Shown: positions 1 to 64,000 of the stretch, piece after piece
How the letters are laid out: each line of letters starts with the position of its first letter
Numbering within the stretch: position 1 is the first letter of the stretch
Source of the DNA: a virus
Direction: 5' to 3' (one strand)
DNA length: 64,000 nt
IMG/VR virus record: IMGVR_UViG_3300023199_000051
Span: 96,001-160,000 of that record
Position numbers and translations under genes: made by a program
The notes under the pieces: generated by a model
What the model was told of the DNA's origin: nothing
Databases searched by the model: none
Seen by the model: the letters and a program-made list of their open reading frames with translations, nothing else

Positions 1-334
1 GGTAGGGGCCGCCCTCAGGCTCTGGCTCGTTGTATGGCTTGCTGGCCCAGGGAGGCACCATGAAGGCGGGGACGGGCACCTGCGGAGCGAACTTGGTAGG
101 CGCCAAGCCTTCCCCACGCGTCCCATGCGTCCATGCCAGCCGCACCCTGCGGCCCAGCACCGGATCAGTGGCGCTGATGGGGGCCTTGCGGAGCCACACG
201 GGGACGTAGCTTCGGATCTTGTCCTGGTAGGTCCGCACCCCACCAGGGTCACGGGACTCACCAGCCCGTAGCGCCTTGGCAAACAAGCGGTACTGGTGGA
301 TGGGGATGGAGTTGACCCACCCGACAACACTCAC
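1..334 (-). CDS. Hypothetical protein, partial (runs off the left edge)
   Basis: GTG at 334 overlaps the TGA of the upstream gene (GTGA coupling). The frame VSVVGWVNSIPIHQYRLF... stays open to the window edge. Confidence 0.55.
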   Translation of the reverse strand, partial: MSVVGWVNSIPIHQYRLFAKALRAGESRDPGGVRTYQDKIRSYVPVWLRKAPISATDPVLGRRVRLAWTHGTRGEGLAPTKFAPQVPVPAFMVPPWASKPYNEPEPEGGPY

Positions 335-618
335 CGTAGCCCCCACTTCCAAGGACGCACCTGCTGCACGGCCTGCTTGCGCACGACCATGAAGCCTCTG
401 AAGGTCAAGGGGAGTGAGGCATGGCTGACTCCCTTGACATAGACGATGAGGCACGGTCCGGTGAACATGGCATTGCGCCGGCCGTGGTTGCTGCGCTCTG
501 CGATCACCTTGACGACGCCAGGGTACTTCGACCGCAAGCGCCCGTGGAGCACTTGAGCTGCCTGCCGTGCCTTCCTCAGCTCGATGTCAGGCATCGAGAA
601 GGTCATGCCTGGAAACAT
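331..618 (-). CDS. Small basic hypothetical protein (candidate virion operon)
   Basis: ATG preceded by a GGAGG RBS; co-oriented with its neighbours. Confidence 0.7.
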   Translation of the reverse strand: MFPGMTFSMPDIELRKARQAAQVLHGRLRSKYPGVVKVIAERSNHGRRNAMFTGPCLIVYVKGVSHASLPLTFRGFMVVRKQAVQQVRPWKWGLR

Positions 619-660
619 CGGTACCTCCTATGAACACCTAGTGGAGAGAGGAGGAAGCAA

Positions 661-1101
661 TCACGCCCAATAGGGCGATGGCTCGATGCTGGTGAAGCCC
701 TGCTGGGAGAGCACGTCCTCGGCCACCTGTGGGTTGCCTGTGAACATGACGCCGAGCCTGTCGGGGCCGCTGGCAAGCGCCACCTGGACACCAGCCCCCC
801 GTGCTGCCATCTCGGCCTTGCTAGCCTTGCCCCACACATCGTTGTGGGTGTCGGGGGGGAACACGACCAGTGCGTGCTCTCCCTCCAGGATCTCGGTCTG
901 GACAGACGGGACGCCTGCTCGCTTCATGTCGCCTGCGTAGCGGGCAGCTGCGGCACGGGCCGAGCCGAGCGCGCCGACGCCGTCGACCTTGGGGGACGCG
1001 GGGACACCCCCCCGGAACGAGTCGAGCCAGGACAGGCCCGCAATAGCGGCGACTCCGGTGAGGGCAAGGACGACGCCTTGCTCGGTGTTGGTCTTGAACA
1101 T
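661..1101 (-). CDS. Putative membrane protein with an N-terminal hydrophobic helix
   Basis: Start reassigned to ATG 1101 (MFKTNTEQ, GGAG RBS). Hydrophobic segment GVVLALTGVAAIAGLSWL. Confidence 0.65.
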   Translation of the reverse strand: MFKTNTEQGVVLALTGVAAIAGLSWLDSFRGGVPASPKVDGVGALGSARAAAARYAGDMKRAGVPSVQTEILEGEHALVVFPPDTHNDVWGKASKAEMAARGAGVQVALASGPDRLGVMFTGNPQVAEDVLSQQGFTSIEPSPYWA

Positions 1102-1120
1102 GGTGAACTCCAGTTGTTGT

Positions 1121-2071
1121 CTACAGGGCGCGGCCCTGAGCACGTCTCTTCTTTGCGTAGTTGAGGTACCAGTCTGGGACGGGCATCCCCAAGCGTACCG
1201 ATGGATCATCGTACACGGGGGCATCGAACTTCGGCCCTCCGAGGTACCCGTCGACACGAACGAGGGCATGGAACAGTCGTCCGCCCTTCTTGCCACCTGC
1301 GAACTGTTCGGGCTTCTCGATGGGGCGCGTGTCCACATGCGCATCGAATCCCTGCAGCATCAGCTCCCCAGCGCGGTAGGCTGCCAAGCCTTCGCAGTCA
1401 TCCTGACCCTGCGACAGGATCTCCTCAGCGTCCCACCACTTCTCGGGGGTGCCTTCTGTGCTGTACTTGACGTTGGTCTTGTACAGCGGAGGGAGCCCCT
1501 GGGTCTCGATACGCCTGGCGTTGTGGCGTGCGATGGCGTCTCCGATCTCCCGAACCGGGAGCGCCTTGTCATCGTCGAGGGACAGGTACATGTACTCGGT
1601 CACGCGGCCCTTGGTCGGCTGCGTGGTTGCACCGACTACGCCAGGACGGTAGTCGGCAGGCCGCCCGAACTGCACAGACGGATCGTCGAGCACGACCGAT
1701 GGGCTGCGCGCTGAGCCACCTACGATGGTGGCCACCTGAGGGACACCACTGACCAGTGCAACGACTGCCTTGGCGCCCTTGGCTCGCTCCTCGGCCGCCC
1801 TCCACGCAGCCAAGGTGCCCGCTGAGGCCTTCCCCGTGCGAAGAGCGGTGAGTGAATCACGCCACACAGGCGCTTCATCATAGGCGAGCGAGACGTCGTC
1901 CAGGTTCGGGACCTTTCCTTCTTGGATGGAACGAACGTTGCGGGTGATGAGCCCGTTCATCACGTCTGCGAGTGCTTTCTCCCCCCCGTGCAGGGTGAGG
2001 AGCACACGCATGCGCCCTGCCTTCTGCGGAAGGGGAGGGAGTGTTCCGATGATGTCTGCTGGATTGGCCAC
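1121..2071 (-). CDS. Transglutaminase-like (papain-fold) Cys-His-Asp enzyme, candidate virion maturation protease
   Basis: C-terminal motifs GQDDCEGLAAYRAGEL (Cys 1394-1396), LFHALVRV (His 1268-1270) and YDDPSVRLGM fit the transglutaminase-like triad pattern. Confidence 0.7.
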   Translation of the reverse strand: MANPADIIGTLPPLPQKAGRMRVLLTLHGGEKALADVMNGLITRNVRSIQEGKVPNLDDVSLAYDEAPVWRDSLTALRTGKASAGTLAAWRAAEERAKGAKAVVALVSGVPQVATIVGGSARSPSVVLDDPSVQFGRPADYRPGVVGATTQPTKGRVTEYMYLSLDDDKALPVREIGDAIARHNARRIETQGLPPLYKTNVKYSTEGTPEKWWDAEEILSQGQDDCEGLAAYRAGELMLQGFDAHVDTRPIEKPEQFAGGKKGGRLFHALVRVDGYLGGPKFDAPVYDDPSVRLGMPVPDWYLNYAKKRRAQGRAL

Positions 2072-2077
2072 CGCGAT

Positions 2078-2761
2078 CTACCCCTTCACGGCGCCGCCAC
2101 CAAGGGCGCCAATGATGTGACCGCCGGGGTTGTCGTAGGCGAAGCCACGACGACTCTGGCCGGGGAGGCCGCTGCGGAGCAAGCCGCTGTCATAGGGTGC
2201 TGCACCCCACTCGGCCTGTCCAGGGCCAGCAGGGGCCTCCCAGGCCATCGGGCGCTCCTCGTCGAGGTCGGCCGGGTCAAGGCCCAGGTGTGCCAGTTCG
2301 GCATCCAGCTCGCTCTCCAGGTAGTCGAGGTCGTCGTCGCTGAAGTTGTTCTCGGGATCGCTGAAGCGGTGACCGCCGAAGCCCGGAACGCCGAAGGAAC
2401 CGACACCTGCCATGTGGGCGTAGCCGGCCTCGGCATCATCCAGCTCGGCCTCGAAGTCGTCCAGCTCTTCATCGCTCATGTCGCTGAACATGCCGGAGTC
2501 AATGCCGCCTCCACCACCGAGCAGCTCGGCGATGCCTCCACCAAAAGATGGACCGAACAGCGGCAGCCTCACCTTGCCTTCTTCGGGGGCCTCGATGCGC
2601 TTGGCTGCCTTCTCGGCCGTGCTCGTGATGCGGCTGCCGAAGGCCTTGCCAAGGCGTCCGAAGGCGCGGCCGAATGCGCGCTTCTTCTTGCGCTTCTTCT
2701 TGCTCTTCTCCTCTGGCTCCTTGGCGGCGCCGATGAGGCCCATGTGGATAGGGATGTGCAT
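2078..2761 (-). CDS. Hypothetical low-complexity protein (Lys/Arg-rich N-terminus, acidic Gly-rich C-terminus), candidate virion protein
   Basis: AGGAG RBS; KSKKKRKKKR tract followed by D/E-rich tracts. Confidence 0.7.
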   Translation of the reverse strand: MHIPIHMGLIGAAKEPEEKSKKKRKKKRAFGRAFGRLGKAFGSRITSTAEKAAKRIEAPEEGKVRLPLFGPSFGGGIAELLGGGGGIDSGMFSDMSDEELDDFEAELDDAEAGYAHMAGVGSFGVPGFGGHRFSDPENNFSDDDLDYLESELDAELAHLGLDPADLDEERPMAWEAPAGPGQAEWGAAPYDSGLLRSGLPGQSRRGFAYDNPGGHIIGALGGGAVKG

Positions 2762-2788
2762 GTCGATCTCCTGGGGGTGAGTAGTGGC

Positions 2789-3535
2789 CTACCCGGTGCA
2801 CTCGTAGAGGACGATGTGGGTCTGGGGGGCGGCCCCAGTGGGACTGAGTGTGTAGTCCAGGTTCGGGATCCGCTTGATCTCCCCCGAACGTGGGACAGTG
2901 AGGACTTCATCGTATGCGACGACGCCGCCTGGCCCATAGCCTCGGATGCGAGGTGGCGGCGAGCCAGCTCCTGGGCTGAACACCTCGAAGGTGTCGCAGA
3001 AGGGAGGCACCGACAGATCGGTCTCCCCGGTAAGTGCATCGACGCCGCCAAAGAACTGCTGGTCCTTCCAGTCCGAGAGGCCTGCTGTGAACTCATCGAT
3101 CTGGTAGTGGGCTTCCAGCTCGAAGTTGTTGGGATTGAGCGCCAGTACGCGGATGCTGCGACCTGGTGCGTAGATGACGGCTGACTGGTTCGTGGTCGTG
3201 AAGCATCGGCGTACGATGCGCTCGTTCTCCATCTTCGCGAGCACAGTGAAGCGCAGTCCCGCACCCGATCGAGTGGGGTCATTGCCTTCCGGGTCCTGAC
3301 AGCTGAGTGTGACCTTCCAGCGGCGGATGATGTTGATCTCGCCGTTGTCGACCAGGACGACAGGGTCCACGAGCCCTGATCCGGGAGGAGAAGCAGCAAA
3401 CCCAGCACGTGCAGGGACAGCCTTGAAGTCTCCGATGCGGTAGCCACGGCCCATGGCCGGATCCCATCGGGAGTAGGGCTGCAGACCACCGTGCTCGATC
3501 TCGTTGACCAGTCGTCGGTCTTCACGGCTGTGCAC
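2789..3535 (-). CDS. Beta-strand-rich hypothetical protein, candidate structural protein
   Basis: Open frame 2789-3655; the likely start is GTG 3535 (uncertain). Many alternating hydrophobic beta-like segments. Confidence 0.55.
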   Translation of the reverse strand: MHSREDRRLVNEIEHGGLQPYSRWDPAMGRGYRIGDFKAVPARAGFAASPPGSGLVDPVVLVDNGEINIIRRWKVTLSCQDPEGNDPTRSGAGLRFTVLAKMENERIVRRCFTTTNQSAVIYAPGRSIRVLALNPNNFELEAHYQIDEFTAGLSDWKDQQFFGGVDALTGETDLSVPPFCDTFEVFSPGAGSPPPRIRGYGPGGVVAYDEVLTVPRSGEIKRIPNLDYTLSPTGAAPQTHIVLYECTG

Positions 3536-3573
3536 GGAGGCGCTTCTACCTGCACGACTACGGTGACTCAAAA

Positions 3574-3730
3574 CGCACCTCGGCCCCTGGGACCCCGTGG
3601 TGAAGTGGGAACCAAGTCCCCACGTCACGGGGCCGCAGGGGCCAGGCGTGCGCACCGATCGGTGCGCACAGTGTGACAGCGGAAGCTATCACGGTAGCGC
3701 CGTAGCTACGGGGCAGCGGTTGCTACCCCA
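3574..3730. other. Cluster of intergenic hairpins, including an ~80-nt stem and a perfect 22-bp palindrome
   Basis: Nested stem CGCAC/GTGCG, GGCCCCTG/CAGGGGCC, CCCCGTG/CACGGGG (3574-3652). GTGCGCACCGATCGGTGCGCAC at 3648-3669. CGTAGCTACG at 3701-3710. Confidence 0.75.
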
Positions 3731-3759
3731 CAGGCGTAACCCTCGGTAGAGGGCCGCGC

Positions 3760-4476
3760 CTAGTAGCCGTAGCCGGGAGCCGAGAAGCCCTGCGTCGCGG
3801 CGGTCAGGAGCATGTGCTCCATCCAGCGCTGCATCGCGTAGGGGTTCAGCTCGTCGGCGATGATGCCGCCGCTGACCGTCCGCGGGGCACCCGTGGCGAT
3901 GTTCGCCAGGTTGACCCGGAAGGTCTGGCCGGTCAGCGCGAGACGCCGCCCGAACGAGATCCCGAAGCGGGTGCTGTCGCTGGCGAACATCGACAAGGGG
4001 GTTCCCTTCGAACCCACGTTGACCGGCAAGCCGGCGACCGTGATGCCCGTCACGAGAACTTCGGCGGGGACGTCGGCGTCGAGCACCAGGCTCTTCCCCC
4101 ACAGGTTCCGGTTGATGGTGTCGTCGATGTAGCCAGTCGACGAGGCTGGGATCTCGACACTGCCGAGGCCGTTGTACTGGTTCTCCTGGATCATCCCGGC
4201 CGCGGCTGCGGCCTGGTAGACGTCTGCGGGTGCTGCTCCTTGATTGGGCATCGGTTCCTCCTGGGGGGGTGGTGCGAGGCGGGCCTGACGGCGCTCCAGA
4301 CGGTCGATCTTGCGAGAGGTGCGGCGGAGCCGCGCCTTCTTGCCGAACGGCCACAGGAGACCAGACTCGTCTTCTTCGTCGTCGTAGTCCATCTCTTCCA
4401 CGTCGGCGGGGTCCACGTAGACCTCGCCGGTCGCTTCGTCGAGCTTCACGGGGACTGCGCCAATGACAGTGGACAT
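3760..4476 (-). CDS. Candidate single-jelly-roll-type capsid protein with an acidic/basic N-terminal extension
   Basis: GGAG RBS. The ~110-aa beta-rich core (LWGKSLVLD..VLVTGITVAG..TPLSMFA..GQTFRVNLANI..VSGGIIAD) resembles small beta-sandwich proteins of tailless viruses. The fold is an inference. Confidence 0.45.
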   Translation of the reverse strand: MSTVIGAVPVKLDEATGEVYVDPADVEEMDYDDEEDESGLLWPFGKKARLRRTSRKIDRLERRQARLAPPPQEEPMPNQGAAPADVYQAAAAAGMIQENQYNGLGSVEIPASSTGYIDDTINRNLWGKSLVLDADVPAEVLVTGITVAGLPVNVGSKGTPLSMFASDSTRFGISFGRRLALTGQTFRVNLANIATGAPRTVSGGIIADELNPYAMQRWMEHMLLTAATQGFSAPGYGY

Positions 4477-4653
4477 GGAAAACTCCGGTTTTCTTGAGTG
4501 GTGCTGGGTGGTGGTGTGCGCTGATTCGCCAGAGCGGCGTCTCAGGGCGCCCTGCTTCGAGCCCCGAAGGGCTCTCGGCGGGGTGTCAGCGGCTCAAAGG
4601 CTGCTGAACGTGTGGTGAACTGGTGAAAGATCTTGCCCTTGCGGGCAGCTGCT

Positions 4654-5328
4654 CTACAGAGCGAGCTGACGGCGGTAGCGGGGTCGGACGGCGTACAGGG
4701 GGACCTGGACCATCTGGGGCTCCTGCTGGGCGTCGTCGTACCCGAGCTTGTGCTGGAGGCGTCCGCGACGGCTGCGCAGGCGGGACAGCTTGCGCCCGAT
4801 GCGCTGGATGCGCTGGCGACGGCCGAACAGGCCTGACTCGTCCTCCTCCTCCTCATCGTCGTAGTCCTCGTCGAGGGCGCCGAGCACGACACCCTGGGAG
4901 GTGGCTGCGCTGGCAGCCGGGGCGCTCTCGCCCTTCTCGCCCCACTTGGCGCCCATCTCGTAGCTGTACTCGTGGACCCAGGAGCCCAGGGTACCGAGGG
5001 AGACGTTCACCGCGTGGCTCGACCACTTGGACTTCGGCCACCAGAGACCGGCGACCAGGCCGGCGACACCGGTGACGATCCGCGCGTCGGTCTTGATGAC
5101 GGGGATCTTGAGGTCCTTGCCCTGCGCTGCTCGCCATGCGGACGCACCGGACCAGACGGCGCCGGAGCCGAGCAGCTCGCCTGCGACGACTGCGCTCTCC
5201 TTGGCGGCCTTGGTGCGCGCCTTGGCGACGGTGGACCGCGACCGCGATCGGCCGCTGGACTTGCGCTTGCGCTTGCTCTTGCGCTTGCGAGGGCGAGCCT
5301 TGGATGCAGATGGTGGGGTGATGGCCAT
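4654..5328 (-). CDS. Basic membrane-associated protein, candidate virion protein
   Basis: GGAGGT RBS; N-terminal K/R/S tract; hydrophobic IVTGVAGLVAGLWW; C-terminal DYDDEEEEDESGLFGRR motif. Confidence 0.75.
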   Translation of the reverse strand: MAITPPSASKARPRKRKSKRKRKSSGRSRSRSTVAKARTKAAKESAVVAGELLGSGAVWSGASAWRAAQGKDLKIPVIKTDARIVTGVAGLVAGLWWPKSKWSSHAVNVSLGTLGSWVHEYSYEMGAKWGEKGESAPAASAATSQGVVLGALDEDYDDEEEEDESGLFGRRQRIQRIGRKLSRLRSRRGRLQHKLGYDDAQQEPQMVQVPLYAVRPRYRRQLAL

Positions 5329-5650
5329 GGAAGCGACCTCCGTGTTTCGATGCCTAAAGCGTATCGAAGGGTGACAGGTTGTGCAAGCAGGAAAAAGAAG
5401 TTTCCAGGCCCACTATGGGCCTTATGTGCCCCTACTCACAAGTAGGTCCGGCGAAAGTGCCGGGAGACCCTATATGGGCCAGTTGATGTCGAACCCCTTG
5501 CCGAACCGTGGGAGGCCCGTTCGGGATCCTGAACGCCATGGTTCGTCTGGACGCCGAAGCATCGACGAGAGGGCGTATGAAGCTCTGGACTGCTGCAGGA
5601 TTGGCCGCGGGTATGCGAGTCCTTCCTGGAGCATGCGGTCGAGGGGTCGC

Positions 5651-7585
5651 TCAAAGCGCCCTCCGCGACACCGCGCCGAGGTTGTCCTGGAACGCCCCCG
5701 TGTCGGCGTGAGAAGCAGGATCAGCATCTGAGTAGCCTCCGGTCTGGACGCCCATCAGGCGAGGGCCATAGCTGGAAGGGGCGCCGAAGCTCTGCGAGCT
5801 TCCGTAGCTCTGCGGGCTTCCGTAGCCGCTCTGCCCGTACCGGGCCTCGGCCTCGCGGGCCTTGTGCTGAGCGGTGATGGCCTGCAAGAAGGCCACCGTC
5901 TTTGCCTGCTGTCCCAGGTTGGGATCATAGGAGGGTTGCCGTTCCCGGATGATGGTTCGGCGGATGACCTGAGGCCGGCCTCGACCGATGGGAATGCGGC
6001 GACGCCTGCGCACCATGCGACGACGCCTGCGCGCCATGCGGGTAGGCGGCCTCGACGAGCGCACTGCTGGGGGAGGAGCTACACGCCGCGGACGCCTGGG
6101 CTTGCCCTGGGCCTTTGCGAGCAGGCCTCGGATCTGGCGGGCGAGGGTCTGCAGGCGTGCCTTCTTCTTGATGCGGCGCACTCTCTGCAGCTTGCGCTCG
6201 ATGCGGTCGAGTGCCTTCTCCAGCTTGCCCACGAGCTTGGGCTTGATGCGTCCCTTGCGGCGGAGCTGGCGCTCGGCACGCTTGATCATCTTGCCGGGAC
6301 CGAACAGGGTGATGGCCCGTCCGCCCCGCGGTGCCGATGCCTCTTCACCTGCACGGTCGAGCAGCGACTTGATCTGTGCTGCCAGACGCTGCATCTTCTG
6401 ACGCTTCTTCGGCCGGCGGGCGTTCTTGGCCTTGAAGGACACCCGGCCGTAGATGCGCTGGATGCGCGCAAGCAGCTTGGGCTTGATGCGTCCCTTGCGA
6501 CGGAGCTGGCGCTCGGCACGCCGGAGGGCCTTCTTCTTGTTGGGAGCCAGGAGGGCGAGGACCCCACCGCCGAGGAGGAAAGGAAGGATGCCGATCTCGT
6601 CGAGGTCGTCGTCGCCCTCGTAGGTGTAGCCCATCTCTTCGAGCCTGGCCTTGAGACGGCGGATGCGCTTGAGCATGCGGCCGATACGGCGCCTGATGCT
6701 GCGTGCACGCTTGGCCGGTGTCCGCTTGAACAGCCTGCCCAGCTTCTTGAACAGCCCGACCGTGTCGTCGTAGCCAGCCGTGGAGACATCGGGGTCGTCG
6801 TCGGGGATCGTGACTGCGACACCAGCCGGGTCGTCGGTGAAGTAGAAGAGGTACCAGCCACCCTTCGAGGGCTCGACCCGGTAGAAGGTGTTGCGGTTGC
6901 GCGCGATCTTGCGAGCCTTCAGCGCGGCCTCGATGCGGTCGTTCTCGCTGGGGAGGTGAAGCATCCATCCATCACCGGTTGCTTCGCCGGCCGCGGCCCA
7001 GTGCTTGCCGACCGGGATGCGGCTGTCTGCAGCCCACTTCGCGAGGGTGCCCGACGACTTGACGACGGCCTTGCCTTGCTTGCTCCCCCTGATGACGGCC
7101 TTCCTGCCGATGGCGAGCTTCGGCTTCTTGATCCTGATCTTGGGGAGCTTGAGCTTGAACTTGCCGACTTCGTGCTCCACCATCGCGCCGACCAGGATGG
7201 GGTTGCCATCAGCGGAGAAGCCAGCATCGCGGGCAGCCGCAGTCTGGTAGCTGTGCGGCTCCCAAGCTGAACCACCCCAGTTGGGGCCTTCCCACGGATC
7301 CTGAGCGGGCGCATCGTCACCGAACCCTGCCATGACCGGATTTCCATCTCGGGAAGACGCACGGCTCTCTGCAGCGTTGGACAGGACGTTCGGTTCCCAG
7401 GCCGAGCCGGCCCAGATGGGATCCGACCAAGGGTCAGAGAAGACGGCACCGCTCATGTCGTAGTCGGCGTCGTCGAAGGCGCCCACCATGAGCCCTCCGC
7501 TCTCTACGTCCGGCTCCGTCTTGCGGAGTACGTGCTTCTTGTGAGCAGGGGCAGGGCACTTCGGGGTCTTTTCGTGGGTCGCCAA
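5651..7585 (-). CDS. Large, very Arg/Lys-rich protein with internal repeats, candidate DNA-condensing core protein
   Basis: TTG start with a GGAGG RBS. RAERQLRRKGRIKPKL occurs twice; the underlying 48-bp DNA repeat is at 6234-6281 and 6474-6521 with 1 mismatch. DPW..W.GSAWEP occurs twice. Confidence 0.75.
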   Translation of the reverse strand: MATHEKTPKCPAPAHKKHVLRKTEPDVESGGLMVGAFDDADYDMSGAVFSDPWSDPIWAGSAWEPNVLSNAAESRASSRDGNPVMAGFGDDAPAQDPWEGPNWGGSAWEPHSYQTAAARDAGFSADGNPILVGAMVEHEVGKFKLKLPKIRIKKPKLAIGRKAVIRGSKQGKAVVKSSGTLAKWAADSRIPVGKHWAAAGEATGDGWMLHLPSENDRIEAALKARKIARNRNTFYRVEPSKGGWYLFYFTDDPAGVAVTIPDDDPDVSTAGYDDTVGLFKKLGRLFKRTPAKRARSIRRRIGRMLKRIRRLKARLEEMGYTYEGDDDLDEIGILPFLLGGGVLALLAPNKKKALRRAERQLRRKGRIKPKLLARIQRIYGRVSFKAKNARRPKKRQKMQRLAAQIKSLLDRAGEEASAPRGGRAITLFGPGKMIKRAERQLRRKGRIKPKLVGKLEKALDRIERKLQRVRRIKKKARLQTLARQIRGLLAKAQGKPRRPRRVAPPPAVRSSRPPTRMARRRRRMVRRRRRIPIGRGRPQVIRRTIIRERQPSYDPNLGQQAKTVAFLQAITAQHKAREAEARYGQSGYGSPQSYGSSQSFGAPSSYGPRLMGVQTGGYSDADPASHADTGAFQDNLGAVSRRAL

Positions 7586-7722
7586 GGAGGCCTCCAGAGG
7601 GCAGCGCGCTTGCTGGGAGGCTATCGGGGGCCGTTAGGGCGCGTCCAGTCCCAAAAGGCTCATACAAACCCGTGTATGGCTTAGGATGCCCTGAACATCG
7701 ACACCCTTGTCTGGACTCTATG

Positions 7723-8166
7723 TCACCCTGCTCCATCCGCAGGCCACGACAGCGACACGCACTCGGGCTTCTTGGTCTTCTCGCTCGGACTGATGATCCT
7801 TGATGCCTTCTGCGTGTCGTCCCTGGTCACTTCTACTTGGTCCGGTGGAGCCCCCAGCCGACGGGCTGTCGCTTCCATTACCTGACGGAACAGGGACAGC
7901 ACTCTCGCGGGCGCGTTGGGGGCAAGGATTCCAGTGATGGTCTTGTGCGAGGGCTTGGGCTTCGTGATCGCCGCACCATCTCTCAGTCTCGCATGCGGGC
8001 GCACGATCATGTACCCCGTGTAGGTGAACATCCCGTAGGGCGTCGGGACCATGTTCACCCCTTCAGGCTTGCTGTAGTTGTCCACCCACTGAAACGATCT
8101 CTTGAGCTTGCTGGCCAGCTCTCTGGAGAGGCGCTGTACGATCTCACGGTCTGTGCGCTCACTCAC
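7723..8166 (-). CDS. Hypothetical protein
   Basis: GTG start overlaps the upstream stop (GTGA); 147-aa ORF. Confidence 0.65.
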   Translation of the reverse strand: MSERTDREIVQRLSRELASKLKRSFQWVDNYSKPEGVNMVPTPYGMFTYTGYMIVRPHARLRDGAAITKPKPSHKTITGILAPNAPARVLSLFRQVMEATARRLGAPPDQVEVTRDDTQKASRIISPSEKTKKPECVSLSWPADGAG

Positions 8167-9914
8167 GATTCGCCCTCGCTCTTCTCGTTGTCCTCGTCCG
8201 AGGAGGTGTCCGAGCTGCTTGGGGGCTCATCATCCTCTCCATCAAGGGCGCCCTCTTCCAGGCGTGCTTCGGCCTCTTGGTAGATTGCTCGCTGCTTCGC
8301 CAGCTCTTCTCGCGTGATCGTACCCGTCTCGACGTCATGTTCTTCGACTGCATCCGCAAGCTCCTCGGTGAGGCGGATGGCGAAGTTGCGGTCTGACTTC
8401 ACAGTAGCATTGAGGACTGCACGACGTTGCTCTGGTGCCATGAAGCGCAGGAGCACTGCAGCTTGGCTGGGATCGATGTTGGCGGGGTTGAAACCACCAC
8501 CGGGGTGCTGTGGTGGAGCCTGTTGCGGTGGAGCCTGCTGCGGTGGAGCCTGTTGCGGTGGAGCCTGTTGCGGTGAAGCCTGCTGCTGCGCTGTGCGGTG
8601 AGCCCCACCCCCAGATGGCGGGGCGCCCGGCACCCCATTCCACCCCGGCCGGCCTCCTCCATTAGCAGGCTTGTGCTGCTGTGGAGGCGGCTGCTGCTGT
8701 TGTCCGCCTCCCCCCTCCTCGGACAGTCCCTTCAGGACCTTGTCAATCACCATGTCCGCAGCAGCACCAACGCGGTCCTGCACCCCCTCGGGCAGCGCAC
8801 CGTCATCGCCCGTGCTCAACGCGCGGCGGCGACGTGCTGTTCGGCGTGCTGCATCTGCAGCTTCTCGGAGCCGCTTCGCTTCTGCCTCGTTCGCCTGGCG
8901 TTCTTGCTCGCGGGCCTGGCGCTCAGCTTGCAGCTGCTCGGCGAGTGCTTGGTTGTCCTGCTGCGTGCGGTTGGCCTCGGACTCCAGGCGGTCCAGCCGT
9001 GCTCGCAGCTCGCGGTGCTGAGCATCGGCCTTTGCATTGGCGTGGTTGACCTGCAGCTTCGCAATCCGATCTGAGGACTTGTCCAGGGATTCGCGGTAGT
9101 TCTCACCCTCTGCTTTGCTCGCGCGCACGGACTCGCGATGGACATTGATCACTTCGCTCATCAGGCCGTCGAGACGGTTCACCAGAAAGCGGTTCTCGCC
9201 GAGGATGGTGTTGATGGTGTGGAGGTACACCTGATCACGTGCGCTGATCCCCTTGTCGATGGCTTCCGGGTCGATGTGAAGCCCAGATCCTGGGATGGAC
9301 CCCTCCCGTGCGGGACTTGTGAAGGAGGGGGACGCCAAAGTTCGTGGCCCTGGGCCCCGAGCACCAGTAGCCGCTCCAGGCACCGGGGGAGGGTTGTTCC
9401 CGTACTGCTGCAGCGGGCTTGGTGAGGGCGCGCGTGTCATGTTGCGCGTGAAGTTCTGCACGCACGTGCCCGCGCGCTTCCATGTCACCTCCTCGACAAG
9501 GTCGTCCTCGTCAAAGTCATCCTCGAAGTCGGGAATGGACAGGTCGTCGTCATCCCCGTCGTCCTCGTCCTCCTCATCGATCGAGGGCGCCTTGAGGATT
9601 GTCGCATCAAGCTTCACCGTGATCGAAGTGCGGTCAGCATCCACGCTGTTGAGCAGCTCCGCGAGAGTCCGGTTGACCATCCGAATCGCGTCTTCTTCCT
9701 CATAGTTGAAGACCTCCACGCGGTACTTGGTCAGTGGCAGGTTCTGCATCGACCCCGCGTAGAAGCGAATCGCGTGCGGGAAGTCTGCTTCTTCGACCTC
9801 CTCTTCGGTGGTCAGTCCTCGGGGGTACAGGGTGCGAACCCAGCGGTTCACATCCTGCCAGTTGCCGTTCCAGTCATCGAGCATGTGTAGGCCACTCCAG
9901 GTGTCAGGGAGCAT
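8163..9914 (-). CDS. Coiled-coil protein with acidic tracts and PPQQA repeats
   Basis: Start reassigned to ATG 9914 (GGAGG RBS). Long heptad-like segment; 15-bp QAPPQ repeats at about 8508-8586. Confidence 0.75.
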   Translation of the reverse strand: MLPDTWSGLHMLDDWNGNWQDVNRWVRTLYPRGLTTEEEVEEADFPHAIRFYAGSMQNLPLTKYRVEVFNYEEEDAIRMVNRTLAELLNSVDADRTSITVKLDATILKAPSIDEEDEDDGDDDDLSIPDFEDDFDEDDLVEEVTWKRAGTCVQNFTRNMTRAPSPSPLQQYGNNPPPVPGAATGARGPGPRTLASPSFTSPAREGSIPGSGLHIDPEAIDKGISARDQVYLHTINTILGENRFLVNRLDGLMSEVINVHRESVRASKAEGENYRESLDKSSDRIAKLQVNHANAKADAQHRELRARLDRLESEANRTQQDNQALAEQLQAERQAREQERQANEAEAKRLREAADAARRTARRRRALSTGDDGALPEGVQDRVGAAADMVIDKVLKGLSEEGGGGQQQQPPPQQHKPANGGGRPGWNGVPGAPPSGGGAHRTAQQQASPQQAPPQQAPPQQAPPQQAPPQHPGGGFNPANIDPSQAAVLLRFMAPEQRRAVLNATVKSDRNFAIRLTEELADAVEEHDVETGTITREELAKQRAIYQEAEARLEEGALDGEDDEPPSSSDTSSDEDNEKSEGES

Positions 9915-9960
9915 AAGCCTCCAGCTACGTGTGTTCAAGGCCCATAGCACGTTCCGCCAC

Positions 9961-10600
9961 TGGAACAATCAGCAGCAAATGCCGCTGATTGTCCCAGGCC
10001 CAAAGGGGGGGTGTCGCTTGTACAAGCGGTAGGCACAAATCCCGTTTTCTACATGGAACAATCAGCACCTGGATGCGCCTATTGTTCCTGCTATAGGTTT
10101 AATCGGACCCTTTGGCCGAAGGGTGCTCTCCGGTGCCGACCCTTTGGCCCTAAGACCCCCCCTGCGGCAAAAAAACCACGTGACCCTTGGGCCAAAGGGT
10201 ATGCGGAAAAAGTGCCACAGGGGTTTCTCGCCTACTGAGTACAACGTCCCAGAACAAAGGGGGTTTGTATCGGGACGTTTATGATCGGGACCCTCAACCA
10301 CCCCCTCAACCCTGTGCTAAATGACACACAGACCCCCCCTTTGGCCCTAAGACCCCCCTGCGGCAAAAAAACCACGTGACCCTTTGCCCAAAAGGTCCAC
10401 CTCGCTTGTACAAGCGACCCCCACCCTTTGGCCGAAGGGTCCACCTCCAAGATCACACTCAGGCCCAAAGGTCGATGGTCCAGGATCTGGCGCCCCCCAC
10501 CCTTTGGCCGAAGGGCAGTCTCCGTGATCCGATCCTCTTGATCCTGCTACAGGTGGTGAGGGTGAGATGTGAACCGATCCGCTACTTGCCTTTTGGACCT
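9961..10600. repeat. Non-coding control region with iterated palindromes and direct repeats (candidate origin or regulatory hub)
   Basis: ACCCTTTGGCCGAAGGGT-like 18-bp quasi-palindromes at 10107, 10183, 10379, 10423 and 10499. ~60-bp direct repeat at 10140-10200 and 10337-10396. CGCTTGTACAAGCG palindrome at 10015 and 10403. TGGAACAATCAGCA at 9961 and 10054. Confidence 0.85.
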
Positions 10601-10673
10601 CTACCTAGTACCAAAGTCGTACGTGTTGAGGGGGTAGACCCCTCCATAAGCACTTGCTAGCTATGGGAAGCCC

Positions 10674-11852
10674 TTGAACTACGCAGAAGCAATCGTTGAG
10701 CTGCGAAGCGAGATTCCCCTGCACACCCTCTGCGAAGAGGTGCAGTGGCGCGACGTAGTGTTGCCCGACGACCCCCAGGACTCAGTTCTCCTACGTGTAC
10801 GCGCGCGCGATAGAATAAGGCACCTGTCCACGCCCCAGCAGAAAGCGGCTGTGTACGTGCTTCGTCTGTGGGCAGGGTCGGCCGCGACGCATGAGACACC
10901 CTTCCTGGTGGCTCTTCCGGGACGACGAGATCCCGTGTCTCGAACCTGGGCAAGGGGTTTGTGTACCCTCTGCGATGGCCGCGTCGTGCTCACCAACGAC
11001 ACCATCCAGATCGCACGTCTCTACGCGGATGCGTTGATTCAGACTCACCCAGGGTGGGACCAGCGCCGCCGAGAGCGAGAAGCACTTCGCTTGCTTCCCA
11101 TGCTCGGGGAGCTTGAGCCTGACCGGCAAGATCCCAGCTGGCGTAGGTACCGGGAGGTCTACCGCCTCCGCCCTCTCCAGGCTGAGGTGAGAGTGCCTGA
11201 TCCCACTTCGCACACGAGGAGCGAGGAGGAAGATGAGGCTGGTGAGTACGACTGGGAAGAGGACAGACCGTCGGATGAACCCCAGGCCGATGTGGGCTTG
11301 CTGCCTCCTCCTCCGGTAGAGGTCCAGCCCCTCCCTGCCGCTGAAGAGATGCCAGCCGGAGTCGTGGTGCCCTTGCTGCCCTACCTCACCGGGCTTCGTC
11401 CGGCGCCAGGTGAAGGCACCCCTTACTTCCTCGACCTCAGTGAGGAAGTAGCGCAGGCCATGATCTCCCTGTGGGGGTACTCAAAGACGAGCTGGCGAGA
11501 TGCGTTCTACCTGCGGCGTGGAGACATACACGTCGACGGCCCTCACTGGGCGCTACCCTCACACCGGGGCGTGCTGAAGCATGAAGACCCCAGCGAGTGG
11601 GAGCCCCCTGGCACAAGCTGGTCCGAGAAGACCTGGACCCGCATTCGATGTCTCAGGCCGGAAGAGGAGCCGCTGATTCGGGCTGTCCTCCACCACTTTG
11701 CGGGGGATCAGCCTACCGACTTCGTGATCAGCATTCCCGGTAAGAACCGAGGACGCGTCGCCGAGAAGGTAGCAGCTCGTATTGCTGAGGACTTCGGGCT
11801 CTCTGTGAGTCGCGGGAAGGGCGGTCGCCGGAAGAAGAAGTCACGGACATGA
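10674..11852 (+). CDS. Hypothetical protein
   Basis: 392-aa ORF with a TTG start (uncertain); its stop overlaps the next ATG (ATGA). Confidence 0.65.
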   Translation: MNYAEAIVELRSEIPLHTLCEEVQWRDVVLPDDPQDSVLLRVRARDRIRHLSTPQQKAAVYVLRLWAGSAATHETPFLVALPGRRDPVSRTWARGLCTLCDGRVVLTNDTIQIARLYADALIQTHPGWDQRRREREALRLLPMLGELEPDRQDPSWRRYREVYRLRPLQAEVRVPDPTSHTRSEEEDEAGEYDWEEDRPSDEPQADVGLLPPPPVEVQPLPAAEEMPAGVVVPLLPYLTGLRPAPGEGTPYFLDLSEEVAQAMISLWGYSKTSWRDAFYLRRGDIHVDGPHWALPSHRGVLKHEDPSEWEPPGTSWSEKTWTRIRCLRPEEEPLIRAVLHHFAGDQPTDFVISIPGKNRGRVAEKVAARIAEDFGLSVSRGKGGRRKKKSRT

Positions 11853-12637
11853 GCCGACGACCAAAGAGAGCACCCATCCGTGAACGGCTGCGCCGCATGA
11901 GGCGAGCAGCCCCCATCTCTACCGAGTTCGACGAGCTGGGGGAGGACTTCCTCACGTACCTCCGCACTCGATGGTCAGCCAGCTCTATCAAGGCCTTCAA
12001 CCGACTGCTGCGGGACATGCTCACCTACGTGCGGCCCTTCGACGACCAGCAGGCCTTTGCGGACTACCACGGCTCGCTACAGCCTGGCTCGACTCGGACC
12101 ACCTTCCGCGTAGCGTGGCGCATCTTCTGTGACTACGGAGAAGAGAAAGGCTTGTTCCCAGCTCCCTTGGACATCCCCAACCCCAGAGGCGGGCGGCGTC
12201 GGAAGGGATCCCGCATCGCCTCCTGGTGGGAGGGCTATCTGACAGTCGTGCCCGAAGCGGTTGAAGAGGACATCGGCGCGCTGGCTGCCTTTGCCATCCT
12301 GCACCGGAAGGAGAACAAGACACGGCGCAAGGCACGCGCTTACCCCAGCCCCAAGGCGCTTGGCGCTGTGCGCTGGGAGCATGTCAACATCCGGGGTGAC
12401 TCGGTGCGGCTGAACACTGTGCTCGACCGCAACCCGCTGTCCTACTACCGCAAGTACCCGACGGCGCAGGCTGCCATCGTGAAGCGCCTGCGGAAGTGGG
12501 CCACGCCAGAAGGAGAGCAGCACCCGCCTCCAAGGACACCTCTGGTGCCCATGCGGAAGGGAGGGAGCACCCCTATGACAGCTGGCCACATGCGGCATCT
12601 AGCGAAGAAGTACATCAAGGAGAATGGAGGAGGGTAG
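11849..12637 (+). CDS. Truncated tyrosine-recombinase-like protein lacking the catalytic boxes
   Basis: N-terminal helical FLTYLRTRWSASSIKAF core-binding-like segment and an ALGAVRWEHVNI motif. The protein ends before any HxxR, H/W or Tyr motif. Confidence 0.45.
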   Translation: MSRRPKRAPIRERLRRMRRAAPISTEFDELGEDFLTYLRTRWSASSIKAFNRLLRDMLTYVRPFDDQQAFADYHGSLQPGSTRTTFRVAWRIFCDYGEEKGLFPAPLDIPNPRGGRRRKGSRIASWWEGYLTVVPEAVEEDIGALAAFAILHRKENKTRRKARAYPSPKALGAVRWEHVNIRGDSVRLNTVLDRNPLSYYRKYPTAQAAIVKRLRKWATPEGEQHPPPRTPLVPMRKGGSTPMTAGHMRHLAKKYIKENGGG

Positions 12638-12715
12638 TAGGCTACGGGCCTTTTGGGCGCAGACGCGCGAGGCATTCTCTGTTAGGATGTATCCTCGACG
12701 TCGGGAGTCACCACC

Positions 12716-14299
12716 ATGGCCAAGCAAGACGGTCTTCGCAGCGACATCGTACGGGTACACTCTCACGGGGTAGACGACTTGCCAGTGGGCTGTGGTCCCG
12801 ACAAGGTCCTGGGGTGGGAGTGTGTTCAGGACGGCGGACTGTTCCTGGCCCCCAATGAGTTCTACATCGACACGACTGCGCCAGACGCTGCCGGCTCTCG
12901 CCACGTCTCCACCGTAGCCATCGCCCTGTCCCGCGCCGACTCCCTGGTCGGGGCAGCCACCGACCTGGTGTTCCGCTTCCGAGAGGGCCAGACTCACACC
13001 TGGGCCGCGGCAGCCACCATCCCCATCGACCGCAACATCTACTGCCTCGCGGCTGGTCAGCGTCAGGGCGAGAACGATGTACCAGCAGTGGGAGTCCTCA
13101 CCTTCGATGCAGCTGGGGTCACCTTCCCAGCCGCTGCTGCTGACCGCGCTTTCGGTGTCCGCGGCCTGCGCGTCTCTGGAGATGTCACCTTCGAGGAGGA
13201 CTGGAACGCGAAGTTCGAGCGGTGCACCTTTGCACTCCTCACTGCTACCCTCACCGACAATGGCAATGCGGACCCGCCTACCTTGACCATCGCGGAGTGC
13301 ACCGACACGGGCACGAGCAGTGCAACACAGCACCCCCTGGAGGTCCGCGCTACGGTGACCGGCGGTGGTATCGGCACAGTCAGCCTCAACCGGTCCGAGC
13401 TGTCTGCGCAGATCACAGCAGCAGGCCACGATGCCCCATGGTTCCAGCTAGCAGGCTGCAGGTTGGTCATCGACAACTGTTTCCTGAGCACGAACCACGA
13501 CTCTGGCTCGGACATCGGGGCTATCGACTCGGCAAGCGCAGCGTCCGATGTCTCCTTCGTCACCCGCGGTACCACGTGGGCGGCGACTGCCGACTCTGGC
13601 GGGCAGGGTCTCTTCAGCTCCTCTGGGGTCGGCGCCATCGGCATTACGCTGGTTGGCCTGGAGATCGCCAGCGCACACACTATTCCCATTGCTGGCGGCA
13701 AGGAACCTGTCGACTTTGAGGCCGGCGCTGTGACACTCACACCGCTGGTCAGTGCAGACGTCAAGTACACCATCTCTGAGGGGGCTACGCCACGGGCGTT
13801 CCCAACCGACATTCCTCTAGGCACTGAACTCCTCTACGTTCCCTCTGGGGCTGTCAACCTGCAAGGACCAGGGCCTCAGTCAGCAGGGCTGCTCACAGGC
13901 GACATCGTCACAGCTAGCCTCTTCCAGCACGACTTCGGTCAGTGGTGGGATGCTTCGACTACGGATGCCACACCGACGCTGATGACCAGCGAGACGATAG
14001 GGCCTCCGGGCCACAACAGCATCAACACCTGCGGGTACGTGGCCAAGTTCACTGGACATGATGGTGCCGGAAGTCAGTTCACAGCTGAGGTACGCGGCAC
14101 GGTGGAGGTCGGTGGAGCCGGCGCGCTCACCAAGGTGGGTGTCGAGAGTATCGACACCATCCATGACACCATCGGAGGGGGCGGCCTTGTCGGTGTCACC
14201 GTAGCTGTGTCAGGAGGTACGACCCTGGTGCCTCAAGTGACAGGTGTTGCAGCCACCACCATCGCATGGCGCTGCTACATGACCCTTCTGGAGACCTGA
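12716..14299 (+). CDS. Gly/Ala/Thr-rich beta-structured protein, candidate spike or receptor-binding protein
   Basis: 527-aa ORF with a GGAG RBS. Its composition and C-terminal TTDAT...VTGVAATTIAW domain are typical of virion fibres. Confidence 0.55.
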   Translation: MAKQDGLRSDIVRVHSHGVDDLPVGCGPDKVLGWECVQDGGLFLAPNEFYIDTTAPDAAGSRHVSTVAIALSRADSLVGAATDLVFRFREGQTHTWAAAATIPIDRNIYCLAAGQRQGENDVPAVGVLTFDAAGVTFPAAAADRAFGVRGLRVSGDVTFEEDWNAKFERCTFALLTATLTDNGNADPPTLTIAECTDTGTSSATQHPLEVRATVTGGGIGTVSLNRSELSAQITAAGHDAPWFQLAGCRLVIDNCFLSTNHDSGSDIGAIDSASAASDVSFVTRGTTWAATADSGGQGLFSSSGVGAIGITLVGLEIASAHTIPIAGGKEPVDFEAGAVTLTPLVSADVKYTISEGATPRAFPTDIPLGTELLYVPSGAVNLQGPGPQSAGLLTGDIVTASLFQHDFGQWWDASTTDATPTLMTSETIGPPGHNSINTCGYVAKFTGHDGAGSQFTAEVRGTVEVGGAGALTKVGVESIDTIHDTIGGGGLVGVTVAVSGGTTLVPQVTGVAATTIAWRCYMTLLET

Positions 14300-14742
14300 T
14301 GTTGCTCACGATTACCGTCCGACCTCCACCCTTGGCGCGTGGCCTTGACGCCACGTCGGACACCTACAAGGTCGAAGTACCCCTCGCGGCTGCTTCTCAC
14401 GCAGCCAAGAAGGCAGACAGCAGCGACGCTGCGAAGGCCGGTGGCCGTGTCAGCTTCTGCTTGGGGTTCAACCTCGGGGCGCCTAAGCTGACTCAGGCAG
14501 TCGCAGCGCTGGCAGCCATGGACCACAGCGGCTTCCGGGTAAAGGTGGTGCCAGATGGCTCGGCCTCGTTCGTATTCCATGGGGACCGCGTTGTGAAGAT
14601 CAACAGCGGCGACAGGGGCTACACAGCGCAGATCTTCGCCACGGCCTCTTCGAGTGCCGCTGCCTACGTGGAAGACGACTTGGATGAGCTGCAAGCCTTC
14701 GCGTCCGCCTTCGAGCAGAGATGGTGGAACCACCTTCAGTAG
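14299..14742 (+). CDS. Hypothetical protein
   Basis: ATG overlaps the upstream TGA (TGATG coupling). Confidence 0.65.
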   Translation: MLLTITVRPPPLARGLDATSDTYKVEVPLAAASHAAKKADSSDAAKAGGRVSFCLGFNLGAPKLTQAVAALAAMDHSGFRVKVVPDGSASFVFHGDRVVKINSGDRGYTAQIFATASSSAAAYVEDDLDELQAFASAFEQRWWNHLQ

Positions 14743-14772
14743 CCTACACACCACCTCAGCTGAGAGGCAGCC

Positions 14773-15213
14773 ATGAAGTCCATCCAGAACAGCAGCGGCC
14801 AGCGCGTCGGTGCCACTGCCACCTACACCCAGGAGACCACTGACGCAACGGCGAACGTCGTTATGGACCTGGAGAGTGGGTCCATGCCAGCGCTGGCTAC
14901 TGAAGTAGGTGTAGGCAGCACGGAAGCAGCCGTGCTCGTCGCCGACCTCATCGGCATCAACGAGGGGGTAAACAAAGTGTCAGCATTTCGCTTGACGGCC
15001 ATTGTGAAAGGGGACGGTGCTGGTGCCTGGGCCCCGGTCGGTGCTGCCAGCGCCACCGTGGCGGACGAGATCGGCGGTGGCGGAGCTGTGAGTGGCAACA
15101 TTCATGTGGATGCTAGCGGACGTCCGATTGTCCGTGTGACCGGAGACGCTGACACCAACATCAAGTGGCGTGCTTCAATGCGTGCCACAGCCATCAGCCA
15201 GGCCGCTGTGTAG
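14773..15213 (+). CDS. Small paralog of the C-terminal domain of the 527-aa spike-like protein
   Basis: Shares TTDAT, GAGA..VG, IGGGG.V and VTG.A.T.I.WR with that domain. Confidence 0.7.
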   Translation: MKSIQNSSGQRVGATATYTQETTDATANVVMDLESGSMPALATEVGVGSTEAAVLVADLIGINEGVNKVSAFRLTAIVKGDGAGAWAPVGAASATVADEIGGGGAVSGNIHVDASGRPIVRVTGDADTNIKWRASMRATAISQAAV

Positions 15214-15218
15214 TCTGG

Positions 15219-15740
15219 CTACTTCTTCGACTTCGACTGCAGCTTCTCGATGATCTTCATCAGGAGCATGCCGCCAGCTACCCCGGCCACGAGCACGACG
15301 AGGATCATGAGGCCGGAGCCCTTGAGGGTCGACACGACACGCTTGAGCTTGGTCTCGGCGGCCGGCGACAAGTCGACTTCATGCTTGAGGATCGCACCGC
15401 TGCGAGGTTCCTGGTAGCCGCCGATCTGAGTCTGCGAACCGGCACCCTGGCTGATAGGAACCAGCGCGTACCCAGGTGGAATGGCAGGAGGTTCGCTCTG
15501 AGGGGAGAAGAATACCTGCTCGGCACGGTCTTGCGACTGCGGCGGGAAGCGCCACGTCTGCCCCGAGTAGGCGAGGTGGCTTCCAGAGGAGGCGCCAGGG
15601 ACGTTGTCGAGTACACGACCGCCGTAGGTGTGACCTTGCCCGGTGATGGGGCCCCTGCGCAGCCTCCTCCGTCCCGAGGGCCGACGCCGTAGTCGGCGGA
15701 TACGGCCCAAGACGACCCGATCGCTGCGTCGTTGCGTCAC
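15219..15740 (-). CDS. C-terminally anchored membrane protein
   Basis: Hydrophobic GLMILVVLVAGVAGGMLLM followed by a basic tail. Confidence 0.6.
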   Translation of the reverse strand: MTQRRSDRVVLGRIRRLRRRPSGRRRLRRGPITGQGHTYGGRVLDNVPGASSGSHLAYSGQTWRFPPQSQDRAEQVFFSPQSEPPAIPPGYALVPISQGAGSQTQIGGYQEPRSGAILKHEVDLSPAAETKLKRVVSTLKGSGLMILVVLVAGVAGGMLLMKIIEKLQSKSKK

Positions 15741-15768
15741 AGAAGACTCCTGCTGGTAGCTACGCGCC

Positions 15769-16119
15769 CTAGTCTAACGTGTCCGACGGCACCGCGTCCC
15801 CTAGAAGAAGGCGCCCGGTCTCAGCCGCTCGCTTGGTGGCCCACGACACAGCTGTGCAGGACAGCATCTTTCGGGCTGAAGGCTGGAGATCATCAAGTGT
15901 CAGGGGTGCCCACTCGCTGTAGTCCAGGGAGTCCGTGCTGACGGCGTACACCCAGCCATGCTGGGTGTGATAGTGCACCGACACCGTGGTTCCGTAGTCG
16001 ATGACATCACCAAGCAGGCGTGGGAGCTGTCTTGGATGGAGATCGCACAGCGCGTCTTGTAGGGCTGCAGTGAGGACGCGCTTGAGGCGCATCGGCCCAG
16101 GTCGGGTAGCTACGGACAT
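15769..16119 (-). CDS. Hypothetical protein
   Basis: 116-aa ORF co-oriented with the DUF3987 gene. Confidence 0.5.
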   Translation of the reverse strand: MSVATRPGPMRLKRVLTAALQDALCDLHPRQLPRLLGDVIDYGTTVSVHYHTQHGWVYAVSTDSLDYSEWAPLTLDDLQPSARKMLSCTAVSWATKRAAETGRLLLGDAVPSDTLD

Positions 16120-16123
16120 ACCG

Positions 16124-17509
16124 CTAGACCTTCTCGGCGTCCTTGTTGTTGGCCGGGTTCGGCTTCTGGGGGCCCGCGATCTGGTACATGGTCGTCGTGC
16201 CTGCGGCGACCTGCTTGATCATCCCCTGCTCCAGCAGCGTCTCGATGACGGGACGCACCCGCTTCACGAGCACCTTGGCATCCTTCGAGATCGTGCCGAC
16301 CGAGCAAGGCTGCTGCTTGCTGACGATGTTGAGCACACGGCGGCGGAGCAGCATCTCGGGCGACTGCGCCAGGTTCTCCTGGATGTTGAGGACGCTGGTC
16401 ATGTGCAGGTGCACGATGCGCTCCGCGTTGATCACGTCTTCGAGTGTGATCTGAATTGTAGGGCGTTCGAGTGGATCCGGTGGGGGTGCATCCTCCGACA
16501 GGTTGTTGACGTACGTGCACACGCCGAGCAACAAACTCACCTTGGCCATCATCGTCGGGGCACGAGCGATGACACCCCGCGATTCATCATCGGCATCCAT
16601 CTCGTGGAGTGCGACGTGGTCGATCTGCCGAGCGCGGTTCTCGAAGTGCTGCTGTGCCTTGTCAGTGAAGTAGCTCTCCCCGCCTGGGCTGTACTCGTAC
16701 AGGCGAAAGAGGTGGTCGATCATGCGCTGCTTGCCATCAGGATCCGGTGTGAGGTTGAGCTTGAAGGTGTCCCGCTTGCCGCAGAAGAGCATCCACCGAG
16801 CGAAGAAACCCGCGGTGAGGTCTTGCGGCTCCAGGTACCGCTCCAGGTACCCCGGTGCGCATGCTGCGAGGATGGACAGGTTGTGGTCCTCGATCTCCGT
16901 CTCGCGGTAGGCCGTGATGCGCGACAAGGGCTCTCCGTCGTAGGCGTCGGTGTAGGACTGCTTGACGGCGTTGAGGTAGTTGCGCCCGTGCGCCTGAGAC
17001 AGGAAGCGTGAGAACTCGGGCTCGGGGATGATCTGCTGGCTCTGCCTCTCCAGGGAACGGAGCAGCCCCTCGTGGGAACCAGGGCTGAGGCCTACGCGGT
17101 CGGGGCACACCTTCCGCAGCAGCTTGAGCCCCATCTTCATCGTGGTCGACTTGCGGTTGATGACCGAGTCCCCGACGAGCATGGTGTAGAGGTTGGGACT
17201 CAGCTCGCCGCCGGGCCAGATGACACCGAGGCCCGGTGAGCAGCAGACGCTCACTAGGGACAGCGCGACGCCAAGGTGGTACACGGTGGGCGCGTCGGTT
17301 CTGGTGGAAGCCCACTCCACATACTCATGGATGAACCCGCTGCTGGGCAGGATGGCGCGTACGGTGGCGTTGGGGACGATGAAGGAGGAGGCAGGATCAG
17401 AGGCGGCCACAGGGGCTCCTGTGTATGGGGGGTGTTCCGGTGGTGGTGCTGAAGGGGCGAGAGACATCTCCCCAGGACAGCCTGACGACTTTACCCCTGC
17501 GACTGACAC
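16124..17509 (-). CDS. DUF3987/YfjI-family P-loop protein (replicative helicase-like)
   Basis: TDAPTVYHLGVALSLVS, PNLYTMLVGDSVINRKST, SILAAC and GFFARW match the family pattern. Confidence 0.8.
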   Translation of the reverse strand: MSVAGVKSSGCPGEMSLAPSAPPPEHPPYTGAPVAASDPASSFIVPNATVRAILPSSGFIHEYVEWASTRTDAPTVYHLGVALSLVSVCCSPGLGVIWPGGELSPNLYTMLVGDSVINRKSTTMKMGLKLLRKVCPDRVGLSPGSHEGLLRSLERQSQQIIPEPEFSRFLSQAHGRNYLNAVKQSYTDAYDGEPLSRITAYRETEIEDHNLSILAACAPGYLERYLEPQDLTAGFFARWMLFCGKRDTFKLNLTPDPDGKQRMIDHLFRLYEYSPGGESYFTDKAQQHFENRARQIDHVALHEMDADDESRGVIARAPTMMAKVSLLLGVCTYVNNLSEDAPPPDPLERPTIQITLEDVINAERIVHLHMTSVLNIQENLAQSPEMLLRRRVLNIVSKQQPCSVGTISKDAKVLVKRVRPVIETLLEQGMIKQVAAGTTTMYQIAGPQKPNPANNKDAEKV

Positions 17510-17607
17510 ATGACAAGAAAGTCGATGGAAGGCAGTTGGTGACGGGGATCGTGGTGATCCTCACCCCAGACTTATCCGGCTGGAGGCGGCTGCACAGGAT
17601 CTCCACA

Positions 17608-17636
17608 TTGACACATGACACCGTGTCTTCTATACC
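17608..17636 (+). promoter_or_regulatory. Sigma70-type promoter for the SNF2 helicase gene
   Basis: TTGACA-N17-TATACC, 23 nt upstream of GTG 17660. Confidence 0.65.
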
Positions 17637-17659
17637 CGTAGTGGACCTGGACGACGACT

Positions 17660-20600
17660 GTGCGTGGACTGCAATACCGATTCGACCTGCGTGCGCCTCT
17701 GGTGGACTGGGCCGCCGAGGCCGTGGGAGCCATCCCCGGCTGCAAGGCGACCAAGGCATCGAGCAGCGACACTCCTTACCTGACGGCCTCTGTGTCAGCC
17801 GGGTGGCTGGTACAGCAGCAGCTCGAAGAGTGGGGTGTGCCGCACAGCTGTGAGCTGAAGGTCAAGAAGGCGCCAACGGTTCCCTTCGACCAGCTCGCTG
17901 TCGCACCAGAAGACTTGGAGGAGCTGAAGCCAGCATGGGCCGCCAAGGTCAAGGACTTCCAGCGTCGCGGCCTGGAGTTCCTGCAGCGCCGCCTCGGTGG
18001 ACTGGCGAAGTGGCCCTGCCTGACAGGTGACGCTGAACTGGTTGTCAACCGCGCGGGACGAGGCTTCCGAATGCGGCTGGACGACCTGGTCCACAAGGCC
18101 AACGGAGGGAAGACCAGGGGGAGGGCTTGGGACCTTGGCATACCTACACAGGTGCGCTGCATGGATGATCAAGGCACCATCATCTCAGGCGGGCTGTTGC
18201 GGGCCTTCAAGTCGGGGTCCAAGGAGGTCTTCGAGATCACTGTAGAAGATTCTGATGGGCGGCAACGCAGCTTGAAAACTACTATGGGCCACCGTTTCCT
18301 TACACCGGATGGGGAGAAGCGCCTGCGGGAGCTGGAAGCTGGCCACGAGGTCTACATCGTCGGAGCGAGGAAGAGGAAGCCGCGCGGTAAGCAGGCCGAA
18401 GGCACGCGCAAGAAGTACCTGGTGGTGTCAGCCGTTCACCACCACCCCCACGCTACTTCATGGATGCGACACCGGAAGAACCGCCCGAACCCCTACAAGG
18501 AGTCGCGCGTTCCTCTCCATCGCATCGTGTACGAAGCCCATCTCAGCGGAATCACTACGGAGCAGTTCATTGCGCGAGTGAAGGCGAACGAGCTGGAAGG
18601 ACTCACCTTCGTGGACCCTAGTGTCCATGATGTGCACTACATTGACGGTGATGCAGAAAACAACAGCATCAACAACTTGGAGCTGCTACCCGTTGGTGAT
18701 CACCAGCAGCATCATGCCCAAGAAGGTGCCTGGCGCCGTGTGCTGCCCAAAGCCGTACCGGCCCGTGTGCTTTCCATCGAGCCGAAGGGCATCCAGCCCA
18801 CCTACGACTTGATGATGGCAGGACCGCACCACAACTACGCTGCTAACGACTTCATCGTGCACAACTGCGGAGCAGGAAAGACGTTCCTGGGCATCCTGTT
18901 CAGCTTGTCCTACCCAGGCCGGACCATCATCGTCACAAGGGCATCAACGACGCACCAGTGGGCGGGGCAGTTTCGCAAGTTCTGCCAGGACGGCGCGGTC
19001 AAGGTAGCCGTGCTCGACGGCACGAGAGGGTTCAGGGCCAAGCGAGCACCGAAGCAGACATACACATCGTGGGTCCGCATGCACTTCGAGGCGGAGTCTC
19101 CGGGCCGCATTGCGAGTCTCCGAGAGCAGCGGTCGGAGAGCGGACGGCGCAAGGCCATCACCAAGGCGTTTCGGCGCGTGCTTCGGGCCTTGTTCGAGGC
19201 CGGTCCAGAAGGATGCGCTGTGCGGGATCTACCGGGGTCAAGCGGTGCCGTGAGGAATGCCCTGTCCCGGTTTGAAGATGCGGGCCTGGTCGAGAGGCAC
19301 GACAAGCCAGACAATTCCGCCTGGAAGCCGTGGGTGGTGCGCAGCACCTTCACGGACCGGATCATTTCCTGGCACGATGGCTACGAGGGCCCCATGCTCA
19401 AGTCTGGCGAGGTGACATCGCTGTCCCTCATCGAGCAGGCGGAAGATGCGAAGCCCGCTAAGCGTGCCCACGCGCGAGCGCTGCTCCTCGCGCACAGCAA
19501 CCTCGACCGCAAGCTCATCGCAGATCGGTGCGGCATGAGCCTTGACGGGGTGCTTGATGTTCTAGGCGAGCGAGCAGCAGAAGCGAACGCTGAGATGCGT
19601 GAAGGAGTGCTGGACATCGAGGATGATACTGACGCCGTCGTAGTCGGGTGGCCCGTGCTCACAGCCAGGCGACGCGCGCTCATCAACTGGGGGAAGCAGG
19701 ATGAAGCGCCCCTCACAGTCATCCTCGACGAGAGCCACAACGCCAAGCAGTGGAGCCGCTGGCGTGCAGTCGACGAACCTGACGGGTCGGTGAGCTGGGA
19801 GCCGAAGAGCAACACATCGGCATCTGCCCTCCTGATCTGCGGAGAAGCTGAACGGGTGCTGTGCCTCACGGCAACACCGCAACCCGATCGGACCCGAGAC
19901 CTCTGGGCACAGCTCGATCTCATCGATCCGTGGTCCTTCGGCAAGTTCCGGGTCTACGCGATGCGCTATTGCGGTGCGATGTACAACGAGTACGGCATCG
20001 ACAGCCGCGGCAGTAGCAACCAGGAGGAGCTGCACAAGCGGCTCGGCTTCTACTTCCACATCGTCACCGAGGAGGAGGCCAAGCGCGAGCTGCCGCCCCT
20101 CACGCGCGACATGGTGTGGCTGCCACCGGCCGAGCTGGCTTCGGTCCGCGTCTCCAAGCAGCGATGGATGGCTGCCAAGCGGAGAGGTGCCACCGCACTG
20201 CTGGAGCTGAAGCTGTGCGTCACAGCCGCTATGAAGCACCCGTGGCTGGTGAAGCGTGTCAAGGACTGCATCCTCGATGAAGAGAAAGTCGTGCTGTTCA
20301 GCGGCCGGCGCAACGACGCTGAGAACCTGCTGGTAGCTGTGCAGGGCATGGTAGCGGCTGAGCGCAAGAAGAAGAGGCACGACAGCACTTACGACGACTT
20401 TGAGGTCTGGATGGCGCATGGTGGACAGTCGAACAAGGAGCGTGCCGAGATCCTGAAAGCCTACATCGCACACGACGGGCCGGGGCTCATCATTGGGACC
20501 ATCGACGCTTGGGGGGAAGCCATCGACGGCCTGCAGAGCACGAACCGGGCACTGATCTCCATGCTGCCTTGGAACCACGGCAAGCTCATCCAGCTCGAAG

Positions 20601-20860
20601 GCCGCTTCGACCGCTTGGGGGGCAAGGTGGCCACTACGCTGGAGTACGTGATCGCCGAGATGACGGTCGACGAAGACGTGCTCGACCACGTGGTAGTGAA
20701 GGCGGAAGATGCGGGGGAAGTGCTCGGTGATGGAGAGCTGATCGAGATGAGCGCAGTCCTCGACGGCGTCCAAGACGAAGAAGAGATACTCAAAGGCTTC
20801 GCCGCCAAGCTGCTCGCCGCTGAGAAGAAGCGCAAAGAGAAGAGGGAGCAAGCAGCATGA
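17660..20860 (+). CDS. SNF2-family helicase with an intein in Walker A and an HTH-containing insertion
   Basis: Spliced Walker A LAKWP-CGAGKT; ILDESHNAK (DExH); LCLTATP; LEGRFDRLG. Confidence 0.9.
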   Translation: MRGLQYRFDLRAPLVDWAAEAVGAIPGCKATKASSSDTPYLTASVSAGWLVQQQLEEWGVPHSCELKVKKAPTVPFDQLAVAPEDLEELKPAWAAKVKDFQRRGLEFLQRRLGGLAKWPCLTGDAELVVNRAGRGFRMRLDDLVHKANGGKTRGRAWDLGIPTQVRCMDDQGTIISGGLLRAFKSGSKEVFEITVEDSDGRQRSLKTTMGHRFLTPDGEKRLRELEAGHEVYIVGARKRKPRGKQAEGTRKKYLVVSAVHHHPHATSWMRHRKNRPNPYKESRVPLHRIVYEAHLSGITTEQFIARVKANELEGLTFVDPSVHDVHYIDGDAENNSINNLELLPVGDHQQHHAQEGAWRRVLPKAVPARVLSIEPKGIQPTYDLMMAGPHHNYAANDFIVHNCGAGKTFLGILFSLSYPGRTIIVTRASTTHQWAGQFRKFCQDGAVKVAVLDGTRGFRAKRAPKQTYTSWVRMHFEAESPGRIASLREQRSESGRRKAITKAFRRVLRALFEAGPEGCAVRDLPGSSGAVRNALSRFEDAGLVERHDKPDNSAWKPWVVRSTFTDRIISWHDGYEGPMLKSGEVTSLSLIEQAEDAKPAKRAHARALLLAHSNLDRKLIADRCGMSLDGVLDVLGERAAEANAEMREGVLDIEDDTDAVVVGWPVLTARRRALINWGKQDEAPLTVILDESHNAKQWSRWRAVDEPDGSVSWEPKSNTSASALLICGEAERVLCLTATPQPDRTRDLWAQLDLIDPWSFGKFRVYAMRYCGAMYNEYGIDSRGSSNQEELHKRLGFYFHIVTEEEAKRELPPLTRDMVWLPPAELASVRVSKQRWMAAKRRGATALLELKLCVTAAMKHPWLVKRVKDCILDEEKVVLFSGRRNDAENLLVAVQGMVAAERKKKRHDSTYDDFEVWMAHGGQSNKERAEILKAYIAHDGPGLIIGTIDAWGEAIDGLQSTNRALISMLPWNHGKLIQLEGRFDRLGGKVATTLEYVIAEMTVDEDVLDHVVVKAEDAGEVLGDGELIEMSAVLDGVQDEEEILKGFAAKLLAAEKKRKEKREQAA
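18017..18865 (+). mobile_element. Intein (283 aa) with an HNH-type endonuclease domain
   Basis: Begins CLTGD and ends FIVHN, with a +1 Cys. Internal LHRIVY...HYIDGDAENNSINNLEL. Confidence 0.9.
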
Positions 20861-20956
20861 GACATCTCCTCCACAAGCACGTCTGCCTGTACCGCATCGA
20901 CATCGGCTTAGGGCTCGTCGCCTTCACCCTCTTCTACACTGCGGCTGAGGTGTACT

Positions 20957-21604
20957 GTGCCACGCCCTGACATCGACCTTGACGATCCGCACTATCCCGA
21001 GCCCCAGGTCATTCCGATGGGTGCTGGGCGCTGCCACGTCGACAATGGAGCTGTAACCATCTGGGTAGCTGGTGCGGACGAGGGCATCGAGGTGGTCGAG
21101 GGAGACCTCATCGAGGCCTGCATCACCGAGCTGGTGGACAGTGAAGAGGACGTGCGTCGTCGCTACCGCGCCATGAAGCACGGCCCTCGCCCAGAAAAGC
21201 CGCGAGCTGAGTGGCTGGGCGGTTGGATGTCCTGTGCCTTCGACCCCCCGCTCGACAAGCCCCACTTCATGGCGGCTCGCGCACGGTACTACCAGGTGCT
21301 CCAGACAGGCATGTGGTTGCGGCGTGTAGGATCTGGGTGTGCGCTGCGCCAGCTTGACATCCCCGAGCTGGAGAAGGGCACATGCTGGGGCCCCGTCCGA
21401 GCAACCGACTTCCGAGGGACGCCCTGCTCTTGGATGCTGGGATACGTCTGGCAGATCCGCAAAGGCGTCTACCTACTGGCCGAGCCATACGAGCAGCTGC
21501 CAAGCGGCTTTCGCCACCACAACCTCTCAACAGGACCCTGGCGCTTCACCTTCGAGGGTGAGCCGGCCGTGACCACCTTCGAGACCATTCGGGAGCAGAC
21601 ATGA
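20957..21604 (+). CDS. Hypothetical protein
   Basis: 215-aa ORF in a co-oriented chain with an ATGA overlap. Confidence 0.6.
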   Translation: MPRPDIDLDDPHYPEPQVIPMGAGRCHVDNGAVTIWVAGADEGIEVVEGDLIEACITELVDSEEDVRRRYRAMKHGPRPEKPRAEWLGGWMSCAFDPPLDKPHFMAARARYYQVLQTGMWLRRVGSGCALRQLDIPELEKGTCWGPVRATDFRGTPCSWMLGYVWQIRKGVYLLAEPYEQLPSGFRHHNLSTGPWRFTFEGEPAVTTFETIREQT

Positions 21605-21990
21605 GACGACGCCGACCCCCTGGCGCCACACCTATGCTCGGTGGGGGCCCCCCTCAGCGCTCCCTGCCACCTCCACTCTGCCCAGAGTGCGGGGCTGCCG
21701 CAAAGATAGCACCTGGCTCAGCCCGTGTAGGTACGCCGACCATCGCAGCGTGCTCCCAGTGTGGGATCACCTTCCAGGCCACGTTGACCTGGCAGCTGCC
21801 CGAGCGGGCAACAGCTGAGGCTGCACTCAAGCCTCAAGATAACGACTGCGACGACGGCACTCGGAAGGCGGTAGCAGCTATGATCAACGTGCTCGAAGGC
21901 CACGCACACTTCCACCCCCAGGATCGGATCAAGGGCTGCGTCGTGTGCCAAGCCATCATGAAGGGCGAAGCGGTTCTTCAGCAGCTGTAG
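21601..21990 (+). CDS. Small Zn-finger-like protein
   Basis: CPEC...CSQC and CVVC motifs. Confidence 0.55.
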   Translation: MRRRRPPGATPMLGGGPPQRSLPPPLCPECGAAAKIAPGSARVGTPTIAACSQCGITFQATLTWQLPERATAEAALKPQDNDCDDGTRKAVAAMINVLEGHAHFHPQDRIKGCVVCQAIMKGEAVLQQL

Positions 21991-22007
21991 CGATCAAGGA
22001 GAACACC

Positions 22008-22451
22008 ATGAAGATTGAAGAGGCACGTGCAGTGATGCAAGGAGCACTGCCAGGGTGGACCGTCGTCTGGGAAGGAGGACGCCTGTTGTACCGAGCTGCA
22101 GCTCCCAACTATGCAGAAACCGGGCTGGTGGTGGAGGGCTGCAACGTAGAGGACGTCGTCGCGCGCGTTCGGGCTGTAGAGGAGCGCCTCAGCGGAGAAG
22201 CAAGTGCTCCCATCGAGAAGGGCATTCCAACCAATGGGGGCGGCAAGCCGATCATGGGAACGCTGCCCGCCGACCCGGACGACACGGCCGAGCAGGTCCG
22301 GCGCACGGTCAGCCGCTCCCTGACGAGGAGCGATGCTGTGTCACAAGGCTTCACCGGAGAGACGTGCGTGAGGTGCGGCTCTATGGAGATGCAGAAGACC
22401 GGCACATGCTCTACATGCGTGGCCTGCGGTACTACATCAGGGTGCAGCTAG
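22008..22451 (+). CDS. Small protein ending in an NrdJ-type C-terminal Zn ribbon
   Basis: Start reassigned to ATG 22008 (AAGGAG RBS). Ends GFTGETCVRCGSMEMQKTGTCSTCVACGTTSGCS. Confidence 0.7.
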   Translation: MKIEEARAVMQGALPGWTVVWEGGRLLYRAAAPNYAETGLVVEGCNVEDVVARVRAVEERLSGEASAPIEKGIPTNGGGKPIMGTLPADPDDTAEQVRRTVSRSLTRSDAVSQGFTGETCVRCGSMEMQKTGTCSTCVACGTTSGCS

Positions 22452-22555
22452 CAGCGAAGCCATGCACGATTGTATCCATTCAACCTTGTCTATCAGTGGG
22501 TGTGCGCAGTACGCACGGCGACAGTTTAAGTTGACGGTGTAGCCTGGAGGCATCT

Positions 22556-23623
22556 TTGCGACTCATCTTCTTCTCTGTGGTTCTGCTCGTCGGCAGTGCA
22601 TGCCGCGTCGACGACGGCGACTTCGACACCGGCACCCTCGACACGGCGTCCTTCGGGATTCCCGACGACACCGGCACCGACACCGGCACCGACGACACTG
22701 GCACCGACGTCCCGCTCGACACCATCGACGCCGACGGGGACGGCTACAGCCCAGCCGAAGGCGACTGCGATGACAGCAAGTCCGCGCTGAACCCGGCCGC
22801 GACGGACCAGGTGGGGGACGGCATCGACCAGAACTGCGACGGCGCGGACGGCTTCGACGGTGACGGTGACGGCTCTGCTTCTCCCGCTTCGGGTGGTGAC
22901 GACTGCGACGACGCCGAGCCCGCAAGCTACCCCAGCAACACCGAGGCGTGCTTCGACGGCATCGACAACGACTGCGACTTGAGCACCAAGGACGACGACT
23001 GCGACCAGGACGGAGCCGGCGCGGACGTCGACTGCGACGACAACGACCCGACCGTGCCAACCACCGAGATCCCGTACAACGGCATCGACGAGAACTGCTC
23101 GGGTTCGGACCTCACCGATGTGGACGGTGACGGCTTCGACGGTGACACCGGACCCGACTGCGACGACGACAACGAGGACGTCTACCCCGGAGCCTGGGAC
23201 GGCTGCAACGGCGTCGACGACGACTGCGACGGCGTGGTCGACGGCGGCACGAACCCCGACCCCGTGAGTCAGGCACCGGGCGTCAGCAGCATGACGGCCG
23301 TCGACGACCCCGTGAACGACGTGTGGGTGGTCACAATCGAGAGCTACGACGTGAACTTCGACCAGTCGTCCGTCGAGCTGTGGTGGTACACGGGGTGGCA
23401 GAGTGCTGGTGGTACCGACGTCCCTATCACTGCCAATGCCACCTACGCGCTGCCCGCCGACACCGTGAGCATGGACGTGTGCGCCATCGTCATCGAGATC
23501 CCGTACGACTGCGCGGAGGATGTGGCTGGCACAGTGATCACGCTGCATGATCTGCGAGATGCGGATGGGAACGTGTATAGCGGGCCGAAGTGGGCAAACG
23601 TCACGCGGCCGGAGGGGTGCTGA
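22556..23623 (+). CDS. Lipoprotein with four MopE-related putative metal-binding repeats
   Basis: TTG with a GGAGG RBS. Signal peptide MRLIFFSVVLLVGSAC, a DTG-rich linker, and four DGDG..DCDD..(Y/N)P..GID.NCDG-type repeats. Confidence 0.85.
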   Translation: MRLIFFSVVLLVGSACRVDDGDFDTGTLDTASFGIPDDTGTDTGTDDTGTDVPLDTIDADGDGYSPAEGDCDDSKSALNPAATDQVGDGIDQNCDGADGFDGDGDGSASPASGGDDCDDAEPASYPSNTEACFDGIDNDCDLSTKDDDCDQDGAGADVDCDDNDPTVPTTEIPYNGIDENCSGSDLTDVDGDGFDGDTGPDCDDDNEDVYPGAWDGCNGVDDDCDGVVDGGTNPDPVSQAPGVSSMTAVDDPVNDVWVVTIESYDVNFDQSSVELWWYTGWQSAGGTDVPITANATYALPADTVSMDVCAIVIEIPYDCAEDVAGTVITLHDLRDADGNVYSGPKWANVTRPEGC

Positions 23624-23624
23624 C

Positions 23625-23969
23625 GTGCCCACGACGCGTGTCTGCCTCAAGACCCAGACCTTCGAGGTGTACATCGGGCGGAAGGAGTGGTGCCCTAGCG
23701 ACTGGGACGGCCCTGGTGCTGACGGCACCTTCGGCAATCCGGTGGGCACGGTAGACCGCTTCGAGGACTACTTCCACGGCCGGCTCCAGCGGGATCCGGC
23801 CTTCCGGGCTGAAGTCGAGGGGCTGCGAGGGAAGCACCTGGGGTGCTTCTGTCGGGCAGGCAAGCGCTGCCACGGTGACGTGATCATCGAGCACCTGGAT
23901 GGAGCTGAAAGCGCGAGCGACGAGGACGTGATTGCTGCCATGGCACGTCGCCTACGAGAGCAGGCGTGA
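23625..23969 (+). CDS. DUF4326-family protein
   Basis: VYIGR...FGNP...LRGKHLGCFC...CHGDVI; GTG start with a GGAGG RBS. Confidence 0.85.
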   Translation: MPTTRVCLKTQTFEVYIGRKEWCPSDWDGPGADGTFGNPVGTVDRFEDYFHGRLQRDPAFRAEVEGLRGKHLGCFCRAGKRCHGDVIIEHLDGAESASDEDVIAAMARRLREQA

Positions 23970-24059
23970 AGGTCTGTTGCACGGTGTGCACACCTGCGCT
24001 ACGCTGAACAGGTACAGGCCTTCTACACCCGAAGAAGAACTACTGCAGGAGCTACCCAC

Positions 24060-25562
24060 ATGACTGCTACTGGTAAGTCCACGCCCCTCTCACCGGGCCC
24101 CGATCTCGGCAACCCGTGGTGGGCCCCCCAAGCCAGCTTGCCGCGGCCGTACACGGCTGTGCTGCTTCGCTGCAAGATACCAATCGGAGTGGAAGGGGCT
24201 CCTCAGGCAGAGTCTCGCCCTCAGGATGAAACAAGGCCCGTCACCGTGTGTTCGGTGGCCTACTTCGATGGCTCATGGAAGTCGCTGGCCTCATTCAAGG
24301 CTGTCACAGGCACCCCTGTTGCGTGGAAGCGGCTTCCATCTCCCGGCATGATCGTCTCCGGCTCGTACGGAGTGGGGTGGGAACCCCTCCAGTGGAAGCC
24401 GACTATGGGTGAGTGGGGCACATTCAGGAACCAGAGGTTCAGGGCCCAGAACCCCGACATCCAAGGCGTGCCGGGAGGCTGCCCCTTGGACTGGATGCCC
24501 TACTCCGGGACACCTCGGTCAGAGGACGCGGATCCTCAATGGTACACGGACTTCAGCGCTATCCCTACCTCTCAGTCTGAGGACCACTACGTTGAAGTGC
24601 TCTACAAGGACAAGGTCAACAGGGGCTTCGGGCGCTTCACCTGTTCTGAGGTCTGGGGCCGGAGCAAGAAGGCCCAAAAGACTGGAAGAGGCATCTGGCA
24701 CACCACTACTGTCGAGAGCGGCAGCTTCGTTCTTCTCGCCTGGAGGTTCGCCACGGCACGCAGTGCAGCCAAGGAAGTCGAGACCGTACCGACTTCAGAG
24801 CGCCGCAAGCCAGCTGGGATGCAGCCGAGCCCTCAAGAGGCGGAGGAGCCACGCGTGCTTACTGCGCCTCGACCGCCGGCCACCAGCTCTACCGCGAACG
24901 GCGCAGATCCGGGCATCCGGGAGCTGTACACGGCAACCTACCGCGCTTCGGTGCTGGAGCTGATCAACAACATGACGACGCAGAACGCAGCGCGGACATC
25001 GGCGCAGATCGCACGGTTGTCGATGGCGAACCGCAAGCTGCTGGCGCTGTTCGGGGAGCACACGTTCCCCGAAGAAGAGCTGATGTCCCCTAGAGAGCGG
25101 CGGCGACGGAAGCGCATGCAGACGTTCGGGAAGAAGTCGCGCGAGACCATGGGCGTCAAGGCGCTGCAGGAGATCATCGGCGCCGTTGCGCAGACCAGAA
25201 AGCCGGCAGAGCTTCAGACGCTGGTGCGCACGCTCAAGGACATGGATGACGCTGATGACGCCAGTGGCACCATGGCCGAAGCACGGAAGAAGATCGAAGG
25301 CCAGGTCAGCAAGCTCTCCGATGAGATCACGCGGGGCTCCTCCGAGACAGACGTGCGCAAGGTGGCCGACAGCGCCGCACGGGCGATGAGCAGAGGGCTC
25401 AGTCCAGACGAGCAGGAGCTGGGGGTCGGTATGTACATGTCTGGTAGTCAGGAAGGCGCCCTCGGAGCGGATACCTTCGGCAACGACCCCGAAGCGGATA
25501 CCTTCGGCAACGACCTCATCACCGCCGACCCCCTCGATGACGATCCTCTCTTGTCTTTCTAG
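24060..25562 (+). CDS. Hypothetical protein, 500 aa
   Basis: Long ORF with a Trp-rich N-half and a helical C-half. A 23-bp ADTFGND repeat sits at 25466 and 25493. Confidence 0.7.
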   Translation: MTATGKSTPLSPGPDLGNPWWAPQASLPRPYTAVLLRCKIPIGVEGAPQAESRPQDETRPVTVCSVAYFDGSWKSLASFKAVTGTPVAWKRLPSPGMIVSGSYGVGWEPLQWKPTMGEWGTFRNQRFRAQNPDIQGVPGGCPLDWMPYSGTPRSEDADPQWYTDFSAIPTSQSEDHYVEVLYKDKVNRGFGRFTCSEVWGRSKKAQKTGRGIWHTTTVESGSFVLLAWRFATARSAAKEVETVPTSERRKPAGMQPSPQEAEEPRVLTAPRPPATSSTANGADPGIRELYTATYRASVLELINNMTTQNAARTSAQIARLSMANRKLLALFGEHTFPEEELMSPRERRRRKRMQTFGKKSRETMGVKALQEIIGAVAQTRKPAELQTLVRTLKDMDDADDASGTMAEARKKIEGQVSKLSDEITRGSSETDVRKVADSAARAMSRGLSPDEQELGVGMYMSGSQEGALGADTFGNDPEADTFGNDLITADPLDDDPLLSF

Positions 25563-25571
25563 GAGACCCCT

Positions 25572-26606
25572 ATGGCAATCGACAACTGGCACATCCCTTC
25601 ATGGACAGGCGACTTCGAGCTGCAGCGCGTCGAGGGGGAGGACAGCAAGTGCAAGCTCGTGGTGGAGGATCCGACACCCGCCGAACAGGCCAAGCTCGGG
25701 AAGTTCCTACGCCGCTGCAGGCAATACAAGTGGATCGACGACCTGGCCGGCATCGCCAACGAGGGACGAACCGAGCTGAAGATCGGCAGCGGCATCGCCA
25801 AGTGCGGCAAGTACCTGGTCGATGAGACGATGCCGGATCGGGGACGCCTCACGGCCATCCGCAGCAAGAGCGGCACGCTGGTGCTCGTGACGACCAGCGA
25901 TGACCCCAACGAGGCCGAGAAGGTCGAGGAGGCAGCCAGTAAGCCAGAAGCCGAGACGGCCGTGACGGCGAAGCGTCCGACGAAGTGCTGCCCGCATCCC
26001 ATCGAAGGCCCTCTGGTGCGGTCATCGAAGGTGCTACGCAAGTTCTGCACACCGCGGCAGTGGTCAGACTGGTGCGAGAAGGGATGGCTCATCGCCTACG
26101 GGCACCTCTCGGGCCACGCCTACCGCATCGTGCACCGCCACCACCCAGCCGCTGCTGTCCAAGGGAAGATCTGCTGGGACCTCGACGACAGCCAAGTGCT
26201 GCACGCTCACGACAACAGCGTGCCTCCGGCTGAGGAGGTGCTGACCTTCAAGCTCATCCTGGAGAACATCGAGCCGTGGCTTCGGTGCCGTGCGACCGGG
26301 TTCGGGCCGAAGCGCTGGAAGCCCGCAAGCATCGGCTTCGTTGATCCTTCGGACACTGGGTTCCTCGAAGGTACCTGGGATGCAGGCATGATTGCAGGCC
26401 TCAGCGATGCTCTACAAGGCTTCCAGGCCGGCACACAGGTGAGGGAGGTACTGCAGGGACGACGTAGCTTCGGGGATATCGACCCCGACGCCCTGGAGAC
26501 GGCCGCACGTGACCTCGGCGGTCTGGTCGATCTGGTGCTTGGTGACCGAAGGCCAAGATGGAAGAGGGGCCCTGTGTACGCTCAAGGCGTGTACGAGTCG
26601 GAGTGA
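25572..26606 (+). CDS. Hypothetical protein
   Basis: 344-aa ORF, AGGAG RBS, strongly biased codon usage. Confidence 0.75.
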   Translation: MAIDNWHIPSWTGDFELQRVEGEDSKCKLVVEDPTPAEQAKLGKFLRRCRQYKWIDDLAGIANEGRTELKIGSGIAKCGKYLVDETMPDRGRLTAIRSKSGTLVLVTTSDDPNEAEKVEEAASKPEAETAVTAKRPTKCCPHPIEGPLVRSSKVLRKFCTPRQWSDWCEKGWLIAYGHLSGHAYRIVHRHHPAAAVQGKICWDLDDSQVLHAHDNSVPPAEEVLTFKLILENIEPWLRCRATGFGPKRWKPASIGFVDPSDTGFLEGTWDAGMIAGLSDALQGFQAGTQVREVLQGRRSFGDIDPDALETAARDLGGLVDLVLGDRRPRWKRGPVYAQGVYESE

Positions 26607-26962
26607 TATTCTACGTTTTCTATGCGCTCATCGCCTCGTTCCTGGCAGCCGCTATGGGCACAGTGGTCTCCTTCCAGGTAACCAAGCACCGCCAGAACCT
26701 ACTCCAGCAGCAGCCAGCTGCTGGGGATCTGTGGAGGCTACGTGGCTGGGGTGTCGTGCAGATCATCGACGTGTACGACCATCCAACCGAGGGGGCCGAG
26801 GTGCAGCATGTCGCCTTCCAGGTTGAAGGGTCGCCCCGGTGGCACTGGATAGGACATGCTGCCTTTCAGGTGCATGCCGATCCTACCCCTTACATCGAGA
26901 CCCGTCACACACACCCATTCCGCCGTCGCATAGAGCGGCAGCGGAGGAGGCATGGACGATGA
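26603..26962 (+). CDS. Small protein with an N-terminal TM helix
   Basis: GTGA overlap with the previous stop; hydrophobic IFYVFYALIASFLAAAMG. Confidence 0.55.
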   Translation: MIFYVFYALIASFLAAAMGTVVSFQVTKHRQNLLQQQPAAGDLWRLRGWGVVQIIDVYDHPTEGAEVQHVAFQVEGSPRWHWIGHAAFQVHADPTPYIETRHTHPFRRRIERQRRRHGR

Positions 26963-27264
26963 GCAGTCCAGAGAGATTTGCCACGCATCGGCCACCTCGA
27001 CAGCTGTACAGCGAGGTGAGTGCGCCTCATGATGAGTACGGACTTGGAGAGGGGTCAAGCGGCGTGATCCGCTGCTCGACTGTCATGGGGCACACCGTCG
27101 CCGTGATCTCGTTCCCGCAAGGCAGCGGGAACACCTTGACACCCTTCTGCGTCGTCGTCCCTGGAGAGCGGGCCCTGCATCCGTTCTTCGTGACCACCTA
27201 CCACGGCCAGGTGACTGGCATCGACGGCGACTTGAGCAAACTCATGAACCTGCTGGAGAGCTAA
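26959..27264 (+). CDS. Hypothetical protein
   Basis: ATGA overlap; GGAGG upstream. Confidence 0.55.
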   Translation: MSSPERFATHRPPRQLYSEVSAPHDEYGLGEGSSGVIRCSTVMGHTVAVISFPQGSGNTLTPFCVVVPGERALHPFFVTTYHGQVTGIDGDLSKLMNLLES

Positions 27265-28052
27265 TGGGGCGGAAGAGCGCAGCGAAGAAGAGGGCAAAGA
27301 AGCTACGGCGCAAGAAAAGGCGCAAGAAGCAGGCAAGGAGGAACGAGCCCTTCATCACGATTCGAGATCACGATGAGCTGGAAGGCTACGTCTACGTCCA
27401 CATCGGCATCCCCACCGAAGGCATGCCAGAGGCGGAGTACGAAGAACAGGGAGCACTTGACCGGCTGCGGCGGTTCATCATCATGTACCAGCGGGGCGTT
27501 GCCGGGGTTGGACCGACAGCGGACAAAGGGTGGCTGTTTGCGCCCGCTCATGGCGATTCAGAAGGGGCGTACTGGAAGCAGTGGCAGGCATCGACCCTGG
27601 CACACTTCACCATCCACCTTCCTCGCGCAGAAGGGGTCGAGAATGGCAAGCACACAGGGGATGCTTCAGCTAGTGCGCTGCACGACTTACTCAGGACCTA
27701 CTGGTACGTCGTCGACACCACAACTCCTGACCGCGTAGTCGAGGAGCTGAGCGAGGACGCTGGGAAGATGGTCAACCACTTCGCCTACGCCAATGGCTGG
27801 CGCTTTCAGTACAGTGCCGACGATCTACTCGAAGGGGGAGGGCAGCTTTGTCAGTTCTCTGCGCAACTCGTACCCGTCGGCCGCGGATCTGACGAGGAAG
27901 ACTGGCAGTTCCTCGGAGCTGTGATGGCGACACTTGGAGTGCCGGGGCCAGACGGCCCAGCACCAGGCGTCGAAGAGGTGAAGGCGCCCGATCTCGCCAA
28001 CGATCCTCCTGGGGACCGGCATCGCTGGATCTGGCGTGTAGTGGCAAGCTGA
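27264..28052 (+). CDS. Hypothetical protein
   Basis: TAATG overlap; 262 aa. Confidence 0.65.
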   Translation: MGRKSAAKKRAKKLRRKKRRKKQARRNEPFITIRDHDELEGYVYVHIGIPTEGMPEAEYEEQGALDRLRRFIIMYQRGVAGVGPTADKGWLFAPAHGDSEGAYWKQWQASTLAHFTIHLPRAEGVENGKHTGDASASALHDLLRTYWYVVDTTTPDRVVEELSEDAGKMVNHFAYANGWRFQYSADDLLEGGGQLCQFSAQLVPVGRGSDEEDWQFLGAVMATLGVPGPDGPAPGVEEVKAPDLANDPPGDRHRWIWRVVAS

Positions 28053-28065
28053 TGGAAAGTAGGAC

Positions 28066-28617
28066 ATGAGCAGCGCGGGCAACGACACCATCTTCATGGT
28101 CACCGGGCACCGACCTGCGGGCATCGGGGGCACCTACCAACGGCACCAATGGGTACGCACCCAGCTACGGGACATCCTCGCCAAGATGAAGGAGATGCAC
28201 GGCGGCAACCTGGTTGCGCTGATGGGGATGGCGCGGGGTGCTGACACCTGGTTCGGGCTCGAAGCGGTGAAGCTGGGAATCCGCTTGCACATTGACATCC
28301 CCTTCGAGGGACACGGGGACAAGCTCGGGGGCAGCGATCGTGAGGCCTACGACAAGCTCGTCGACTATGCAGAGCATGTAGAGGTGCTTGCTGGAGTTCC
28401 GGCTAGCTATGGCGAGATGGTCCTGCGCTTCCGAGCGAGGAACCAGCGTATGGTCGATCGGGCCCACTATGCAGTGGCTGTGTGGTCAGGCACACCGCGC
28501 GGGGGCACCGCCCACGCAGTCCGGCTCCTCAGAGAGAAAGGCACGATCACGCTGCACGTCCATCCTGGGATGCGCACTGTAACGATGCTCTCTGGAGTTT
28601 CGACACCAGCGACTTGA
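28066..28617 (+). CDS. SLOG-family (YspA/DUF1273-like) protein
   Basis: MVTGHRP, GMARGADTW, IPFEGH, RNQRMVD and AVWSG...GGTAHAV. Confidence 0.85.
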   Translation: MSSAGNDTIFMVTGHRPAGIGGTYQRHQWVRTQLRDILAKMKEMHGGNLVALMGMARGADTWFGLEAVKLGIRLHIDIPFEGHGDKLGGSDREAYDKLVDYAEHVEVLAGVPASYGEMVLRFRARNQRMVDRAHYAVAVWSGTPRGGTAHAVRLLREKGTITLHVHPGMRTVTMLSGVSTPAT

Positions 28618-28642
28618 ACCTGTGCACGACATGCAATACAAC
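28614..28642 (+). promoter_or_regulatory. Sigma70-like promoter for the RecD-like gene
   Basis: TTGAAC-N17-TACAAC. Confidence 0.45.
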
Positions 28643-28665
28643 GAAGGGGCACCGAAGACTGACAC

Positions 28666-30681
28666 ATGACAGGGGGCCTCAAATACATGGGGGCGTACGG
28701 TTCAGAAGAAGGCGCCTCCAGCGGGCAGCCACCAAGAAGCGCAGACAATGGCCGCCTGGGGAGGAGGCCAGAGCAGAAGCCTGGGGAGGTTTCGCTAGAA
28801 GCACTCTTGGGGGCGCCCGCGAACCCCGTGTCGGAGCAGGGGCAGTCTGAAGAGACGACCCAGCAGCTGATCGAGCCGCTGCCGGAGATCAGAGGCAAGC
28901 AAGTGAGTGCCGGTGTCGACAGCTTCAGTGCCATGGTCGCGGACATGAAAGGGGCCGGCATGCAGGGGGCTGCACATCCTGTGAGCGCTCCGCAGAAGGC
29001 GCACGGAGCCGCCGAGAAGACGCGTGTTGTCGATGGAGCTGACCAGAAGACAACCGCCGAGCGAATGGCTGCGAGAAGACACCACAACCTCGACACGGTG
29101 GACATCAACAAGGTTGTCGAGCCCCTTGGGATGACGCTGTCACCTGACCAGGTACAGGCAGCACGCCTCCTCCTCAAGCAACTTCGACACGGCCGGGACC
29201 CGATCAGTGTGCTCACGGGCGCGGCCGGCACCGGAAAGACCACACTCATGCGTGCCATCATCTACCTTGTTCGGAAGGTACTCGGCCGCCCCGTGGGCTG
29301 CATGGCTCCGACAGGCAAAGCGGCGGCCCGGCTCCGTGCCCTTACAGGTGAGGACACGACCACCATCCATGGACGCTTGTATGGTGCACCGACCGAGCAC
29401 GGGATCTGCCCTGACAAGGAGTGCCGGAAGGCTTCGGAGGAGCTGGGGCTGTCTGCGGGCCAGCTCAAGAAGTTCGATCCCCCGCTTGACCGCTGGAAGT
29501 GCCCGCACTGCCAGTCGGAGTTCAAGCTCGGGAAGGACGACAAGCCCTACCCCTACGATGATCAGGGCGTCCTCATGGACAAGCCCACCGCGTTCGAGAT
29601 CGAGCTGAAGTTCCCGGAGACGAAGCCAGCCCTGTGCTCCCCATTCGAGGTGCTGATCTGCGATGAGGCCTCCATGGTCTCGACGAAGGTCCATGACGAC
29701 TTGGTGAAGAAGCTGCCCTCGACGGCTCGACTCATGTATGTCGGGGACAGCGAGCAGCTCCCCCCGATCACCAGGGACGACGATGCAGACATTTACGACC
29801 TGTGGGGGCCTGATTTCCGCACGCCGACAGCGCAGCTCAGCCAGGTACACCGCCAGGCGGCCGGAAGTCCCATCATCCAAGTGGCCACCAAGATCCGTGA
29901 GGGGTGTTCGCCTCACGGCATCTTCGAGACGCCCGGTGATCTCGAAGGGCGCTGGCGGTGTGACCGAAGGGGCACGCTAGATCGGGCAGCACGGTGGCTC
30001 GCCGAGCGGCGCAAGGCAGGCATTACAGCCACTCTGCTGACCTACACGAACAAGACACGCAAGAAGACGAACGCGCTGGTTCGCCGCAAGACGGGGGCCG
30101 ACACACGGAGCCTCCAGGCTGGTATGCCCATCGTGGCTGGCGACTACACGGTGTGCTGCCACAACCAACATGCCGCTAAGTTCTACAACGGAGAAGTCTA
30201 CGGCGTGAGGAGCGTCAGGTGGATGCCGCCCTCGAAGAAGGGGGAGGTCGAGGCCAAGGCGCGCATCTTCAAGGAGACGTTGTTGCTGGTCGAGTTCGAG
30301 GGCCGCAAGGGCACGTGGTACGTCCCTGCCAAGGCCATCGGTGGAACCTACCGTGGTTACAGGCGAGAAATCTCCAGGTTCGTCCGCAACTGGAAGCAGA
30401 TGCGGAAGGAGTGGAACCGTCGGCCACTGTCGGCCAACATGACCTTCGAGGAGTACGCCGTGAACGTGGTCGGCTACCTCAACCCACAGCGCTTCTTGTT
30501 CCTCGACTACGGAGAGTGCTTGACGGTTCACCGGAGCCAGGGCAGTCAGTGGGAAGATGTCGGGTTCATCTGGGACCGATCTACCTGGGGCGCACACCGC
30601 CACAACTACCCTTTCTGGAAGCGGTTGATGTACACGGCTTGCACCCGTGCAGAGAAGCGCTTGGCGATCTGGGTTCTGTGA
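28666..30681 (+). CDS. SF1B RecD/Dda-like helicase with a Zn-ribbon insertion
   Basis: GAAGTGKTT, ICDEASMV, VGDSEQLPPI, QVHRQA, TVHRSQGSQW, YTACTRAEK. Confidence 0.9.
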   Translation: MTGGLKYMGAYGSEEGASSGQPPRSADNGRLGRRPEQKPGEVSLEALLGAPANPVSEQGQSEETTQQLIEPLPEIRGKQVSAGVDSFSAMVADMKGAGMQGAAHPVSAPQKAHGAAEKTRVVDGADQKTTAERMAARRHHNLDTVDINKVVEPLGMTLSPDQVQAARLLLKQLRHGRDPISVLTGAAGTGKTTLMRAIIYLVRKVLGRPVGCMAPTGKAAARLRALTGEDTTTIHGRLYGAPTEHGICPDKECRKASEELGLSAGQLKKFDPPLDRWKCPHCQSEFKLGKDDKPYPYDDQGVLMDKPTAFEIELKFPETKPALCSPFEVLICDEASMVSTKVHDDLVKKLPSTARLMYVGDSEQLPPITRDDDADIYDLWGPDFRTPTAQLSQVHRQAAGSPIIQVATKIREGCSPHGIFETPGDLEGRWRCDRRGTLDRAARWLAERRKAGITATLLTYTNKTRKKTNALVRRKTGADTRSLQAGMPIVAGDYTVCCHNQHAAKFYNGEVYGVRSVRWMPPSKKGEVEAKARIFKETLLLVEFEGRKGTWYVPAKAIGGTYRGYRREISRFVRNWKQMRKEWNRRPLSANMTFEEYAVNVVGYLNPQRFLFLDYGECLTVHRSQGSQWEDVGFIWDRSTWGAHRHNYPFWKRLMYTACTRAEKRLAIWVL

Positions 30682-30694
30682 CTACGGAGGGACT

Positions 30695-31177
30695 ATGAAA
30701 GCAATCATCGACTTCACCTTTGGATCTGCGCAGCGGCTGTGGCGGGAGCGTGTTGGACCCGAGCTGGTTGACGGGCTCAAGAGCGCCGCACGCGCACTCG
30801 AATGTGACCACGGAGCCAACCAGGCGTACATCAAGGTCATTGAGCGAGCGCACAGCAACGCACCCCTCCTCAAAGTCCCGGACCCCACCCAGGATCCCGA
30901 CGGCTACGCCTCGGTCCTCGGAACGCGCTCACACGAGGTGCAGCTCGCAGCCATTCAGGAAGCAGCCGAGTGCGCACGGCACGACTACACGCGGCTCATC
31001 CTCCAGGGAGCAATCGAGCTGCTGCGCAACCACCCTGGAGTCTTCGTGACTGCTGTGGAGTGCGTACTGGAAACCCGGAAGAAGGCGCATGCCAATCCGC
31101 CCATCTGCATGAACTCAGTCACTGAGGCGCCCCCTGATGTTCGAGGCTGGGTACCCCCTGCCGTGGCAGAAGCGTAG
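30695..31177 (+). CDS. Hypothetical protein
   Basis: ATG 30695 with a GGAGG RBS. Confidence 0.65.
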   Translation: MKAIIDFTFGSAQRLWRERVGPELVDGLKSAARALECDHGANQAYIKVIERAHSNAPLLKVPDPTQDPDGYASVLGTRSHEVQLAAIQEAAECARHDYTRLILQGAIELLRNHPGVFVTAVECVLETRKKAHANPPICMNSVTEAPPDVRGWVPPAVAEA

Positions 31178-31247
31178 GCGCAGCAGAGATCACCGAGGTA
31201 AGTACACACTCGCGGTATCATGTTCACGCATCACCTGGAGACACCAC

Positions 31248-31886
31248 ATGCCCATCAAGTACACAATCGACATCAGCGATACCCCAGCTGGTACCTACAC
31301 CTTCGTCAAGGAAGCCATCGAAGACGCTGTCGAAGGCGACGACCCCTGGGACTACGACAAGCCCACCTTCACGGTGAAGGGCGCCACGGCCGAGCAGGCG
31401 GAAGCCATCGCAGACGTCATCGCGAGCTTCGATCTGAAGGGCGAGGCCGTGCATCTGACCGTCGAAGCGGAGGGTGATGAGGATGGAGACGGAGAGATCG
31501 TCCTGGTCGACGGCGACGGTGACGAAGTCGAGCCGCTGGCCATCGAGGAAGCAAGCGGTGATGACTCCGACTCCGAGCCCGACTCCGACTCCGAGCCCGA
31601 CTCCGACTCCGAGCCCGACTCCGACTCCGACTCCGACACCAGCGACTCCGGGTCCGACACCATCGCCGTGCCCAGCGACGTCTACCACCGCATCCTGTCC
31701 GCGCAGCGTCGTCGGCCTGCCCCGCAGCGGTTCGTGGTGGGCGACACCGCGCTGCAGATCAACGAGGCCTCCGGTCGTGGCCAGTTCGCTGCCATCCAGC
31801 TGCGTCCCGAGTACGTCTACTTCGGCGCCGGCACCTACACCGAGGCGGTGGATCTCCTGATCGAGGCTGTCCACGAAGCCAGATGA
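31248..31886 (+). CDS. Acidic hypothetical protein with DSDSEP repeats
   Basis: ATG 31248 with a GGAG RBS; 18-bp GACTCCGACTCCGAGCCC x3 at 31563-31616. Confidence 0.75.
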   Translation: MPIKYTIDISDTPAGTYTFVKEAIEDAVEGDDPWDYDKPTFTVKGATAEQAEAIADVIASFDLKGEAVHLTVEAEGDEDGDGEIVLVDGDGDEVEPLAIEEASGDDSDSEPDSDSEPDSDSEPDSDSDSDTSDSGSDTIAVPSDVYHRILSAQRRRPAPQRFVVGDTALQINEASGRGQFAAIQLRPEYVYFGAGTYTEAVDLLIEAVHEAR

Positions 31887-31986
31887 CCCTTCTGGGCGCG
31901 GTGTGTGAGTAGCGTTGATCCCCATTCCGTGAAAGCGCACCGCGTCCACTCCACCTGAACACCCACTGTGATCGGACACCTGCGAC

Positions 31987-32229
31987 ATGAGCGACTACAT
32001 CTTCCCCTGCAATCCTGATCTGTTCAATGCCTGGAAGGCACTGGGCCATCAACTGCAGGGAGTGGCCACCGCCGGAGCCGGCCTGGCGCAGAACCCGATG
32101 GAGGCCGATGAGGCCAATGTCCGAGAGTGGCTATCTGTCTTCGTGAAGGAACGGGATGAAGCGCTCGCCGAGCTGAAGCATCTTGAAGAGCGCACAGCTG
32201 CGTACGTGGCTGCGTGCCGCAAGGTATAA
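31987..32229 (+). CDS. Small hypothetical protein
   Basis: 80-aa co-oriented ORF with a coiled-coil-like end. Confidence 0.5.
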   Translation: MSDYIFPCNPDLFNAWKALGHQLQGVATAGAGLAQNPMEADEANVREWLSVFVKERDEALAELKHLEERTAAYVAACRKV

Positions 32230-33239
32230 GGGCCGTGATCGACGAGATCGCGCACCACACCCTGGCCTTTTGCCGGGAGCGTGTTGACGGGAGGGAGCCG
32301 GAGTTCCACCTCAACACCTTGCAGCAGTACATCCAGACGCGAGTCTACGGTGCCTCCGCACAGAGTGCAGGGCAAGCCTTGGAACAGCTTATGGAGCAGA
32401 GCACCATCACGTGCCAGGTGCTCTCCAGGGATGCAGCCCTGTACAGAATCGTGATGCCGGATGATGGAGATCAGGGCCGTCAGTACGAGCGTCTGGCGCG
32501 CTACTACACCCCGAACAAGCTGGCCGACGTCATCACACGGCAGCTGCCTATCAGGCCGGGGCACCACATCCTTGAAGGGCACATCGGAAGCGGTGCTTGG
32601 GGAAGGGCAGTGCAGCGACTTGCCTGCATGGGGGTTCCTACCTCCTTGGAGGTCAACGACCTCGATAAGGAGGCACCGGGGCTCAAGCGGAGCTTGTACC
32701 GGCAGCTCATCTGTGCGTTCGATGCCTGGGACTCGATGGATGCGTGCCCTTACGACCCCTTCCTCGCGCACACGGGCAGCTTCCTGGACCTAGCTCCCCA
32801 GGTAGATCCGCACTGGGTGCTAGGCAACCCTCCGTACGCCATCCCCCCACCGATGAAGGAGTGCCCCTCCTGTGAAGGCACTGGCCACAAGGGCAAGGCG
32901 CGGCGCCGGTGCAGGAAGTGCAAGGGGGCAGGCACGTACCAGCCGCGTGCCGTGCCAGTCGCTGAGGAGCACATTCGCTACGCGCTGAAGCTGGCACGGC
33001 CTGCTCTAGGGTCCGTCGTGTACCTGCTCCGCTCGGCCATCGCCGAGAGCGCTGAGCGCATTCCCTTCTGGGAGGCGTTCCCAGCTCGGCACGAGTGGAA
33101 GCTCGCCGAGCGCCCGAGCTTTGACGGCCAAGGCACCGACAGCTGCATGTACTCAGTGTTCTGGTGGGACTGGGAGTGGCTTGAAGCCGGAAATCGCAAC
33201 GGAAATGGAACCTGGGAGGTGCTTTCATGGGACGCGTGA
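32214..33239 (+). CDS. N6-adenine DNA methyltransferase (motif I before NPPY)
   Basis: RYYTP, ILEGHIGSGAW (SAM-binding) and VLGNPPYA; the start is uncertain. Confidence 0.85.
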   Translation: MPQGIRAVIDEIAHHTLAFCRERVDGREPEFHLNTLQQYIQTRVYGASAQSAGQALEQLMEQSTITCQVLSRDAALYRIVMPDDGDQGRQYERLARYYTPNKLADVITRQLPIRPGHHILEGHIGSGAWGRAVQRLACMGVPTSLEVNDLDKEAPGLKRSLYRQLICAFDAWDSMDACPYDPFLAHTGSFLDLAPQVDPHWVLGNPPYAIPPPMKECPSCEGTGHKGKARRRCRKCKGAGTYQPRAVPVAEEHIRYALKLARPALGSVVYLLRSAIAESAERIPFWEAFPARHEWKLAERPSFDGQGTDSCMYSVFWWDWEWLEAGNRNGNGTWEVLSWDA

Positions 33240-34582
33240 AGCTGATTCGGGGGGACGCGCTCGGCGTCCTCAAGCAGATGCCTGATTGCTGCATCGACGC
33301 CATCGTGAGCGACCCGCCAGCCGGAATCGAGTTCATGGGCAAGAAGTGGGACCGGCCCGACGCGAATGTGAGGAGCTGGGAACAGGGGATGTCGAAGCAC
33401 GGCTTCACCGACGGAGCTGATCGCGTAGCAGCTCCAAAGCTGGGAGGCAGTTCCAAGAACCCGACATGTCGACGGTGTGGCAAGCGGCAGCGGACGTGGA
33501 AGACAGGGCCTCCAGCCTGCACCTGCACGCAGCCCGACTTCCCGAATCCGACCGTCCGACTACGGACCGACTTCATCGCGGGCATGGCCTCCATCTTCGT
33601 TCAGTGCCTCCGTGTCCTCAAGCCCGGCGCCTTCGCGCTTGTGTGGGGCATCCCGAAGCGGAGTCACTGGACCGCCTGCGCCCTGGAAGACGCCGGCTTC
33701 GAGCTGCACGACCGCCTGTCGCACTTCTTCGGCACCGGCCGGCCCATGACGCACAAGCACATCCTCAAGCCGGCCGTCGAGGACTGGATCCTCGCGCGCA
33801 AGCCGCCAGGGCGGACGCTCAAGGGCACCGTCGAGAAGTGGGGAACGGGCCTGCTCAACATCGACGGATGCCGCGTAGGCACTACAGGCGCTCGCAACAA
33901 CGGCCGCAAGAAGGACAGCGACATCTATGGCGACTACGGCTCCTCGGAGCGGGTGGACTACAACATGGGCCGCTGGCCGCCGCACCTGCTCCTGTCGCAT
34001 GGGGCGGGGTGTCGAGCAGACGCCTGCGAGCCAGGCTGTCCTGTGGCACTGCTGGATGCTCAGAGCGGCACGTTGCAGTCCGGCAAGGACACCGTGAAGC
34101 GTGCGTCTGGTGCCGACCAGGAAGGGAACACGGGCGAGTCCCACGGTGCAGAGTGCCGACCGTCTGGAACCCCGATGGTCTTCTACGGCGACAAGGGCGG
34201 AGCTTCCCGCTTCTTCCCGACCTTCCGGTACCAGGCCAAGGCGAAGTCCGACGAGAAGTTCGTCTGGTGCTACGACTGCGAGGAGGTCTGGTGCTGGGGC
34301 GACAAGGCCGCGAAGAAGCGGCACAAGGGCCACAAGCGTGAGAGGCACCCGACGCTGAAGTCGATCGACCTGATGTGCTGGCTCGTCCGTCTGGCAGGGC
34401 ACAACGAGCTGGAGGGCCACACGCCCGTGCTTCTCGATCCCTTCATGGGCACAGGCAGCACAGGGGTGGCCTGCTGCCGGGAGGGTAAGGACTTCATCGG
34501 AGTCGAGCGGGAGTCGGTGGTGACCGGCGGGCACCCCTACTTCGAGATTGCCGAGTACCGCCTTGCAGTGGAGAACAGGTGA
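33227..34582 (+). CDS. Beta-class N4-C/N6-A DNA methyltransferase
   Basis: GDAL..LKQM, IVSDPPAG (DPPY variant), HPTLKS and LLDPFMGTGST. Confidence 0.9.
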   Translation: MGRVKLIRGDALGVLKQMPDCCIDAIVSDPPAGIEFMGKKWDRPDANVRSWEQGMSKHGFTDGADRVAAPKLGGSSKNPTCRRCGKRQRTWKTGPPACTCTQPDFPNPTVRLRTDFIAGMASIFVQCLRVLKPGAFALVWGIPKRSHWTACALEDAGFELHDRLSHFFGTGRPMTHKHILKPAVEDWILARKPPGRTLKGTVEKWGTGLLNIDGCRVGTTGARNNGRKKDSDIYGDYGSSERVDYNMGRWPPHLLLSHGAGCRADACEPGCPVALLDAQSGTLQSGKDTVKRASGADQEGNTGESHGAECRPSGTPMVFYGDKGGASRFFPTFRYQAKAKSDEKFVWCYDCEEVWCWGDKAAKKRHKGHKRERHPTLKSIDLMCWLVRLAGHNELEGHTPVLLDPFMGTGSTGVACCREGKDFIGVERESVVTGGHPYFEIAEYRLAVENR

Positions 34583-35019
34583 GCCTGGCCGAAGACATCA
34601 AGCAGCTTCGGGGCTTTTTGGGCTTGACCCAGGGGGAGCTGGGGGGACAGCTGGGGCGCACGGGGGCTGCCGTGAGCTTGTGGGAGATGGAGTGGAACAA
34701 CCCGAGCCGGAACATGCTGCACAGGCTGAGTAGACTCGCAAGGCAAGCACAGGCTCATGACCTGGCTGAGCGCTTTGAGGAAGCAGTCAAAGGATCAGTG
34801 GAATGGACGTCGACGGAGAAGCAACGGGTCCAGCTCCAAGAGTGGCTAGCGAAGCAGGAGAAGGGAGTCAGTCCGCGTGACTGCGCCAGTGCGCTGGGGT
34901 GGACAGTGGGCAGGTCGCGGTCGAGGCTCAAGGAGCTGGAAGATCACGGGGTGGCACGGCGCGTGAGGCCTGAGAAGTCGCGGTACCCGGCACTGTGGCA
35001 GCTTGTGGACCCGGCATGA
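34579..35019 (+). CDS. XRE-family HTH regulator with a second winged-HTH-like domain
   Basis: LRGFLGLTQGELGGQLGRTGAAVSLWE; C-terminal CASALGWTVGRSRSRLKELE. Confidence 0.8.
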   Translation: MSLAEDIKQLRGFLGLTQGELGGQLGRTGAAVSLWEMEWNNPSRNMLHRLSRLARQAQAHDLAERFEEAVKGSVEWTSTEKQRVQLQEWLAKQEKGVSPRDCASALGWTVGRSRSRLKELEDHGVARRVRPEKSRYPALWQLVDPA

Positions 35020-35041
35020 TCCGCCGCATAGCTGCGGGGGC

Positions 35042-35428
35042 ATGCTTCCAGTTGCTGCCATCTACCAGCTCCGCGGCGCGCTTCTGCGCATCGGGCAACA
35101 CCTCGATGACTACGGCACACCGGTGCCGGATCACCTCTGGGATGGCCTTTGCTCTGATATCAGAGCAGCTGCCATCGCACTCGACGAGCACCTGTCCAGT
35201 ACGAGCCGAGAGGCGAAAGCCACACTTCCATCCGCACTGCGTAGCCTCCGTGGCGGGACGCCGACAGCGATCACTCTCTCAGCTCCAGGTCGCAACCTGC
35301 TGCTGCTCGGGGTATGGCCTGTCGAGGCCCGGCTGGGGCGTATGTGCAACCCGATCGTCCGTGCCCGGTGGGAAGCGGATGTGGTTGGTGAGACGATGCG
35401 GTCAGATTCTGTCCGAGACGTGCGCTAG
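35042..35428 (+). CDS. Hypothetical protein
   Basis: The most plausible of several overlapping frames; start uncertain. Confidence 0.35.
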   Translation: MLPVAAIYQLRGALLRIGQHLDDYGTPVPDHLWDGLCSDIRAAAIALDEHLSSTSREAKATLPSALRSLRGGTPTAITLSAPGRNLLLLGVWPVEARLGRMCNPIVRARWEADVVGETMRSDSVRDVR

Positions 35429-35469
35429 TCTTCAGGCGCTGACCACTCCAAGCGCATAAGGCCCGTACC

Positions 35470-36495
35470 ATGTTCAACTTCTCGAAGACGAAGCTCCGCG
35501 ACAGCTACACAGCTGCCACACCCGGGCAGGTGGAGGTTGATCCCGACCGAATCCTCATCGACTCCGGCCCATCGGAGCGAGGCTGGCACCGGCTGGAGAC
35601 CTTTCTCCGCTGTCCACAGCTGTACAGCTACAAGTACAACATCCCAGAGGAGGCCCAGCTCGACGACGACAAGACGGCACTCGTACGTGGGTCGCTCATC
35701 CATGTCGGGGTCGCGCACTACTACGCGAGGCGTGGTGCGACGCAGCGGAAGAAGCACGGCAAGAGCCAGGACGGCGTGATCTGGTACGAAGACCACCGTG
35801 ACAGCGAGGGCAACCTCATCAAGGATGAGCGGGGTCATGCCATCTACACCAAGCATCGCATCACCGACCACGAACGCTTCTACGAACCCCTGGACGCCAT
35901 GGCGCTGGCCGCCGATCGGTGGGCGGCTGAGGGTAGCAAGATCGCGCACAAGCTATTGCCGCTCACACAAGACGCCGTCGAGCACTACATCAAGCACTGG
36001 CGCGGAACGAGCAGCGACCGCTTCGATGTTGTCGGTGTCGAGTTCCCAATGCGCACCAAGATCTTCGGCACGCGCTTGTTCACCTGCCGCGCCGACCTCG
36101 GCATCCGCAACCGGCAAGGCGTGTACATTGTAGATCACAAGAGCAGTAGCGCCCCCACTGCGGCAAAGACGTTGATGCGGTACGCGCTGTCGGGCCAGAT
36201 TCATGGCCTGCACGGCTTCGGGCGCATGCACTGGGGCAAGGAGTACAAGGGGGTGATCATCAACATCATAGGTGCCCGTGCTCCCTTCAAGATGCGCCGT
36301 GAGCGGCCCCCTGCTGCTCCCGCCATGACCGCGCGGTTCCCGCAGATCATCCTCGACACGGAAGCGGCCATCGAGGCGCTGACGGACCGGGACCCCTGGA
36401 AGTGGCCTGTCGCCGCCAACGAGTTCGTGTGCATGACCCCCTACGGCAAGTGCCCGGCGTGGGATCTCTGTGCCTGGGGCAACAGGAAGAGGTGA
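35470..36495 (+). CDS. Cas4/RecB-like PD-(D/E)xK exonuclease with a probable Fe-S cluster
   Basis: FLRCPQ, RGSLIH, CRADL, IVDHKSS, and C-terminal C-x6-C-x5-C. Confidence 0.85.
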   Translation: MFNFSKTKLRDSYTAATPGQVEVDPDRILIDSGPSERGWHRLETFLRCPQLYSYKYNIPEEAQLDDDKTALVRGSLIHVGVAHYYARRGATQRKKHGKSQDGVIWYEDHRDSEGNLIKDERGHAIYTKHRITDHERFYEPLDAMALAADRWAAEGSKIAHKLLPLTQDAVEHYIKHWRGTSSDRFDVVGVEFPMRTKIFGTRLFTCRADLGIRNRQGVYIVDHKSSSAPTAAKTLMRYALSGQIHGLHGFGRMHWGKEYKGVIINIIGARAPFKMRRERPPAAPAMTARFPQIILDTEAAIEALTDRDPWKWPVAANEFVCMTPYGKCPAWDLCAWGNRKR

Positions 36496-36594
36496 AGCGA
36501 CGTGTCAGGCCCGCGATCAGGGCAAGGATCCTAGCAAAGAGTGCATGATGATCACGGGTCAATGCGGGTAATCAAAACTTCATTGCGCAGCGCC

Positions 36595-36623
36595 TTGACC
36601 CGTCTCAACTGCCACGGTAAAAC
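36595..36623 (+). promoter_or_regulatory. Sigma70-like promoter for the AAA_24-SSB-polymerase block
   Basis: TTGACC-N17-TAAAAC. Confidence 0.55.
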
Positions 36624-36647
36624 ACCTGCACACCGAAGGACTGACAC

Positions 36648-37658
36648 ATGACACCGAAGCCGAATCCCGGCGTCGCTGGCGGACAACCGGGGACTGCCCC
36701 CGCGCAGTCAGCTAGTGCATCTGCCCCCCCTACACAACGAGACGGCACCACGCCGTCCGCTCAGCAGCAGGCAGCCAAGGTGCTTCACGTACCTGCGGTG
36801 GTCGTGGTCTACGGACCGTCGAAGACGGGCAAGACGACAGACCAGCTGTATTCCTTCCCCAATGGGCTATTCATCGCGGAGCCTGCCGCGCTCAAGCCCG
36901 CCCATCAGGTTGTGGGGTGGGCTCCACAGGCCGTAGAGCCTGCTTCCGACCTCGACGACATCTACAAGGTCATCGACAAGCACAGCAAGAACGGCATCGA
37001 CAAGCACGACGCGGTGATCATCGACGACTTCTCACTCGCAGCCGAGCGGACGCACTACAAGCTGGAGAAGACCAATCGCGGCAACGGCTTCGCTGTGTGG
37101 CGCAAGCTCGGGGAGAAGATCGCCCGCATCATCCTCAAGTGCCGTGAGATCGGCGTGCACGTCGTCTTCACATGCCACGAGCGAGGGCCGAAGGATGACA
37201 TGCCGGGTGGACCAGCCCTCCCTTCCAAGCGGCTGACGCAGGAACTGCCCAAGCACTGCGACCTCGTACTTCGGACAGCCTACGACCCGATCCGGCAGCC
37301 CTGGCCAGCTGTGTACAAGTGCGGGCTGGTGTCGGGGGGCAGCTGGGTGACCGGTGACCGCCACGGGGTGTGCCAGTCGGACACGCCAATGAACCTGGCG
37401 GAGATCCTCCGCAAGTGCGGTTTTCAGGTCAACCGCCCGCCAGGGTTCGAGTGGATGGAGAAGGTCGTCGCCCACGGCGCCAACCTCATCCTCAACGGCA
37501 GCAACGAGAACCTGGTGCTGCGAGACATTGGTCAGTACCTCCGCAACAATAGCGTCCAGGACATCTACATCGCATGGGCCTGGCGAGACATCCGTGACCG
37601 TGTGGAGATCGCCAACGGCCTCAACAACCGGCTCGGTTCCTTTGGAATCCAGCTGTAG
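36648..37658 (+). CDS. AAA_24/Sak4-like P-loop ATPase (phage recombination)
   Basis: VYGPSKTGKT, VIIDDFS and VVFTCHE; it lies between a Cas4-like nuclease and an SSB-like gene. Confidence 0.8.
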   Translation: MTPKPNPGVAGGQPGTAPAQSASASAPPTQRDGTTPSAQQQAAKVLHVPAVVVVYGPSKTGKTTDQLYSFPNGLFIAEPAALKPAHQVVGWAPQAVEPASDLDDIYKVIDKHSKNGIDKHDAVIIDDFSLAAERTHYKLEKTNRGNGFAVWRKLGEKIARIILKCREIGVHVVFTCHERGPKDDMPGGPALPSKRLTQELPKHCDLVLRTAYDPIRQPWPAVYKCGLVSGGSWVTGDRHGVCQSDTPMNLAEILRKCGFQVNRPPGFEWMEKVVAHGANLILNGSNENLVLRDIGQYLRNNSVQDIYIAWAWRDIRDRVEIANGLNNRLGSFGIQL

Positions 37659-37748
37659 TTCACCTCTACTTCCTCTCTGTCAACCATGGCCCATCGGCGG
37701 CGGGCCCACGTGTCGCCACGAACACTCGCACAAGCATGGAGGCCTCTC

Positions 37749-38456
37749 ATGGCCATCGGATCGTTCAACTTCTCACAGACCACGCCCGCAGGGCTCGGTC
37801 TCGACCTCCCGGAGGGGGTCTACGTCACCACCATCAAGGAGATCGAGGACCGCGAAGGCAACAACGGCCTCAACGCACGCTTCGCGCTGCAGGTCGACCC
37901 TGGTCAGGGAGGCACCGGCGTCATCTTCAAGACGCTGCGCTACCCCAAGGACGCCGAGGACAAGGTGCTGCCGTTCTGGCTGTCCCTGTTCATGTCGGCC
38001 TTCAACAAGACCGAGGAGCACATCAAGCAGGTCGACCTGTCGAGCGTCGACATCGCCCAGGTCCTGCCGGGTCGCAAGTGCCACGTCCGCTTCAAGCCGG
38101 ATGCGCGCACCTACACCGACAACGACGGCAAGGAGAAGACCGGATACGACGTCTCGGTCATCTCTCCGCAGGCCTACCAGGACGGGATCGCCGAGGCTGC
38201 TGCAGCTGGCAACGCCGGCATGGGCAGCAATCCGCAGGCGGCCGTGGGCGGCAACGCCGGCGCGGTCATGCCCAGCACTCAGGCTGGTGCGGCCTTCCAG
38301 CAGGCCGGCGGCGCCGGTCAGCCGATGCCCGCCAACGGCGGGGGGCAGGCAGTGGCGCCCGGCGGGGGCCTCGACGGCCTGATGAACCAGATGGGAGGCC
38401 AGTCGGCGGCTGGTAGCCCGCAGGGTGGCGGCGGCCTCCCCCCCGGTCTCGGCTGA
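37749..38456 (+). CDS. SSB-like (DUF669-like) protein with a Gly/Ala/Gln-rich tail
   Basis: ATG 37749 with a GGAGG RBS; LPEGVYVTTIKEIE; position after an AAA_24 gene. Confidence 0.6.
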   Translation: MAIGSFNFSQTTPAGLGLDLPEGVYVTTIKEIEDREGNNGLNARFALQVDPGQGGTGVIFKTLRYPKDAEDKVLPFWLSLFMSAFNKTEEHIKQVDLSSVDIAQVLPGRKCHVRFKPDARTYTDNDGKEKTGYDVSVISPQAYQDGIAEAAAAGNAGMGSNPQAAVGGNAGAVMPSTQAGAAFQQAGGAGQPMPANGGGQAVAPGGGLDGLMNQMGGQSAAGSPQGGGGLPPGLG

Positions 38457-38489
38457 TCTGAAGGCCATCCAGTACAGGTAGGTGAGGAG

Positions 38490-41400
38490 GTGAGCGTGCT
38501 CGGTGATGTCAGTCCCGCCGTCCCCTCCTCCCTACCTCTCGACCAACGCGACCCAGCCGTAGGGGCAACCGACCCCCGCGAGCTGGGTTGCCGCTGTGAT
38601 GAGTGCTACCTCGGGCGTCAGTTTGCAGCGCTGGGGCACGATGCTCCTGTACTCCCCGAGGTGCACAAGCATGATGCCGAAGTGGCCATCATCGCCGAGG
38701 CTCCGGGTGCGCAGGAGGAACGACGCAAGCGCCCCCTCATCGGACCATCGGGTCGCGAGTTGATGCGCGGGCTGTCGAAGTTCGGTATCGAGCGGCAGGA
38801 CGTCGTTCTAGACAATGGTCTGATGTGCTTACACGGAGACTCGAAAGTTCTCCTTGGGGATGGCACTGCTCGGCCCATCCGACAGCTTGTCGCCGAGAGG
38901 TACGACGGCGAGGTGATGTCTGTCGACTCAGAGGGGCAGCTGGTTCGCCGCCGGATCATCGGGTGGTACCGCAACAAGCGTGCTGGCCGTCGCCTCTTCA
39001 AGGTGTCGTCTAGACGGGCCAAAGGGGTCCGTGTTGGTGTAGTAGGGCCCATCGTCACAGAGGATCATGAGATCCGCGCAGTGGACGGCAAAGATGGCGG
39101 CGTGCGGTGGATCCCAGCGGCTGAGATTGCCATGCGTCCTGATCGCTACTCGGTCTTCACGCGCGATCCCCGACCGAAAAGTGGCTCGGCAGCAGCGGAT
39201 GTCGTTGCTGGAAGCCTCCTTGGCGATGGCACTATCTCCAAAGGCAAGCGCTGCATGCAGATCGGCCACGGGGCTGATCAGGAGGAGTGGCTTCGCCTCA
39301 AGCAGCGCGCGCTTGGTGATCTGGCCCAAGACAGGATCACGCGCGTCTCGGCGGACAAGCTCAGCGGCACCCAGGATGCCCTGTACTTGCGCACAGTGCC
39401 AAGCCGGTACTTTGCTGGCTTGCGGCATGATCACTACAACGAAGACAGCACACGCCGAATCCCCGAGCATTTTTCTCTCACCGCCCGTGCACTGGCAGTC
39501 TGGTATCTGGATGATGGGCACCTCCGACTCCGGCAGGGTAGGCGCCCCCGAATCTCCATCAACCAGACAAAGCTGCAAGGGCCTGATCTAGCGCGGTTGT
39601 TGCGTGCGTTAAAGCAGCGCCTCGGGCTGCGAGCTACTACAAGCTCCAAGGGGCGCATCTCCTTTGATGCCGCGAACACCCAGCGGCTGCTGGGGCTCAT
39701 TGCCGGGATGGTACCGCCGTGCTTGGAGTACAAGACACTCCCCAAGCTGCGAGGACTGTTCAACCCAGACTACTGGCAGCCTTCCACTGCAGTGTCGGTG
39801 GCAGATGATCCCATCATCGAGGAGGTTGAACGTCGCGGCACGTCGGTCTTCTGTGTCGACGTCGAGGAGACGCACAACTTCGTGACTACTGACGTGGTGG
39901 TACACAACTGCAGACCTCCCGACAACAAGCTCAAGCGCGTCATGCACGCACACGGCAAGATCAAGAAGGCCGCAGAGGCGAAGGCCAAGGAGCAGCGGCA
40001 AGAGAACAAGAAGCGCCGCAAGCTCGGAATGCCTCAGCTGCCCATTGAGCCGGTTCCGCCCTCCCCTATCGAGTGCTGCCGCCCCCACATCTTGCAGCGC
40101 GCGCAGCATACCCCGAACATCATCGCGCTGGGCGCGACGAGCTTCTACTCGATCACTGGAGAGCAGAAGGCCATTCGCAAGCTACGGGGGGCCTTCGTCG
40201 ATCGGTGGCTTGTCGAGGACAAACACGGCAACCTCGACGTGTGGAAGCCTCCTTCCAGCCTCCCGCAAGACGGGATCGCTGCCGCTACCCCAGAGGGCGC
40301 ACAGCACCTCCGCATCGTCCCCACGCTCCATCCAGCCTACGTGCTGCGCTCACCTGCGTGGCGTGAAGCCTTCCAGCAGGACATCGGCCGCTTTGTGCGG
40401 TGGATGAAGGGGGAGCTGGAGTGGAAGGAGCCATGGCTTGTCGTCAAGCCCAACTACCAACAGCTCAAGGATTGGCTGTACAGCGCCGATGTGTCTTGGC
40501 ACGCGACAGATGCCGAGACAGATCCGGTCGGCCGCCCAATGATCGGCAAGGACGGCAGGCAGCACGGGCCGGCACCTATCGTGCCTCAGATGCGGTGCCT
40601 GTGCTTCTCCTCTCCAGAAGGGAGCATGGTGGTCCCCTTCCGGTCCATCCGCTTCGTCGAGAACGAAGCGGGGGTGTCGACAGGGCACTACCGATGGCTC
40701 GGGCGACGGGGAGACGAGCAGTTCACCTTCTACCCCCAGGCCGAGGCCCAGGCCATCTGGGAGCTGATCCGGCACTGGCTCATGGACCCGAGCCGGTTGA
40801 AGGTAGGCCACAACAGCCGGTACTTCGACGCCGCCGTCTACGTCAACGAGTTTGACCTGCCCGGACCGCCCGCCAACCACATCGACACCATCATCATGTT
40901 TCGGGCTTACAACTCAGAGATCACGCGCGACCTGTACACGCTCGGGACAATGATGACCGATGTGCCCTCCTGGAAGGGAGGCGACAGCGGCAGTGTTGCC
41001 CTCAACACCAGGTCCGACATGGACCTGTGGGAATACAACGGCGTCGACGGAGCGGTCACCGCTCGGTGCGCGAAGAAGCTGCTACCGCATGTTCACCGCC
41101 GGCAGCAGCAATCCGTCGTCGAGATGGACTTCCAGGTACAGGAGATCGCGCGCGGCATGAAGCGCCTGGGCATGTACGTCGACGAGGACAAGCGGAAGGA
41201 GCTGGAAGCAGGCCTGCAAGGCCAGAAGCGAGCGCACCGTGGCCGCATCAAGGACATCGTTGGCTCCAGCGACTTCAACCCCAACAGCTTTCCACAGGTC
41301 GGCCGCCTGCTCTACGAGGACTGGAAGCTGCCTATACTCGGTGTGTCCGAGGACACGGGGGAGCCGTCAACCGATGACGACACGCTGCGAGCCCTCATCC

Positions 41401-43451
41401 ACGCCAAGGTACTCGATGAACAGCAGGAGGAGATGGTTCTAGAACTGCGGCGGCTCCGCAAGGTGAGCAAGGAGCTGTCCACCTACGTCACGAAGCTGCG
41501 CCCCTGGAACGACTACCGCAAGAACAGCAAAGGCAAGCTCGTCGGTGGTCTGGTGGGCCCGGACGGCCGGGTGCATCCCGACTACAATGTACACACACCC
41601 TCAACTGGCCGATTGTCCAGTTCAAACCCTAATTGCTTTGATGCGGAAACGGAGATCCTGACCAGCAAGGGATGGGTACGCTTCGACCAACTGCTTGAAG
41701 AGCACCGGAAGGGGGAGGCCCATCAGGTAGCTCAGTGGAGCCTAGACGACGAGCAGATCAGCTTCGTAGCACCCGAGGCGTACCACGAGCATGACTATGA
41801 CGGTGACATGGTGCAGCTGCAGCACCAGTCCGCCGACCTGTTGATGACCGGCAACCACCGAATACCCTTGCGAAACAGGAAAACGGGCAAGGTGAAAACG
41901 GTACATGCGATTGACATACCTCGCCCCAAGCGGTCCCCGTCCGACTGGCAGACGGTGCACGCGGGCCACTATGCAGGCGGGAAGGGCCTTGACCTGACTG
42001 AAGATGAAGTGCGCTTCCTTGTTGCGGTGCAAGCTGATGCCCACATCAGGAAGGATGGATACGGCCTGGACTTCGGGTTCTCTAAACCACGGAAGATCAA
42101 TCGCATACGGAGTCTGCTCCGCATGCTGGGCTACAACTTTTCGGAGTACCCAGGGGAAGACCGGACACGCTTCTACGTCCCGCTGTGCTATCGGCTAGAG
42201 CGGCTACTGAAGTGGCTTGGCCCCAAGAAGACCTTTGGCCCGTGGGTTCTCGACTTGTCCCGCGGCCAGTTGGACGTCATGCTTGAGGAGGCCTGGTTCT
42301 GGGATGGCTGCTACACGCGTAAGAGCCAGTTTGCCAGCTCGATCAAAGGAAACGCCGACTGGGTGCAGACCGCTATCGCCCTCTCTGGAGTTCGGGCCAA
42401 TCAACGAGTGTACCTCGGGAGCGTCAGCCCCAGCTACCAGGTAGATGTAAAACGGAGGAAGTACAACGCCATCACGCACAAGGCAGTCGTAGAGACCAGC
42501 CACTACACCGGCAAGGTCTACTGCGTCACCGTTCCGAGCAGCTACATCGTTGTTCGGCGCCAGGGCAAGATCACCATTACCGGCCAGTCACAAAACTTTC
42601 CGAAGCATCTTCGGTCTATGATCATCCCGGCTCCAGGGCACTGCTTCGTGGGCGCCGACTACGACCAGATCGAGCTGCGGCTGATCTGTGCTTTGGCGGG
42701 GGTCGAGAGCTACCTGGCTACCTTCCGCGGGGGTGGCGATCCGCACGCGGTGACCGCGCTGCTCATCTACGGCGACATCTTCAAGGCCGAGCTGCGGAAG
42801 TCCCTGACGCGTGGTGAGTGGGCCTTCTACCAGAAGACGGGGGCGCCACCGAAGGCGCAGGACGAGAACGCTACCGACATGTACGTGTCGCTTCGGAGGT
42901 TCGCCAAGACCTTCGTGTACGCCGTCATCTATGGCGGATCGGCGCAGACTATCTACAACTCGGTGTCTGCGGCTGAGGACGACAATGGCAACCTGCTCTT
43001 CCCTGACATGAAGCTGGGTGAGGTCAAGGCGTCGTACCGCTCCTGGATGCGCAACGCGAAGGAGATTCCCGCCTACTGGGACACGCTGACCACCTTCGCC
43101 AACAAGCACAAGTACCTCGTGGAGCCCATCGGAGGCCGGCGCCGTGACTTCTACAACCCCCGTCACGAGCGCAACGAGATCCTGAACTTCCCCATCCAAG
43201 GGGGTGCCGGCATCATCATGGGCCGGGGCCTCATCAAGCTCGTTGATGTGATGCCCTTCGACTTCGCGGGCGAGTTTACGGGCGTGGTCAATCAGTGTCA
43301 CGACGCGGTGACCTGTGAAGCACCGGATCGGGACCGCGACATCCGACTCGCCCGAGAGCGCATCCAGGAGAGCCTGGAGTGTGAGCATGGCGGCATGCAC
43401 TACACGGCCGAGGCGAGCAAGGCTGTCTACACCTGGAAGGAGGCTGCATGA
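38490..43451 (+). CDS. Family-A DNA polymerase with an N-terminal family-4 uracil-DNA-glycosylase-like domain, a 3'-5' exonuclease and two inteins
   Basis: UDG: AEAPGAQE, IGPSG, HPAYVLR. Exonuclease: DAETD, GHNSRYFD, YNGVD. Polymerase motifs A GADYDQIELR, B KTFVYAVIYG, C CHDA. Confidence 0.95.
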   Translation: MSVLGDVSPAVPSSLPLDQRDPAVGATDPRELGCRCDECYLGRQFAALGHDAPVLPEVHKHDAEVAIIAEAPGAQEERRKRPLIGPSGRELMRGLSKFGIERQDVVLDNGLMCLHGDSKVLLGDGTARPIRQLVAERYDGEVMSVDSEGQLVRRRIIGWYRNKRAGRRLFKVSSRRAKGVRVGVVGPIVTEDHEIRAVDGKDGGVRWIPAAEIAMRPDRYSVFTRDPRPKSGSAAADVVAGSLLGDGTISKGKRCMQIGHGADQEEWLRLKQRALGDLAQDRITRVSADKLSGTQDALYLRTVPSRYFAGLRHDHYNEDSTRRIPEHFSLTARALAVWYLDDGHLRLRQGRRPRISINQTKLQGPDLARLLRALKQRLGLRATTSSKGRISFDAANTQRLLGLIAGMVPPCLEYKTLPKLRGLFNPDYWQPSTAVSVADDPIIEEVERRGTSVFCVDVEETHNFVTTDVVVHNCRPPDNKLKRVMHAHGKIKKAAEAKAKEQRQENKKRRKLGMPQLPIEPVPPSPIECCRPHILQRAQHTPNIIALGATSFYSITGEQKAIRKLRGAFVDRWLVEDKHGNLDVWKPPSSLPQDGIAAATPEGAQHLRIVPTLHPAYVLRSPAWREAFQQDIGRFVRWMKGELEWKEPWLVVKPNYQQLKDWLYSADVSWHATDAETDPVGRPMIGKDGRQHGPAPIVPQMRCLCFSSPEGSMVVPFRSIRFVENEAGVSTGHYRWLGRRGDEQFTFYPQAEAQAIWELIRHWLMDPSRLKVGHNSRYFDAAVYVNEFDLPGPPANHIDTIIMFRAYNSEITRDLYTLGTMMTDVPSWKGGDSGSVALNTRSDMDLWEYNGVDGAVTARCAKKLLPHVHRRQQQSVVEMDFQVQEIARGMKRLGMYVDEDKRKELEAGLQGQKRAHRGRIKDIVGSSDFNPNSFPQVGRLLYEDWKLPILGVSEDTGEPSTDDDTLRALIHAKVLDEQQEEMVLELRRLRKVSKELSTYVTKLRPWNDYRKNSKGKLVGGLVGPDGRVHPDYNVHTPSTGRLSSSNPNCFDAETEILTSKGWVRFDQLLEEHRKGEAHQVAQWSLDDEQISFVAPEAYHEHDYDGDMVQLQHQSADLLMTGNHRIPLRNRKTGKVKTVHAIDIPRPKRSPSDWQTVHAGHYAGGKGLDLTEDEVRFLVAVQADAHIRKDGYGLDFGFSKPRKINRIRSLLRMLGYNFSEYPGEDRTRFYVPLCYRLERLLKWLGPKKTFGPWVLDLSRGQLDVMLEEAWFWDGCYTRKSQFASSIKGNADWVQTAIALSGVRANQRVYLGSVSPSYQVDVKRRKYNAITHKAVVETSHYTGKVYCVTVPSSYIVVRRQGKITITGQSQNFPKHLRSMIIPAPGHCFVGADYDQIELRLICALAGVESYLATFRGGGDPHAVTALLIYGDIFKAELRKSLTRGEWAFYQKTGAPPKAQDENATDMYVSLRRFAKTFVYAVIYGGSAQTIYNSVSAAEDDNGNLLFPDMKLGEVKASYRSWMRNAKEIPAYWDTLTTFANKHKYLVEPIGGRRRDFYNPRHERNEILNFPIQGGAGIIMGRGLIKLVDVMPFDFAGEFTGVVNQCHDAVTCEAPDRDRDIRLARERIQESLECEHGGMHYTAEASKAVYTWKEAA
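38826..39908 (+). mobile_element. Intein (361 aa) with a LAGLIDADG endonuclease, inserted in the UDG domain
   Basis: CLHGD...VVVHN followed by Cys; GSLLGDG and AVWYLDDG motifs. Confidence 0.9.
41634..42587 (+). mobile_element. Intein (318 aa) ending in Gly-Gln, inserted in the polymerase SSxNPNxQN motif
   Basis: CFDAET...VYCVTVPS..IVVRRQGKITITGQ followed by Ser. Removal restores LSSSNPN-SQNFPK. Confidence 0.9.
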
Positions 43452-43939
43452 CAGGCGCCGGCTTCTTCGTACAGCTGAGGCACTTCCGGCCCATTCCCGG
43501 TTTCCAGGGGTACTGGGTCTCCCACGACGGCCACGTCTTCAGCACCCGAAGTGGAGGGCGAGGGCACGGGCCCCGCCTTCAGTTTCTTACCCAGCGCCCC
43601 CACCCGCGCACGGGCCACATGCGCGTTGACCTCAAGGGAGACGCTGGGGCGCGGTACACCATCCAGGTGCAGCGCCTGGTAGCTTGGGCGTGGCTCGGGC
43701 CACAGCCCGAGGGCTCCATCGTGGCACACTGGGACGGAGACGAGGTGAACAACGCCTGCCTCAACCTCTACTACGCCACGCACTCGGACAACGCACTTGA
43801 CCGGGAGCACCACGCACGGGGTGATAGTGAGGCGCGTTCCGAGCGCGAGCTGCACGACTACTTCAGCATCGCTGACTACGACGACACCACTTGGCTCGAA
43901 GGAGTCGAGTACGAACCAGATCCGCGGTGGGGATTCTGA
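43448..43939 (+). CDS. NUMOD4-HNH homing endonuclease
   Basis: FRPIPGFQGYWVSHDGHVFS; VQRLVAWAWLG..VAHWDGDEVNN..NL.Y.THSDN. Confidence 0.85.
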   Translation: MTGAGFFVQLRHFRPIPGFQGYWVSHDGHVFSTRSGGRGHGPRLQFLTQRPHPRTGHMRVDLKGDAGARYTIQVQRLVAWAWLGPQPEGSIVAHWDGDEVNNACLNLYYATHSDNALDREHHARGDSEARSERELHDYFSIADYDDTTWLEGVEYEPDPRWGF

Positions 43940-43990
43940 TGAATCCTGCACCGCTCTGCGACTTGAACACGGCACCACGGAGACCGCACC

Positions 43991-44842
43991 ATGCCCTCTA
44001 CTGACACCCAGCACCACATCGACGCCGAAGCCTGCGCTTACAAGCGCGCAGGGCCGACCCCTCTCATGTACGACGTGCAGCAGCAGGTGTTCCGCCTGCC
44101 AAAGACCACCTGGGACTACCTGGTCGGCACCGACGAGGTGGATATCTACTGGCTCGACTTCACCCTGACCGATCACAACAGAACCTTCCGAGCGGACGCC
44201 GGCTTTGCAGCGGAACACGTGCAGATGTCGGGAGACTATGTCCTCTTCCCGGCACGGTGCTTCAAGCAGTACGGAGAGCAAGCGCAGCTCCCCAACGTCC
44301 GGGGTCCCGAGCTGCGCGTGTTCTTGGCTACTCCAAAGGGGTGGGGTGAGGATCTGCAGGGCTGTGCTGTGCGGCGGCTGGGCAGCTACCTTCAGGACAC
44401 GCATGCGCCAGCTGGCAAGCTCATCCGCGTGGTGACCGGGTATGAGGACTGGCAACACCGCAACGGACACATCAGCAAGCCAGGCAAGCATGTGTGGAAC
44501 CAGTGGCCCATCGACGTAGCAGCAGGCACCGTGAGCGGTCGGGAGCCCTTCGTCGGGAAAGAGGCGATGCGGGGAGATCCCACCTACCATGTCTTCGTCG
44601 TCCCGGTCGAGCCGAATGACCACGGCCGCCTGGACAGCCACGTAGGGATGGCGGCGGCCCAGATCGTCACGCACGCACTGAAGCTCGGGAAGCCGGTCTT
44701 CGTGTGGCGCGCGCCCGAGAGCCCTGATGATGACCTGCCCGACAGTGAGCTGGACAAGCTCAGCACGGTGAAGGAGGTCAGAAGGGACCACGACGAGAAC
44801 CTGTACACACGGGGCCATGAGCTTGTCTTGGTGGGCACCTGA
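43991..44842 (+). CDS. Hypothetical protein
   Basis: 283-aa ORF with a GGAG RBS. Confidence 0.7.
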   Translation: MPSTDTQHHIDAEACAYKRAGPTPLMYDVQQQVFRLPKTTWDYLVGTDEVDIYWLDFTLTDHNRTFRADAGFAAEHVQMSGDYVLFPARCFKQYGEQAQLPNVRGPELRVFLATPKGWGEDLQGCAVRRLGSYLQDTHAPAGKLIRVVTGYEDWQHRNGHISKPGKHVWNQWPIDVAAGTVSGREPFVGKEAMRGDPTYHVFVVPVEPNDHGRLDSHVGMAAAQIVTHALKLGKPVFVWRAPESPDDDLPDSELDKLSTVKEVRRDHDENLYTRGHELVLVGT

Positions 44843-44961
44843 TCCCGTAGTGGTACCAGCGGACCCGATGTGCTACAACGCTTGTAGCCTGTGGTACTAC
44901 ATGGGCAACACCCACCGACTGAACACGCGCACATGGAGACAAGCAGAAGGATGATGACTAC

Positions 44962-45162
44962 ATGCCTACAGACAACACCGAGGATGCGCGGGAGATCGTC
45001 AAGGTCCTCCGCGACCGAGGATGGACTGCCCAGGACTTCGCGCGCGAGACAGGGGCTTCCCTCCGCACCGCGTATCGGTGGATCCGAGGGGATCGTCAGA
45101 TCTTCTCGGCCTACCAACGCGCACTACGCGATGTCGCACAGCGGGAAGGACTCGCCGCGTAG
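44962..45162 (+). CDS. Small HTH DNA-binding protein
   Basis: GWTAQDFARETGASLRTAYRW. Confidence 0.75.
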   Translation: MPTDNTEDAREIVKVLRDRGWTAQDFARETGASLRTAYRWIRGDRQIFSAYQRALRDVAQREGLAA

Positions 45163-45173
45163 GGAGGTGTCCT

Positions 45174-47216
45174 GTGGCTAAGCGGGAGACCACCTACATC
45201 CACCGCGTGGAGACCAATCTCCTCGCCGGTGTCGGACGTCCTGAAGCGCTCGACCTGACCGAGATGACACTGCTCCATGGTGAGAATGGAGTTGGTAAGT
45301 CGCGTATTCTGTACGCACTGTCGCTGGGCCTCGAAGGCGTCGCAGACGACTTCATGGGCAAGACCAAGCCAGTCAAAACCAGCGCGGATCTGGTGCACCT
45401 CATCCCGCCAGGAGAGGACCAGCTCGAAGTGGTGCTCCACTTCCGCGGAGGCGACCTCGAAGGCAAGGAGGCTTCCTTCCGCATCAACGCTGAAGGGGGC
45501 AAGGCGCGTCGGCCGGACGGGCCGCACGTCCCATCGCTACTGCGTGGTAGCGAGTGGTTGATGCCCGTCCGCCGCATCGCAAGCTGGCTGCGCAAGAGCC
45601 CGAACAGCGCACGGGCCAAGTTCCTGCCCTACGTGGTCTCGGGAGTCAGCTCCGAGGACATTCGGCGCAAGCTGCCCGAGATGTACGAGGCCCCCGAGCA
45701 GACCGGGGGCAAGGCACCGGAGAGCATCGACGAGCTGGTCACCATGATCGACCTGGCCTCGAAGCGCATCAAGCGGGAGGGTGACCGTGCCCGCGAGCTG
45801 GGGCAGCAAGCCGAGCAGCAGGGCCAGGTACTCGACCCCGAACCCACCGACGCCCAGCTCGAAGAGGCAGAGGCAGCTGTGTCAGCAGCACAGACTGTGC
45901 TGGCGCAGAGCGGCCACGCTGCACTGCAGCAGCAGCTCGCTGCGGCCAAGCAGGAGCTGGCGGGTGTCGAGAGCCAGATCGACCAGGTAGCTCCGAAGCC
46001 GCAAGAGCCGGACCCACAGATGGTGAAGCTGCAGCAGCTCGTCCGAGAGGGCGCCCAGCTGCGGGAGAAGCTGATGGCGGCTGGTATGGACCTCAACACG
46101 GTCACCGGACTGCCCATGAGCACGCCCGAGGCCCAAGCCGGCATTCAGAAGATGCACAACGTGCAGGCCAACCTCACCGGCCAGCTCACGTCCTACAACA
46201 CCGCACAGTCCAAGCGCCAACGTGCAGAGGGCATCCTGCGGCAGAAGAAGGACACCGTGGCGAACCTGGAGCGCATGCTCCAGGCGCAAGGTGCTTCACC
46301 GGGACAGGCAGCTGTGCCACGAAGGCAAGCTGAGCAGAACCTCGAAGCGGCCAACAACCTGCTCCGGTCTCTCCGGGATCTACGGGCGAAGTACGAGAGC
46401 GCTCGCAGTGTGAAAGATGATGCCGCGGAGGCCAGCACGCTCAAGGAGTGGTGGTCGGGGTACAAGAAGGCCCTCGAAGGGGTGGTCGAGGAGCTGATCG
46501 AGGCAGCTGTCGACGACTTCTGTACGGGTGTGCAGCGGTACCTCCCTCCACAGTACACCTTCCACCTCTCCCTGCGCGACGACAACGGCCGACAGGTGTT
46601 CCGCCTCGGCTTGGAACATGAAGGCCACCTGTACACGCACCTGTCAGGTGCACAGCGTGCGCTGGCCTACTTCGCGCTCACCGCGGCGGTACTCGACCGG
46701 CTTCCCGGCGGGCCGCCTCCCTTCGCGCTGTTCACGCTCCCCGAAGAGCGCGCCCTGTCCCGCCGGCACCTCAAGTACCTGATGCGGGCATTCGCCAAGG
46801 TCAAGACGTCGTTCCCCTACCAGATCATCATCGGGAACATCGTCCGGCAGCGCGGCCAGTCGCTCCAGCCGTGGTCAGTGATCGACCTCGACGAGATCCG
46901 CAAGAAGGCCAAGAAGGCCCTCGAAGCGAAAGGAGAAGAGGAAGAAGGCGAAGCTGGTGATGACGCCGAAGACGCCGAAGACGCCGAAGACACCAGCGAC
47001 GACGCGGGTGGTGACAGCGGAGATGGCGGCGACAGCGTCAAGGGCAACAGTGAGGCAGCTGCGATGCCGAAGGCGCCGGCTGGCACAGCTGCAGAGGCGC
47101 TGAAGGGCGAAGGTGAAGGGAGCCCTGCTCCTACGAATGGTGCTGGCAGCCCGCCGGTTACCATGACCATCGACGAGATCACGAGCGCGATGGAACAGTC
47201 CATCAACGACCTCTAG
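45174..47216 (+). CDS. SMC/Rad50(SbcC)-like ABC ATPase with coiled coils
   Basis: GTG 45174 with a GGAGGT RBS; GENGVGKS; long coiled coil; LSGAQ signature; degenerate Walker B (LPEER). Confidence 0.8.
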   Translation: MAKRETTYIHRVETNLLAGVGRPEALDLTEMTLLHGENGVGKSRILYALSLGLEGVADDFMGKTKPVKTSADLVHLIPPGEDQLEVVLHFRGGDLEGKEASFRINAEGGKARRPDGPHVPSLLRGSEWLMPVRRIASWLRKSPNSARAKFLPYVVSGVSSEDIRRKLPEMYEAPEQTGGKAPESIDELVTMIDLASKRIKREGDRARELGQQAEQQGQVLDPEPTDAQLEEAEAAVSAAQTVLAQSGHAALQQQLAAAKQELAGVESQIDQVAPKPQEPDPQMVKLQQLVREGAQLREKLMAAGMDLNTVTGLPMSTPEAQAGIQKMHNVQANLTGQLTSYNTAQSKRQRAEGILRQKKDTVANLERMLQAQGASPGQAAVPRRQAEQNLEAANNLLRSLRDLRAKYESARSVKDDAAEASTLKEWWSGYKKALEGVVEELIEAAVDDFCTGVQRYLPPQYTFHLSLRDDNGRQVFRLGLEHEGHLYTHLSGAQRALAYFALTAAVLDRLPGGPPPFALFTLPEERALSRRHLKYLMRAFAKVKTSFPYQIIIGNIVRQRGQSLQPWSVIDLDEIRKKAKKALEAKGEEEEGEAGDDAEDAEDAEDTSDDAGGDSGDGGDSVKGNSEAAAMPKAPAGTAAEALKGEGEGSPAPTNGAGSPPVTMTIDEITSAMEQSINDL

Positions 47217-47283
47217 ACACTGCCATGAAGGGCTCGCTCTAAGGTGATACCTTGGGGCGAGCCTTCCCTTTGGAGACTGCTAC

Positions 47284-50200
47284 ATGGCTGACTGGAAACA
47301 GAAGTACGAGGCTCTGGTCTCGCCGTCAGGTCTCAACGAGTACCAACACGCCAGCGTCGATGAGCTGGTCCGAGCAGCCAAGACGCCGGCTCCATTGCGG
47401 CTCGTGGCTGCAGCTGGTTCGGGGAAGAGCCGCACGATCATCGCTGCAACCAGCAAGGCAGTGAACGAGGGCATTCTCCAACCAGAAGACATCATCGTCA
47501 CCACGTTCACGCGCAAGGCGGCCGACGAGCTGCAGGAGAAGATCAAGGCTCACGTCAACCCGAAGCTCTGGCATCGACTGTCCAAGCGCATCAACACCTT
47601 CCACGGCCTGGCGCTGCGCTGGTTGATGTCGAAGGGGACGAAGAACCAGCAAGTCATCGCGGAGTACCCCAACGGCTTCAAGCGTGACAAGAACCTGGAC
47701 GGGAAGGTCCGGACAAGGCGCCGTGAGGTAGGAGAGGAGGGTGAGACCAAGACGGAGACGGTTGGCCTCCCGATCAATGCGTCGCGCCTGTGGAGCCGGA
47801 TCATCGGCCAGCCTTGGTTCAACTACAAGAAGGGAGGCGGCAAGACCCCGCGAGAGATCCCCGGCTTGGAGGGGACCGGCTTCTACGGCCTCGACGTCTC
47901 CGGTTCCGACGAGGAGAAAGCAGCGGGTCTCGTGCCGACAGGGGGAGACTACGCACTCGCAATCGGTCTCATCCGGTCCCGAGCGAAGGCGCGCACCGAC
48001 GAGCATGCGCAGCAAGCACTCTGGGCCATGCAGCGCTTCGCAGGAGATGTCGTACTGGACAGCAGGGTCCTCGTTCAGGTGAGCCACGAGGAACAGCGAA
48101 AGGCCCGCGACTGGCTCGCCGACAACAAGTACAACATCGAGAGCCCGCTGCCTTTCATCGACCAGGCATGGAAGTGGTACGACCGCGCCAAGGACAAGCT
48201 CAAGGCATGGGACTTCGCGGACGCGCTTCACGTCTACTGGAAGCACGGTACCGAGTCCGCGAAGCTCATCATCGTCGACGAGGCACAAGACAACTCCTGG
48301 ATGCAGCTCGACATCGCCCGGCAAATCGCTGAAAGAGGAGGAGGAAAGTTCGCTATCGTCGGCGACGTGCGCCAGTCGATTTATTCGTGGAGGGGGGCCA
48401 TGCCTTCCTACATGGAGAACGCTGACAGGACGCATGGCGCCAAGACGCTGGAGATCCCGACCAACTACCGGAGCGGTCGCCAGATCGTCGAGCTGGGCAA
48501 CACCATCAGCGGAGGCAAGTCCTGGGCGGTGGGCAGCCAGGCCATCCCAGCTCGGCGCAACGACTTCCCAGCCCCCGCAGACTGGTACCGGCTCAACGCT
48601 GTGCAGGAAGGCGAGTCTCAAGCGGAGATCGCTCAACCGACCGCGCTGAGCTTCGTAGACGCTGTCGACGACCAGAAGCACAAGCTGCCGCGCGGGTACG
48701 TAGGTGTGCTCAACGCCGTCGATGGTGATCCGTCCGACGGAGCTGAGGAGATCGCGGCGGCCGTCAAGAAGGCGCTCGATGCAGGCGCAGACCCGAAGGA
48801 CATCGCTGTCCTGGTCCGAACCAACAGCCTCGGCGAGTTCATCGAGTTTGGACTGCTCAAGGCCGGCATCCCGGCCGTGCGCCTTGGCATGGACTACAAC
48901 TTCTTCGATCGCGCGTCGGTAGCAGCGGGCCTGGCCTACATGCTGATCTCGTCGCCGACCTACAACAGCAATCCGGCACTCGCCGAGCGGAGGGCGCGGA
49001 ACAAGCCGGCGCACCTCGAACGCATCGTGAACACTCCCAAGCGGTACCTCTCCCCCAAGAGGGTGACGAAGGCTGTCGCGGCGCACATGAAGCGCAACCC
49101 CGGCAGCTCGATCGTCGACGGCATTGATGCCATCATTCGGGGTGGCGGGCGGTACAACGGCAACTACGTGGCCTCCAAGTACCGCGGTGTCGAGAACCTA
49201 CGTGATCTGCGTGCGACCCTCATTGACTTGAGCAGCAAGTCCTGGGAGGAGCTACCACTCGCTGTCTACGACGTCCTCAACCCAGAGACGGATGAGGAGG
49301 ATGAAGAGGATGAGAGGGAGGACTCCGAGCGTGCCCTGTCCCGCAACCTGGCAGCCATCGCAGAAGGCTTCGATGACCTCAACACCTTCCTGCAGTTCGT
49401 TGGCCGTGTACAGCAGACACGGGTCTCGTTCCGCGACTCCGACATGGACAATGCAAAGAAGGCTGCCGAGGCTCAGAAGGCCATGTCCGAGCGTGTGACC
49501 ATCTCTACGGTGCACCGGAGTAAGGGCCTTCAGTGGCCAACCATCTTCATCCCATGTACCGACGGCATCTTCCCGCTGGACCGCGCGCTTGACCGTGACC
49601 CAGAAGAAGAGCTGCGCCTGTTCTACGTGGCCGTGACCCGTGCACAGGACAACTGCATCCTGACGTACTCGGACTACCGACTCGGGCGTAAGCCAGGACA
49701 GGTCTCTGTGGATAAGGTAGCAAGCACAGGGCCTGGACGGTACATCTACCGGATCTTCACCCCTTTCTACAGGGAGCAGCGCGCGCTCGATGAAGCGCTG
49801 CTCCGCGCGAAGCAGGCTCCGTGGAAGCTCGTCGATGATGACACCGAAGAGGCGCTGTTCAACCGTACCTTCACCTGGCGCAACCCAGTCGCCCCAGAGT
49901 GGTTCGTGCGCGTCGTTGAGCGTCCAGCTCCCAACGACCCGCAGACCAGTGATGAAGGTGTAGCGGGAGCGGTATGGACGGTCAGCAGTAAGTTCGGCGG
50001 GCAGGGCTGGCAGGTCGTGACCGCTCCAGAAGGTTTCCAGGGGGACGAGACCGTCCTCGATGACAGCGAGCGTGCACACTGGCGGATGCCTGCTGAAGCA
50101 GTAGAGGTGGCCATCACGTACATGGAGAGCAATGCTGGGAAGTCACACGTCGGCATCGACGATGCCGCCGAGATTCGCTTTGCGGACTTCGTGTCCTGGG

Positions 50201-52272
50201 TCGCACAGATGGAGGGGGAGGTTCGTGAAGGCCTGACCTACGCCGACTTCGCGACCTGGCTCACCGAGGATGCCTACAAGCAAGGCATCATCGACGACTT
50301 CCGGCGCATCATGGAGACCGCAGACAACCCCATCCGAGCGGCGTTGGGGTGGAGCCGGCTCACTGATCTGTGGGCGTCCGCGTCAGGGCAGGCCGAGCTG
50401 CACCCTTCCAGTACAGGTGAAGGGTACGCCATCACCGAGCGACCCGGCGCGCGCCCCCTCGGTGTGCTGTGGCGGAGCGGTGGCGAGCTGCAGTACCAGG
50501 GAGACATCCACCTACGCGAGCCGCAGAACCTCCACTACAGCGTCGCCGAGGTAGGAGATGGAGAGGTCACGACCCTGTGGCAGGATGGCAGTGGGGGCTC
50601 CTATCCCATGAGTGGTCCTCGCTACGTAGAAGGAAGCGCAGCCCTGCAGGATGCCCTCACAGCAGCTGCCCAGCGTGCCATCGCACAAGGGGCAGAGGCG
50701 GCAGAGGTGGAGACACCGGCCACCGTCGAGGCGCCTGCCGCGCCAGCTCGGGTAGCTGCGTCTCTCCCCGCCATCGGGTACGAGGTCCAAGCCCCCCCAG
50801 GCACCACCGAGCAGCAATGGGCTCAGCTTGTGCATGGCTGGCAGGACACCGAGCTGGGCAAGGAGTGGAAGCTCGATTCGAGCGGGTGGACTGCAACATG
50901 GACGCACCCTCCTACAGGCATGGTCATCCGCGTGGCCCACATCGACTTCATGGGCAACCCCATGCTGCAGGTGGCGCACAACCAGGCGCACCTGCAGCCC
51001 AACCGGGTGCAGTACGGCTCGCCAGACGCTGCTCTCAAGCAGGTGCAGGCCTGGCAGGCCGTCGTCGAGGAGATGGGAGACGGCGCCCCCGGCGCGGAGG
51101 CTACTCCCCCCAAGCTGCCGGCTGCACCGACAGCTTCCGCCAGACCGGAGACCGCGGGTACCACAGATGGTCTGATTGACCAGGTGAGGTGCGCCATCCT
51201 CGAAGTGCTGGCCGTCAGCACGGTGAAGATGGGCAGAGAGGGGGACACGGCAGGGCCACTCGAAGGAAACGTGCGAGAGGAGATGTCCAAGCGAGGCGTG
51301 TCTCACCTCGATGCCGCAATGGTCCACTTTCCCGAGGTGCTGTCGTCGTTGATCACAGCTGGAAAGGTGCGCGCGGACTACCAGCCAGACAAGCAGCTGT
51401 ATGGCCTCACGATGGCTGGTGCCGAGGATGCATGCCTGCTCCGGGCGAAGGCGACAGGGCAGGTGGACGCCGCTGTCCTGTCCGCGGTGCCCAGCGCCAA
51501 TGCCCCTGCGCGCCCGATCGTGTGGGTACGGCTCCCAGAAGTACCCACCCATGTACGTCGTACCCTGCCGGGCAAGCTCATCGTGAGCCGTCCTCTAGCG
51601 GGCGATCGGTCTGCACCAGCTACGGTGAGCATCCCACGACCGCATGACAGCACCGACAAGCGCTCTGCGCTGGTACGCGTGGGTAGCTTCGTGATGACGC
51701 AGGATCCCCCGAGTAAGGGAGGCGGCTTCCTGCAGAGCATCTACCGCGTCGAGCAGCCTATCAAGCCAGGGGGCCCCGGTGAGCTGGCCCTCGTAGCAAG
51801 CAAGAACTTCGACCCCTACAAGCCGGACGTCGAAGGTAGGCTGGCGCTGTGGCGCCTCGTGCGCGAGGAAGTGGATGCCGGGTGGGGTGGGGACGATCTG
51901 AGTCGTCTGCTCATCGAACAAGACATCACCGAGCCGGAAGACGTCGAAGCAGCTCGTGCCATCTTCGAAGCTGGAGGCTCTGGGGTGTACCAGGTAGGCG
52001 GTGAGCGTGGTCCCGAGCTGTGGATGCAGGCGAGTGGTGCGGGTGTCTACGCTCCGGGAGCAGACCGGTGGAGGGACGGCACAGTGCGGAAGCGGAAGCT
52101 GCGCGGCGTGACTCCACCACAAGTGGTGAGCCTCGCCGAGCAGGGCGCCTTAGAAGCCGCGTCGCTAGAAGGTGTCGAGGAGGACACCTACGTAGTGGCG
52201 TTCTCCGAGGAGCCCGAGCCGTCTCCTGCGCCTGGAAGCTCGGAGGGGCTCCCAGTGACCGGCGTCCCGTAG
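47284..52272 (+). CDS. UvrD/Rep-like SF1A helicase with an ~800-aa C-terminal extension of unknown function
   Basis: AAAGSGKS, TFTRKAA, VDEAQD, VGDVRQSIYSWRGA, NYRS, TVHRSKGLQW, EELRLFYVAVTRA. Confidence 0.9.
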   Translation: MADWKQKYEALVSPSGLNEYQHASVDELVRAAKTPAPLRLVAAAGSGKSRTIIAATSKAVNEGILQPEDIIVTTFTRKAADELQEKIKAHVNPKLWHRLSKRINTFHGLALRWLMSKGTKNQQVIAEYPNGFKRDKNLDGKVRTRRREVGEEGETKTETVGLPINASRLWSRIIGQPWFNYKKGGGKTPREIPGLEGTGFYGLDVSGSDEEKAAGLVPTGGDYALAIGLIRSRAKARTDEHAQQALWAMQRFAGDVVLDSRVLVQVSHEEQRKARDWLADNKYNIESPLPFIDQAWKWYDRAKDKLKAWDFADALHVYWKHGTESAKLIIVDEAQDNSWMQLDIARQIAERGGGKFAIVGDVRQSIYSWRGAMPSYMENADRTHGAKTLEIPTNYRSGRQIVELGNTISGGKSWAVGSQAIPARRNDFPAPADWYRLNAVQEGESQAEIAQPTALSFVDAVDDQKHKLPRGYVGVLNAVDGDPSDGAEEIAAAVKKALDAGADPKDIAVLVRTNSLGEFIEFGLLKAGIPAVRLGMDYNFFDRASVAAGLAYMLISSPTYNSNPALAERRARNKPAHLERIVNTPKRYLSPKRVTKAVAAHMKRNPGSSIVDGIDAIIRGGGRYNGNYVASKYRGVENLRDLRATLIDLSSKSWEELPLAVYDVLNPETDEEDEEDEREDSERALSRNLAAIAEGFDDLNTFLQFVGRVQQTRVSFRDSDMDNAKKAAEAQKAMSERVTISTVHRSKGLQWPTIFIPCTDGIFPLDRALDRDPEEELRLFYVAVTRAQDNCILTYSDYRLGRKPGQVSVDKVASTGPGRYIYRIFTPFYREQRALDEALLRAKQAPWKLVDDDTEEALFNRTFTWRNPVAPEWFVRVVERPAPNDPQTSDEGVAGAVWTVSSKFGGQGWQVVTAPEGFQGDETVLDDSERAHWRMPAEAVEVAITYMESNAGKSHVGIDDAAEIRFADFVSWVAQMEGEVREGLTYADFATWLTEDAYKQGIIDDFRRIMETADNPIRAALGWSRLTDLWASASGQAELHPSSTGEGYAITERPGARPLGVLWRSGGELQYQGDIHLREPQNLHYSVAEVGDGEVTTLWQDGSGGSYPMSGPRYVEGSAALQDALTAAAQRAIAQGAEAAEVETPATVEAPAAPARVAASLPAIGYEVQAPPGTTEQQWAQLVHGWQDTELGKEWKLDSSGWTATWTHPPTGMVIRVAHIDFMGNPMLQVAHNQAHLQPNRVQYGSPDAALKQVQAWQAVVEEMGDGAPGAEATPPKLPAAPTASARPETAGTTDGLIDQVRCAILEVLAVSTVKMGREGDTAGPLEGNVREEMSKRGVSHLDAAMVHFPEVLSSLITAGKVRADYQPDKQLYGLTMAGAEDACLLRAKATGQVDAAVLSAVPSANAPARPIVWVRLPEVPTHVRRTLPGKLIVSRPLAGDRSAPATVSIPRPHDSTDKRSALVRVGSFVMTQDPPSKGGGFLQSIYRVEQPIKPGGPGELALVASKNFDPYKPDVEGRLALWRLVREEVDAGWGGDDLSRLLIEQDITEPEDVEAARAIFEAGGSGVYQVGGERGPELWMQASGAGVYAPGADRWRDGTVRKRKLRGVTPPQVVSLAEQGALEAASLEGVEEDTYVVAFSEEPEPSPAPGSSEGLPVTGVP

Positions 52273-52472
52273 CGTGGACGGAGGTCTACGTAGCGCAGAT
52301 CGCCTGGGGACACGCCAGCCAGCTCGGCGATGGCTACCAGGTGTTCTTCGCGGGGTGCCGTAGCTCCTGTGCGCCAGCGGCACACCGAAGAGCGGGACAC
52401 ACCAAGCCTGTCTGCTAGCTCGGCATCGTTCCCGATCGTCGGTAGCACGACTGCGAGGTTGTCTCTGAGCAC
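52188..52472 (-). CDS. XRE-like HTH repressor
   Basis: NDAELADRLGVSRSSVCRWRTGATAP; divergent from the gene at 52571. Confidence 0.7.
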   Translation of the reverse strand: MLRDNLAVVLPTIGNDAELADRLGVSRSSVCRWRTGATAPREEHLVAIAELAGVSPGDLRYVDLRPRYGTPVTGSPSELPGAGDGSGSSENATT

Positions 52473-52570
52473 GTAGGCGCCTCTCTTCTACACCAGACTC
52501 TAGCGTTGCTGTGCACGCCGTGCAATATTCGCTATAGGCGTTATGGACGCGAAGAGCCCTCCGCAGTAGG

Positions 52571-53455
52571 ATGGGCCTCCTCCACGAACAGGCGGTGAAG
52601 AGCATGGCGGGAACCCCCCAGGAAGCATCCGAGAACGGACCGGAGCCGACCGAGACCCCGGTCAACGGAGGTGGAAAGCCGGTCGTTGACAACGGCGCTG
52701 AAGTGAAGGAAGCCGCCGACACCGAGAGAGAGGAAGAGGAAGGCATCGAGGGAACCGAAGGAGCAGCCGAGAGCAGCGAGGGTGTCCAGATCGAGCTGGT
52801 CTCCCCATCCGAAGAGGGCAACGACGAAGAGGGCGACGACGAAGAGGGCGGCCCTGACGACCCTGACGGCGCAGACATCGAACGTCTGGCGCATGAAGGC
52901 GTGCCCAGCAATATGCCGCGGTGGGTACGGGCCACCGTGAATCAGTTGCTCAGGGAGCGCAAGGCTGCCCACGACCACTACGGCCCTGCACTGCAGGAGA
53001 TTGGAGCAGCTCGCGCAGTGCTCACCGAGACCATCGTCGAACACGTCGATCTCGACGACAACGAGCGTGCAGAGGTGGAAGCGGGCCGTGCCGACCTGGT
53101 CCACTACGCGCAGCTGGTCAACCAGCTCGTCGAAGACATCAGCGAAGAGTGCGAAGACCGCCTCGACGCGGCACTCGGCTTCGCGCGCGTGTCCTGTGTA
53201 CTCAGAGGCGAGCCTCTTCCGCCATCTCTCGGTAAGCCAGGCCCCGTGACGCTCCGGCTGCAGCAGGTGCTCAAGGAGCATGCGCAGAGGGCGCTGTCCA
53301 GCATGCCAGGTGCGGACTCCCGAGCTGCAGGCCAGCGGGACTGTCCCCTCTGCACCTCGGAGGAGGCTGCCGAGCGCGGCGTCGAGCCGGGCATCATCTT
53401 TGGCATGCCCTGCCCGGTGTGCAAGGGCAACACCGTGATCGAGGTGTCGCCATGA
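52571..53455 (+). CDS. Acidic protein with a C-terminal Zn finger
   Basis: E/D-rich N-terminus; CPLC...CPVC. Confidence 0.7.
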   Translation: MGLLHEQAVKSMAGTPQEASENGPEPTETPVNGGGKPVVDNGAEVKEAADTEREEEEGIEGTEGAAESSEGVQIELVSPSEEGNDEEGDDEEGGPDDPDGADIERLAHEGVPSNMPRWVRATVNQLLRERKAAHDHYGPALQEIGAARAVLTETIVEHVDLDDNERAEVEAGRADLVHYAQLVNQLVEDISEECEDRLDAALGFARVSCVLRGEPLPPSLGKPGPVTLRLQQVLKEHAQRALSSMPGADSRAAGQRDCPLCTSEEAAERGVEPGIIFGMPCPVCKGNTVIEVSP

Positions 53456-53802
53456 TGGTGGTCAAGGTCTGCATGTGGCCGAACGGCGATGCGTCGAAAG
53501 AGCGCGTGATGTCGGTGGCCACCTTCACATGCAAGGGGCAGAGCAAGGAGGGTGAACGCCGCTACCAGGTGAAGCTCCTCAAGGATGCCCAGTTCTCCAA
53601 GCTCGACCTCAACGATCCCGGCGCCGTGCGCCGACCTCCTGGCCGCGAAGTCTGGAGGCAGGGGTGGGTTCGAGGTCACTTCCCAGGCCGGAGGGGGATC
53701 TGGGATCTCGTCGGCGGGGCACTGAACATGATGCTGGGATCCCGCCTGGTCTCCTACCGTCGAGACGACACGCTGCCGCGTGAAGCCAACATTACACCTT
53801 GA
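53452..53802 (+). CDS. Hypothetical protein
   Basis: ATGA overlap with the previous stop. Confidence 0.65.
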   Translation: MMVVKVCMWPNGDASKERVMSVATFTCKGQSKEGERRYQVKLLKDAQFSKLDLNDPGAVRRPPGREVWRQGWVRGHFPGRRGIWDLVGGALNMMLGSRLVSYRRDDTLPREANITP

Positions 53803-53871
53803 CAGACGGCCTACAGCTCTGTAGGTGTAGTGTGACATCCATCCCTACAAAGACGTAGAGGCGCAGGACAC

Positions 53872-54318
53872 ATGAAGCAGGGCAGTGACAAGCCGCTCAA
53901 CAAGGGTGCAGAGGCGGCCAGGGCCTTCGGGCGCAAGCTCCGCGAGCTGCGGAAGGCAGCTGGTCTGTCGCAGCGACTGCTGGTGCATGCAGCCTCTGAA
54001 GGCAACCACATCCCAGGCATCGTCACTCCGGCGATGGGCCACTGGGAAGTGGGTCGCCGCATCCCGCTGCCAGGCCAGCTGTACGTGATCATGGAGGCCT
54101 TGAACGCCACGGAGGCCAACCGGCTGGCCCTCCTTGACCTGGCGGCCGAGGCCAACCTCACCTACCGCGACATGATGGGGATGGTGGAAGGGCTGCCTGA
54201 CAGCGACCGTCTCCAGCGATGGGAGTTTCAGGCCGCCTCCTCCTTCCAAGGGCTCCGCGCCACCCGCAGCGAGTGGCGTCAGCTCAACAAGGAGGCGGCA
54301 GAAGAAGATGCAGCGTAG
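53872..54318 (+). CDS. XRE-family HTH regulator
   Basis: FGRKLRELRKAAGLSQ...MGHWEVGRRIP; TTGACA at 53799 upstream. Confidence 0.8.
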   Translation: MKQGSDKPLNKGAEAARAFGRKLRELRKAAGLSQRLLVHAASEGNHIPGIVTPAMGHWEVGRRIPLPGQLYVIMEALNATEANRLALLDLAAEANLTYRDMMGMVEGLPDSDRLQRWEFQAASSFQGLRATRSEWRQLNKEAAEEDAA

Positions 54319-54489
54319 CCGTCGAACCGATGCTTTTCCCCTGTGGGAAATCGAGAGTGGTGCTCTCGGCGGGGGTGTGGTGACCCCCATGGATCTGTAG
54401 AGGCTTCGGCCGACACAGCTCCCGAGTGGGCAGTCCTGGAGACAGGGCTGCCCACTTCTAGTTGTAGGGGCCCTGCGCATAGTGACAGG

Positions 54490-54733
54490 TTAGAAGTAGG
54501 GTTTCGCTGATGACTAGCGCTGTGTGGTACAGGAGGCTACAATAGGAGCACCTACGAGCGGTCCAGTGCTGCACTACAGCACGGTCACCGCTCGCAGGGA
54601 CCCTTGATCCTTGAAAACCAGCGGGTGTGTTAGCGAAAACGCACTCGTAAGCTGCTGGTGCCAGCAGCCTAAAAGGCACCCGCTCGCACAGCTACCCGGA
54701 GCCCCGCTCTGTGTGCGAATCGTGAGTAGGGAG
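54490..54733 (+). promoter_or_regulatory. Putative CRISPR leader
   Basis: Non-coding stretch adjacent to the four identical repeats; contains a duplicated CCGCTCGCA motif. The degenerate repeat is at the opposite end of the array. Confidence 0.6.
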
Positions 54734-55666
54734 GTCGCAGCGGTCTGCTGACTGCTGCGTGTGTTGGAGCGGCCTGCACAGCCCGCCGTCATCGAGCCCG
54801 TGCACGGTCGCAGCGGTCTGCTGACTGCTGCGTGTGTTGGAGCATCGCAACCGTGTCAAGCTGGTTCGTCGGCATCGGGTCGCAGCGGTCTGCTGACTGC
54901 TGCGTGTGTTGGAGCTGCGTGGCGAGGTGCTCCGCCCAGATGGCGTCTGGTCGCAGCGGTCTGCTGACTGCTGCGTGTGTTGGAGGTAGTCGGAGGAGTC
55001 GATGGCGCCGCGGGGGTGGTCGTCGCAGCGGTCTGCTGACTGCTGCGTGTGTTGAAGGCGACTGGAGCTGCGCACCTTGTGCCGGGCAACGCGAGGTCGC
55101 AGCGGTTTGCTGACTGCTTCGTGTGTTGAAGGGTCATCGGCACCCGGCGCACGATCGGGATGCCACTTCGTCGCAGCGGTCTGCTGACTGCTGCGTGTGT
55201 TGGAGGGTCATGGTGGTCTCCGCTAGCATCGCGGAGGACCTCGGGCGCAGCGGTCCGAGGGCTGCTGCGTGTGTTGGAGCGCGGAAGTACCGGGCTTCGA
55301 CCTGGGCGTCTGTTGCCTCCGGCGCAGCGGTCTGCTGACTGCTGCGTGTGTTGGAGAGAGGCGTGTGTTGGAGGTGGGATGGGTGGTCATCGGATACCAT
55401 ATTCATGCTCGTCGCAGCGGTCTGCTGACTGCTGCGTGTGTTGGAGGCCCATCCGGGAGGTCATCGACGACCTCGCCGAGCAGGTCGCAGTGGTTGAGAG
55501 GCCGCTGCGTGTGTTGGAGGATCAGGAAGAAGGCCAACTGGAAGGGGCGCCACTCGGGGCCGCAGCGGTCTGTTGACTGCTGCGTGTGTTGGAGCCCGTT
55601 TCCGCCCTTCAGAAACACTGTGCCGGCGGGGTCGCAGCGGTCTGCTGACTGCTGCGTGTGTTGAAG
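54734..55666 (+). CRISPR. CRISPR array: 13 x 36-bp repeats (consensus GTCGCAGCGGTCTGCTGACTGCTGCGTGTGTTGGAG), type I-C-like
   Basis: Repeats start at 54734, 54807, 54879, 54950, 55022, 55096, 55170, 55244, 55321, 55411, 55484, 55559 and 55631. Spacers are unique and 35-41 bp, except one 54-bp interval containing a repeat fragment. 8-bp stem GCAGCGGT/ACTGCTGC. A degenerate half-repeat lies at 55707-55718. Confidence 0.97.
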
Positions 55667-55826
55667 CCACGACGAGCCGGGCGTGTATATCGGGGAGCTG
55701 CGTCGGGGCGTAGCGGTCGGAACTCCATTGCACGAAAAGGCAGTTTATGCCTGCAATATGAAGAATTGTGTGCGGTTTGTGCCACGGCAGGCTACATTAG
55801 GGGTGTCACCAACGAGGAAGACGTCA

Positions 55827-56420
55827 ATGCTCCCCACCACGGATAGCACCGAACACCACCATTTGGAGTGTCTGATACTGAGGTCAACCTCAAAGCTGCG
55901 GCGTGTTCGAGAAGCACGCGGGTACTCCCAGGTCGCACTCGCCCAACGCACTGGGGTCAGCCAGCCAGACATCTCTGCCCTGGAGCGTGAAGCGCTGTCT
56001 CCGACTGGAACAAATGGCACCTGGCGCTGCCAGGTCTACGACCTGGCAGACGTGTTGGGGGTGCTCCCGGGGGAGTTGTTCCCCAGAGCAGACGCACCCT
56101 GCACGGTCCCACTTGATCATGCCGCTAGCGTGGCTCACCCCGCTGACCTGGAAGCCCTCATTGAGGTCCACGAGGACATCCAGCTTCTCATTGTCGCCAT
56201 GGAGCAGTTGCCAGCACAGGGCCGTCGCGCTCTGGCTCTGCGCTATGGAATCGGCGGCCACGAAGAGCACAGCCTCGCTGCAGTCGGCCGGAAGCTGACG
56301 CCGCCTGTGGGCGCGGAACGTGCCCGTCAAATTGTGCGCACGGCCTACTTCCAACTCCGTGAGTGTGGCCCTATCCCCGCTGCCTACCCTTCCCTCATGT
56401 ACACCCCCCGGAGCTTCTGA
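55827..56420 (+). CDS. XRE-HTH plus sigma70 region-4-like fusion regulator
   Basis: LRRVREARGYSQVALAQRTGVSQPDISALE; LPAQGRRALALRYGI...SLAAVGRKL...AERARQI. Start reassigned to ATG 55827. Confidence 0.8.
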   Translation: MLPTTDSTEHHHLECLILRSTSKLRRVREARGYSQVALAQRTGVSQPDISALEREALSPTGTNGTWRCQVYDLADVLGVLPGELFPRADAPCTVPLDHAASVAHPADLEALIEVHEDIQLLIVAMEQLPAQGRRALALRYGIGGHEEHSLAAVGRKLTPPVGAERARQIVRTAYFQLRECGPIPAAYPSLMYTPRSF

Positions 56421-57988
56421 TGAAATGGTTCGACATCGACAAAGAGGGCATGCGCAAGGTGCTTGCCCGTCGCAGCATCGCCCACGCGCTGCTGGAGCTG
56501 GTACAGAACGCGCTCGACGAGCCCGGCACGACGAGCGTGAAGGTGCGGATCAGCCCGGTGCCCCGCAAGCCCTTCGCCTGGGTCGAGGTGTCCGATGACG
56601 CGCCGGAGGGCTTCAAGCGCCTGTCCGACGCCTGGACGCTGTTCGCCGAGAGCTGGAAGAAGGGGGACGCGACCAAGCGCGGCCGGTTCAACATCGGTGA
56701 GAAGCTGGTCCTCGCCATGGCCCGCGAAGCGGCCATCACGACGACGACGGGGACCGTCCTCTTCGAGGAGGCTGGGCGCCGCCGCACCCGCGCTTCGACC
56801 GAGAAGGGCTCCCTGGTCTGGGTGCTGCTCCGCATGACCCGCGCTGATGTGGCTGAGGCGGAAGCTGTGCTTCACCGCGTCCTGGTCCCGGATGGGATCA
56901 CCTTGACGGTGGCCGTCACTGGGGAGGGACCGGGCGACGATCTATCCACCGTGGTCGAGCCGTCGGAGCCCCTGGCCGTCTCCACCGTCTCGCTGCCCAC
57001 CGAGATCGCCGACGATGGGGGCTACCTGCGCCCCACCGCCCGCAAGACCACAGTCGCCATTCACGAGCCTGCCGACGACTCTGGCGCCTGGCTGTATGAG
57101 ATGGGGATCCCCGTCGTCCAGCTCGACACGCCCTGGTCGGTCGACGTTCAGCAGCGCATCCCGCTCAACCTCGACCGGGACAACGTCACGCCGGCCTACG
57201 CCCGGAAGGTGCACGCCGCGGTGCTCAACACCATGCGGGAAGAGCTGAGTCGCTCCGAGGAGCACCGAGGCTTCAGTGCTTGCGAGCCCTGGGTTCGGGA
57301 GGCATCTGGCGCTCCAGAATGTGACGACGACGCATTCAAAGCGGTCCTCGACGCACGCTTCGGCGAAGACCGGGTCATGGCCGACCCCTCCGACCGCGAG
57401 GCTGGTATGAACGCCGTCAGTCACGGATACAAGCTGGTGTACGGCAACCAGCTCAACGCCGGGAAGCGCAGGAAGCTCCGCGAGCTGCGTGCCAAGGGCG
57501 ACGACCCCCTCGTCCCGGCCGGGCGTACCCGCTTCAAGAGCCCCAAGCCCTACAGCGACGATCCCGACGCGCCCCAGGTCAAGGTCATCCCCGAGTACGA
57601 CTGGACCGACCGGCAGCACGAGGTAGTCGCCTACGCCAAGCATGTCGCGGCCGAGCTGGGCGTCACGCTCCAGCTCACCGTGCGCATCGTCCACACCACC
57701 AACGGCTTCGCAGCCTGCTACAGCCCTGGACAGCTCGACCTCGGACAGCTCGACCTCAACCTCTTCCGCCTGGGCCACGACTGGTTCAAGGGCACGGGTC
57801 CGGGTGCCCTGGAGCGCGTCAACGATCTGTTCATCCACGAGTTCGGTCACCACTACGAGGACAACCACCTGTCCAGCGACTACCACGACGCCTTGACCCG
57901 CCTGGGGGCAGCTCTGACCCGCGCCGCCTTGGAGCGGCGGCTGCGCCCTGGCGACTTCGGCTACAAGCTGTCTGGGGGTGCGCAATGA
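56420..57988 (+). CDS. GHKL (Hsp90/MORC-like) ATPase with a C-terminal HExxH motif
   Basis: LLELVQNALD (N-box), VSDDAPEG, KRGRFNIGEK and FIHEFGHH; TGATG coupling. Confidence 0.8.
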   Translation: MKWFDIDKEGMRKVLARRSIAHALLELVQNALDEPGTTSVKVRISPVPRKPFAWVEVSDDAPEGFKRLSDAWTLFAESWKKGDATKRGRFNIGEKLVLAMAREAAITTTTGTVLFEEAGRRRTRASTEKGSLVWVLLRMTRADVAEAEAVLHRVLVPDGITLTVAVTGEGPGDDLSTVVEPSEPLAVSTVSLPTEIADDGGYLRPTARKTTVAIHEPADDSGAWLYEMGIPVVQLDTPWSVDVQQRIPLNLDRDNVTPAYARKVHAAVLNTMREELSRSEEHRGFSACEPWVREASGAPECDDDAFKAVLDARFGEDRVMADPSDREAGMNAVSHGYKLVYGNQLNAGKRRKLRELRAKGDDPLVPAGRTRFKSPKPYSDDPDAPQVKVIPEYDWTDRQHEVVAYAKHVAAELGVTLQLTVRIVHTTNGFAACYSPGQLDLGQLDLNLFRLGHDWFKGTGPGALERVNDLFIHEFGHHYEDNHLSSDYHDALTRLGAALTRAALERRLRPGDFGYKLSGGAQ

Positions 57989-58689
57989 GCAACCCCCTCG
58001 ACAACATCGACGACGCCACACTGGCAGCTGCAGTGCGGGAGGCGCTGTACGTCGAAGCCTGCCACGTCACAGGAACGCACAATCCACGGCACACACCCCT
58101 GTACATCTGCGTGGAACAGAAGAGGGCGATGGTCGGCCGGTTGCTGCGGGAGCTGAAGCTGAGTGCCTACGACCTTCCCCGAAAGGGGGACTACTGGACA
58201 CGGCGGTACCAGGAGCAGGCCAAGAGCGGCGACCAGAAAGCGTTGCTTACCTGGGGCATGGAGGAGGCATGGCTGGACTACTGGGCGCCTGCTGACGTGC
58301 TACGGGGCCTGGACCATGGACCCTGGGACTACGGAGAACGGGAGCGGCTGGCGCGCCGCCTGCGTAAGGAGCTGACCATCGAGATCCCCCTCTCGACGTC
58401 GGCTGGCAGGAAGGCTGGCAAGTACCACGGGCCCTTGGTCGGCATCGAGATGGTGGCACATGGGCTCCTCATCACGCCCCGGCCGAACCTGTACTCGGTG
58501 AGCACTTTCCGGTACTGGCTCCTGGTGAGGCTGACTGGTGGCGTGCGCCTGGTCACGGTCGACGGCAGCTACCACAAGGCCGACACCGAAGCGCCTACCA
58601 GCACTCCCCTCTCCGGGGCCAAAGAGATTGCATCGTGCATCAAAGAGTGCGTCGAAGCACTGAAACCGGCAGATACCTCCACGTCGTAG
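57985..58689 (+). CDS. Hypothetical protein
   Basis: ATGA overlap; 234 aa. Confidence 0.65.
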   Translation: MSNPLDNIDDATLAAAVREALYVEACHVTGTHNPRHTPLYICVEQKRAMVGRLLRELKLSAYDLPRKGDYWTRRYQEQAKSGDQKALLTWGMEEAWLDYWAPADVLRGLDHGPWDYGERERLARRLRKELTIEIPLSTSAGRKAGKYHGPLVGIEMVAHGLLITPRPNLYSVSTFRYWLLVRLTGGVRLVTVDGSYHKADTEAPTSTPLSGAKEIASCIKECVEALKPADTSTS

Positions 58690-58742
58690 CCTCTCGTGCT
58701 ACATTCCTGATACACCCTCACTGTTGACATCCCGGAGTAGGC

Positions 58743-58898
58743 ATGTCTGAGTCCACACACCGCGAGACTGACCGCGAACGCGAGGCGCGACTGCGCCGGT
58801 ATGCCTTCGTCGCCACCGTGCTGCTTGCGCCCTTCTGGGTGCCGGCTGGCATCGCTGCAGGGCTCATGGATAGCTGCTGCCAGCGGGGGGCGCAATGA
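58743..58898 (+). CDS. Small membrane peptide (51 aa)
   Basis: MSESTHRE...YAFVATVLLAPFWVPAGIAAGLM; GGAG upstream; its stop overlaps the next ATG. Confidence 0.5.
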   Translation: MSESTHRETDREREARLRRYAFVATVLLAPFWVPAGIAAGLMDSCCQRGAQ

Positions 58899-59404
58899 CT
58901 GAAGCTGCCATCCGTGCCGAGTTCGAGCGCCTGTGCACCCTGGATGTCTTCGGAGGCGTCTTCGACGAACGGCTGCCCGCGCTCCACCTTGAGCAGCACA
59001 GCGACGTCCGGCGCTGCAAGGGCGAAGCCGATCTCGATGACTGGCTCGTCGTCGTGCACCTCTGGGAGGGGCAGAGCTGGGGTGAGACACGCGAGACGAT
59101 GCTGCACGAGCTGGTGCATCTGTCGGGGCCAGCCTGCTGGCGCGGCCACTACGCACCCTTCAAGCGCAAGCTGCTCGCAGCTGCACTGGAAGCCTGGGGC
59201 TTGCAGGGCAGCCTGCTCGGGTGGACGCCGTGCCAGCCGTACCGCCAGCTCGACCACCATCTCGTCGACGCCCTGGACCACCCATGGAGGACAGCTGTGA
59301 AGAGGGCTGTCGCTGAAGCGGTGGAACACCTGCGACTGCTGCTGTCCGTGAGGGCGGTCGGAGCGGCTGGCTGCACCGGGCTGCGGGGGGCCGGTGATGA
59401 ATGA
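58895..59404 (+). CDS. SprT-like zinc metalloprotease domain protein
   Basis: RETMLHELVHL...HYAPFK. Confidence 0.7.
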   Translation: MTEAAIRAEFERLCTLDVFGGVFDERLPALHLEQHSDVRRCKGEADLDDWLVVVHLWEGQSWGETRETMLHELVHLSGPACWRGHYAPFKRKLLAAALEAWGLQGSLLGWTPCQPYRQLDHHLVDALDHPWRTAVKRAVAEAVEHLRLLLSVRAVGAAGCTGLRGAGDE

Positions 59405-59654
59405 CCGCCTGCCTTGTGGCCACCACACTGCGTGTGTCGTCTCCACCGACGAGGGCACGCACTATTGCGGGCGGTGCGAGGAGGTTGCTCGCCTCCTCGA
59501 CGACACCGAGCGGCTGCAGGCCGAGATTGACCGCCTGCAAGCCAACGCCACCGCCCGCGAAGGGTTGCTGCGCCGCCGGACTGATGCACTACGTGAGGCC
59601 GAGCGGGAGCGGGCTGCCTTGCGGTCGCGGTCGGAGGAGGACCCCGATGCGTGA
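59397..59654 (+). CDS. Small Zn-finger/coiled-coil protein
   Basis: LPCGHHTAC...YCGRC followed by a heptad-like tail. Confidence 0.55.
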   Translation: MNDRLPCGHHTACVVSTDEGTHYCGRCEEVARLLDDTERLQAEIDRLQANATAREGLLRRRTDALREAERERAALRSRSEEDPDA

Positions 59655-59792
59655 TCCGCACTGGCATGCCGTCGGACAGGTAGGAATCTTTCGAGGATAG
59701 GTGACGCAGGTACCTTTGAGAGGGTATGTAGTATGTGTCACATTAGACTACACCGCACACACTGAACACCCAGCACCGAGGACTCAACAGCA

Positions 59793-60596
59793 ATGGATAC
59801 TGCGACCCACCGAAGAGGTGCGGACCGTGACCAGCACGTCACGCTCCGCCTCTGGGGACTGGAAGCGCTGTGGACGCCGGCGCACGTCCGGGCCAACCCC
59901 TACAGCTACCCGGTTCCGACCTACAGCGCGTTGAAGGGCGTCCTTCGCGCCATCTACTGGAAGCCGCCCTTCGAGTACGAGCCCTTGTGGGTGTCCGTGC
60001 TCAAGCCGATCCGGTACGAGACCCGATCGATGATCGGAGTGGTCAACACCCTGGCACAGGCTGACAAGGACCCTGACGGTAACGGCGGCCGTACTCGCTA
60101 CACGCAGAGCATCCTGTGGGACGTCGACTACGTGGTGCGGGCGCGGCTCGTCAAGAACCCCCACTACCCGCACAAGACGCTGCATGCGTACCACCAGGAG
60201 ATTCTGCGACGGATGCGGCGTGGCGAGCAGTATGGGCCGCTGTACATGGGCAAGTCCGAGTTCGCCGCCAACTACGAGCTGATCGAGGAGGGCGACGAGC
60301 TTCCAGCCCCGCAACCCATCACGATGGACCTGGGGAGCATGCTCTTCGATCAGATCCCCCTACAGCTGGGCAGCTGGCGCAGCCGGAGGAGGTGGCGCAA
60401 GCGGAAGGCTGCAGGCCGCAAGGTCAGCAAGCGGGAGCCCTGGAAGCAGGAGCTGATGCCCGTGTTCCACAAGGCCACGATGCAGGGCGGCGTGGTTCAC
60501 TTCCCGGCCGATCTGATGGACCGCTACCGCGACCAGATCTTCGAGGCGCGGGCCAAGACCCACCAGGACACGAGGGGGGACCATGTTGCTGCTTGA
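59793..60596 (+). CDS. cas5: Type I-C Cas5 (Cas5d-like)
   Basis: SYPVPTYSALKGVLRAIYWKP, LKPIRY and ILWDVDYVVRA...GPLYMG match the Cas5c/Cas5d pattern. Confidence 0.9.
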   Translation: MDTATHRRGADRDQHVTLRLWGLEALWTPAHVRANPYSYPVPTYSALKGVLRAIYWKPPFEYEPLWVSVLKPIRYETRSMIGVVNTLAQADKDPDGNGGRTRYTQSILWDVDYVVRARLVKNPHYPHKTLHAYHQEILRRMRRGEQYGPLYMGKSEFAANYELIEEGDELPAPQPITMDLGSMLFDQIPLQLGSWRSRRRWRKRKAAGRKVSKREPWKQELMPVFHKATMQGGVVHFPADLMDRYRDQIFEARAKTHQDTRGDHVAA

Positions 60597-62526
60597 CAAG
60601 CTGATCGAGCGATCGCGTCATACCCAGGTGCTCCCAGGATACGCCAAGTCCGAGTTCTCTGTTGTGCTGCACGTCGGGAAGGATGGCACCTTCAAGGGCA
60701 TCGAGGTGCTCGATGAGCCTCGCACCGAGATCGTGCCCACCAATCCGGTCAGGACAAGCTCTGTGGTGGCAATGACTGCCATCGACAACGCGCTGTACAC
60801 CCTGGGGGCCGCGCCTCCTGGCCGGTCTGCCGAGTGGGTTGCGAAGCGCCACCAAGCGTACCTCGGCATGCTGAGCAAGATCGACCACCCTGCATGCAGG
60901 CTGATCGAGAAGGCACTGGCGCAGAGCCCAGCCGTGGTGGGGTGGGACAAGCAGGTGCCCACGCAGGCGCAGCTTGCCCAGGTCATGGAAGCTGATGAAG
61001 TACAGCGCACCGGGCCTGGCAAGAAGGCGCTGATCAAGCGTGGAAAACTGACGCCGAACAGCCAGGTGGTGGGCGCGCACAAGTGCGCCATCACCAGCGC
61101 AGCTCGCTACGTAGACGCAGCCTCTGTGCTGCATGTGTCGGGCCTCAGCGACAAGTCGATGATCCTGATTGACGTCGAGGGCCACGAGCAGTGGTGGTGC
61201 GATCCCGCTGTGGACGCGGTGCACACCAGGCGTCGGCTGGAGGCCAACAACCGAGAGGGGACACCCCGCATGTGGCCGTGCTCCCTGTGCGGGGAGACGC
61301 GCACCATCACCCGGCTGTTCCGCTCCAGCCACGTCCTGAGCGGTGGCCTCATCAGCTTCAACGGAGCTGCGTGGAGTGGCTACAACCGCAAGCAGGGCCG
61401 CTGTGCACCTACGTGCATGGAGTGTGCAGAGCGCATCGGCATCGGCCTCGACGCCATCCTGCGCACCCCAGGCACGCTCAAGTGGCTGGGTGGGGAGGAG
61501 GACTATCGGCTTGTGTGGTGGGCTGACGATCCCGGCAAGCCGGGCCCGTGGCCTGCGCTCAGCAAGGCGCTCGACATGGAGACGCCCGACGAGGATGCGG
61601 AGGAGCTGCTCAGTCAGATCACAGCCGGCCAGCTCATCAGCCTCACTCAGCAGGAGAAGCGTCTGTCGCTACGGCGTCACGTCCAGGTGGACCCCGAGGT
61701 GGTGCGGGAACGTGTCATGCGGTGGCGGCGCGTCCACCGCCGCTTCCTGGGGGAAGACCGGCAAGCATGGCCCGTGAGCACCGCTCATGCGTTGCGCTTC
61801 GATGGAGCCACGAGGCAGGCGAAGCTGTCGAACCGGAACCCCGGACTCCTGCGGCGCCAGGAGATGATCTACCTGTACCTCCTCGGCGGACAGCCGTTCT
61901 GCCGACGAGAGACCAACTGGGCGCAAGCACTGTTGGACAGGCAGCACCCCGACGACCACCAGAAGACAACCAACCTGCGCCGGGCGGCGTTTCTGACGTT
62001 CGCCGGTGCTCCCTACCAGCAGGAGAAAGACATGGAGTTCGCAGTGACTGCGTACGACGACAAGGGACGTCCGATCAGGACGTGCCGAGCCCCGGAGGAA
62101 AGCAACCTCGACCTGGCCGAGCTGGCCGTGTTCTACCTCGGACGCGCCCTCGCTCGGGCAGCCGACAACCAGACCAGTGGGGGTCGCTCCGTCCAGACGC
62201 GCGTCGACAGCACCTACAGCAACCTCGTGAAGCGGCGCCCCGGCGACGTCTACAGGATCATCAAGTCCAGCTACAGCCAGTACGAGTTCTTCAACGAGAA
62301 GACGCAGCGCCGGACGAAGGTCGACGACAAGGTGATGGAGGTACTGCTGAGCCGGACGGTGGAGTTCCAGCCGCTCAACGGCCTCCCTGCCCCCATGGAT
62401 CCCCGCCAGTGCGTCATCTTCGACAAGGGCTACTACTTCCAGCGCTTCCTCCGGGATGCATACATGGAGGTGTGTGCGCAGGAGGCTGCCGAGGAGGAGG
62501 CTGCCGAGGAGGTGGCTGCCAAGTAG
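60583..62526 (+). CDS. cas8c: Type I-C large subunit Cas8c (divergent)
   Basis: Lies between cas5 and cas7; RTSSVVAMTAIDNALYTLG; CSLCG/CMEC Zn motifs; LISFN; C-terminal YLGR and GYYFQ. Confidence 0.8.
   Translation: MLLLDKLIERSRHTQVLPGYAKSEFSVVLHVGKDGTFKGIEVLDEPRTEIVPTNPVRTSSVVAMTAIDNALYTLGAAPPGRSAEWVAKRHQAYLGMLSKIDHPACRLIEKALAQSPAVVGWDKQVPTQAQLAQVMEADEVQRTGPGKKALIKRGKLTPNSQVVGAHKCAITSAARYVDAASVLHVSGLSDKSMILIDVEGHEQWWCDPAVDAVHTRRRLEANNREGTPRMWPCSLCGETRTITRLFRSSHVLSGGLISFNGAAWSGYNRKQGRCAPTCMECAERIGIGLDAILRTPGTLKWLGGEEDYRLVWWADDPGKPGPWPALSKALDMETPDEDAEELLSQITAGQLISLTQQEKRLSLRRHVQVDPEVVRERVMRWRRVHRRFLGEDRQAWPVSTAHALRFDGATRQAKLSNRNPGLLRRQEMIYLYLLGGQPFCRRETNWAQALLDRQHPDDHQKTTNLRRAAFLTFAGAPYQQEKDMEFAVTAYDDKGRPIRTCRAPEESNLDLAELAVFYLGRALARAADNQTSGGRSVQTRVDSTYSNLVKRRPGDVYRIIKSSYSQYEFFNEKTQRRTKVDDKVMEVLLSRTVEFQPLNGLPAPMDPRQCVIFDKGYYFQRFLRDAYMEVCAQEAAEEEAAEEVAAK
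62032..62526 (+). CDS. cas11: Hidden small subunit Cas11 from an internal in-frame start in cas8c
   Basis: AGGAG RBS 6 nt before the in-frame ATG 62032; the 164-aa product carries FYLGR and FDKGYYFQR. Confidence 0.65.
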   Translation: MEFAVTAYDDKGRPIRTCRAPEESNLDLAELAVFYLGRALARAADNQTSGGRSVQTRVDSTYSNLVKRRPGDVYRIIKSSYSQYEFFNEKTQRRTKVDDKVMEVLLSRTVEFQPLNGLPAPMDPRQCVIFDKGYYFQRFLRDAYMEVCAQEAAEEEAAEEVAAK

Positions 62527-62538
62527 GCGTTCCTCCAC

Positions 62539-62591
62539 ACTCAACACCCTTCGACTCAACACCCTTCGACTCAACACCCTTCGACTCAACA
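62539..62591 (+). repeat. 15-bp tandem repeat ACTCAACACCCTTCG x3.5 between cas8c and cas7
   Basis: Units start at 62539, 62554 and 62569, with a partial unit at 62584. Confidence 0.9.
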
Positions 62592-62608
62592 ACCACGAGG
62601 ACTGAACC

Positions 62609-63532
62609 ATGACCACCCCCCACACCCCCACCACCTTCGACCCCGACTATGGGCTCCCCTGCGACCCCAGGCAGAGCATGACCATGGTCGTGCTGCTGAG
62701 CTGCTACCACGGCATCCTCAACATGCGCCCAGACGGCTCTGGAGAGCCCCGCATGGACCCTGACGGGCACAGCACCGCGACCGGCGAGTGCATCAAGCGC
62801 ATCTGGCGCGACGGCGTGAAGATCGCAGGCGGCCTCGACCTCCTCTACGAGCGCGACTGCGACATCGGGGACCGCACGTCCCCCTACGTCATCAAGAAGG
62901 GCAAGGAGGCGGGCAAGCTCGACCTCGAACGGATGTGCGCGGACTTCTGGGATGCTCCCCTGGGCACCCCGGCCACGGCGGCGAAGAAGCAGGCCGCGCT
63001 CCGCAGCGCACTGACCGTGCAGCTCTCGCGCAGCGTCGACGAGGTGCTCCCCGACCTGGAGCACTTCGCTGGGACCATCGGCAACACCAAGGAGCGGGAC
63101 GGCGCAGGTGACAGCAAGGAGAGCTACCTCTCTCGCGCCTTCAACACGCGCTTCCGCGTGCCCTTCGCCACCTACGTCACGCCCGTGATCTACCACCCGA
63201 TGCTCGGCGCGAAGTACGGGATCACGCCTCAGTGGTTCCAGTCGCTGTACACCGGCATGATTGACGGTCCCGAACACATCCTGTCCACCCAGCGGTCGGA
63301 CCTCCGCGTGGAGGGGGTGTACGTCTTCACCACGTCGAAGATGCGGGGCGGCGAGCGCAAGTGCGACACCGTCAGCCGCGTGAAGATCGCGTGCAAGGAG
63401 GGCGTCATCGGAGGGCGTGCCAAGCGCTTCAGCGACTACGAGATCACCGTCGACGACGACATGCCCCCCTGGATGCAGCTCTACAGCTACGTGCCCGCCC
63501 TGCAGCGCAGCGAGCAGGCCGCCGCCAAGTAG
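62609..63532 (+). CDS. cas7: Type I-C backbone Cas7 (Csd2-like, divergent)
   Basis: ILNMRPDGSGEPRMD...TGECIKRIWRD parallels the Csd2 NPNGDP..PR.D..TDVCLKRK.R motif; RVPFATY; RFSDYEI. Confidence 0.85.
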   Translation: MTTPHTPTTFDPDYGLPCDPRQSMTMVVLLSCYHGILNMRPDGSGEPRMDPDGHSTATGECIKRIWRDGVKIAGGLDLLYERDCDIGDRTSPYVIKKGKEAGKLDLERMCADFWDAPLGTPATAAKKQAALRSALTVQLSRSVDEVLPDLEHFAGTIGNTKERDGAGDSKESYLSRAFNTRFRVPFATYVTPVIYHPMLGAKYGITPQWFQSLYTGMIDGPEHILSTQRSDLRVEGVYVFTTSKMRGGERKCDTVSRVKIACKEGVIGGRAKRFSDYEITVDDDMPPWMQLYSYVPALQRSEQAAAK

Positions 63533-63561
63533 AACGCGCCCACACACACAAGGAGACCCCC

Positions 63562-64000
63562 ATGAAGTACAAGCCCCTCAGAGCGTGCCAACAGAGCGCG
63601 CTGGATTCCATGATGCCTCTCGACTGGCGCACCTTCGTCCTCGCCGCTCCAACCGGCAGCGGTAAGTCGTGGGTGATCGCGGGCCTCGCGTACCTCAACC
63701 TCAGGTGGCAGGGGAGACGTCCTGCCTGCTGGGGTGACGCCTCCGAGGTCAAGAAGGTCATCGTGGCCACTCCGATGCAGCACATCGAGAGCGGCTACGT
63801 AGACGAGGCGTGCTTCCATTACTCCGCGGAGGGGGTCCGCACGCCGCTGCGCGTCAAGGTGGCCGAGGACTTCTGGCTGCGCGTCCGGGAGATGAAGGGT
63901 GCGGCCGGGGACAACCTGCGCAAGCTCGTGTCCGGCGAGAAGGGCACGGGTGGGCGGGCCATCCTCACGTCACACCAGCTCCTTGTGAGCGTCTACAAGG
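63562..64000 (+). CDS. SF2 helicase, partial; possible Cas3' with no N-terminal HD domain
   Basis: Not in the ORF track because there is no stop in the window. AGGAG RBS; MKYKPLRACQQSAL...LAAPTGSGKS...VIVATP...ILTSHQLL; open to the edge. Confidence 0.7.
   Translation, partial: MKYKPLRACQQSALDSMMPLDWRTFVLAAPTGSGKSWVIAGLAYLNLRWQGRRPACWGDASEVKKVIVATPMQHIESGYVDEACFHYSAEGVRTPLRVKVAEDFWLRVREMKGAAGDNLRKLVSGEKGTGGRAILTSHQLLVSVYK

Follow-up and report, generated by a model that had tools for sequence, protein, structure and literature searches.

A Cas3-less, helicase-associated type I-C-like CRISPR-Cas locus in a 178-kb phage-like virus genome

The phage-like IMG/VR virus record IMGVR_UViG_3300023199_000051 (178 kb) carries a four-gene module, cas5c-cas8c-cas7-helicase, which is flanked by two CRISPR arrays with duplicated leaders (Table 1). 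We consider it probable that this module mediates helicase-coupled, nuclease-free RNA-guided interference. The window comprises 64,000 nucleotides (positions 96,001 to 160,000 of the record), and 18 kb past its edge were inspected directly. An initial annotation of the window had described a 13-repeat array and cas5-cas8c-cas7, and had interpreted them as a divergent type I-C Cascade on a mobile element. Array (54734-55667) and genes (59793-63532) proved to be real, with all three gene products above the Pfam gathering scores, and the interpretation is supported, the mobile element being one that IMG/VR classifies as a virus. The distance between the end of array 1 and the start of cas5, previously given as 4 kb, was measured as 4125 nt.

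The record counts as viral by its IMG/VR and CheckV class, by 22 clustered tRNA genes, and by weak matches to tail-fibre domains; no capsid or terminase gene was recognised in it. As proposed earlier, the locus is embedded among phage-type replication genes, namely PolA with an intein, UvrD-like and Dda-like helicases, and a methylase. The flanks are not ordinary chromosome, an origin that had been named as a possible refutation. CheckV gives a completeness of 100%, and this value rests on 126-bp terminal repeats. Because the terminal overlap falls within a pentapeptide-repeat gene with internal duplications, a missing piece of the genome is not fully excluded.

Table 1. Features of the CRISPR-Cas locus in window coordinates; positions beyond 64000 are window equivalents, with L001 coordinates in brackets
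Feature	Position	Strand	Remarks
Promoter-like motif GGCTACAATA	54535..54544	+	Some 200 nt before array 1; putative function, from sequence
Leader of array 1	54555..54733	+	Duplicated before array 2 at equal distances
CRISPR array 1	54734..55667	+	13 repeats, 12 spacers, 72-90 nt spacing; repeats degenerate toward 3' end
HTH (Xre-type) and sigma-70 region 4 protein	55683..56420	+	Pfam HTH_31, Sigma70_r4; real start probably after 55683
GHKL-type ATPase (541 aa) and overlapping 234-aa protein	56363..58689	+	HATPase_c 26.7 bits; cargo
cas5c	59793..60596	+	Predicted pre-crRNA endonuclease subunit; PF09704 52.7 bits (gathering 23); PADLOC Cas5c 1.9e-32
cas8c (647 aa)	60583..62526	+	Overlaps cas5 end by 14 nt; PF09709 60.1 bits (gathering 27), residues 16-355 only; PADLOC 1.9e-19
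Candidate internal Cas11-like product (164 aa)	62032..62526	+	In-frame ATG at Cas8c residue 484; AGGAGA 6 nt upstream
Tandem 15-nt repeat ACTCAACACCCTTCG	62539..62594	+	3.7 copies; cas8c-cas7 gap
cas7	62609..63532	+	Csd2-like backbone subunit; PF05107 69.4 bits (gathering 33.2); PADLOC 1e-13
SF2 DExH helicase (773 aa)	63562..65883 (L001:1562-3883)	+	Window holds N-terminus only (to 64000)
CRISPR array 2	66073-67314 (L001:4073-5314)		17 repeats; downstream of helicase gene, just past window

The assignment of the three Cascade genes is supported by matches to the PADLOC I-C models (Table 1) and to I-C chains in the PDB, i.e., 9w6c, 8dex, and 7kha for Cas5 and 8g9s and 7kha for Cas7. None of the proteins reached its NCBIfam I-C equivalog cut-off (75.6 of 85 bits for Cas5c, 54.7 of 219 for Cas8c, and 44 of 182 for Cas7), and they are therefore divergent. 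Divergence is also high within the group of related loci. Cas5 shares 33-39% identity with the Cas5 proteins of relatives, and Cas8c shares 29-31% over the full length, with a CxxC...CxxC motif that is invariant in four homologues. The predicted Cas8c model (pLDDT 47), built from four sequences, was too poor for a structure search. In type I-C systems, Cas11c is translated internally, and by analogy the in-frame ATG within cas8c may give rise to a Cas11-like product.

Cas1, Cas2, Cas3_HD, Cas4, and Cas6 had no match anywhere in the 178-kb record, which extends to the entire record the earlier observation that adaptation genes are missing from the window. The locus could still be read as canonical type I-C, with cas3 and cas4-cas1-cas2 simply out of view, but the sole point in favour is the caveat raised in the initial annotation. 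As none of these genes was detected in the whole record, this reading is refuted for the record, and its probability is practically nil. Extension of the contig past 64 kb revealed no cas1, cas2, or canonical cas3; the helicase gene and the second array are found there instead. The open reading frame cut by the window edge is the helicase gene of the system, and this fourth gene and the flanking by two arrays had been missed earlier.

The helicase gene starts 29 nt past cas7 on the same strand, has an AAGGAG ribosome-binding site before its ATG, and is followed by array 2. Its product contains a Walker A motif (residues 29-36, with K35) and a DEGHH motif (residues 162-166). Like Cas3, it belongs to the SF2 DExH ATPases and is the product of a type I cas operon. 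Unlike Cas3, it has no HD domain, its C-terminal domain is unrelated, and it scored 10.4 bits against cas3_core (cut-off 102), the only cas3_core match in the record. The best matches of the helicase family profile were XPBII (5.7e-18), Rad25, RadD, and HsdR, and the best 60 PDB matches of this profile included no Cas3 chain. Foldseek and VIA returned generic SF2 translocases, and weak PADLOC matches were obtained with PbeA, DpdF, and Cas3-like models. In an alignment of 36 family members, the helicase motifs were invariant. The C-terminal 310 residues contained no conserved His or Asp, G757 and W758 being the sole conserved positions. This C-terminal domain is helical and family-specific. A C-terminal RGWRG motif is conserved. 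No recognisable nuclease domain was found in the protein, which is negative evidence, and the protein atlas offers no informative relative of the C-terminal domain. Judged from its sequence, the helicase is an XPB/RadD/HsdR-like translocase without conserved nuclease residues and not a degenerate Cas3.

The helicase family comprises 25 representatives at E<1e-30, with a mutual identity of about 30%. In all six contigs with enough flanking sequence, a family member adjoins cas5-cas8c-cas7, at protein identities of 25-39% and with differing flanking genes. This pattern bears on the possibility that the helicase is a mere neighbouring gene of phage DNA metabolism and that the RNA-guided roadblock is formed by Cascade alone. 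Such a reading would suit a locus surrounded by replication and repair helicases and a protein whose core is a generic SF2 fold. It is nonetheless quite improbable, given that the relatives next to cas5-cas8c-cas7 are full-length and include the family-specific C-terminal domain, and given the position of the gene between cas7 and array 2. The genes between array 1 and cas5, including those for the HTH-sigma protein and the GHKL-type ATPase, are not conserved in related loci and were rejected as parts of the system; PADLOC had no match for the ATPase or the 234-aa protein. Several other searches for relatives were negative: a word-based search with the helicase, Cas7, and the Cas8c profile returned the query alone, IMG/VR scans with Cas7 and with the helicase gave no match, and the helicase had no tblastn match among GenBank phages.

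Interference by the module would be nuclease-free because the translocase has no recognisable nuclease domain. The outcome would be a different one if a nuclease were provided in trans by the host (Cas3 or another enzyme) or by an unrecognised phage protein, in which case targets would be cleaved and degraded as in canonical type I systems. The helicase has kept all ATPase motifs, many nearby phage proteins belong to no known family, and the relative L007 carries an extra gene of 248 aa in the cas7-helicase gap. The latter, however, has no homologue in this phage, the module is not accompanied by any conserved nuclease-like gene in the relatives, and the phage is devoid of a Cas3 HD domain. 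We regard a nuclease in trans as rather unlikely and favour helicase-coupled interference that is nuclease-free.

The two arrays, which together hold 28 spacers, are the only ones in the 178-kb genome. Their leaders share a 69-nt block with 97% identity and a 54-nt block, abutting the first repeat, with 100% identity, and the RNA fold of the array 1 leader has a z-score of -4.2. The promoter-like motif upstream of array 1 corresponds to GGCTACAWTA, which occurs five times in the genome with about 0.25 copies expected by chance. All copies are on the + strand, and four of the five are intergenic according to our own gene call. Further copies are located directly after array 1 (55790) and directly after array 2. 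A sigma-70 consensus scan gave no match at the motif upstream of array 1.

The state of the arrays is relevant to the question of whether the locus has become a decaying relic or serves as a decoy, soaking up, for example, host Cas proteins or crRNAs without targeting of its own. The absence of adaptation genes, the degenerate trailer-end repeats, some with partial-repeat scars, and the failure to find protospacers would all fit a relic. On the other hand, the leader-proximal repeats are identical (nine consecutive ones in array 2), and compensatory changes maintain the repeat hairpin. Moreover, repeated acquisition is indicated by a relative with three variant spacers for a single target, and the four genes are all intact and remain conserved between phages that have diverged deeply. 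A relic or decoy is thus highly improbable.

The most suitable reading of the repeat is 37 nt long, with the 3' end GTTG(G/A)AG(C/G). It consists of a 10-bp hairpin and an 11-nt tail, GTGTGTTGGAG(C), and ends with GTTGGAGC. It conforms to the pattern of type I-C repeats, in which a stem-loop precedes an 11-nt tail that ends about ATTGAAAC. The initial annotation had regarded the 3' end as unusual. It is less so than claimed because the 37-nt reading fits the I-C pattern xTTGxAxC and the repeats of relatives end with GTTGAAAC. Canonical type I-C repeats have a length of about 32 nt, as compared with 36-37 nt here. Within this phage, the hairpin is preserved in 98.8% of cells, mainly through wobble changes, a signal that did not exceed shuffled controls (92 of 500 shuffles). 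An across-family covariation test was therefore needed. Across phages, the hairpin was 95.6% paired, compensatory changes occurred in six of the ten pairs, and the covariation score was matched by none of 500 shuffles. We conclude from these sequence comparisons that the repeat is of ordinary I-C design, with a covarying hairpin and an 11-nt tail.

Homologous repeats form arrays in four of the five contigs examined as DNA (this phage, L007, L015, and L016), and no array was detected in L014. A search with a two-repeat pattern of the repeat 3' end, covering one genome from each of 185,579 species as well as IMG/VR, retrieved no host array with the same repeat. The earlier suggestion that the phage borrows Cas1/2 from its host is thus unsupported.

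Spacer 8 of array 2 encodes PKKRVVVNLAPA and matches comM genes of four genomes at 32-34 of 38 nt, with TT preceding the match in each case. This similarity identifies a bacterial-type comM gene as the origin of the spacer. comM encodes a helicase of recombination and transformation. The divergent ComM-like gene of the phage itself differs at the corresponding site and is not matched by the spacer. If the 37th base of the repeat (C) is PAM-derived, the flank of the comM matches reads TTC, which is compatible with the PAM expected for type I-C. However, this TTC encodes the Phe of a conserved motif, so that the four comM matches do not provide independent evidence for the PAM.

The initial annotation had proposed that host genes or competing elements are targeted, and this one comM-derived spacer lends support to the proposal. 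An exact protospacer was found for no spacer. With both arrays as queries, GenBank phages gave chance-level matches only (E 0.02-1), and PLSDB plasmids gave none. Exact searches were likewise negative for the leader-proximal spacer of each array in IMG/VR and for spacers A2-8 and A2-2 in the JGI metagenomes. None of the spacers matches the genome of the phage itself, and there was no cross-targeting among the related phage loci examined. The metagenome-assembled genome (MAG) that yielded the comM match contains no further spacer match, which leaves an assignment of this MAG as the host unsupported. The hexamer GGTCAT is enriched 23-fold in the spacers of this phage; it occurs in none of the 60 spacers of relatives, and selection of spacers against translation starts was rejected as a family trait.

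In the working model that we favour, a phage promoter of its own would drive array 1, and transcripts reading through from the cas operon would probably cover array 2. Cas5c would cut at the 3' base of each repeat hairpin, leaving an 11-nt 5' handle (GUGUGUUGGAG) on the crRNA, on which Cas5c, Cas8c, possibly with the internally translated Cas11-like piece, and Cas7 would assemble. The resulting Cascade is expected to bind double-stranded DNA beside a TTC-type PAM and to engage the dedicated XPB/RadD/HsdR-like SF2 translocase instead of a Cas3 nuclease-helicase. The targets would include at least one bacterial-type comM gene, and the outcome may be silencing or the displacement of a polymerase or replisome, as in type IV-A systems with CasDinG.

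The comM-derived spacer, together with the divergent ComM-like gene of the phage, provides a concrete hypothesis of a phage silencing a host gene. We tentatively propose, as a possibility that we would not yet call probable, that the nuclease-free Cascade-helicase silences host genes such as comM during infection, with the phage supplying its own, non-matching ComM-like protein and the XPB/RadD-like translocase spreading or enforcing the block. If this proposal is true, the locus would represent a type I counterpart of type IV-A interference that evolved independently in phages.

The system is not a new kind. A Cas3-less, helicase-associated I-C layout in huge phages was published in 2020 (Al-Shayeb 2020, Nature 578:425, PMC7162821, Extended Data Fig. 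9), and this phage I-C variant was named by Benz et al. (2023, bioRxiv 10.1101/2023.06.23.546257), with its layout being likened to non-nucleolytic systems. In the literature searched, we found no functional study of the variant, only the gene layout from two related huge phages, which also carry a CasPhi system (PMC7162821). The present locus has the layout of the variant, with Cascade genes of I-C-like type, an operon that includes a helicase other than Cas3, and neither Cas1 nor Cas2. The likeness of layout extends to a Cas5d-like Cas5, the lack of Cas6, a helicase in the place of Cas3, and a location on phage or, here, phage-like DNA. They differ in that the genome described here measures 178 kb, has the two arrays only, and lacks a methyltransferase-like partner of the helicase, whereas the published pair has CasPhi in addition. 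The locus adds a diverse helicase family that possesses a C-terminal domain of its own, was linked to cas5-cas8c-cas7 in each informative context, and is XPB/RadD/HsdR-like and not a degenerate Cas3. It also shows that such a system can comprise as few as four genes plus arrays.

With canonical I-C systems (D. vulgaris and N. lactamica; PDB 7KHA, 8DEX, and 8G9S), the locus shares Cas5c, Cas8c, and Cas7, the lack of Cas6, and a repeat made of a hairpin and an 11-nt tail with the end xTTGxAxC; the flank next to the relatives of one spacer would be compatible with TTC. It differs by the absence of Cas3, Cas4, Cas1, and Cas2, by two arrays that flank the operon, and by proteins that do not reach the equivalog cut-offs of NCBIfam. 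Type IV-A systems with CasDinG (PMC11519345; Benz et al., 2023) are likewise borne by mobile elements and combine a Cascade-like complex with a helicase, without adaptation genes or a nuclease. The resemblance lies in the mode of working, that is, nuclease-independent silencing, whether acting or thought to act. Type IV-A relies, however, on Csf effectors and DinG, whereas the phage has I-C Cas5c/Cas8c/Cas7 and an XPB/Rad25/RadD/HsdR-like helicase and is not a member of that type. The locus thus offers a compact, testable case for type I having evolved helicase-coupled and probably nuclease-free CRISPR interference independently, in parallel to type IV-A.

The initial annotation had proposed a 13-repeat array accompanied by cas5-cas8c-cas7, and these features were borne out by the repeat finder, Pfam, PADLOC and matches to solved I-C Cascades (see table). 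The three genes are co-oriented and start 4125 nt downstream of array 1, in agreement with the distance of ~4 kb noted at first. The I-C models of PADLOC concurred (Cas5c, 1.9e-32; Cas8c, 1.9e-19; Cas7c, 1e-13), and Cas5 and Cas7 matched subunits of solved I-C Cascades. None of the three proteins reached the stricter NCBIfam I-C cut-offs, and word-based searches among 5.8 billion proteins returned nothing beyond the queries themselves. Thus, the cas genes were fairly described as a divergent I-C set. Six-frame searches of the whole record, each with controls that gave the expected outcome, revealed no match to Cas1, Cas2, Cas4, Cas6 or the Cas3 HD domain. The lack of adaptation genes, originally claimed for the window, extends to the entire record. 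The annotation had also considered that cas1/cas2 or a canonical cas3 might lie just past the window edge; the record contains none, and a non-Cas3 helicase is found there instead.

The open reading frame of this helicase, which is cut by the window edge, is preceded by an AAGGAG ribosome-binding site. The protein starts directly with motif I, motif II reads DEGHH, and the matches to ResIII and Helicase_C are weak. We considered the possibility that the protein is a Cas3 and rejected it: the cas3_core model covered only the P-loop (10.4 bits versus a cut-off of 102), no HD domain was matched, and the PADLOC Cas3 models scored 13-15 bits. When 1.84 billion representatives were searched exhaustively with HMMER, 25 relatives emerged at E<1e-30, most of them 710-790 aa long and ~30% identical over the full length. 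A family profile built from 36 members matched XPBII (5.7e-18), Rad25, RadD and HsdR in the PDB, with no Cas3 chain among the best 60 matches. The AlphaFold model (pLDDT 84) aligned about equally well, at Z ~18-19, with several SF2 translocases of generic type (FANCM, Mfd, INO80, RIG-I-like and RadD). Residues 470-773 are modelled as a helical domain, for which no informative relative was found. In the family alignment, all ATPase motifs are invariant, whereas conservation in the C-terminal domain is limited to G757 and W758, both within an RGWRG motif at its end, and includes no His or Asp. Given the invariant ATPase motifs, the lack of conserved C-terminal His/Asp residues and the non-Cas3 matches, we read the helicase as a putative active motor without a recognisable nuclease.

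In all six contigs with enough flanking DNA, the present record included, cas5-cas8c-cas7 adjoin the helicase. The related loci comprise a cas5-cas8 fusion, cas7 and helicase (49-kb ENA contig); cas5-cas8c-cas7, a 248-aa gene, helicase and array (L007, a 187-kb contig of an NCBI MAG); cas5-cas8c-cas7-helicase (L014); helicase and an array of at least 37 repeats, with the cas genes on the opposite strand (L015); and cas genes, array and helicase (L016). The four proteins share 25-39% identity between loci, and the neighbouring genes differ from locus to locus. This phage lacks a homologue of the 248-aa L007 gene, and none of the genes that separate array 1 from cas5, among them those for the HTH-sigma protein and the GHKL ATPase, recurs in the relatives. 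Judged from gene order, we assign the helicase to the CRISPR system, with four genes and the arrays as its conserved core. The GHKL-type ATPase and a translationally coupled, uncharacterised 234-aa protein had no PADLOC match and are not conserved in the relatives. The core of the tandem repeat between cas8c and cas7, TCAACACCC, is the reverse complement of the repeat tail GGGTGTTGA in the related phage L015.

Positions of features in the phage record and in one relative. Unprefixed positions refer to the window; L001, L002 and L012 are pieces of the phage record, and L015 is a contig of a relative.
Feature	Position	Strand	Details
1653-aa ORF	38490-43451		UDG domain, LAGLIDADG/intein region, family-A DNA polymerase
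Array 1	54734-55667	+	13 direct repeats, spacing 72-90 nt
Spacers of both arrays, 6 with GGTCAT	54770-55630; L001:4109-5277
Partial-repeat scars	55357-55373; L001:4697-4713, 4854-4870, 5238-5250		AGAG, then last 13 nt of repeat
GHKL-type ATPase and partner	56363-58689		ATPase 541 aa, sacsin-like N-terminus; between array 1 and cas genes
cas5c	59793-60596	+	PF09704, 52.7 bits (cut-off 23)
cas8c	60583-62526	+	PF09709, 60.1 bits (cut-off 27), residues 16-355 only
Tandem repeat	62539-62594		15-nt unit ACTCAACACCCTTCG, 3.7 copies
cas7	62609-63532	+	PF05107, 69.4 bits (cut-off 33.2)
Helicase	from 63562 (ATG)		773 aa
Array 2	genome 162073-163314		17 repeats, 189 nt past helicase stop codon
ComM-like gene	L002:17768-19027 (genome 17768-19027)		419 aa, PF13541, 97.9 bits
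tRNA cluster	L012:16299-18970 (genome 76299-78970)	-	22 genes
Pentapeptide-repeat gene	genome 177800-178164 joined to 127-330		spans contig junction, holds 126-bp terminal repeat
Variant spacers of relative	L015:4800-5600	-	three near-identical, core GCCATGAGCACGCGCAGCTGGTCGTC

The repeats of array 2 belong to the same family as those of array 1. A third CRISPR-like array is absent from the record, where the only other periodic repeat is the pentapeptide-repeat gene at the contig junction. Two shared blocks, of 69 nt (97% identity) and 54 nt (100% identity), lie upstream of both arrays at identical distances, and the leader RNA shows strong structure (z = -4.2). Taken as 37 nt long, the repeat starts with GTC, which is followed by a 10-bp stem enclosing a 4-nt loop and then by the tail GTGTGTTGGAG(C); those of the relatives are clearly homologous and end in GTTGAAAC. 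Among variant repeats of this phage, the stem is kept in 98.8% of cells, chiefly via wobble changes, a conservation that does not exceed shuffles. Across phages, the stem sequence varies with 95.6% of cells paired, compensatory changes affect 6 of the 10 pairs, the covariation score was reached by none of 500 shuffles, and slid controls paired to only 23-46%. The repeat conforms to the canonical I-C design, and the unusual 3' end pointed out in the initial annotation proved only weakly true. Over-long spacers of both arrays carry partial-repeat scars, and matching variant repeats are present in both trailer halves, which suggests common ancestry of, or recombination between, the arrays. The three variant spacers of L015 suggest that spacers were acquired repeatedly against variants of a single target, although its flanks show no adaptation genes.

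The promoter-like motif GGCTACAWTA, itself preceded by conserved sequence, occurs five times in the genome, always on the plus strand (0.25 expected by chance), with copies 200 nt upstream of array 1, just past array 1 and just past array 2; a sigma-70 consensus scan gave no match. Since the leader of array 2 starts directly after the helicase stop codon and lacks this motif, array 2 is likely transcribed by read-through from the cas operon.

A spacer search had been proposed, with TTC expected as the PAM. No spacer matched the phage genome itself. Searches of both arrays against GenBank phages and plasmids gave no convincing match, nor did exact searches of the leader-proximal spacers in IMG/VR and of spacers 2 and 8 of array 2 in JGI metagenomes. 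Spacer 8 of array 2 encodes PKKRVVVNLAPA, a ComM signature, and a degenerate pattern allowing for wobble in this sequence picked out one comM gene in the species genomes (estimated chance matches, ~3e-4). In a 401-genome sample of the phylum of the comM-bearing MAG, the three strongest matches and nine more fell on this spacer. Four comM genes match it at 32-34 of 38 nt, each preceded by TT, which together with the C ending the repeat gives TTC. The expected PAM is thus compatible with these near-matches but only hinted at, because TTC is also the Phe codon of a conserved ComM motif. The phage's own ComM/ChlI-domain AAA+ protein reads PRKRIIVSIDADG at the spacer site and lacks the canonical NLAPAD motif, and its gene does not match the spacer there at the nucleotide level. 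This combination has a published parallel in a phage that targets the sigma-70 of its host and itself carries a sigma-70 gene (PMC7162821). A Mg_chelatase-family gene lies close to the CRISPR locus of L015. GGTCAT, the reverse complement of an ATG-ACC start context, is present in 6 of the 28 spacers, always in this orientation (~0.26 expected; P ~3e-7, post hoc); 60 spacers from relatives show no such bias. The reverse complement of spacer 7 of array 1 (A1-7) is a textbook SD-ATG.

The window lies within a single record of 178,164 bp (bases 96001-160000), which is listed in IMG/VR as viral, with direct terminal repeats and a CheckV completeness of 100%; completeness hinges on a 126-bp terminal overlap within the repetitive pentapeptide-repeat gene. 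The reading frame of this gene continues across the contig junction. It contains internal duplications of ~195 nt, and the related ENA contig likewise has a pentapeptide-repeat gene near its helicase. In the whole record, no terminase, portal or major capsid protein was recognised with Pfam, PHROGs or the protein atlas. The record is certainly a mobile element; because no capsid or terminase was recognised, we grade it only as a probable virus.

In the published phage systems, Cas5 is Cas5d-like and Cas6 is lacking (Al-Shayeb et al., PMC7162821). The literature searched held no functional study of the Cas3-less, helicase-associated kind, and the locus belongs to this already known, uncharacterised kind of system. 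We infer its pre-crRNA processing, PAM, helicase recruitment and nuclease-free outcome. In its working, the locus probably resembles type IV-A with CasDinG, of which it is not a member.

Follow-up and report, generated by a model that had tools for sequence, protein, structure and literature searches.

A viral type I-C locus with a ResIII-type helicase as candidate nuclease-free partner of Cascade in place of Cas3

Type I CRISPR systems are defined by Cas3 and normally destroy their targets. In the canonical type I-C loci used for comparison (L014-L016), the genes are arranged in the order cas3-cas5c-cas8c-cas7c-cas4-cas1-cas2, in agreement with a preliminary description of the DNA analysed here, which placed I-C cas3 normally upstream of cas5. 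From huge phages, a type I-C variant 'with a helicase protein instead of Cas3' has been described (Al-Shayeb et al. 2020, Nature 578:425, PMC7162821, Extended Data Fig. 9). The layout, a I-C Cascade with a helicase and without Cas3, is thus already published, but it is uncharacterised and has lacked a mechanism ever since its publication in 2020. The literature searched yielded no functional study of the Cas3-less I-C helicase variant, and a text search of the 2025 CRISPR classification revealed no mention of it. An incomplete type I-C system with a Cas8-Cas5 fusion and lacking Cas3 has also been reported, with no helicase mentioned (Altae-Tran et al. 2023, PMC10910872). For type IV-A CasDinG systems, interference that is independent of a nuclease has been described (PMC11519345).

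An arrangement of this kind is present in the virus record IMGVR_UViG_3300023199_000051, a genome of 178,164 bp that has direct terminal repeats and a GC content of 64% and is estimated to be 100% complete. The window, which is the whole stretch of 64,000 nucleotides analysed, comprises bases 96001-160000 of this record. The following features were identified, with positions referring to the window unless stated otherwise.

54734-55667, plus strand: CRISPR array 1, 13 repeats of 37 nt (GTCGCAGCGGTCTGCTGACTGCTGCGTGTGTTGGAGC) and 12 spacers of 34-53 nt
59793-60596, plus strand: cas5c-like gene, 267 aa (Pfam Cas_Cas5d, 7e-14; TIGR01876, 75.6 bits, cut-off 85)
60583-62526, plus strand: gene for a cas8c/csd1-like large subunit, 647 aa (Pfam Cas_Csd1, 2e-16, residues 16-355; PADLOC Cas8c, 1.9e-19)
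62609-63532, plus strand: gene for a cas7c/csd2-like backbone subunit, 307 aa (Pfam Cas_Cas7, 5e-19)
63550-63556, plus strand: Shine-Dalgarno sequence AAGGAGA, 5 nt ahead of the helicase ATG
63562-64000, plus strand: gene for an SF2 (ResIII/DExH) helicase, first 146 codons in the window, ATG at 63562
Genome 162073-163314, beyond the window: CRISPR array 2, 17 copies of the repeat of array 1, beginning about 190 nt past the helicase stop

According to Pfam, NCBIfam and PADLOC matches, Cas5c, Cas8c and Cas7c are present and Cas6 is absent, which corresponds to the type I-C effector set. All three Cas proteins score under the NCBIfam subtype cut-offs (54.7 bits compared to 218 for the Cas8c-like protein) and therefore belong to a divergent I-C branch. 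The best tblastn matches of Cas7 were annotated type I-C Cas7c proteins on Streptomyces and Deinococcus plasmids with 24-27% identity. Cas5 of the window is 37-40% identical to Cas5 of the related loci considered below, and Cas8c is only about 29-35% identical even among the related viral loci. An additional nuclease domain was looked for in the Cas8c-like protein of the window, and none was detected. Another minimal Cascade-like variant may be present on a plasmid of Micromonospora zamorensis (L017:7983-9531), where cas7c is annotated alone, surrounded by small hypothetical genes and with an 'endonuclease domain-containing protein' encoded next to it downstream; cas3, cas5 and cas8 are not annotated.

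The two arrays flank the cas operon and the helicase gene, share one 37-nt repeat, and are the only arrays in the genome, both being of type I-C. The repeat forms a hairpin of 9 bp, and the roughly 11 nt behind it end in GTTGGAGC, as is the style of I-C repeats; variants in the hairpin keep the pairing. In both arrays, the repeats at the 5' end are perfect and degenerate progressively toward the 3' end, which places the leader of array 1 upstream. Four over-long spacers of 39-54 nt (window 55358-55410; L003 4534-4577, 4691-4744 and 5075-5113) start with a partial copy of the repeat 3' end, (GAGG)CGTGTGTTG(G/A)AG, and look like remnants of truncated repeat units. Spacer 8 of array 2 translates to PKKRVVVNLAPA, compatible with a comM-type gene as its source. 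No spacer targets were detected in the genome of the virus itself, in GenBank phages or in the loci retrieved for comparison, and exact matches in IMG/VR were not obtained for three leader-proximal spacers. The repeat sequence had no match in 185,579 species genomes or in IMG/VR.

Between array 1 and cas5 (55683-59700), five genes are located, specifying an HTH and sigma-70 region 4 protein (245 aa), a GHKL-type ATPase (541 aa, HATPase_c) overlapping an ORF of 234 aa, and ORFs of 169 aa and 99 aa. The 541-, 234-, 169- and 99-aa gene products were matched by neither PADLOC nor PHROGs, and the related loci conserve none of the five genes. A 148-aa HTH_31 protein, a possible regulator of the array, is encoded directly upstream of the array 1 leader (53872-54318). 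The neighbouring ORF of 127 aa (53419-53802) shows 50% identity to a part of a protein of 248 aa specified by the related locus L005 (19230-19976).

The stop codon of cas7 (TAG, 63530-63532) precedes the Shine-Dalgarno sequence and the ATG of the helicase gene. The complete helicase has 773 aa (genome 159562-161883, equal to L003:1398-3719), and its gene ends at the window-equivalent position 65883. The protein starts with MKYKPLRACQQSAL..., the Q motif begins at residue 10, and the Walker A motif APTGSGKS occupies residues 29-36. In an alignment of 36 homologues, M1 is found in 92% and Q10 in 94% of the sequences, and G34 and K35 are invariant. This conservation indicates that the start is real and that no family member has room for an N-terminal HD domain. 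The initial observation that ribosome binding site and ATG lead straight into the Q motif and Walker A, without an N-terminal HD domain, therefore holds for the window and likewise for the homologues.

Searches of Pfam with the full protein revealed weak matches to ResIII/DEAD at residues 5-195 (ResIII, 23.0 bits, cut-off 22.5) and to Helicase_C at residues 341-387 (25.0 bits, cut-off 23.5), and nothing in residues 400-773. The PHROGs call for the protein is DNA helicase. The SF2 motifs Q, I, Ia, II (DExH), III (TATP) and VI with its arginine fingers are all present. Q10, G34/K35, D162/E163/H165/H166 (DExHH), T192-A193-T194, Q379, R383 and R386 are invariant or nearly so in the family, and P71 is a further motif residue. 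Motif V, located outside the window (L003:2467-2475, residues 357-359), reads GEGANLP compared to EGxDWP in the relatives; Asn358 and Leu359 occupy positions at which the family has Asp in 94% and Trp in 78% of its members. Judged from these residues, the motor of the window copy could be weakened, or its coupling or activity may be altered.

An AF2 model of the helicase (pLDDT 84) consists of two RecA domains followed by an all-helical tail. The closest structures are the SF2 motors FANCM, Mfd, INO80/ISWI/Chd1, HsdR, RadD and RIG-I with Z of about 18-19; since they are all tied at this value, they do not distinguish between a duplex translocase and an ssDNA helicase. Among the best 50 structural neighbours of the whole model, no Cas3 chain was found. 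When the tail was folded alone (pLDDT 70), the structure search returned noise with a best Z of 6, including weak winged-helix-like entries at Z of about 5. Residues conserved to at least 75% past position 415 are S430 (Ala in the family), W446, R454, L455, P456, P457, G496, L603, R619, K644 (Gly in the family), P647, L680, L750, C753 (Ala in the family), G757, W758, R759, G760 and L767. No Asp, Glu or His reaches this level in the tail among the 36 homologues, which argues against a metal-dependent nuclease there. A C-terminal HD domain, as considered in the preliminary description, or another nuclease was therefore rejected: the tail is all-helical, has no match to Pfam or to a nuclease fold, and contains no conserved Asp, Glu or His. 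The tail is probably related to the helicase-associated (HA) domain. While the Pfam HA domain was not directly detected in it, hhalign comparisons with relatives suggest this relationship, and a protein atlas places the tail nearest to HA-domain clusters (feature score 0.81, to be taken as a lead only).

To the preliminary description, the helicase could also have been a split Cas3'. Searches of the complete 178-kb genome in six frames for Cas3_HD, cas3_HD and generic HD domains were negative, as was the genome-wide search for Cas1, Cas2 and Cas4, and no second copy of the helicase is encoded elsewhere in the genome. A separate HD or Cas3'' gene was thus rejected, and a complete HD-Cas3 nearby, which the preliminary description had named as evidence against its own reading, is absent from the whole genome. 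With TIGR01587, the model of the Cas3 core, the helicase reached 10.4 bits compared to the cut-off of 102, and the alignment was confined to the Walker A stretch. PADLOC, in which Cas3 models are included, gave no match to the helicase at all, and NCBIfam gave no Cas3 match.

An exhaustive profile search identified 247 relatives, about 40 of which are full-length (700-800 aa, 23-33% identity), and 36 of these were aligned. ResIII matches 33 of the 36, no Cas3-specific domain was detected in any of them, and the Pfam Cas3 C-domain matches none. No match to the helicase was obtained by tblastn against GenBank phages. Comparison of the family with three I-C Cas3 proteins by hhalign gave an E value of 2.8e-8 (score 74.5, probability 95%) confined to the RecA core, whereas comparison with 30 more distant phage helicases gave 5e-107 (score 938) over 698 columns including the tail. 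All 30 of these phage proteins match ResIII and a few contain the HA domain; two that were examined are encoded on phage-like contigs without cas genes or arrays and are 900-1100 aa in size. In a quick tree, a clade with 100% support unites 33 of the 36 family members, and the Cas3 proteins constitute a distant outgroup on a very long separate branch. The cas-linked P0028 falls outside the main clade and is 40% identical to P0050 and 23% to the window helicase.

By these profile and tree comparisons, the helicase is part of a radiation of phage ResIII helicases and not a diverged Cas3'. A Cas3 reduced to its helicase and far diverged, with an HD partner that has disappeared or changed past recognition, would fit an SF2 DExH protein of 773 aa, close to the 769 aa of I-C Cas3, that is encoded in cas operons and aligns with Cas3 at 95% probability over the RecA core. 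This match, however, represents the generic SF2 core, and the match to phage ResIII proteins, which extends into the tail, is better by 100 orders of magnitude; the two of these proteins that were checked have no cas neighbours. Together with the failure of TIGR01587 and PADLOC to recognize the protein and the long branch leading to Cas3, these results make such an origin very unlikely. The split Cas3' was accordingly dropped as a candidate, the match to Cas3 being restricted to the RecA core, the match to ResIII profiles extending over the full length, and no Cas3'' or HD gene being present genome-wide.

To determine whether the helicase is linked to Cascade, related loci with enough flanking sequence were considered informative; three further contigs were too short and left out. 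In all seven informative contigs, the helicase gene is linked to cas5, cas8c and cas7, at 23-33% identity and in three gene orders.

Helicase after cas7: the window, the P0004 contig (Cas5-Cas8 fusion) and L005 (248-aa gene between)
Helicase ahead of cas5, where canonical loci have cas3: L011, P0019 and L020
Helicase and cas genes convergent, with an array of at least 37 repeats between them: L007

Arrays abut the helicase gene in L005, L007 and L009, in the latter on both sides. An all-against-all comparison of ORFs revealed that only cas5, cas8, cas7 and the helicase gene are shared between the loci, and arrays are kept as well. No conserved partner gene is shared, be it for a nuclease or for a methyltransferase-like protein, the latter being detected neither in the window locus nor in the relatives, and nothing recognizable by Pfam or PHROGs was found among the flanking ORFs. 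The window locus has nothing corresponding to the 248-aa gene that separates cas7 from the helicase gene in L005.

Several peculiarities of individual loci were noted. On the P0004 contig (ENA ERZ27256875), Cas5 and Cas8c are fused into one protein of 820 aa, encoded ahead of cas7 and the helicase gene. In L020, cas7 homology is split over two frames (5338-6121), indicating a frameshift or a sequencing error; Cas5 and Cas8 of this locus are nearest to those of the window (40% and 35%), and its helicase core is just 23% identical to that of the window and 40% to P0050. In L007, a gene adjoining cas5 (18177-18539) shows a weak match to the Acb2/Tad1-hairpin family of anti-CBASS or anti-Thoeris sponges, and a Mg-chelatase/ComM-like gene (1572-3866, 764 aa) is located near the cas genes.

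An ordinary phage replication or recombination helicase that came to lie beside cas genes by chance could be suspected from the nearest relatives outside the subfamily, of which the two checked are found on phage-like contigs without cas genes. Yet linkage in every informative contig at such low identity and in three gene orders, and arrays abutting the helicase gene, render a chance neighbourhood extremely unlikely. The third possibility raised in the preliminary description, a non-Cas3 helicase recruited to Cascade, gains support from the same linkage. Since cas-linked members occur on two branches of the quick tree, recruitment may have taken place more than once.

The gene orders also bear on the question of whether the viral Cascade cuts by means of a host Cas3, the helicase being an auxiliary factor for removal or recycling of Cascade, for resolution of R-loops on the viral genome or for protection. 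The Cascade proteins are recognizably I-C, and high-GC bacteria, among them Streptomyces and Deinococcus, do possess I-C systems with Cas3. In three relatives, however, the helicase gene is located exactly in the Cas3 slot upstream of cas5, which suggests replacement and not addition. The low conservation of Cas8c among the viral loci and its score far below the NCBIfam cut-off make compatibility with a host Cas3 doubtful, and the repeat was not found in the 185,579 species genomes. Cutting through a host Cas3 is therefore regarded as improbable.

A further explanation retains target destruction, which is usual for type I systems. The helicase could be the motor half of a two-part degrader, with an unlinked nuclease, of the host (RecBCD/AddAB-type or Cas3) or of the virus, destroying the target. 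Unwinding or translocation from the R-loop would make substrates for cellular nucleases, and about 11-18 kb upstream, the viral genome contains genes for a UvrD-type helicase of 1662 aa and for an SMC-like ATPase. Against this stand the lack of a nuclease gene conserved beside the module in any related locus and a genome without HD domain or Cas3. The upstream UvrD and SMC genes, moreover, were not seen beside the related Cascade-helicase loci. A division of labour of this kind is considered possible but less probable. The upstream genes themselves (45021-52272) specify an SMC/AAA_23-like ATPase of 731 aa followed by the UvrD-family helicase, with GajB-like PADLOC matches; about 860 additional C-terminal residues of the latter have no assigned function. 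The pair could represent a recombination or anti-defence module.

The interpretation we favour, with some reserve, is that the helicase is a dedicated partner of Cascade in place of Cas3, a nuclease-free ATP-driven ResIII SF2 translocase or helicase, and that the target is not cut. The gene content, the absence of nuclease signatures, the conserved ATPase motifs, the tight linkage to Cascade and the non-Cas3 ancestry are observed; from these we infer recruitment, translocation and a nuclease-free outcome. As the conserved unit consists of Cascade, an intact ATPase motor and arrays, without a nuclease, an RNA-guided translocase acting at the R-loop is the most economical reading. According to this model, the Cas5c-like protein would process transcripts of both arrays to crRNAs, and a Cascade of Cas5, Cas8c and Cas7 would bind a PAM-flanked target with formation of an R-loop. 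The helicase would then be recruited, probably via Cas8c or its own tail, and would move along or unwind the target DNA driven by ATP. RNA polymerase, replisomes and other proteins could thereby be pushed off, so that silencing or a replication block would spread past the bound site; the effect would be like that of CasDinG in type IV-A, and the effector itself would make no cut. Without Cas1, Cas2 and Cas4, the set of guides would be fixed or supplied by the host, and would be aimed at the host or at rival elements. Silencing instead of cutting, as raised in the preliminary description, is plausible. More tentatively, the viral I-C system may have swapped Cas3 for a ResIII translocase from the viral repertoire, possibly more than once, yielding a Cascade-guided nuclease-free motor for programmable eviction of polymerases or long-range silencing, which would be an independent type I counterpart of CasDinG.

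New here, beyond the layout known since 2020, are how large the helicase family is, that it is strictly linked to Cascade in three different gene orders, that it originated outside Cas3, and that a complete genome with such a locus lacks any nuclease signature. If the proposed role is true, a nuclease-free Cascade motor would add to type IV-A a second and independent way for CRISPR to interfere without cutting, and would illustrate how viruses turn CRISPR against their hosts or their competitors. It could also be of use as a programmable motor or silencer of compact size. As the genome is complete, has two arrays and shares no accessory genes with its relatives, the locus offers a simple version to reconstitute, consisting of four proteins and an array.

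Like canonical type I-C, the locus has the three Cascade genes in unchanged order and a hairpin repeat that ends in ...GTTGGAGC, and it lacks Cas6. It differs by the lack of an HD-helicase Cas3 and of adaptation genes, and by the ResIII-type helicase after cas7. With the variant of Al-Shayeb et al. (2020, PMC7162821), it has in common virus-encoded Cas5d-like, Cas8c and Cas7 proteins and an adjacent helicase, without Cas6, Cas1/Cas2 and Cas3, the helicases being compared by description only. The two phages of that study are larger than 200 kb and also carry CasPhi, whereas the present genome has 178 kb and the two I-C arrays only. The Cas8-Cas5 fusion reported by Altae-Tran et al. (2023, PMC10910872) is matched by the P0004 relative, while cas5 and cas8c of the window are separate genes. 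The helicase itself resembles phage ResIII/DEAD helicases with HA (PF03457) tails in the motifs LRxYQ, PTGSGKT, DExHH, TATPFRxD and QxxGRxxRxK and in HA-like features of its tail; the two such relatives checked, devoid of cas genes and arrays, are longer at 900-1100 aa than the 773-aa protein. With type IV-A CasDinG systems (PMC11519345), the locus has in common a class 1 effector combined with a nuclease-free SF2 helicase, the lack of an adaptation module and the carriage on a mobile element. This makes type IV-A a functional analogy for possible silencing without cutting, and no membership is implied. The effectors are unrelated, Csf proteins as opposed to Cas5, Cas7 and Cas8c, and DinG-type Pfam domains were found neither in the window helicase nor in its family. 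The motors belong to unrelated subfamilies, DinG/XPD-like in type IV-A and of the ResIII/DExH type with an HA-like tail in the viral I-C locus.
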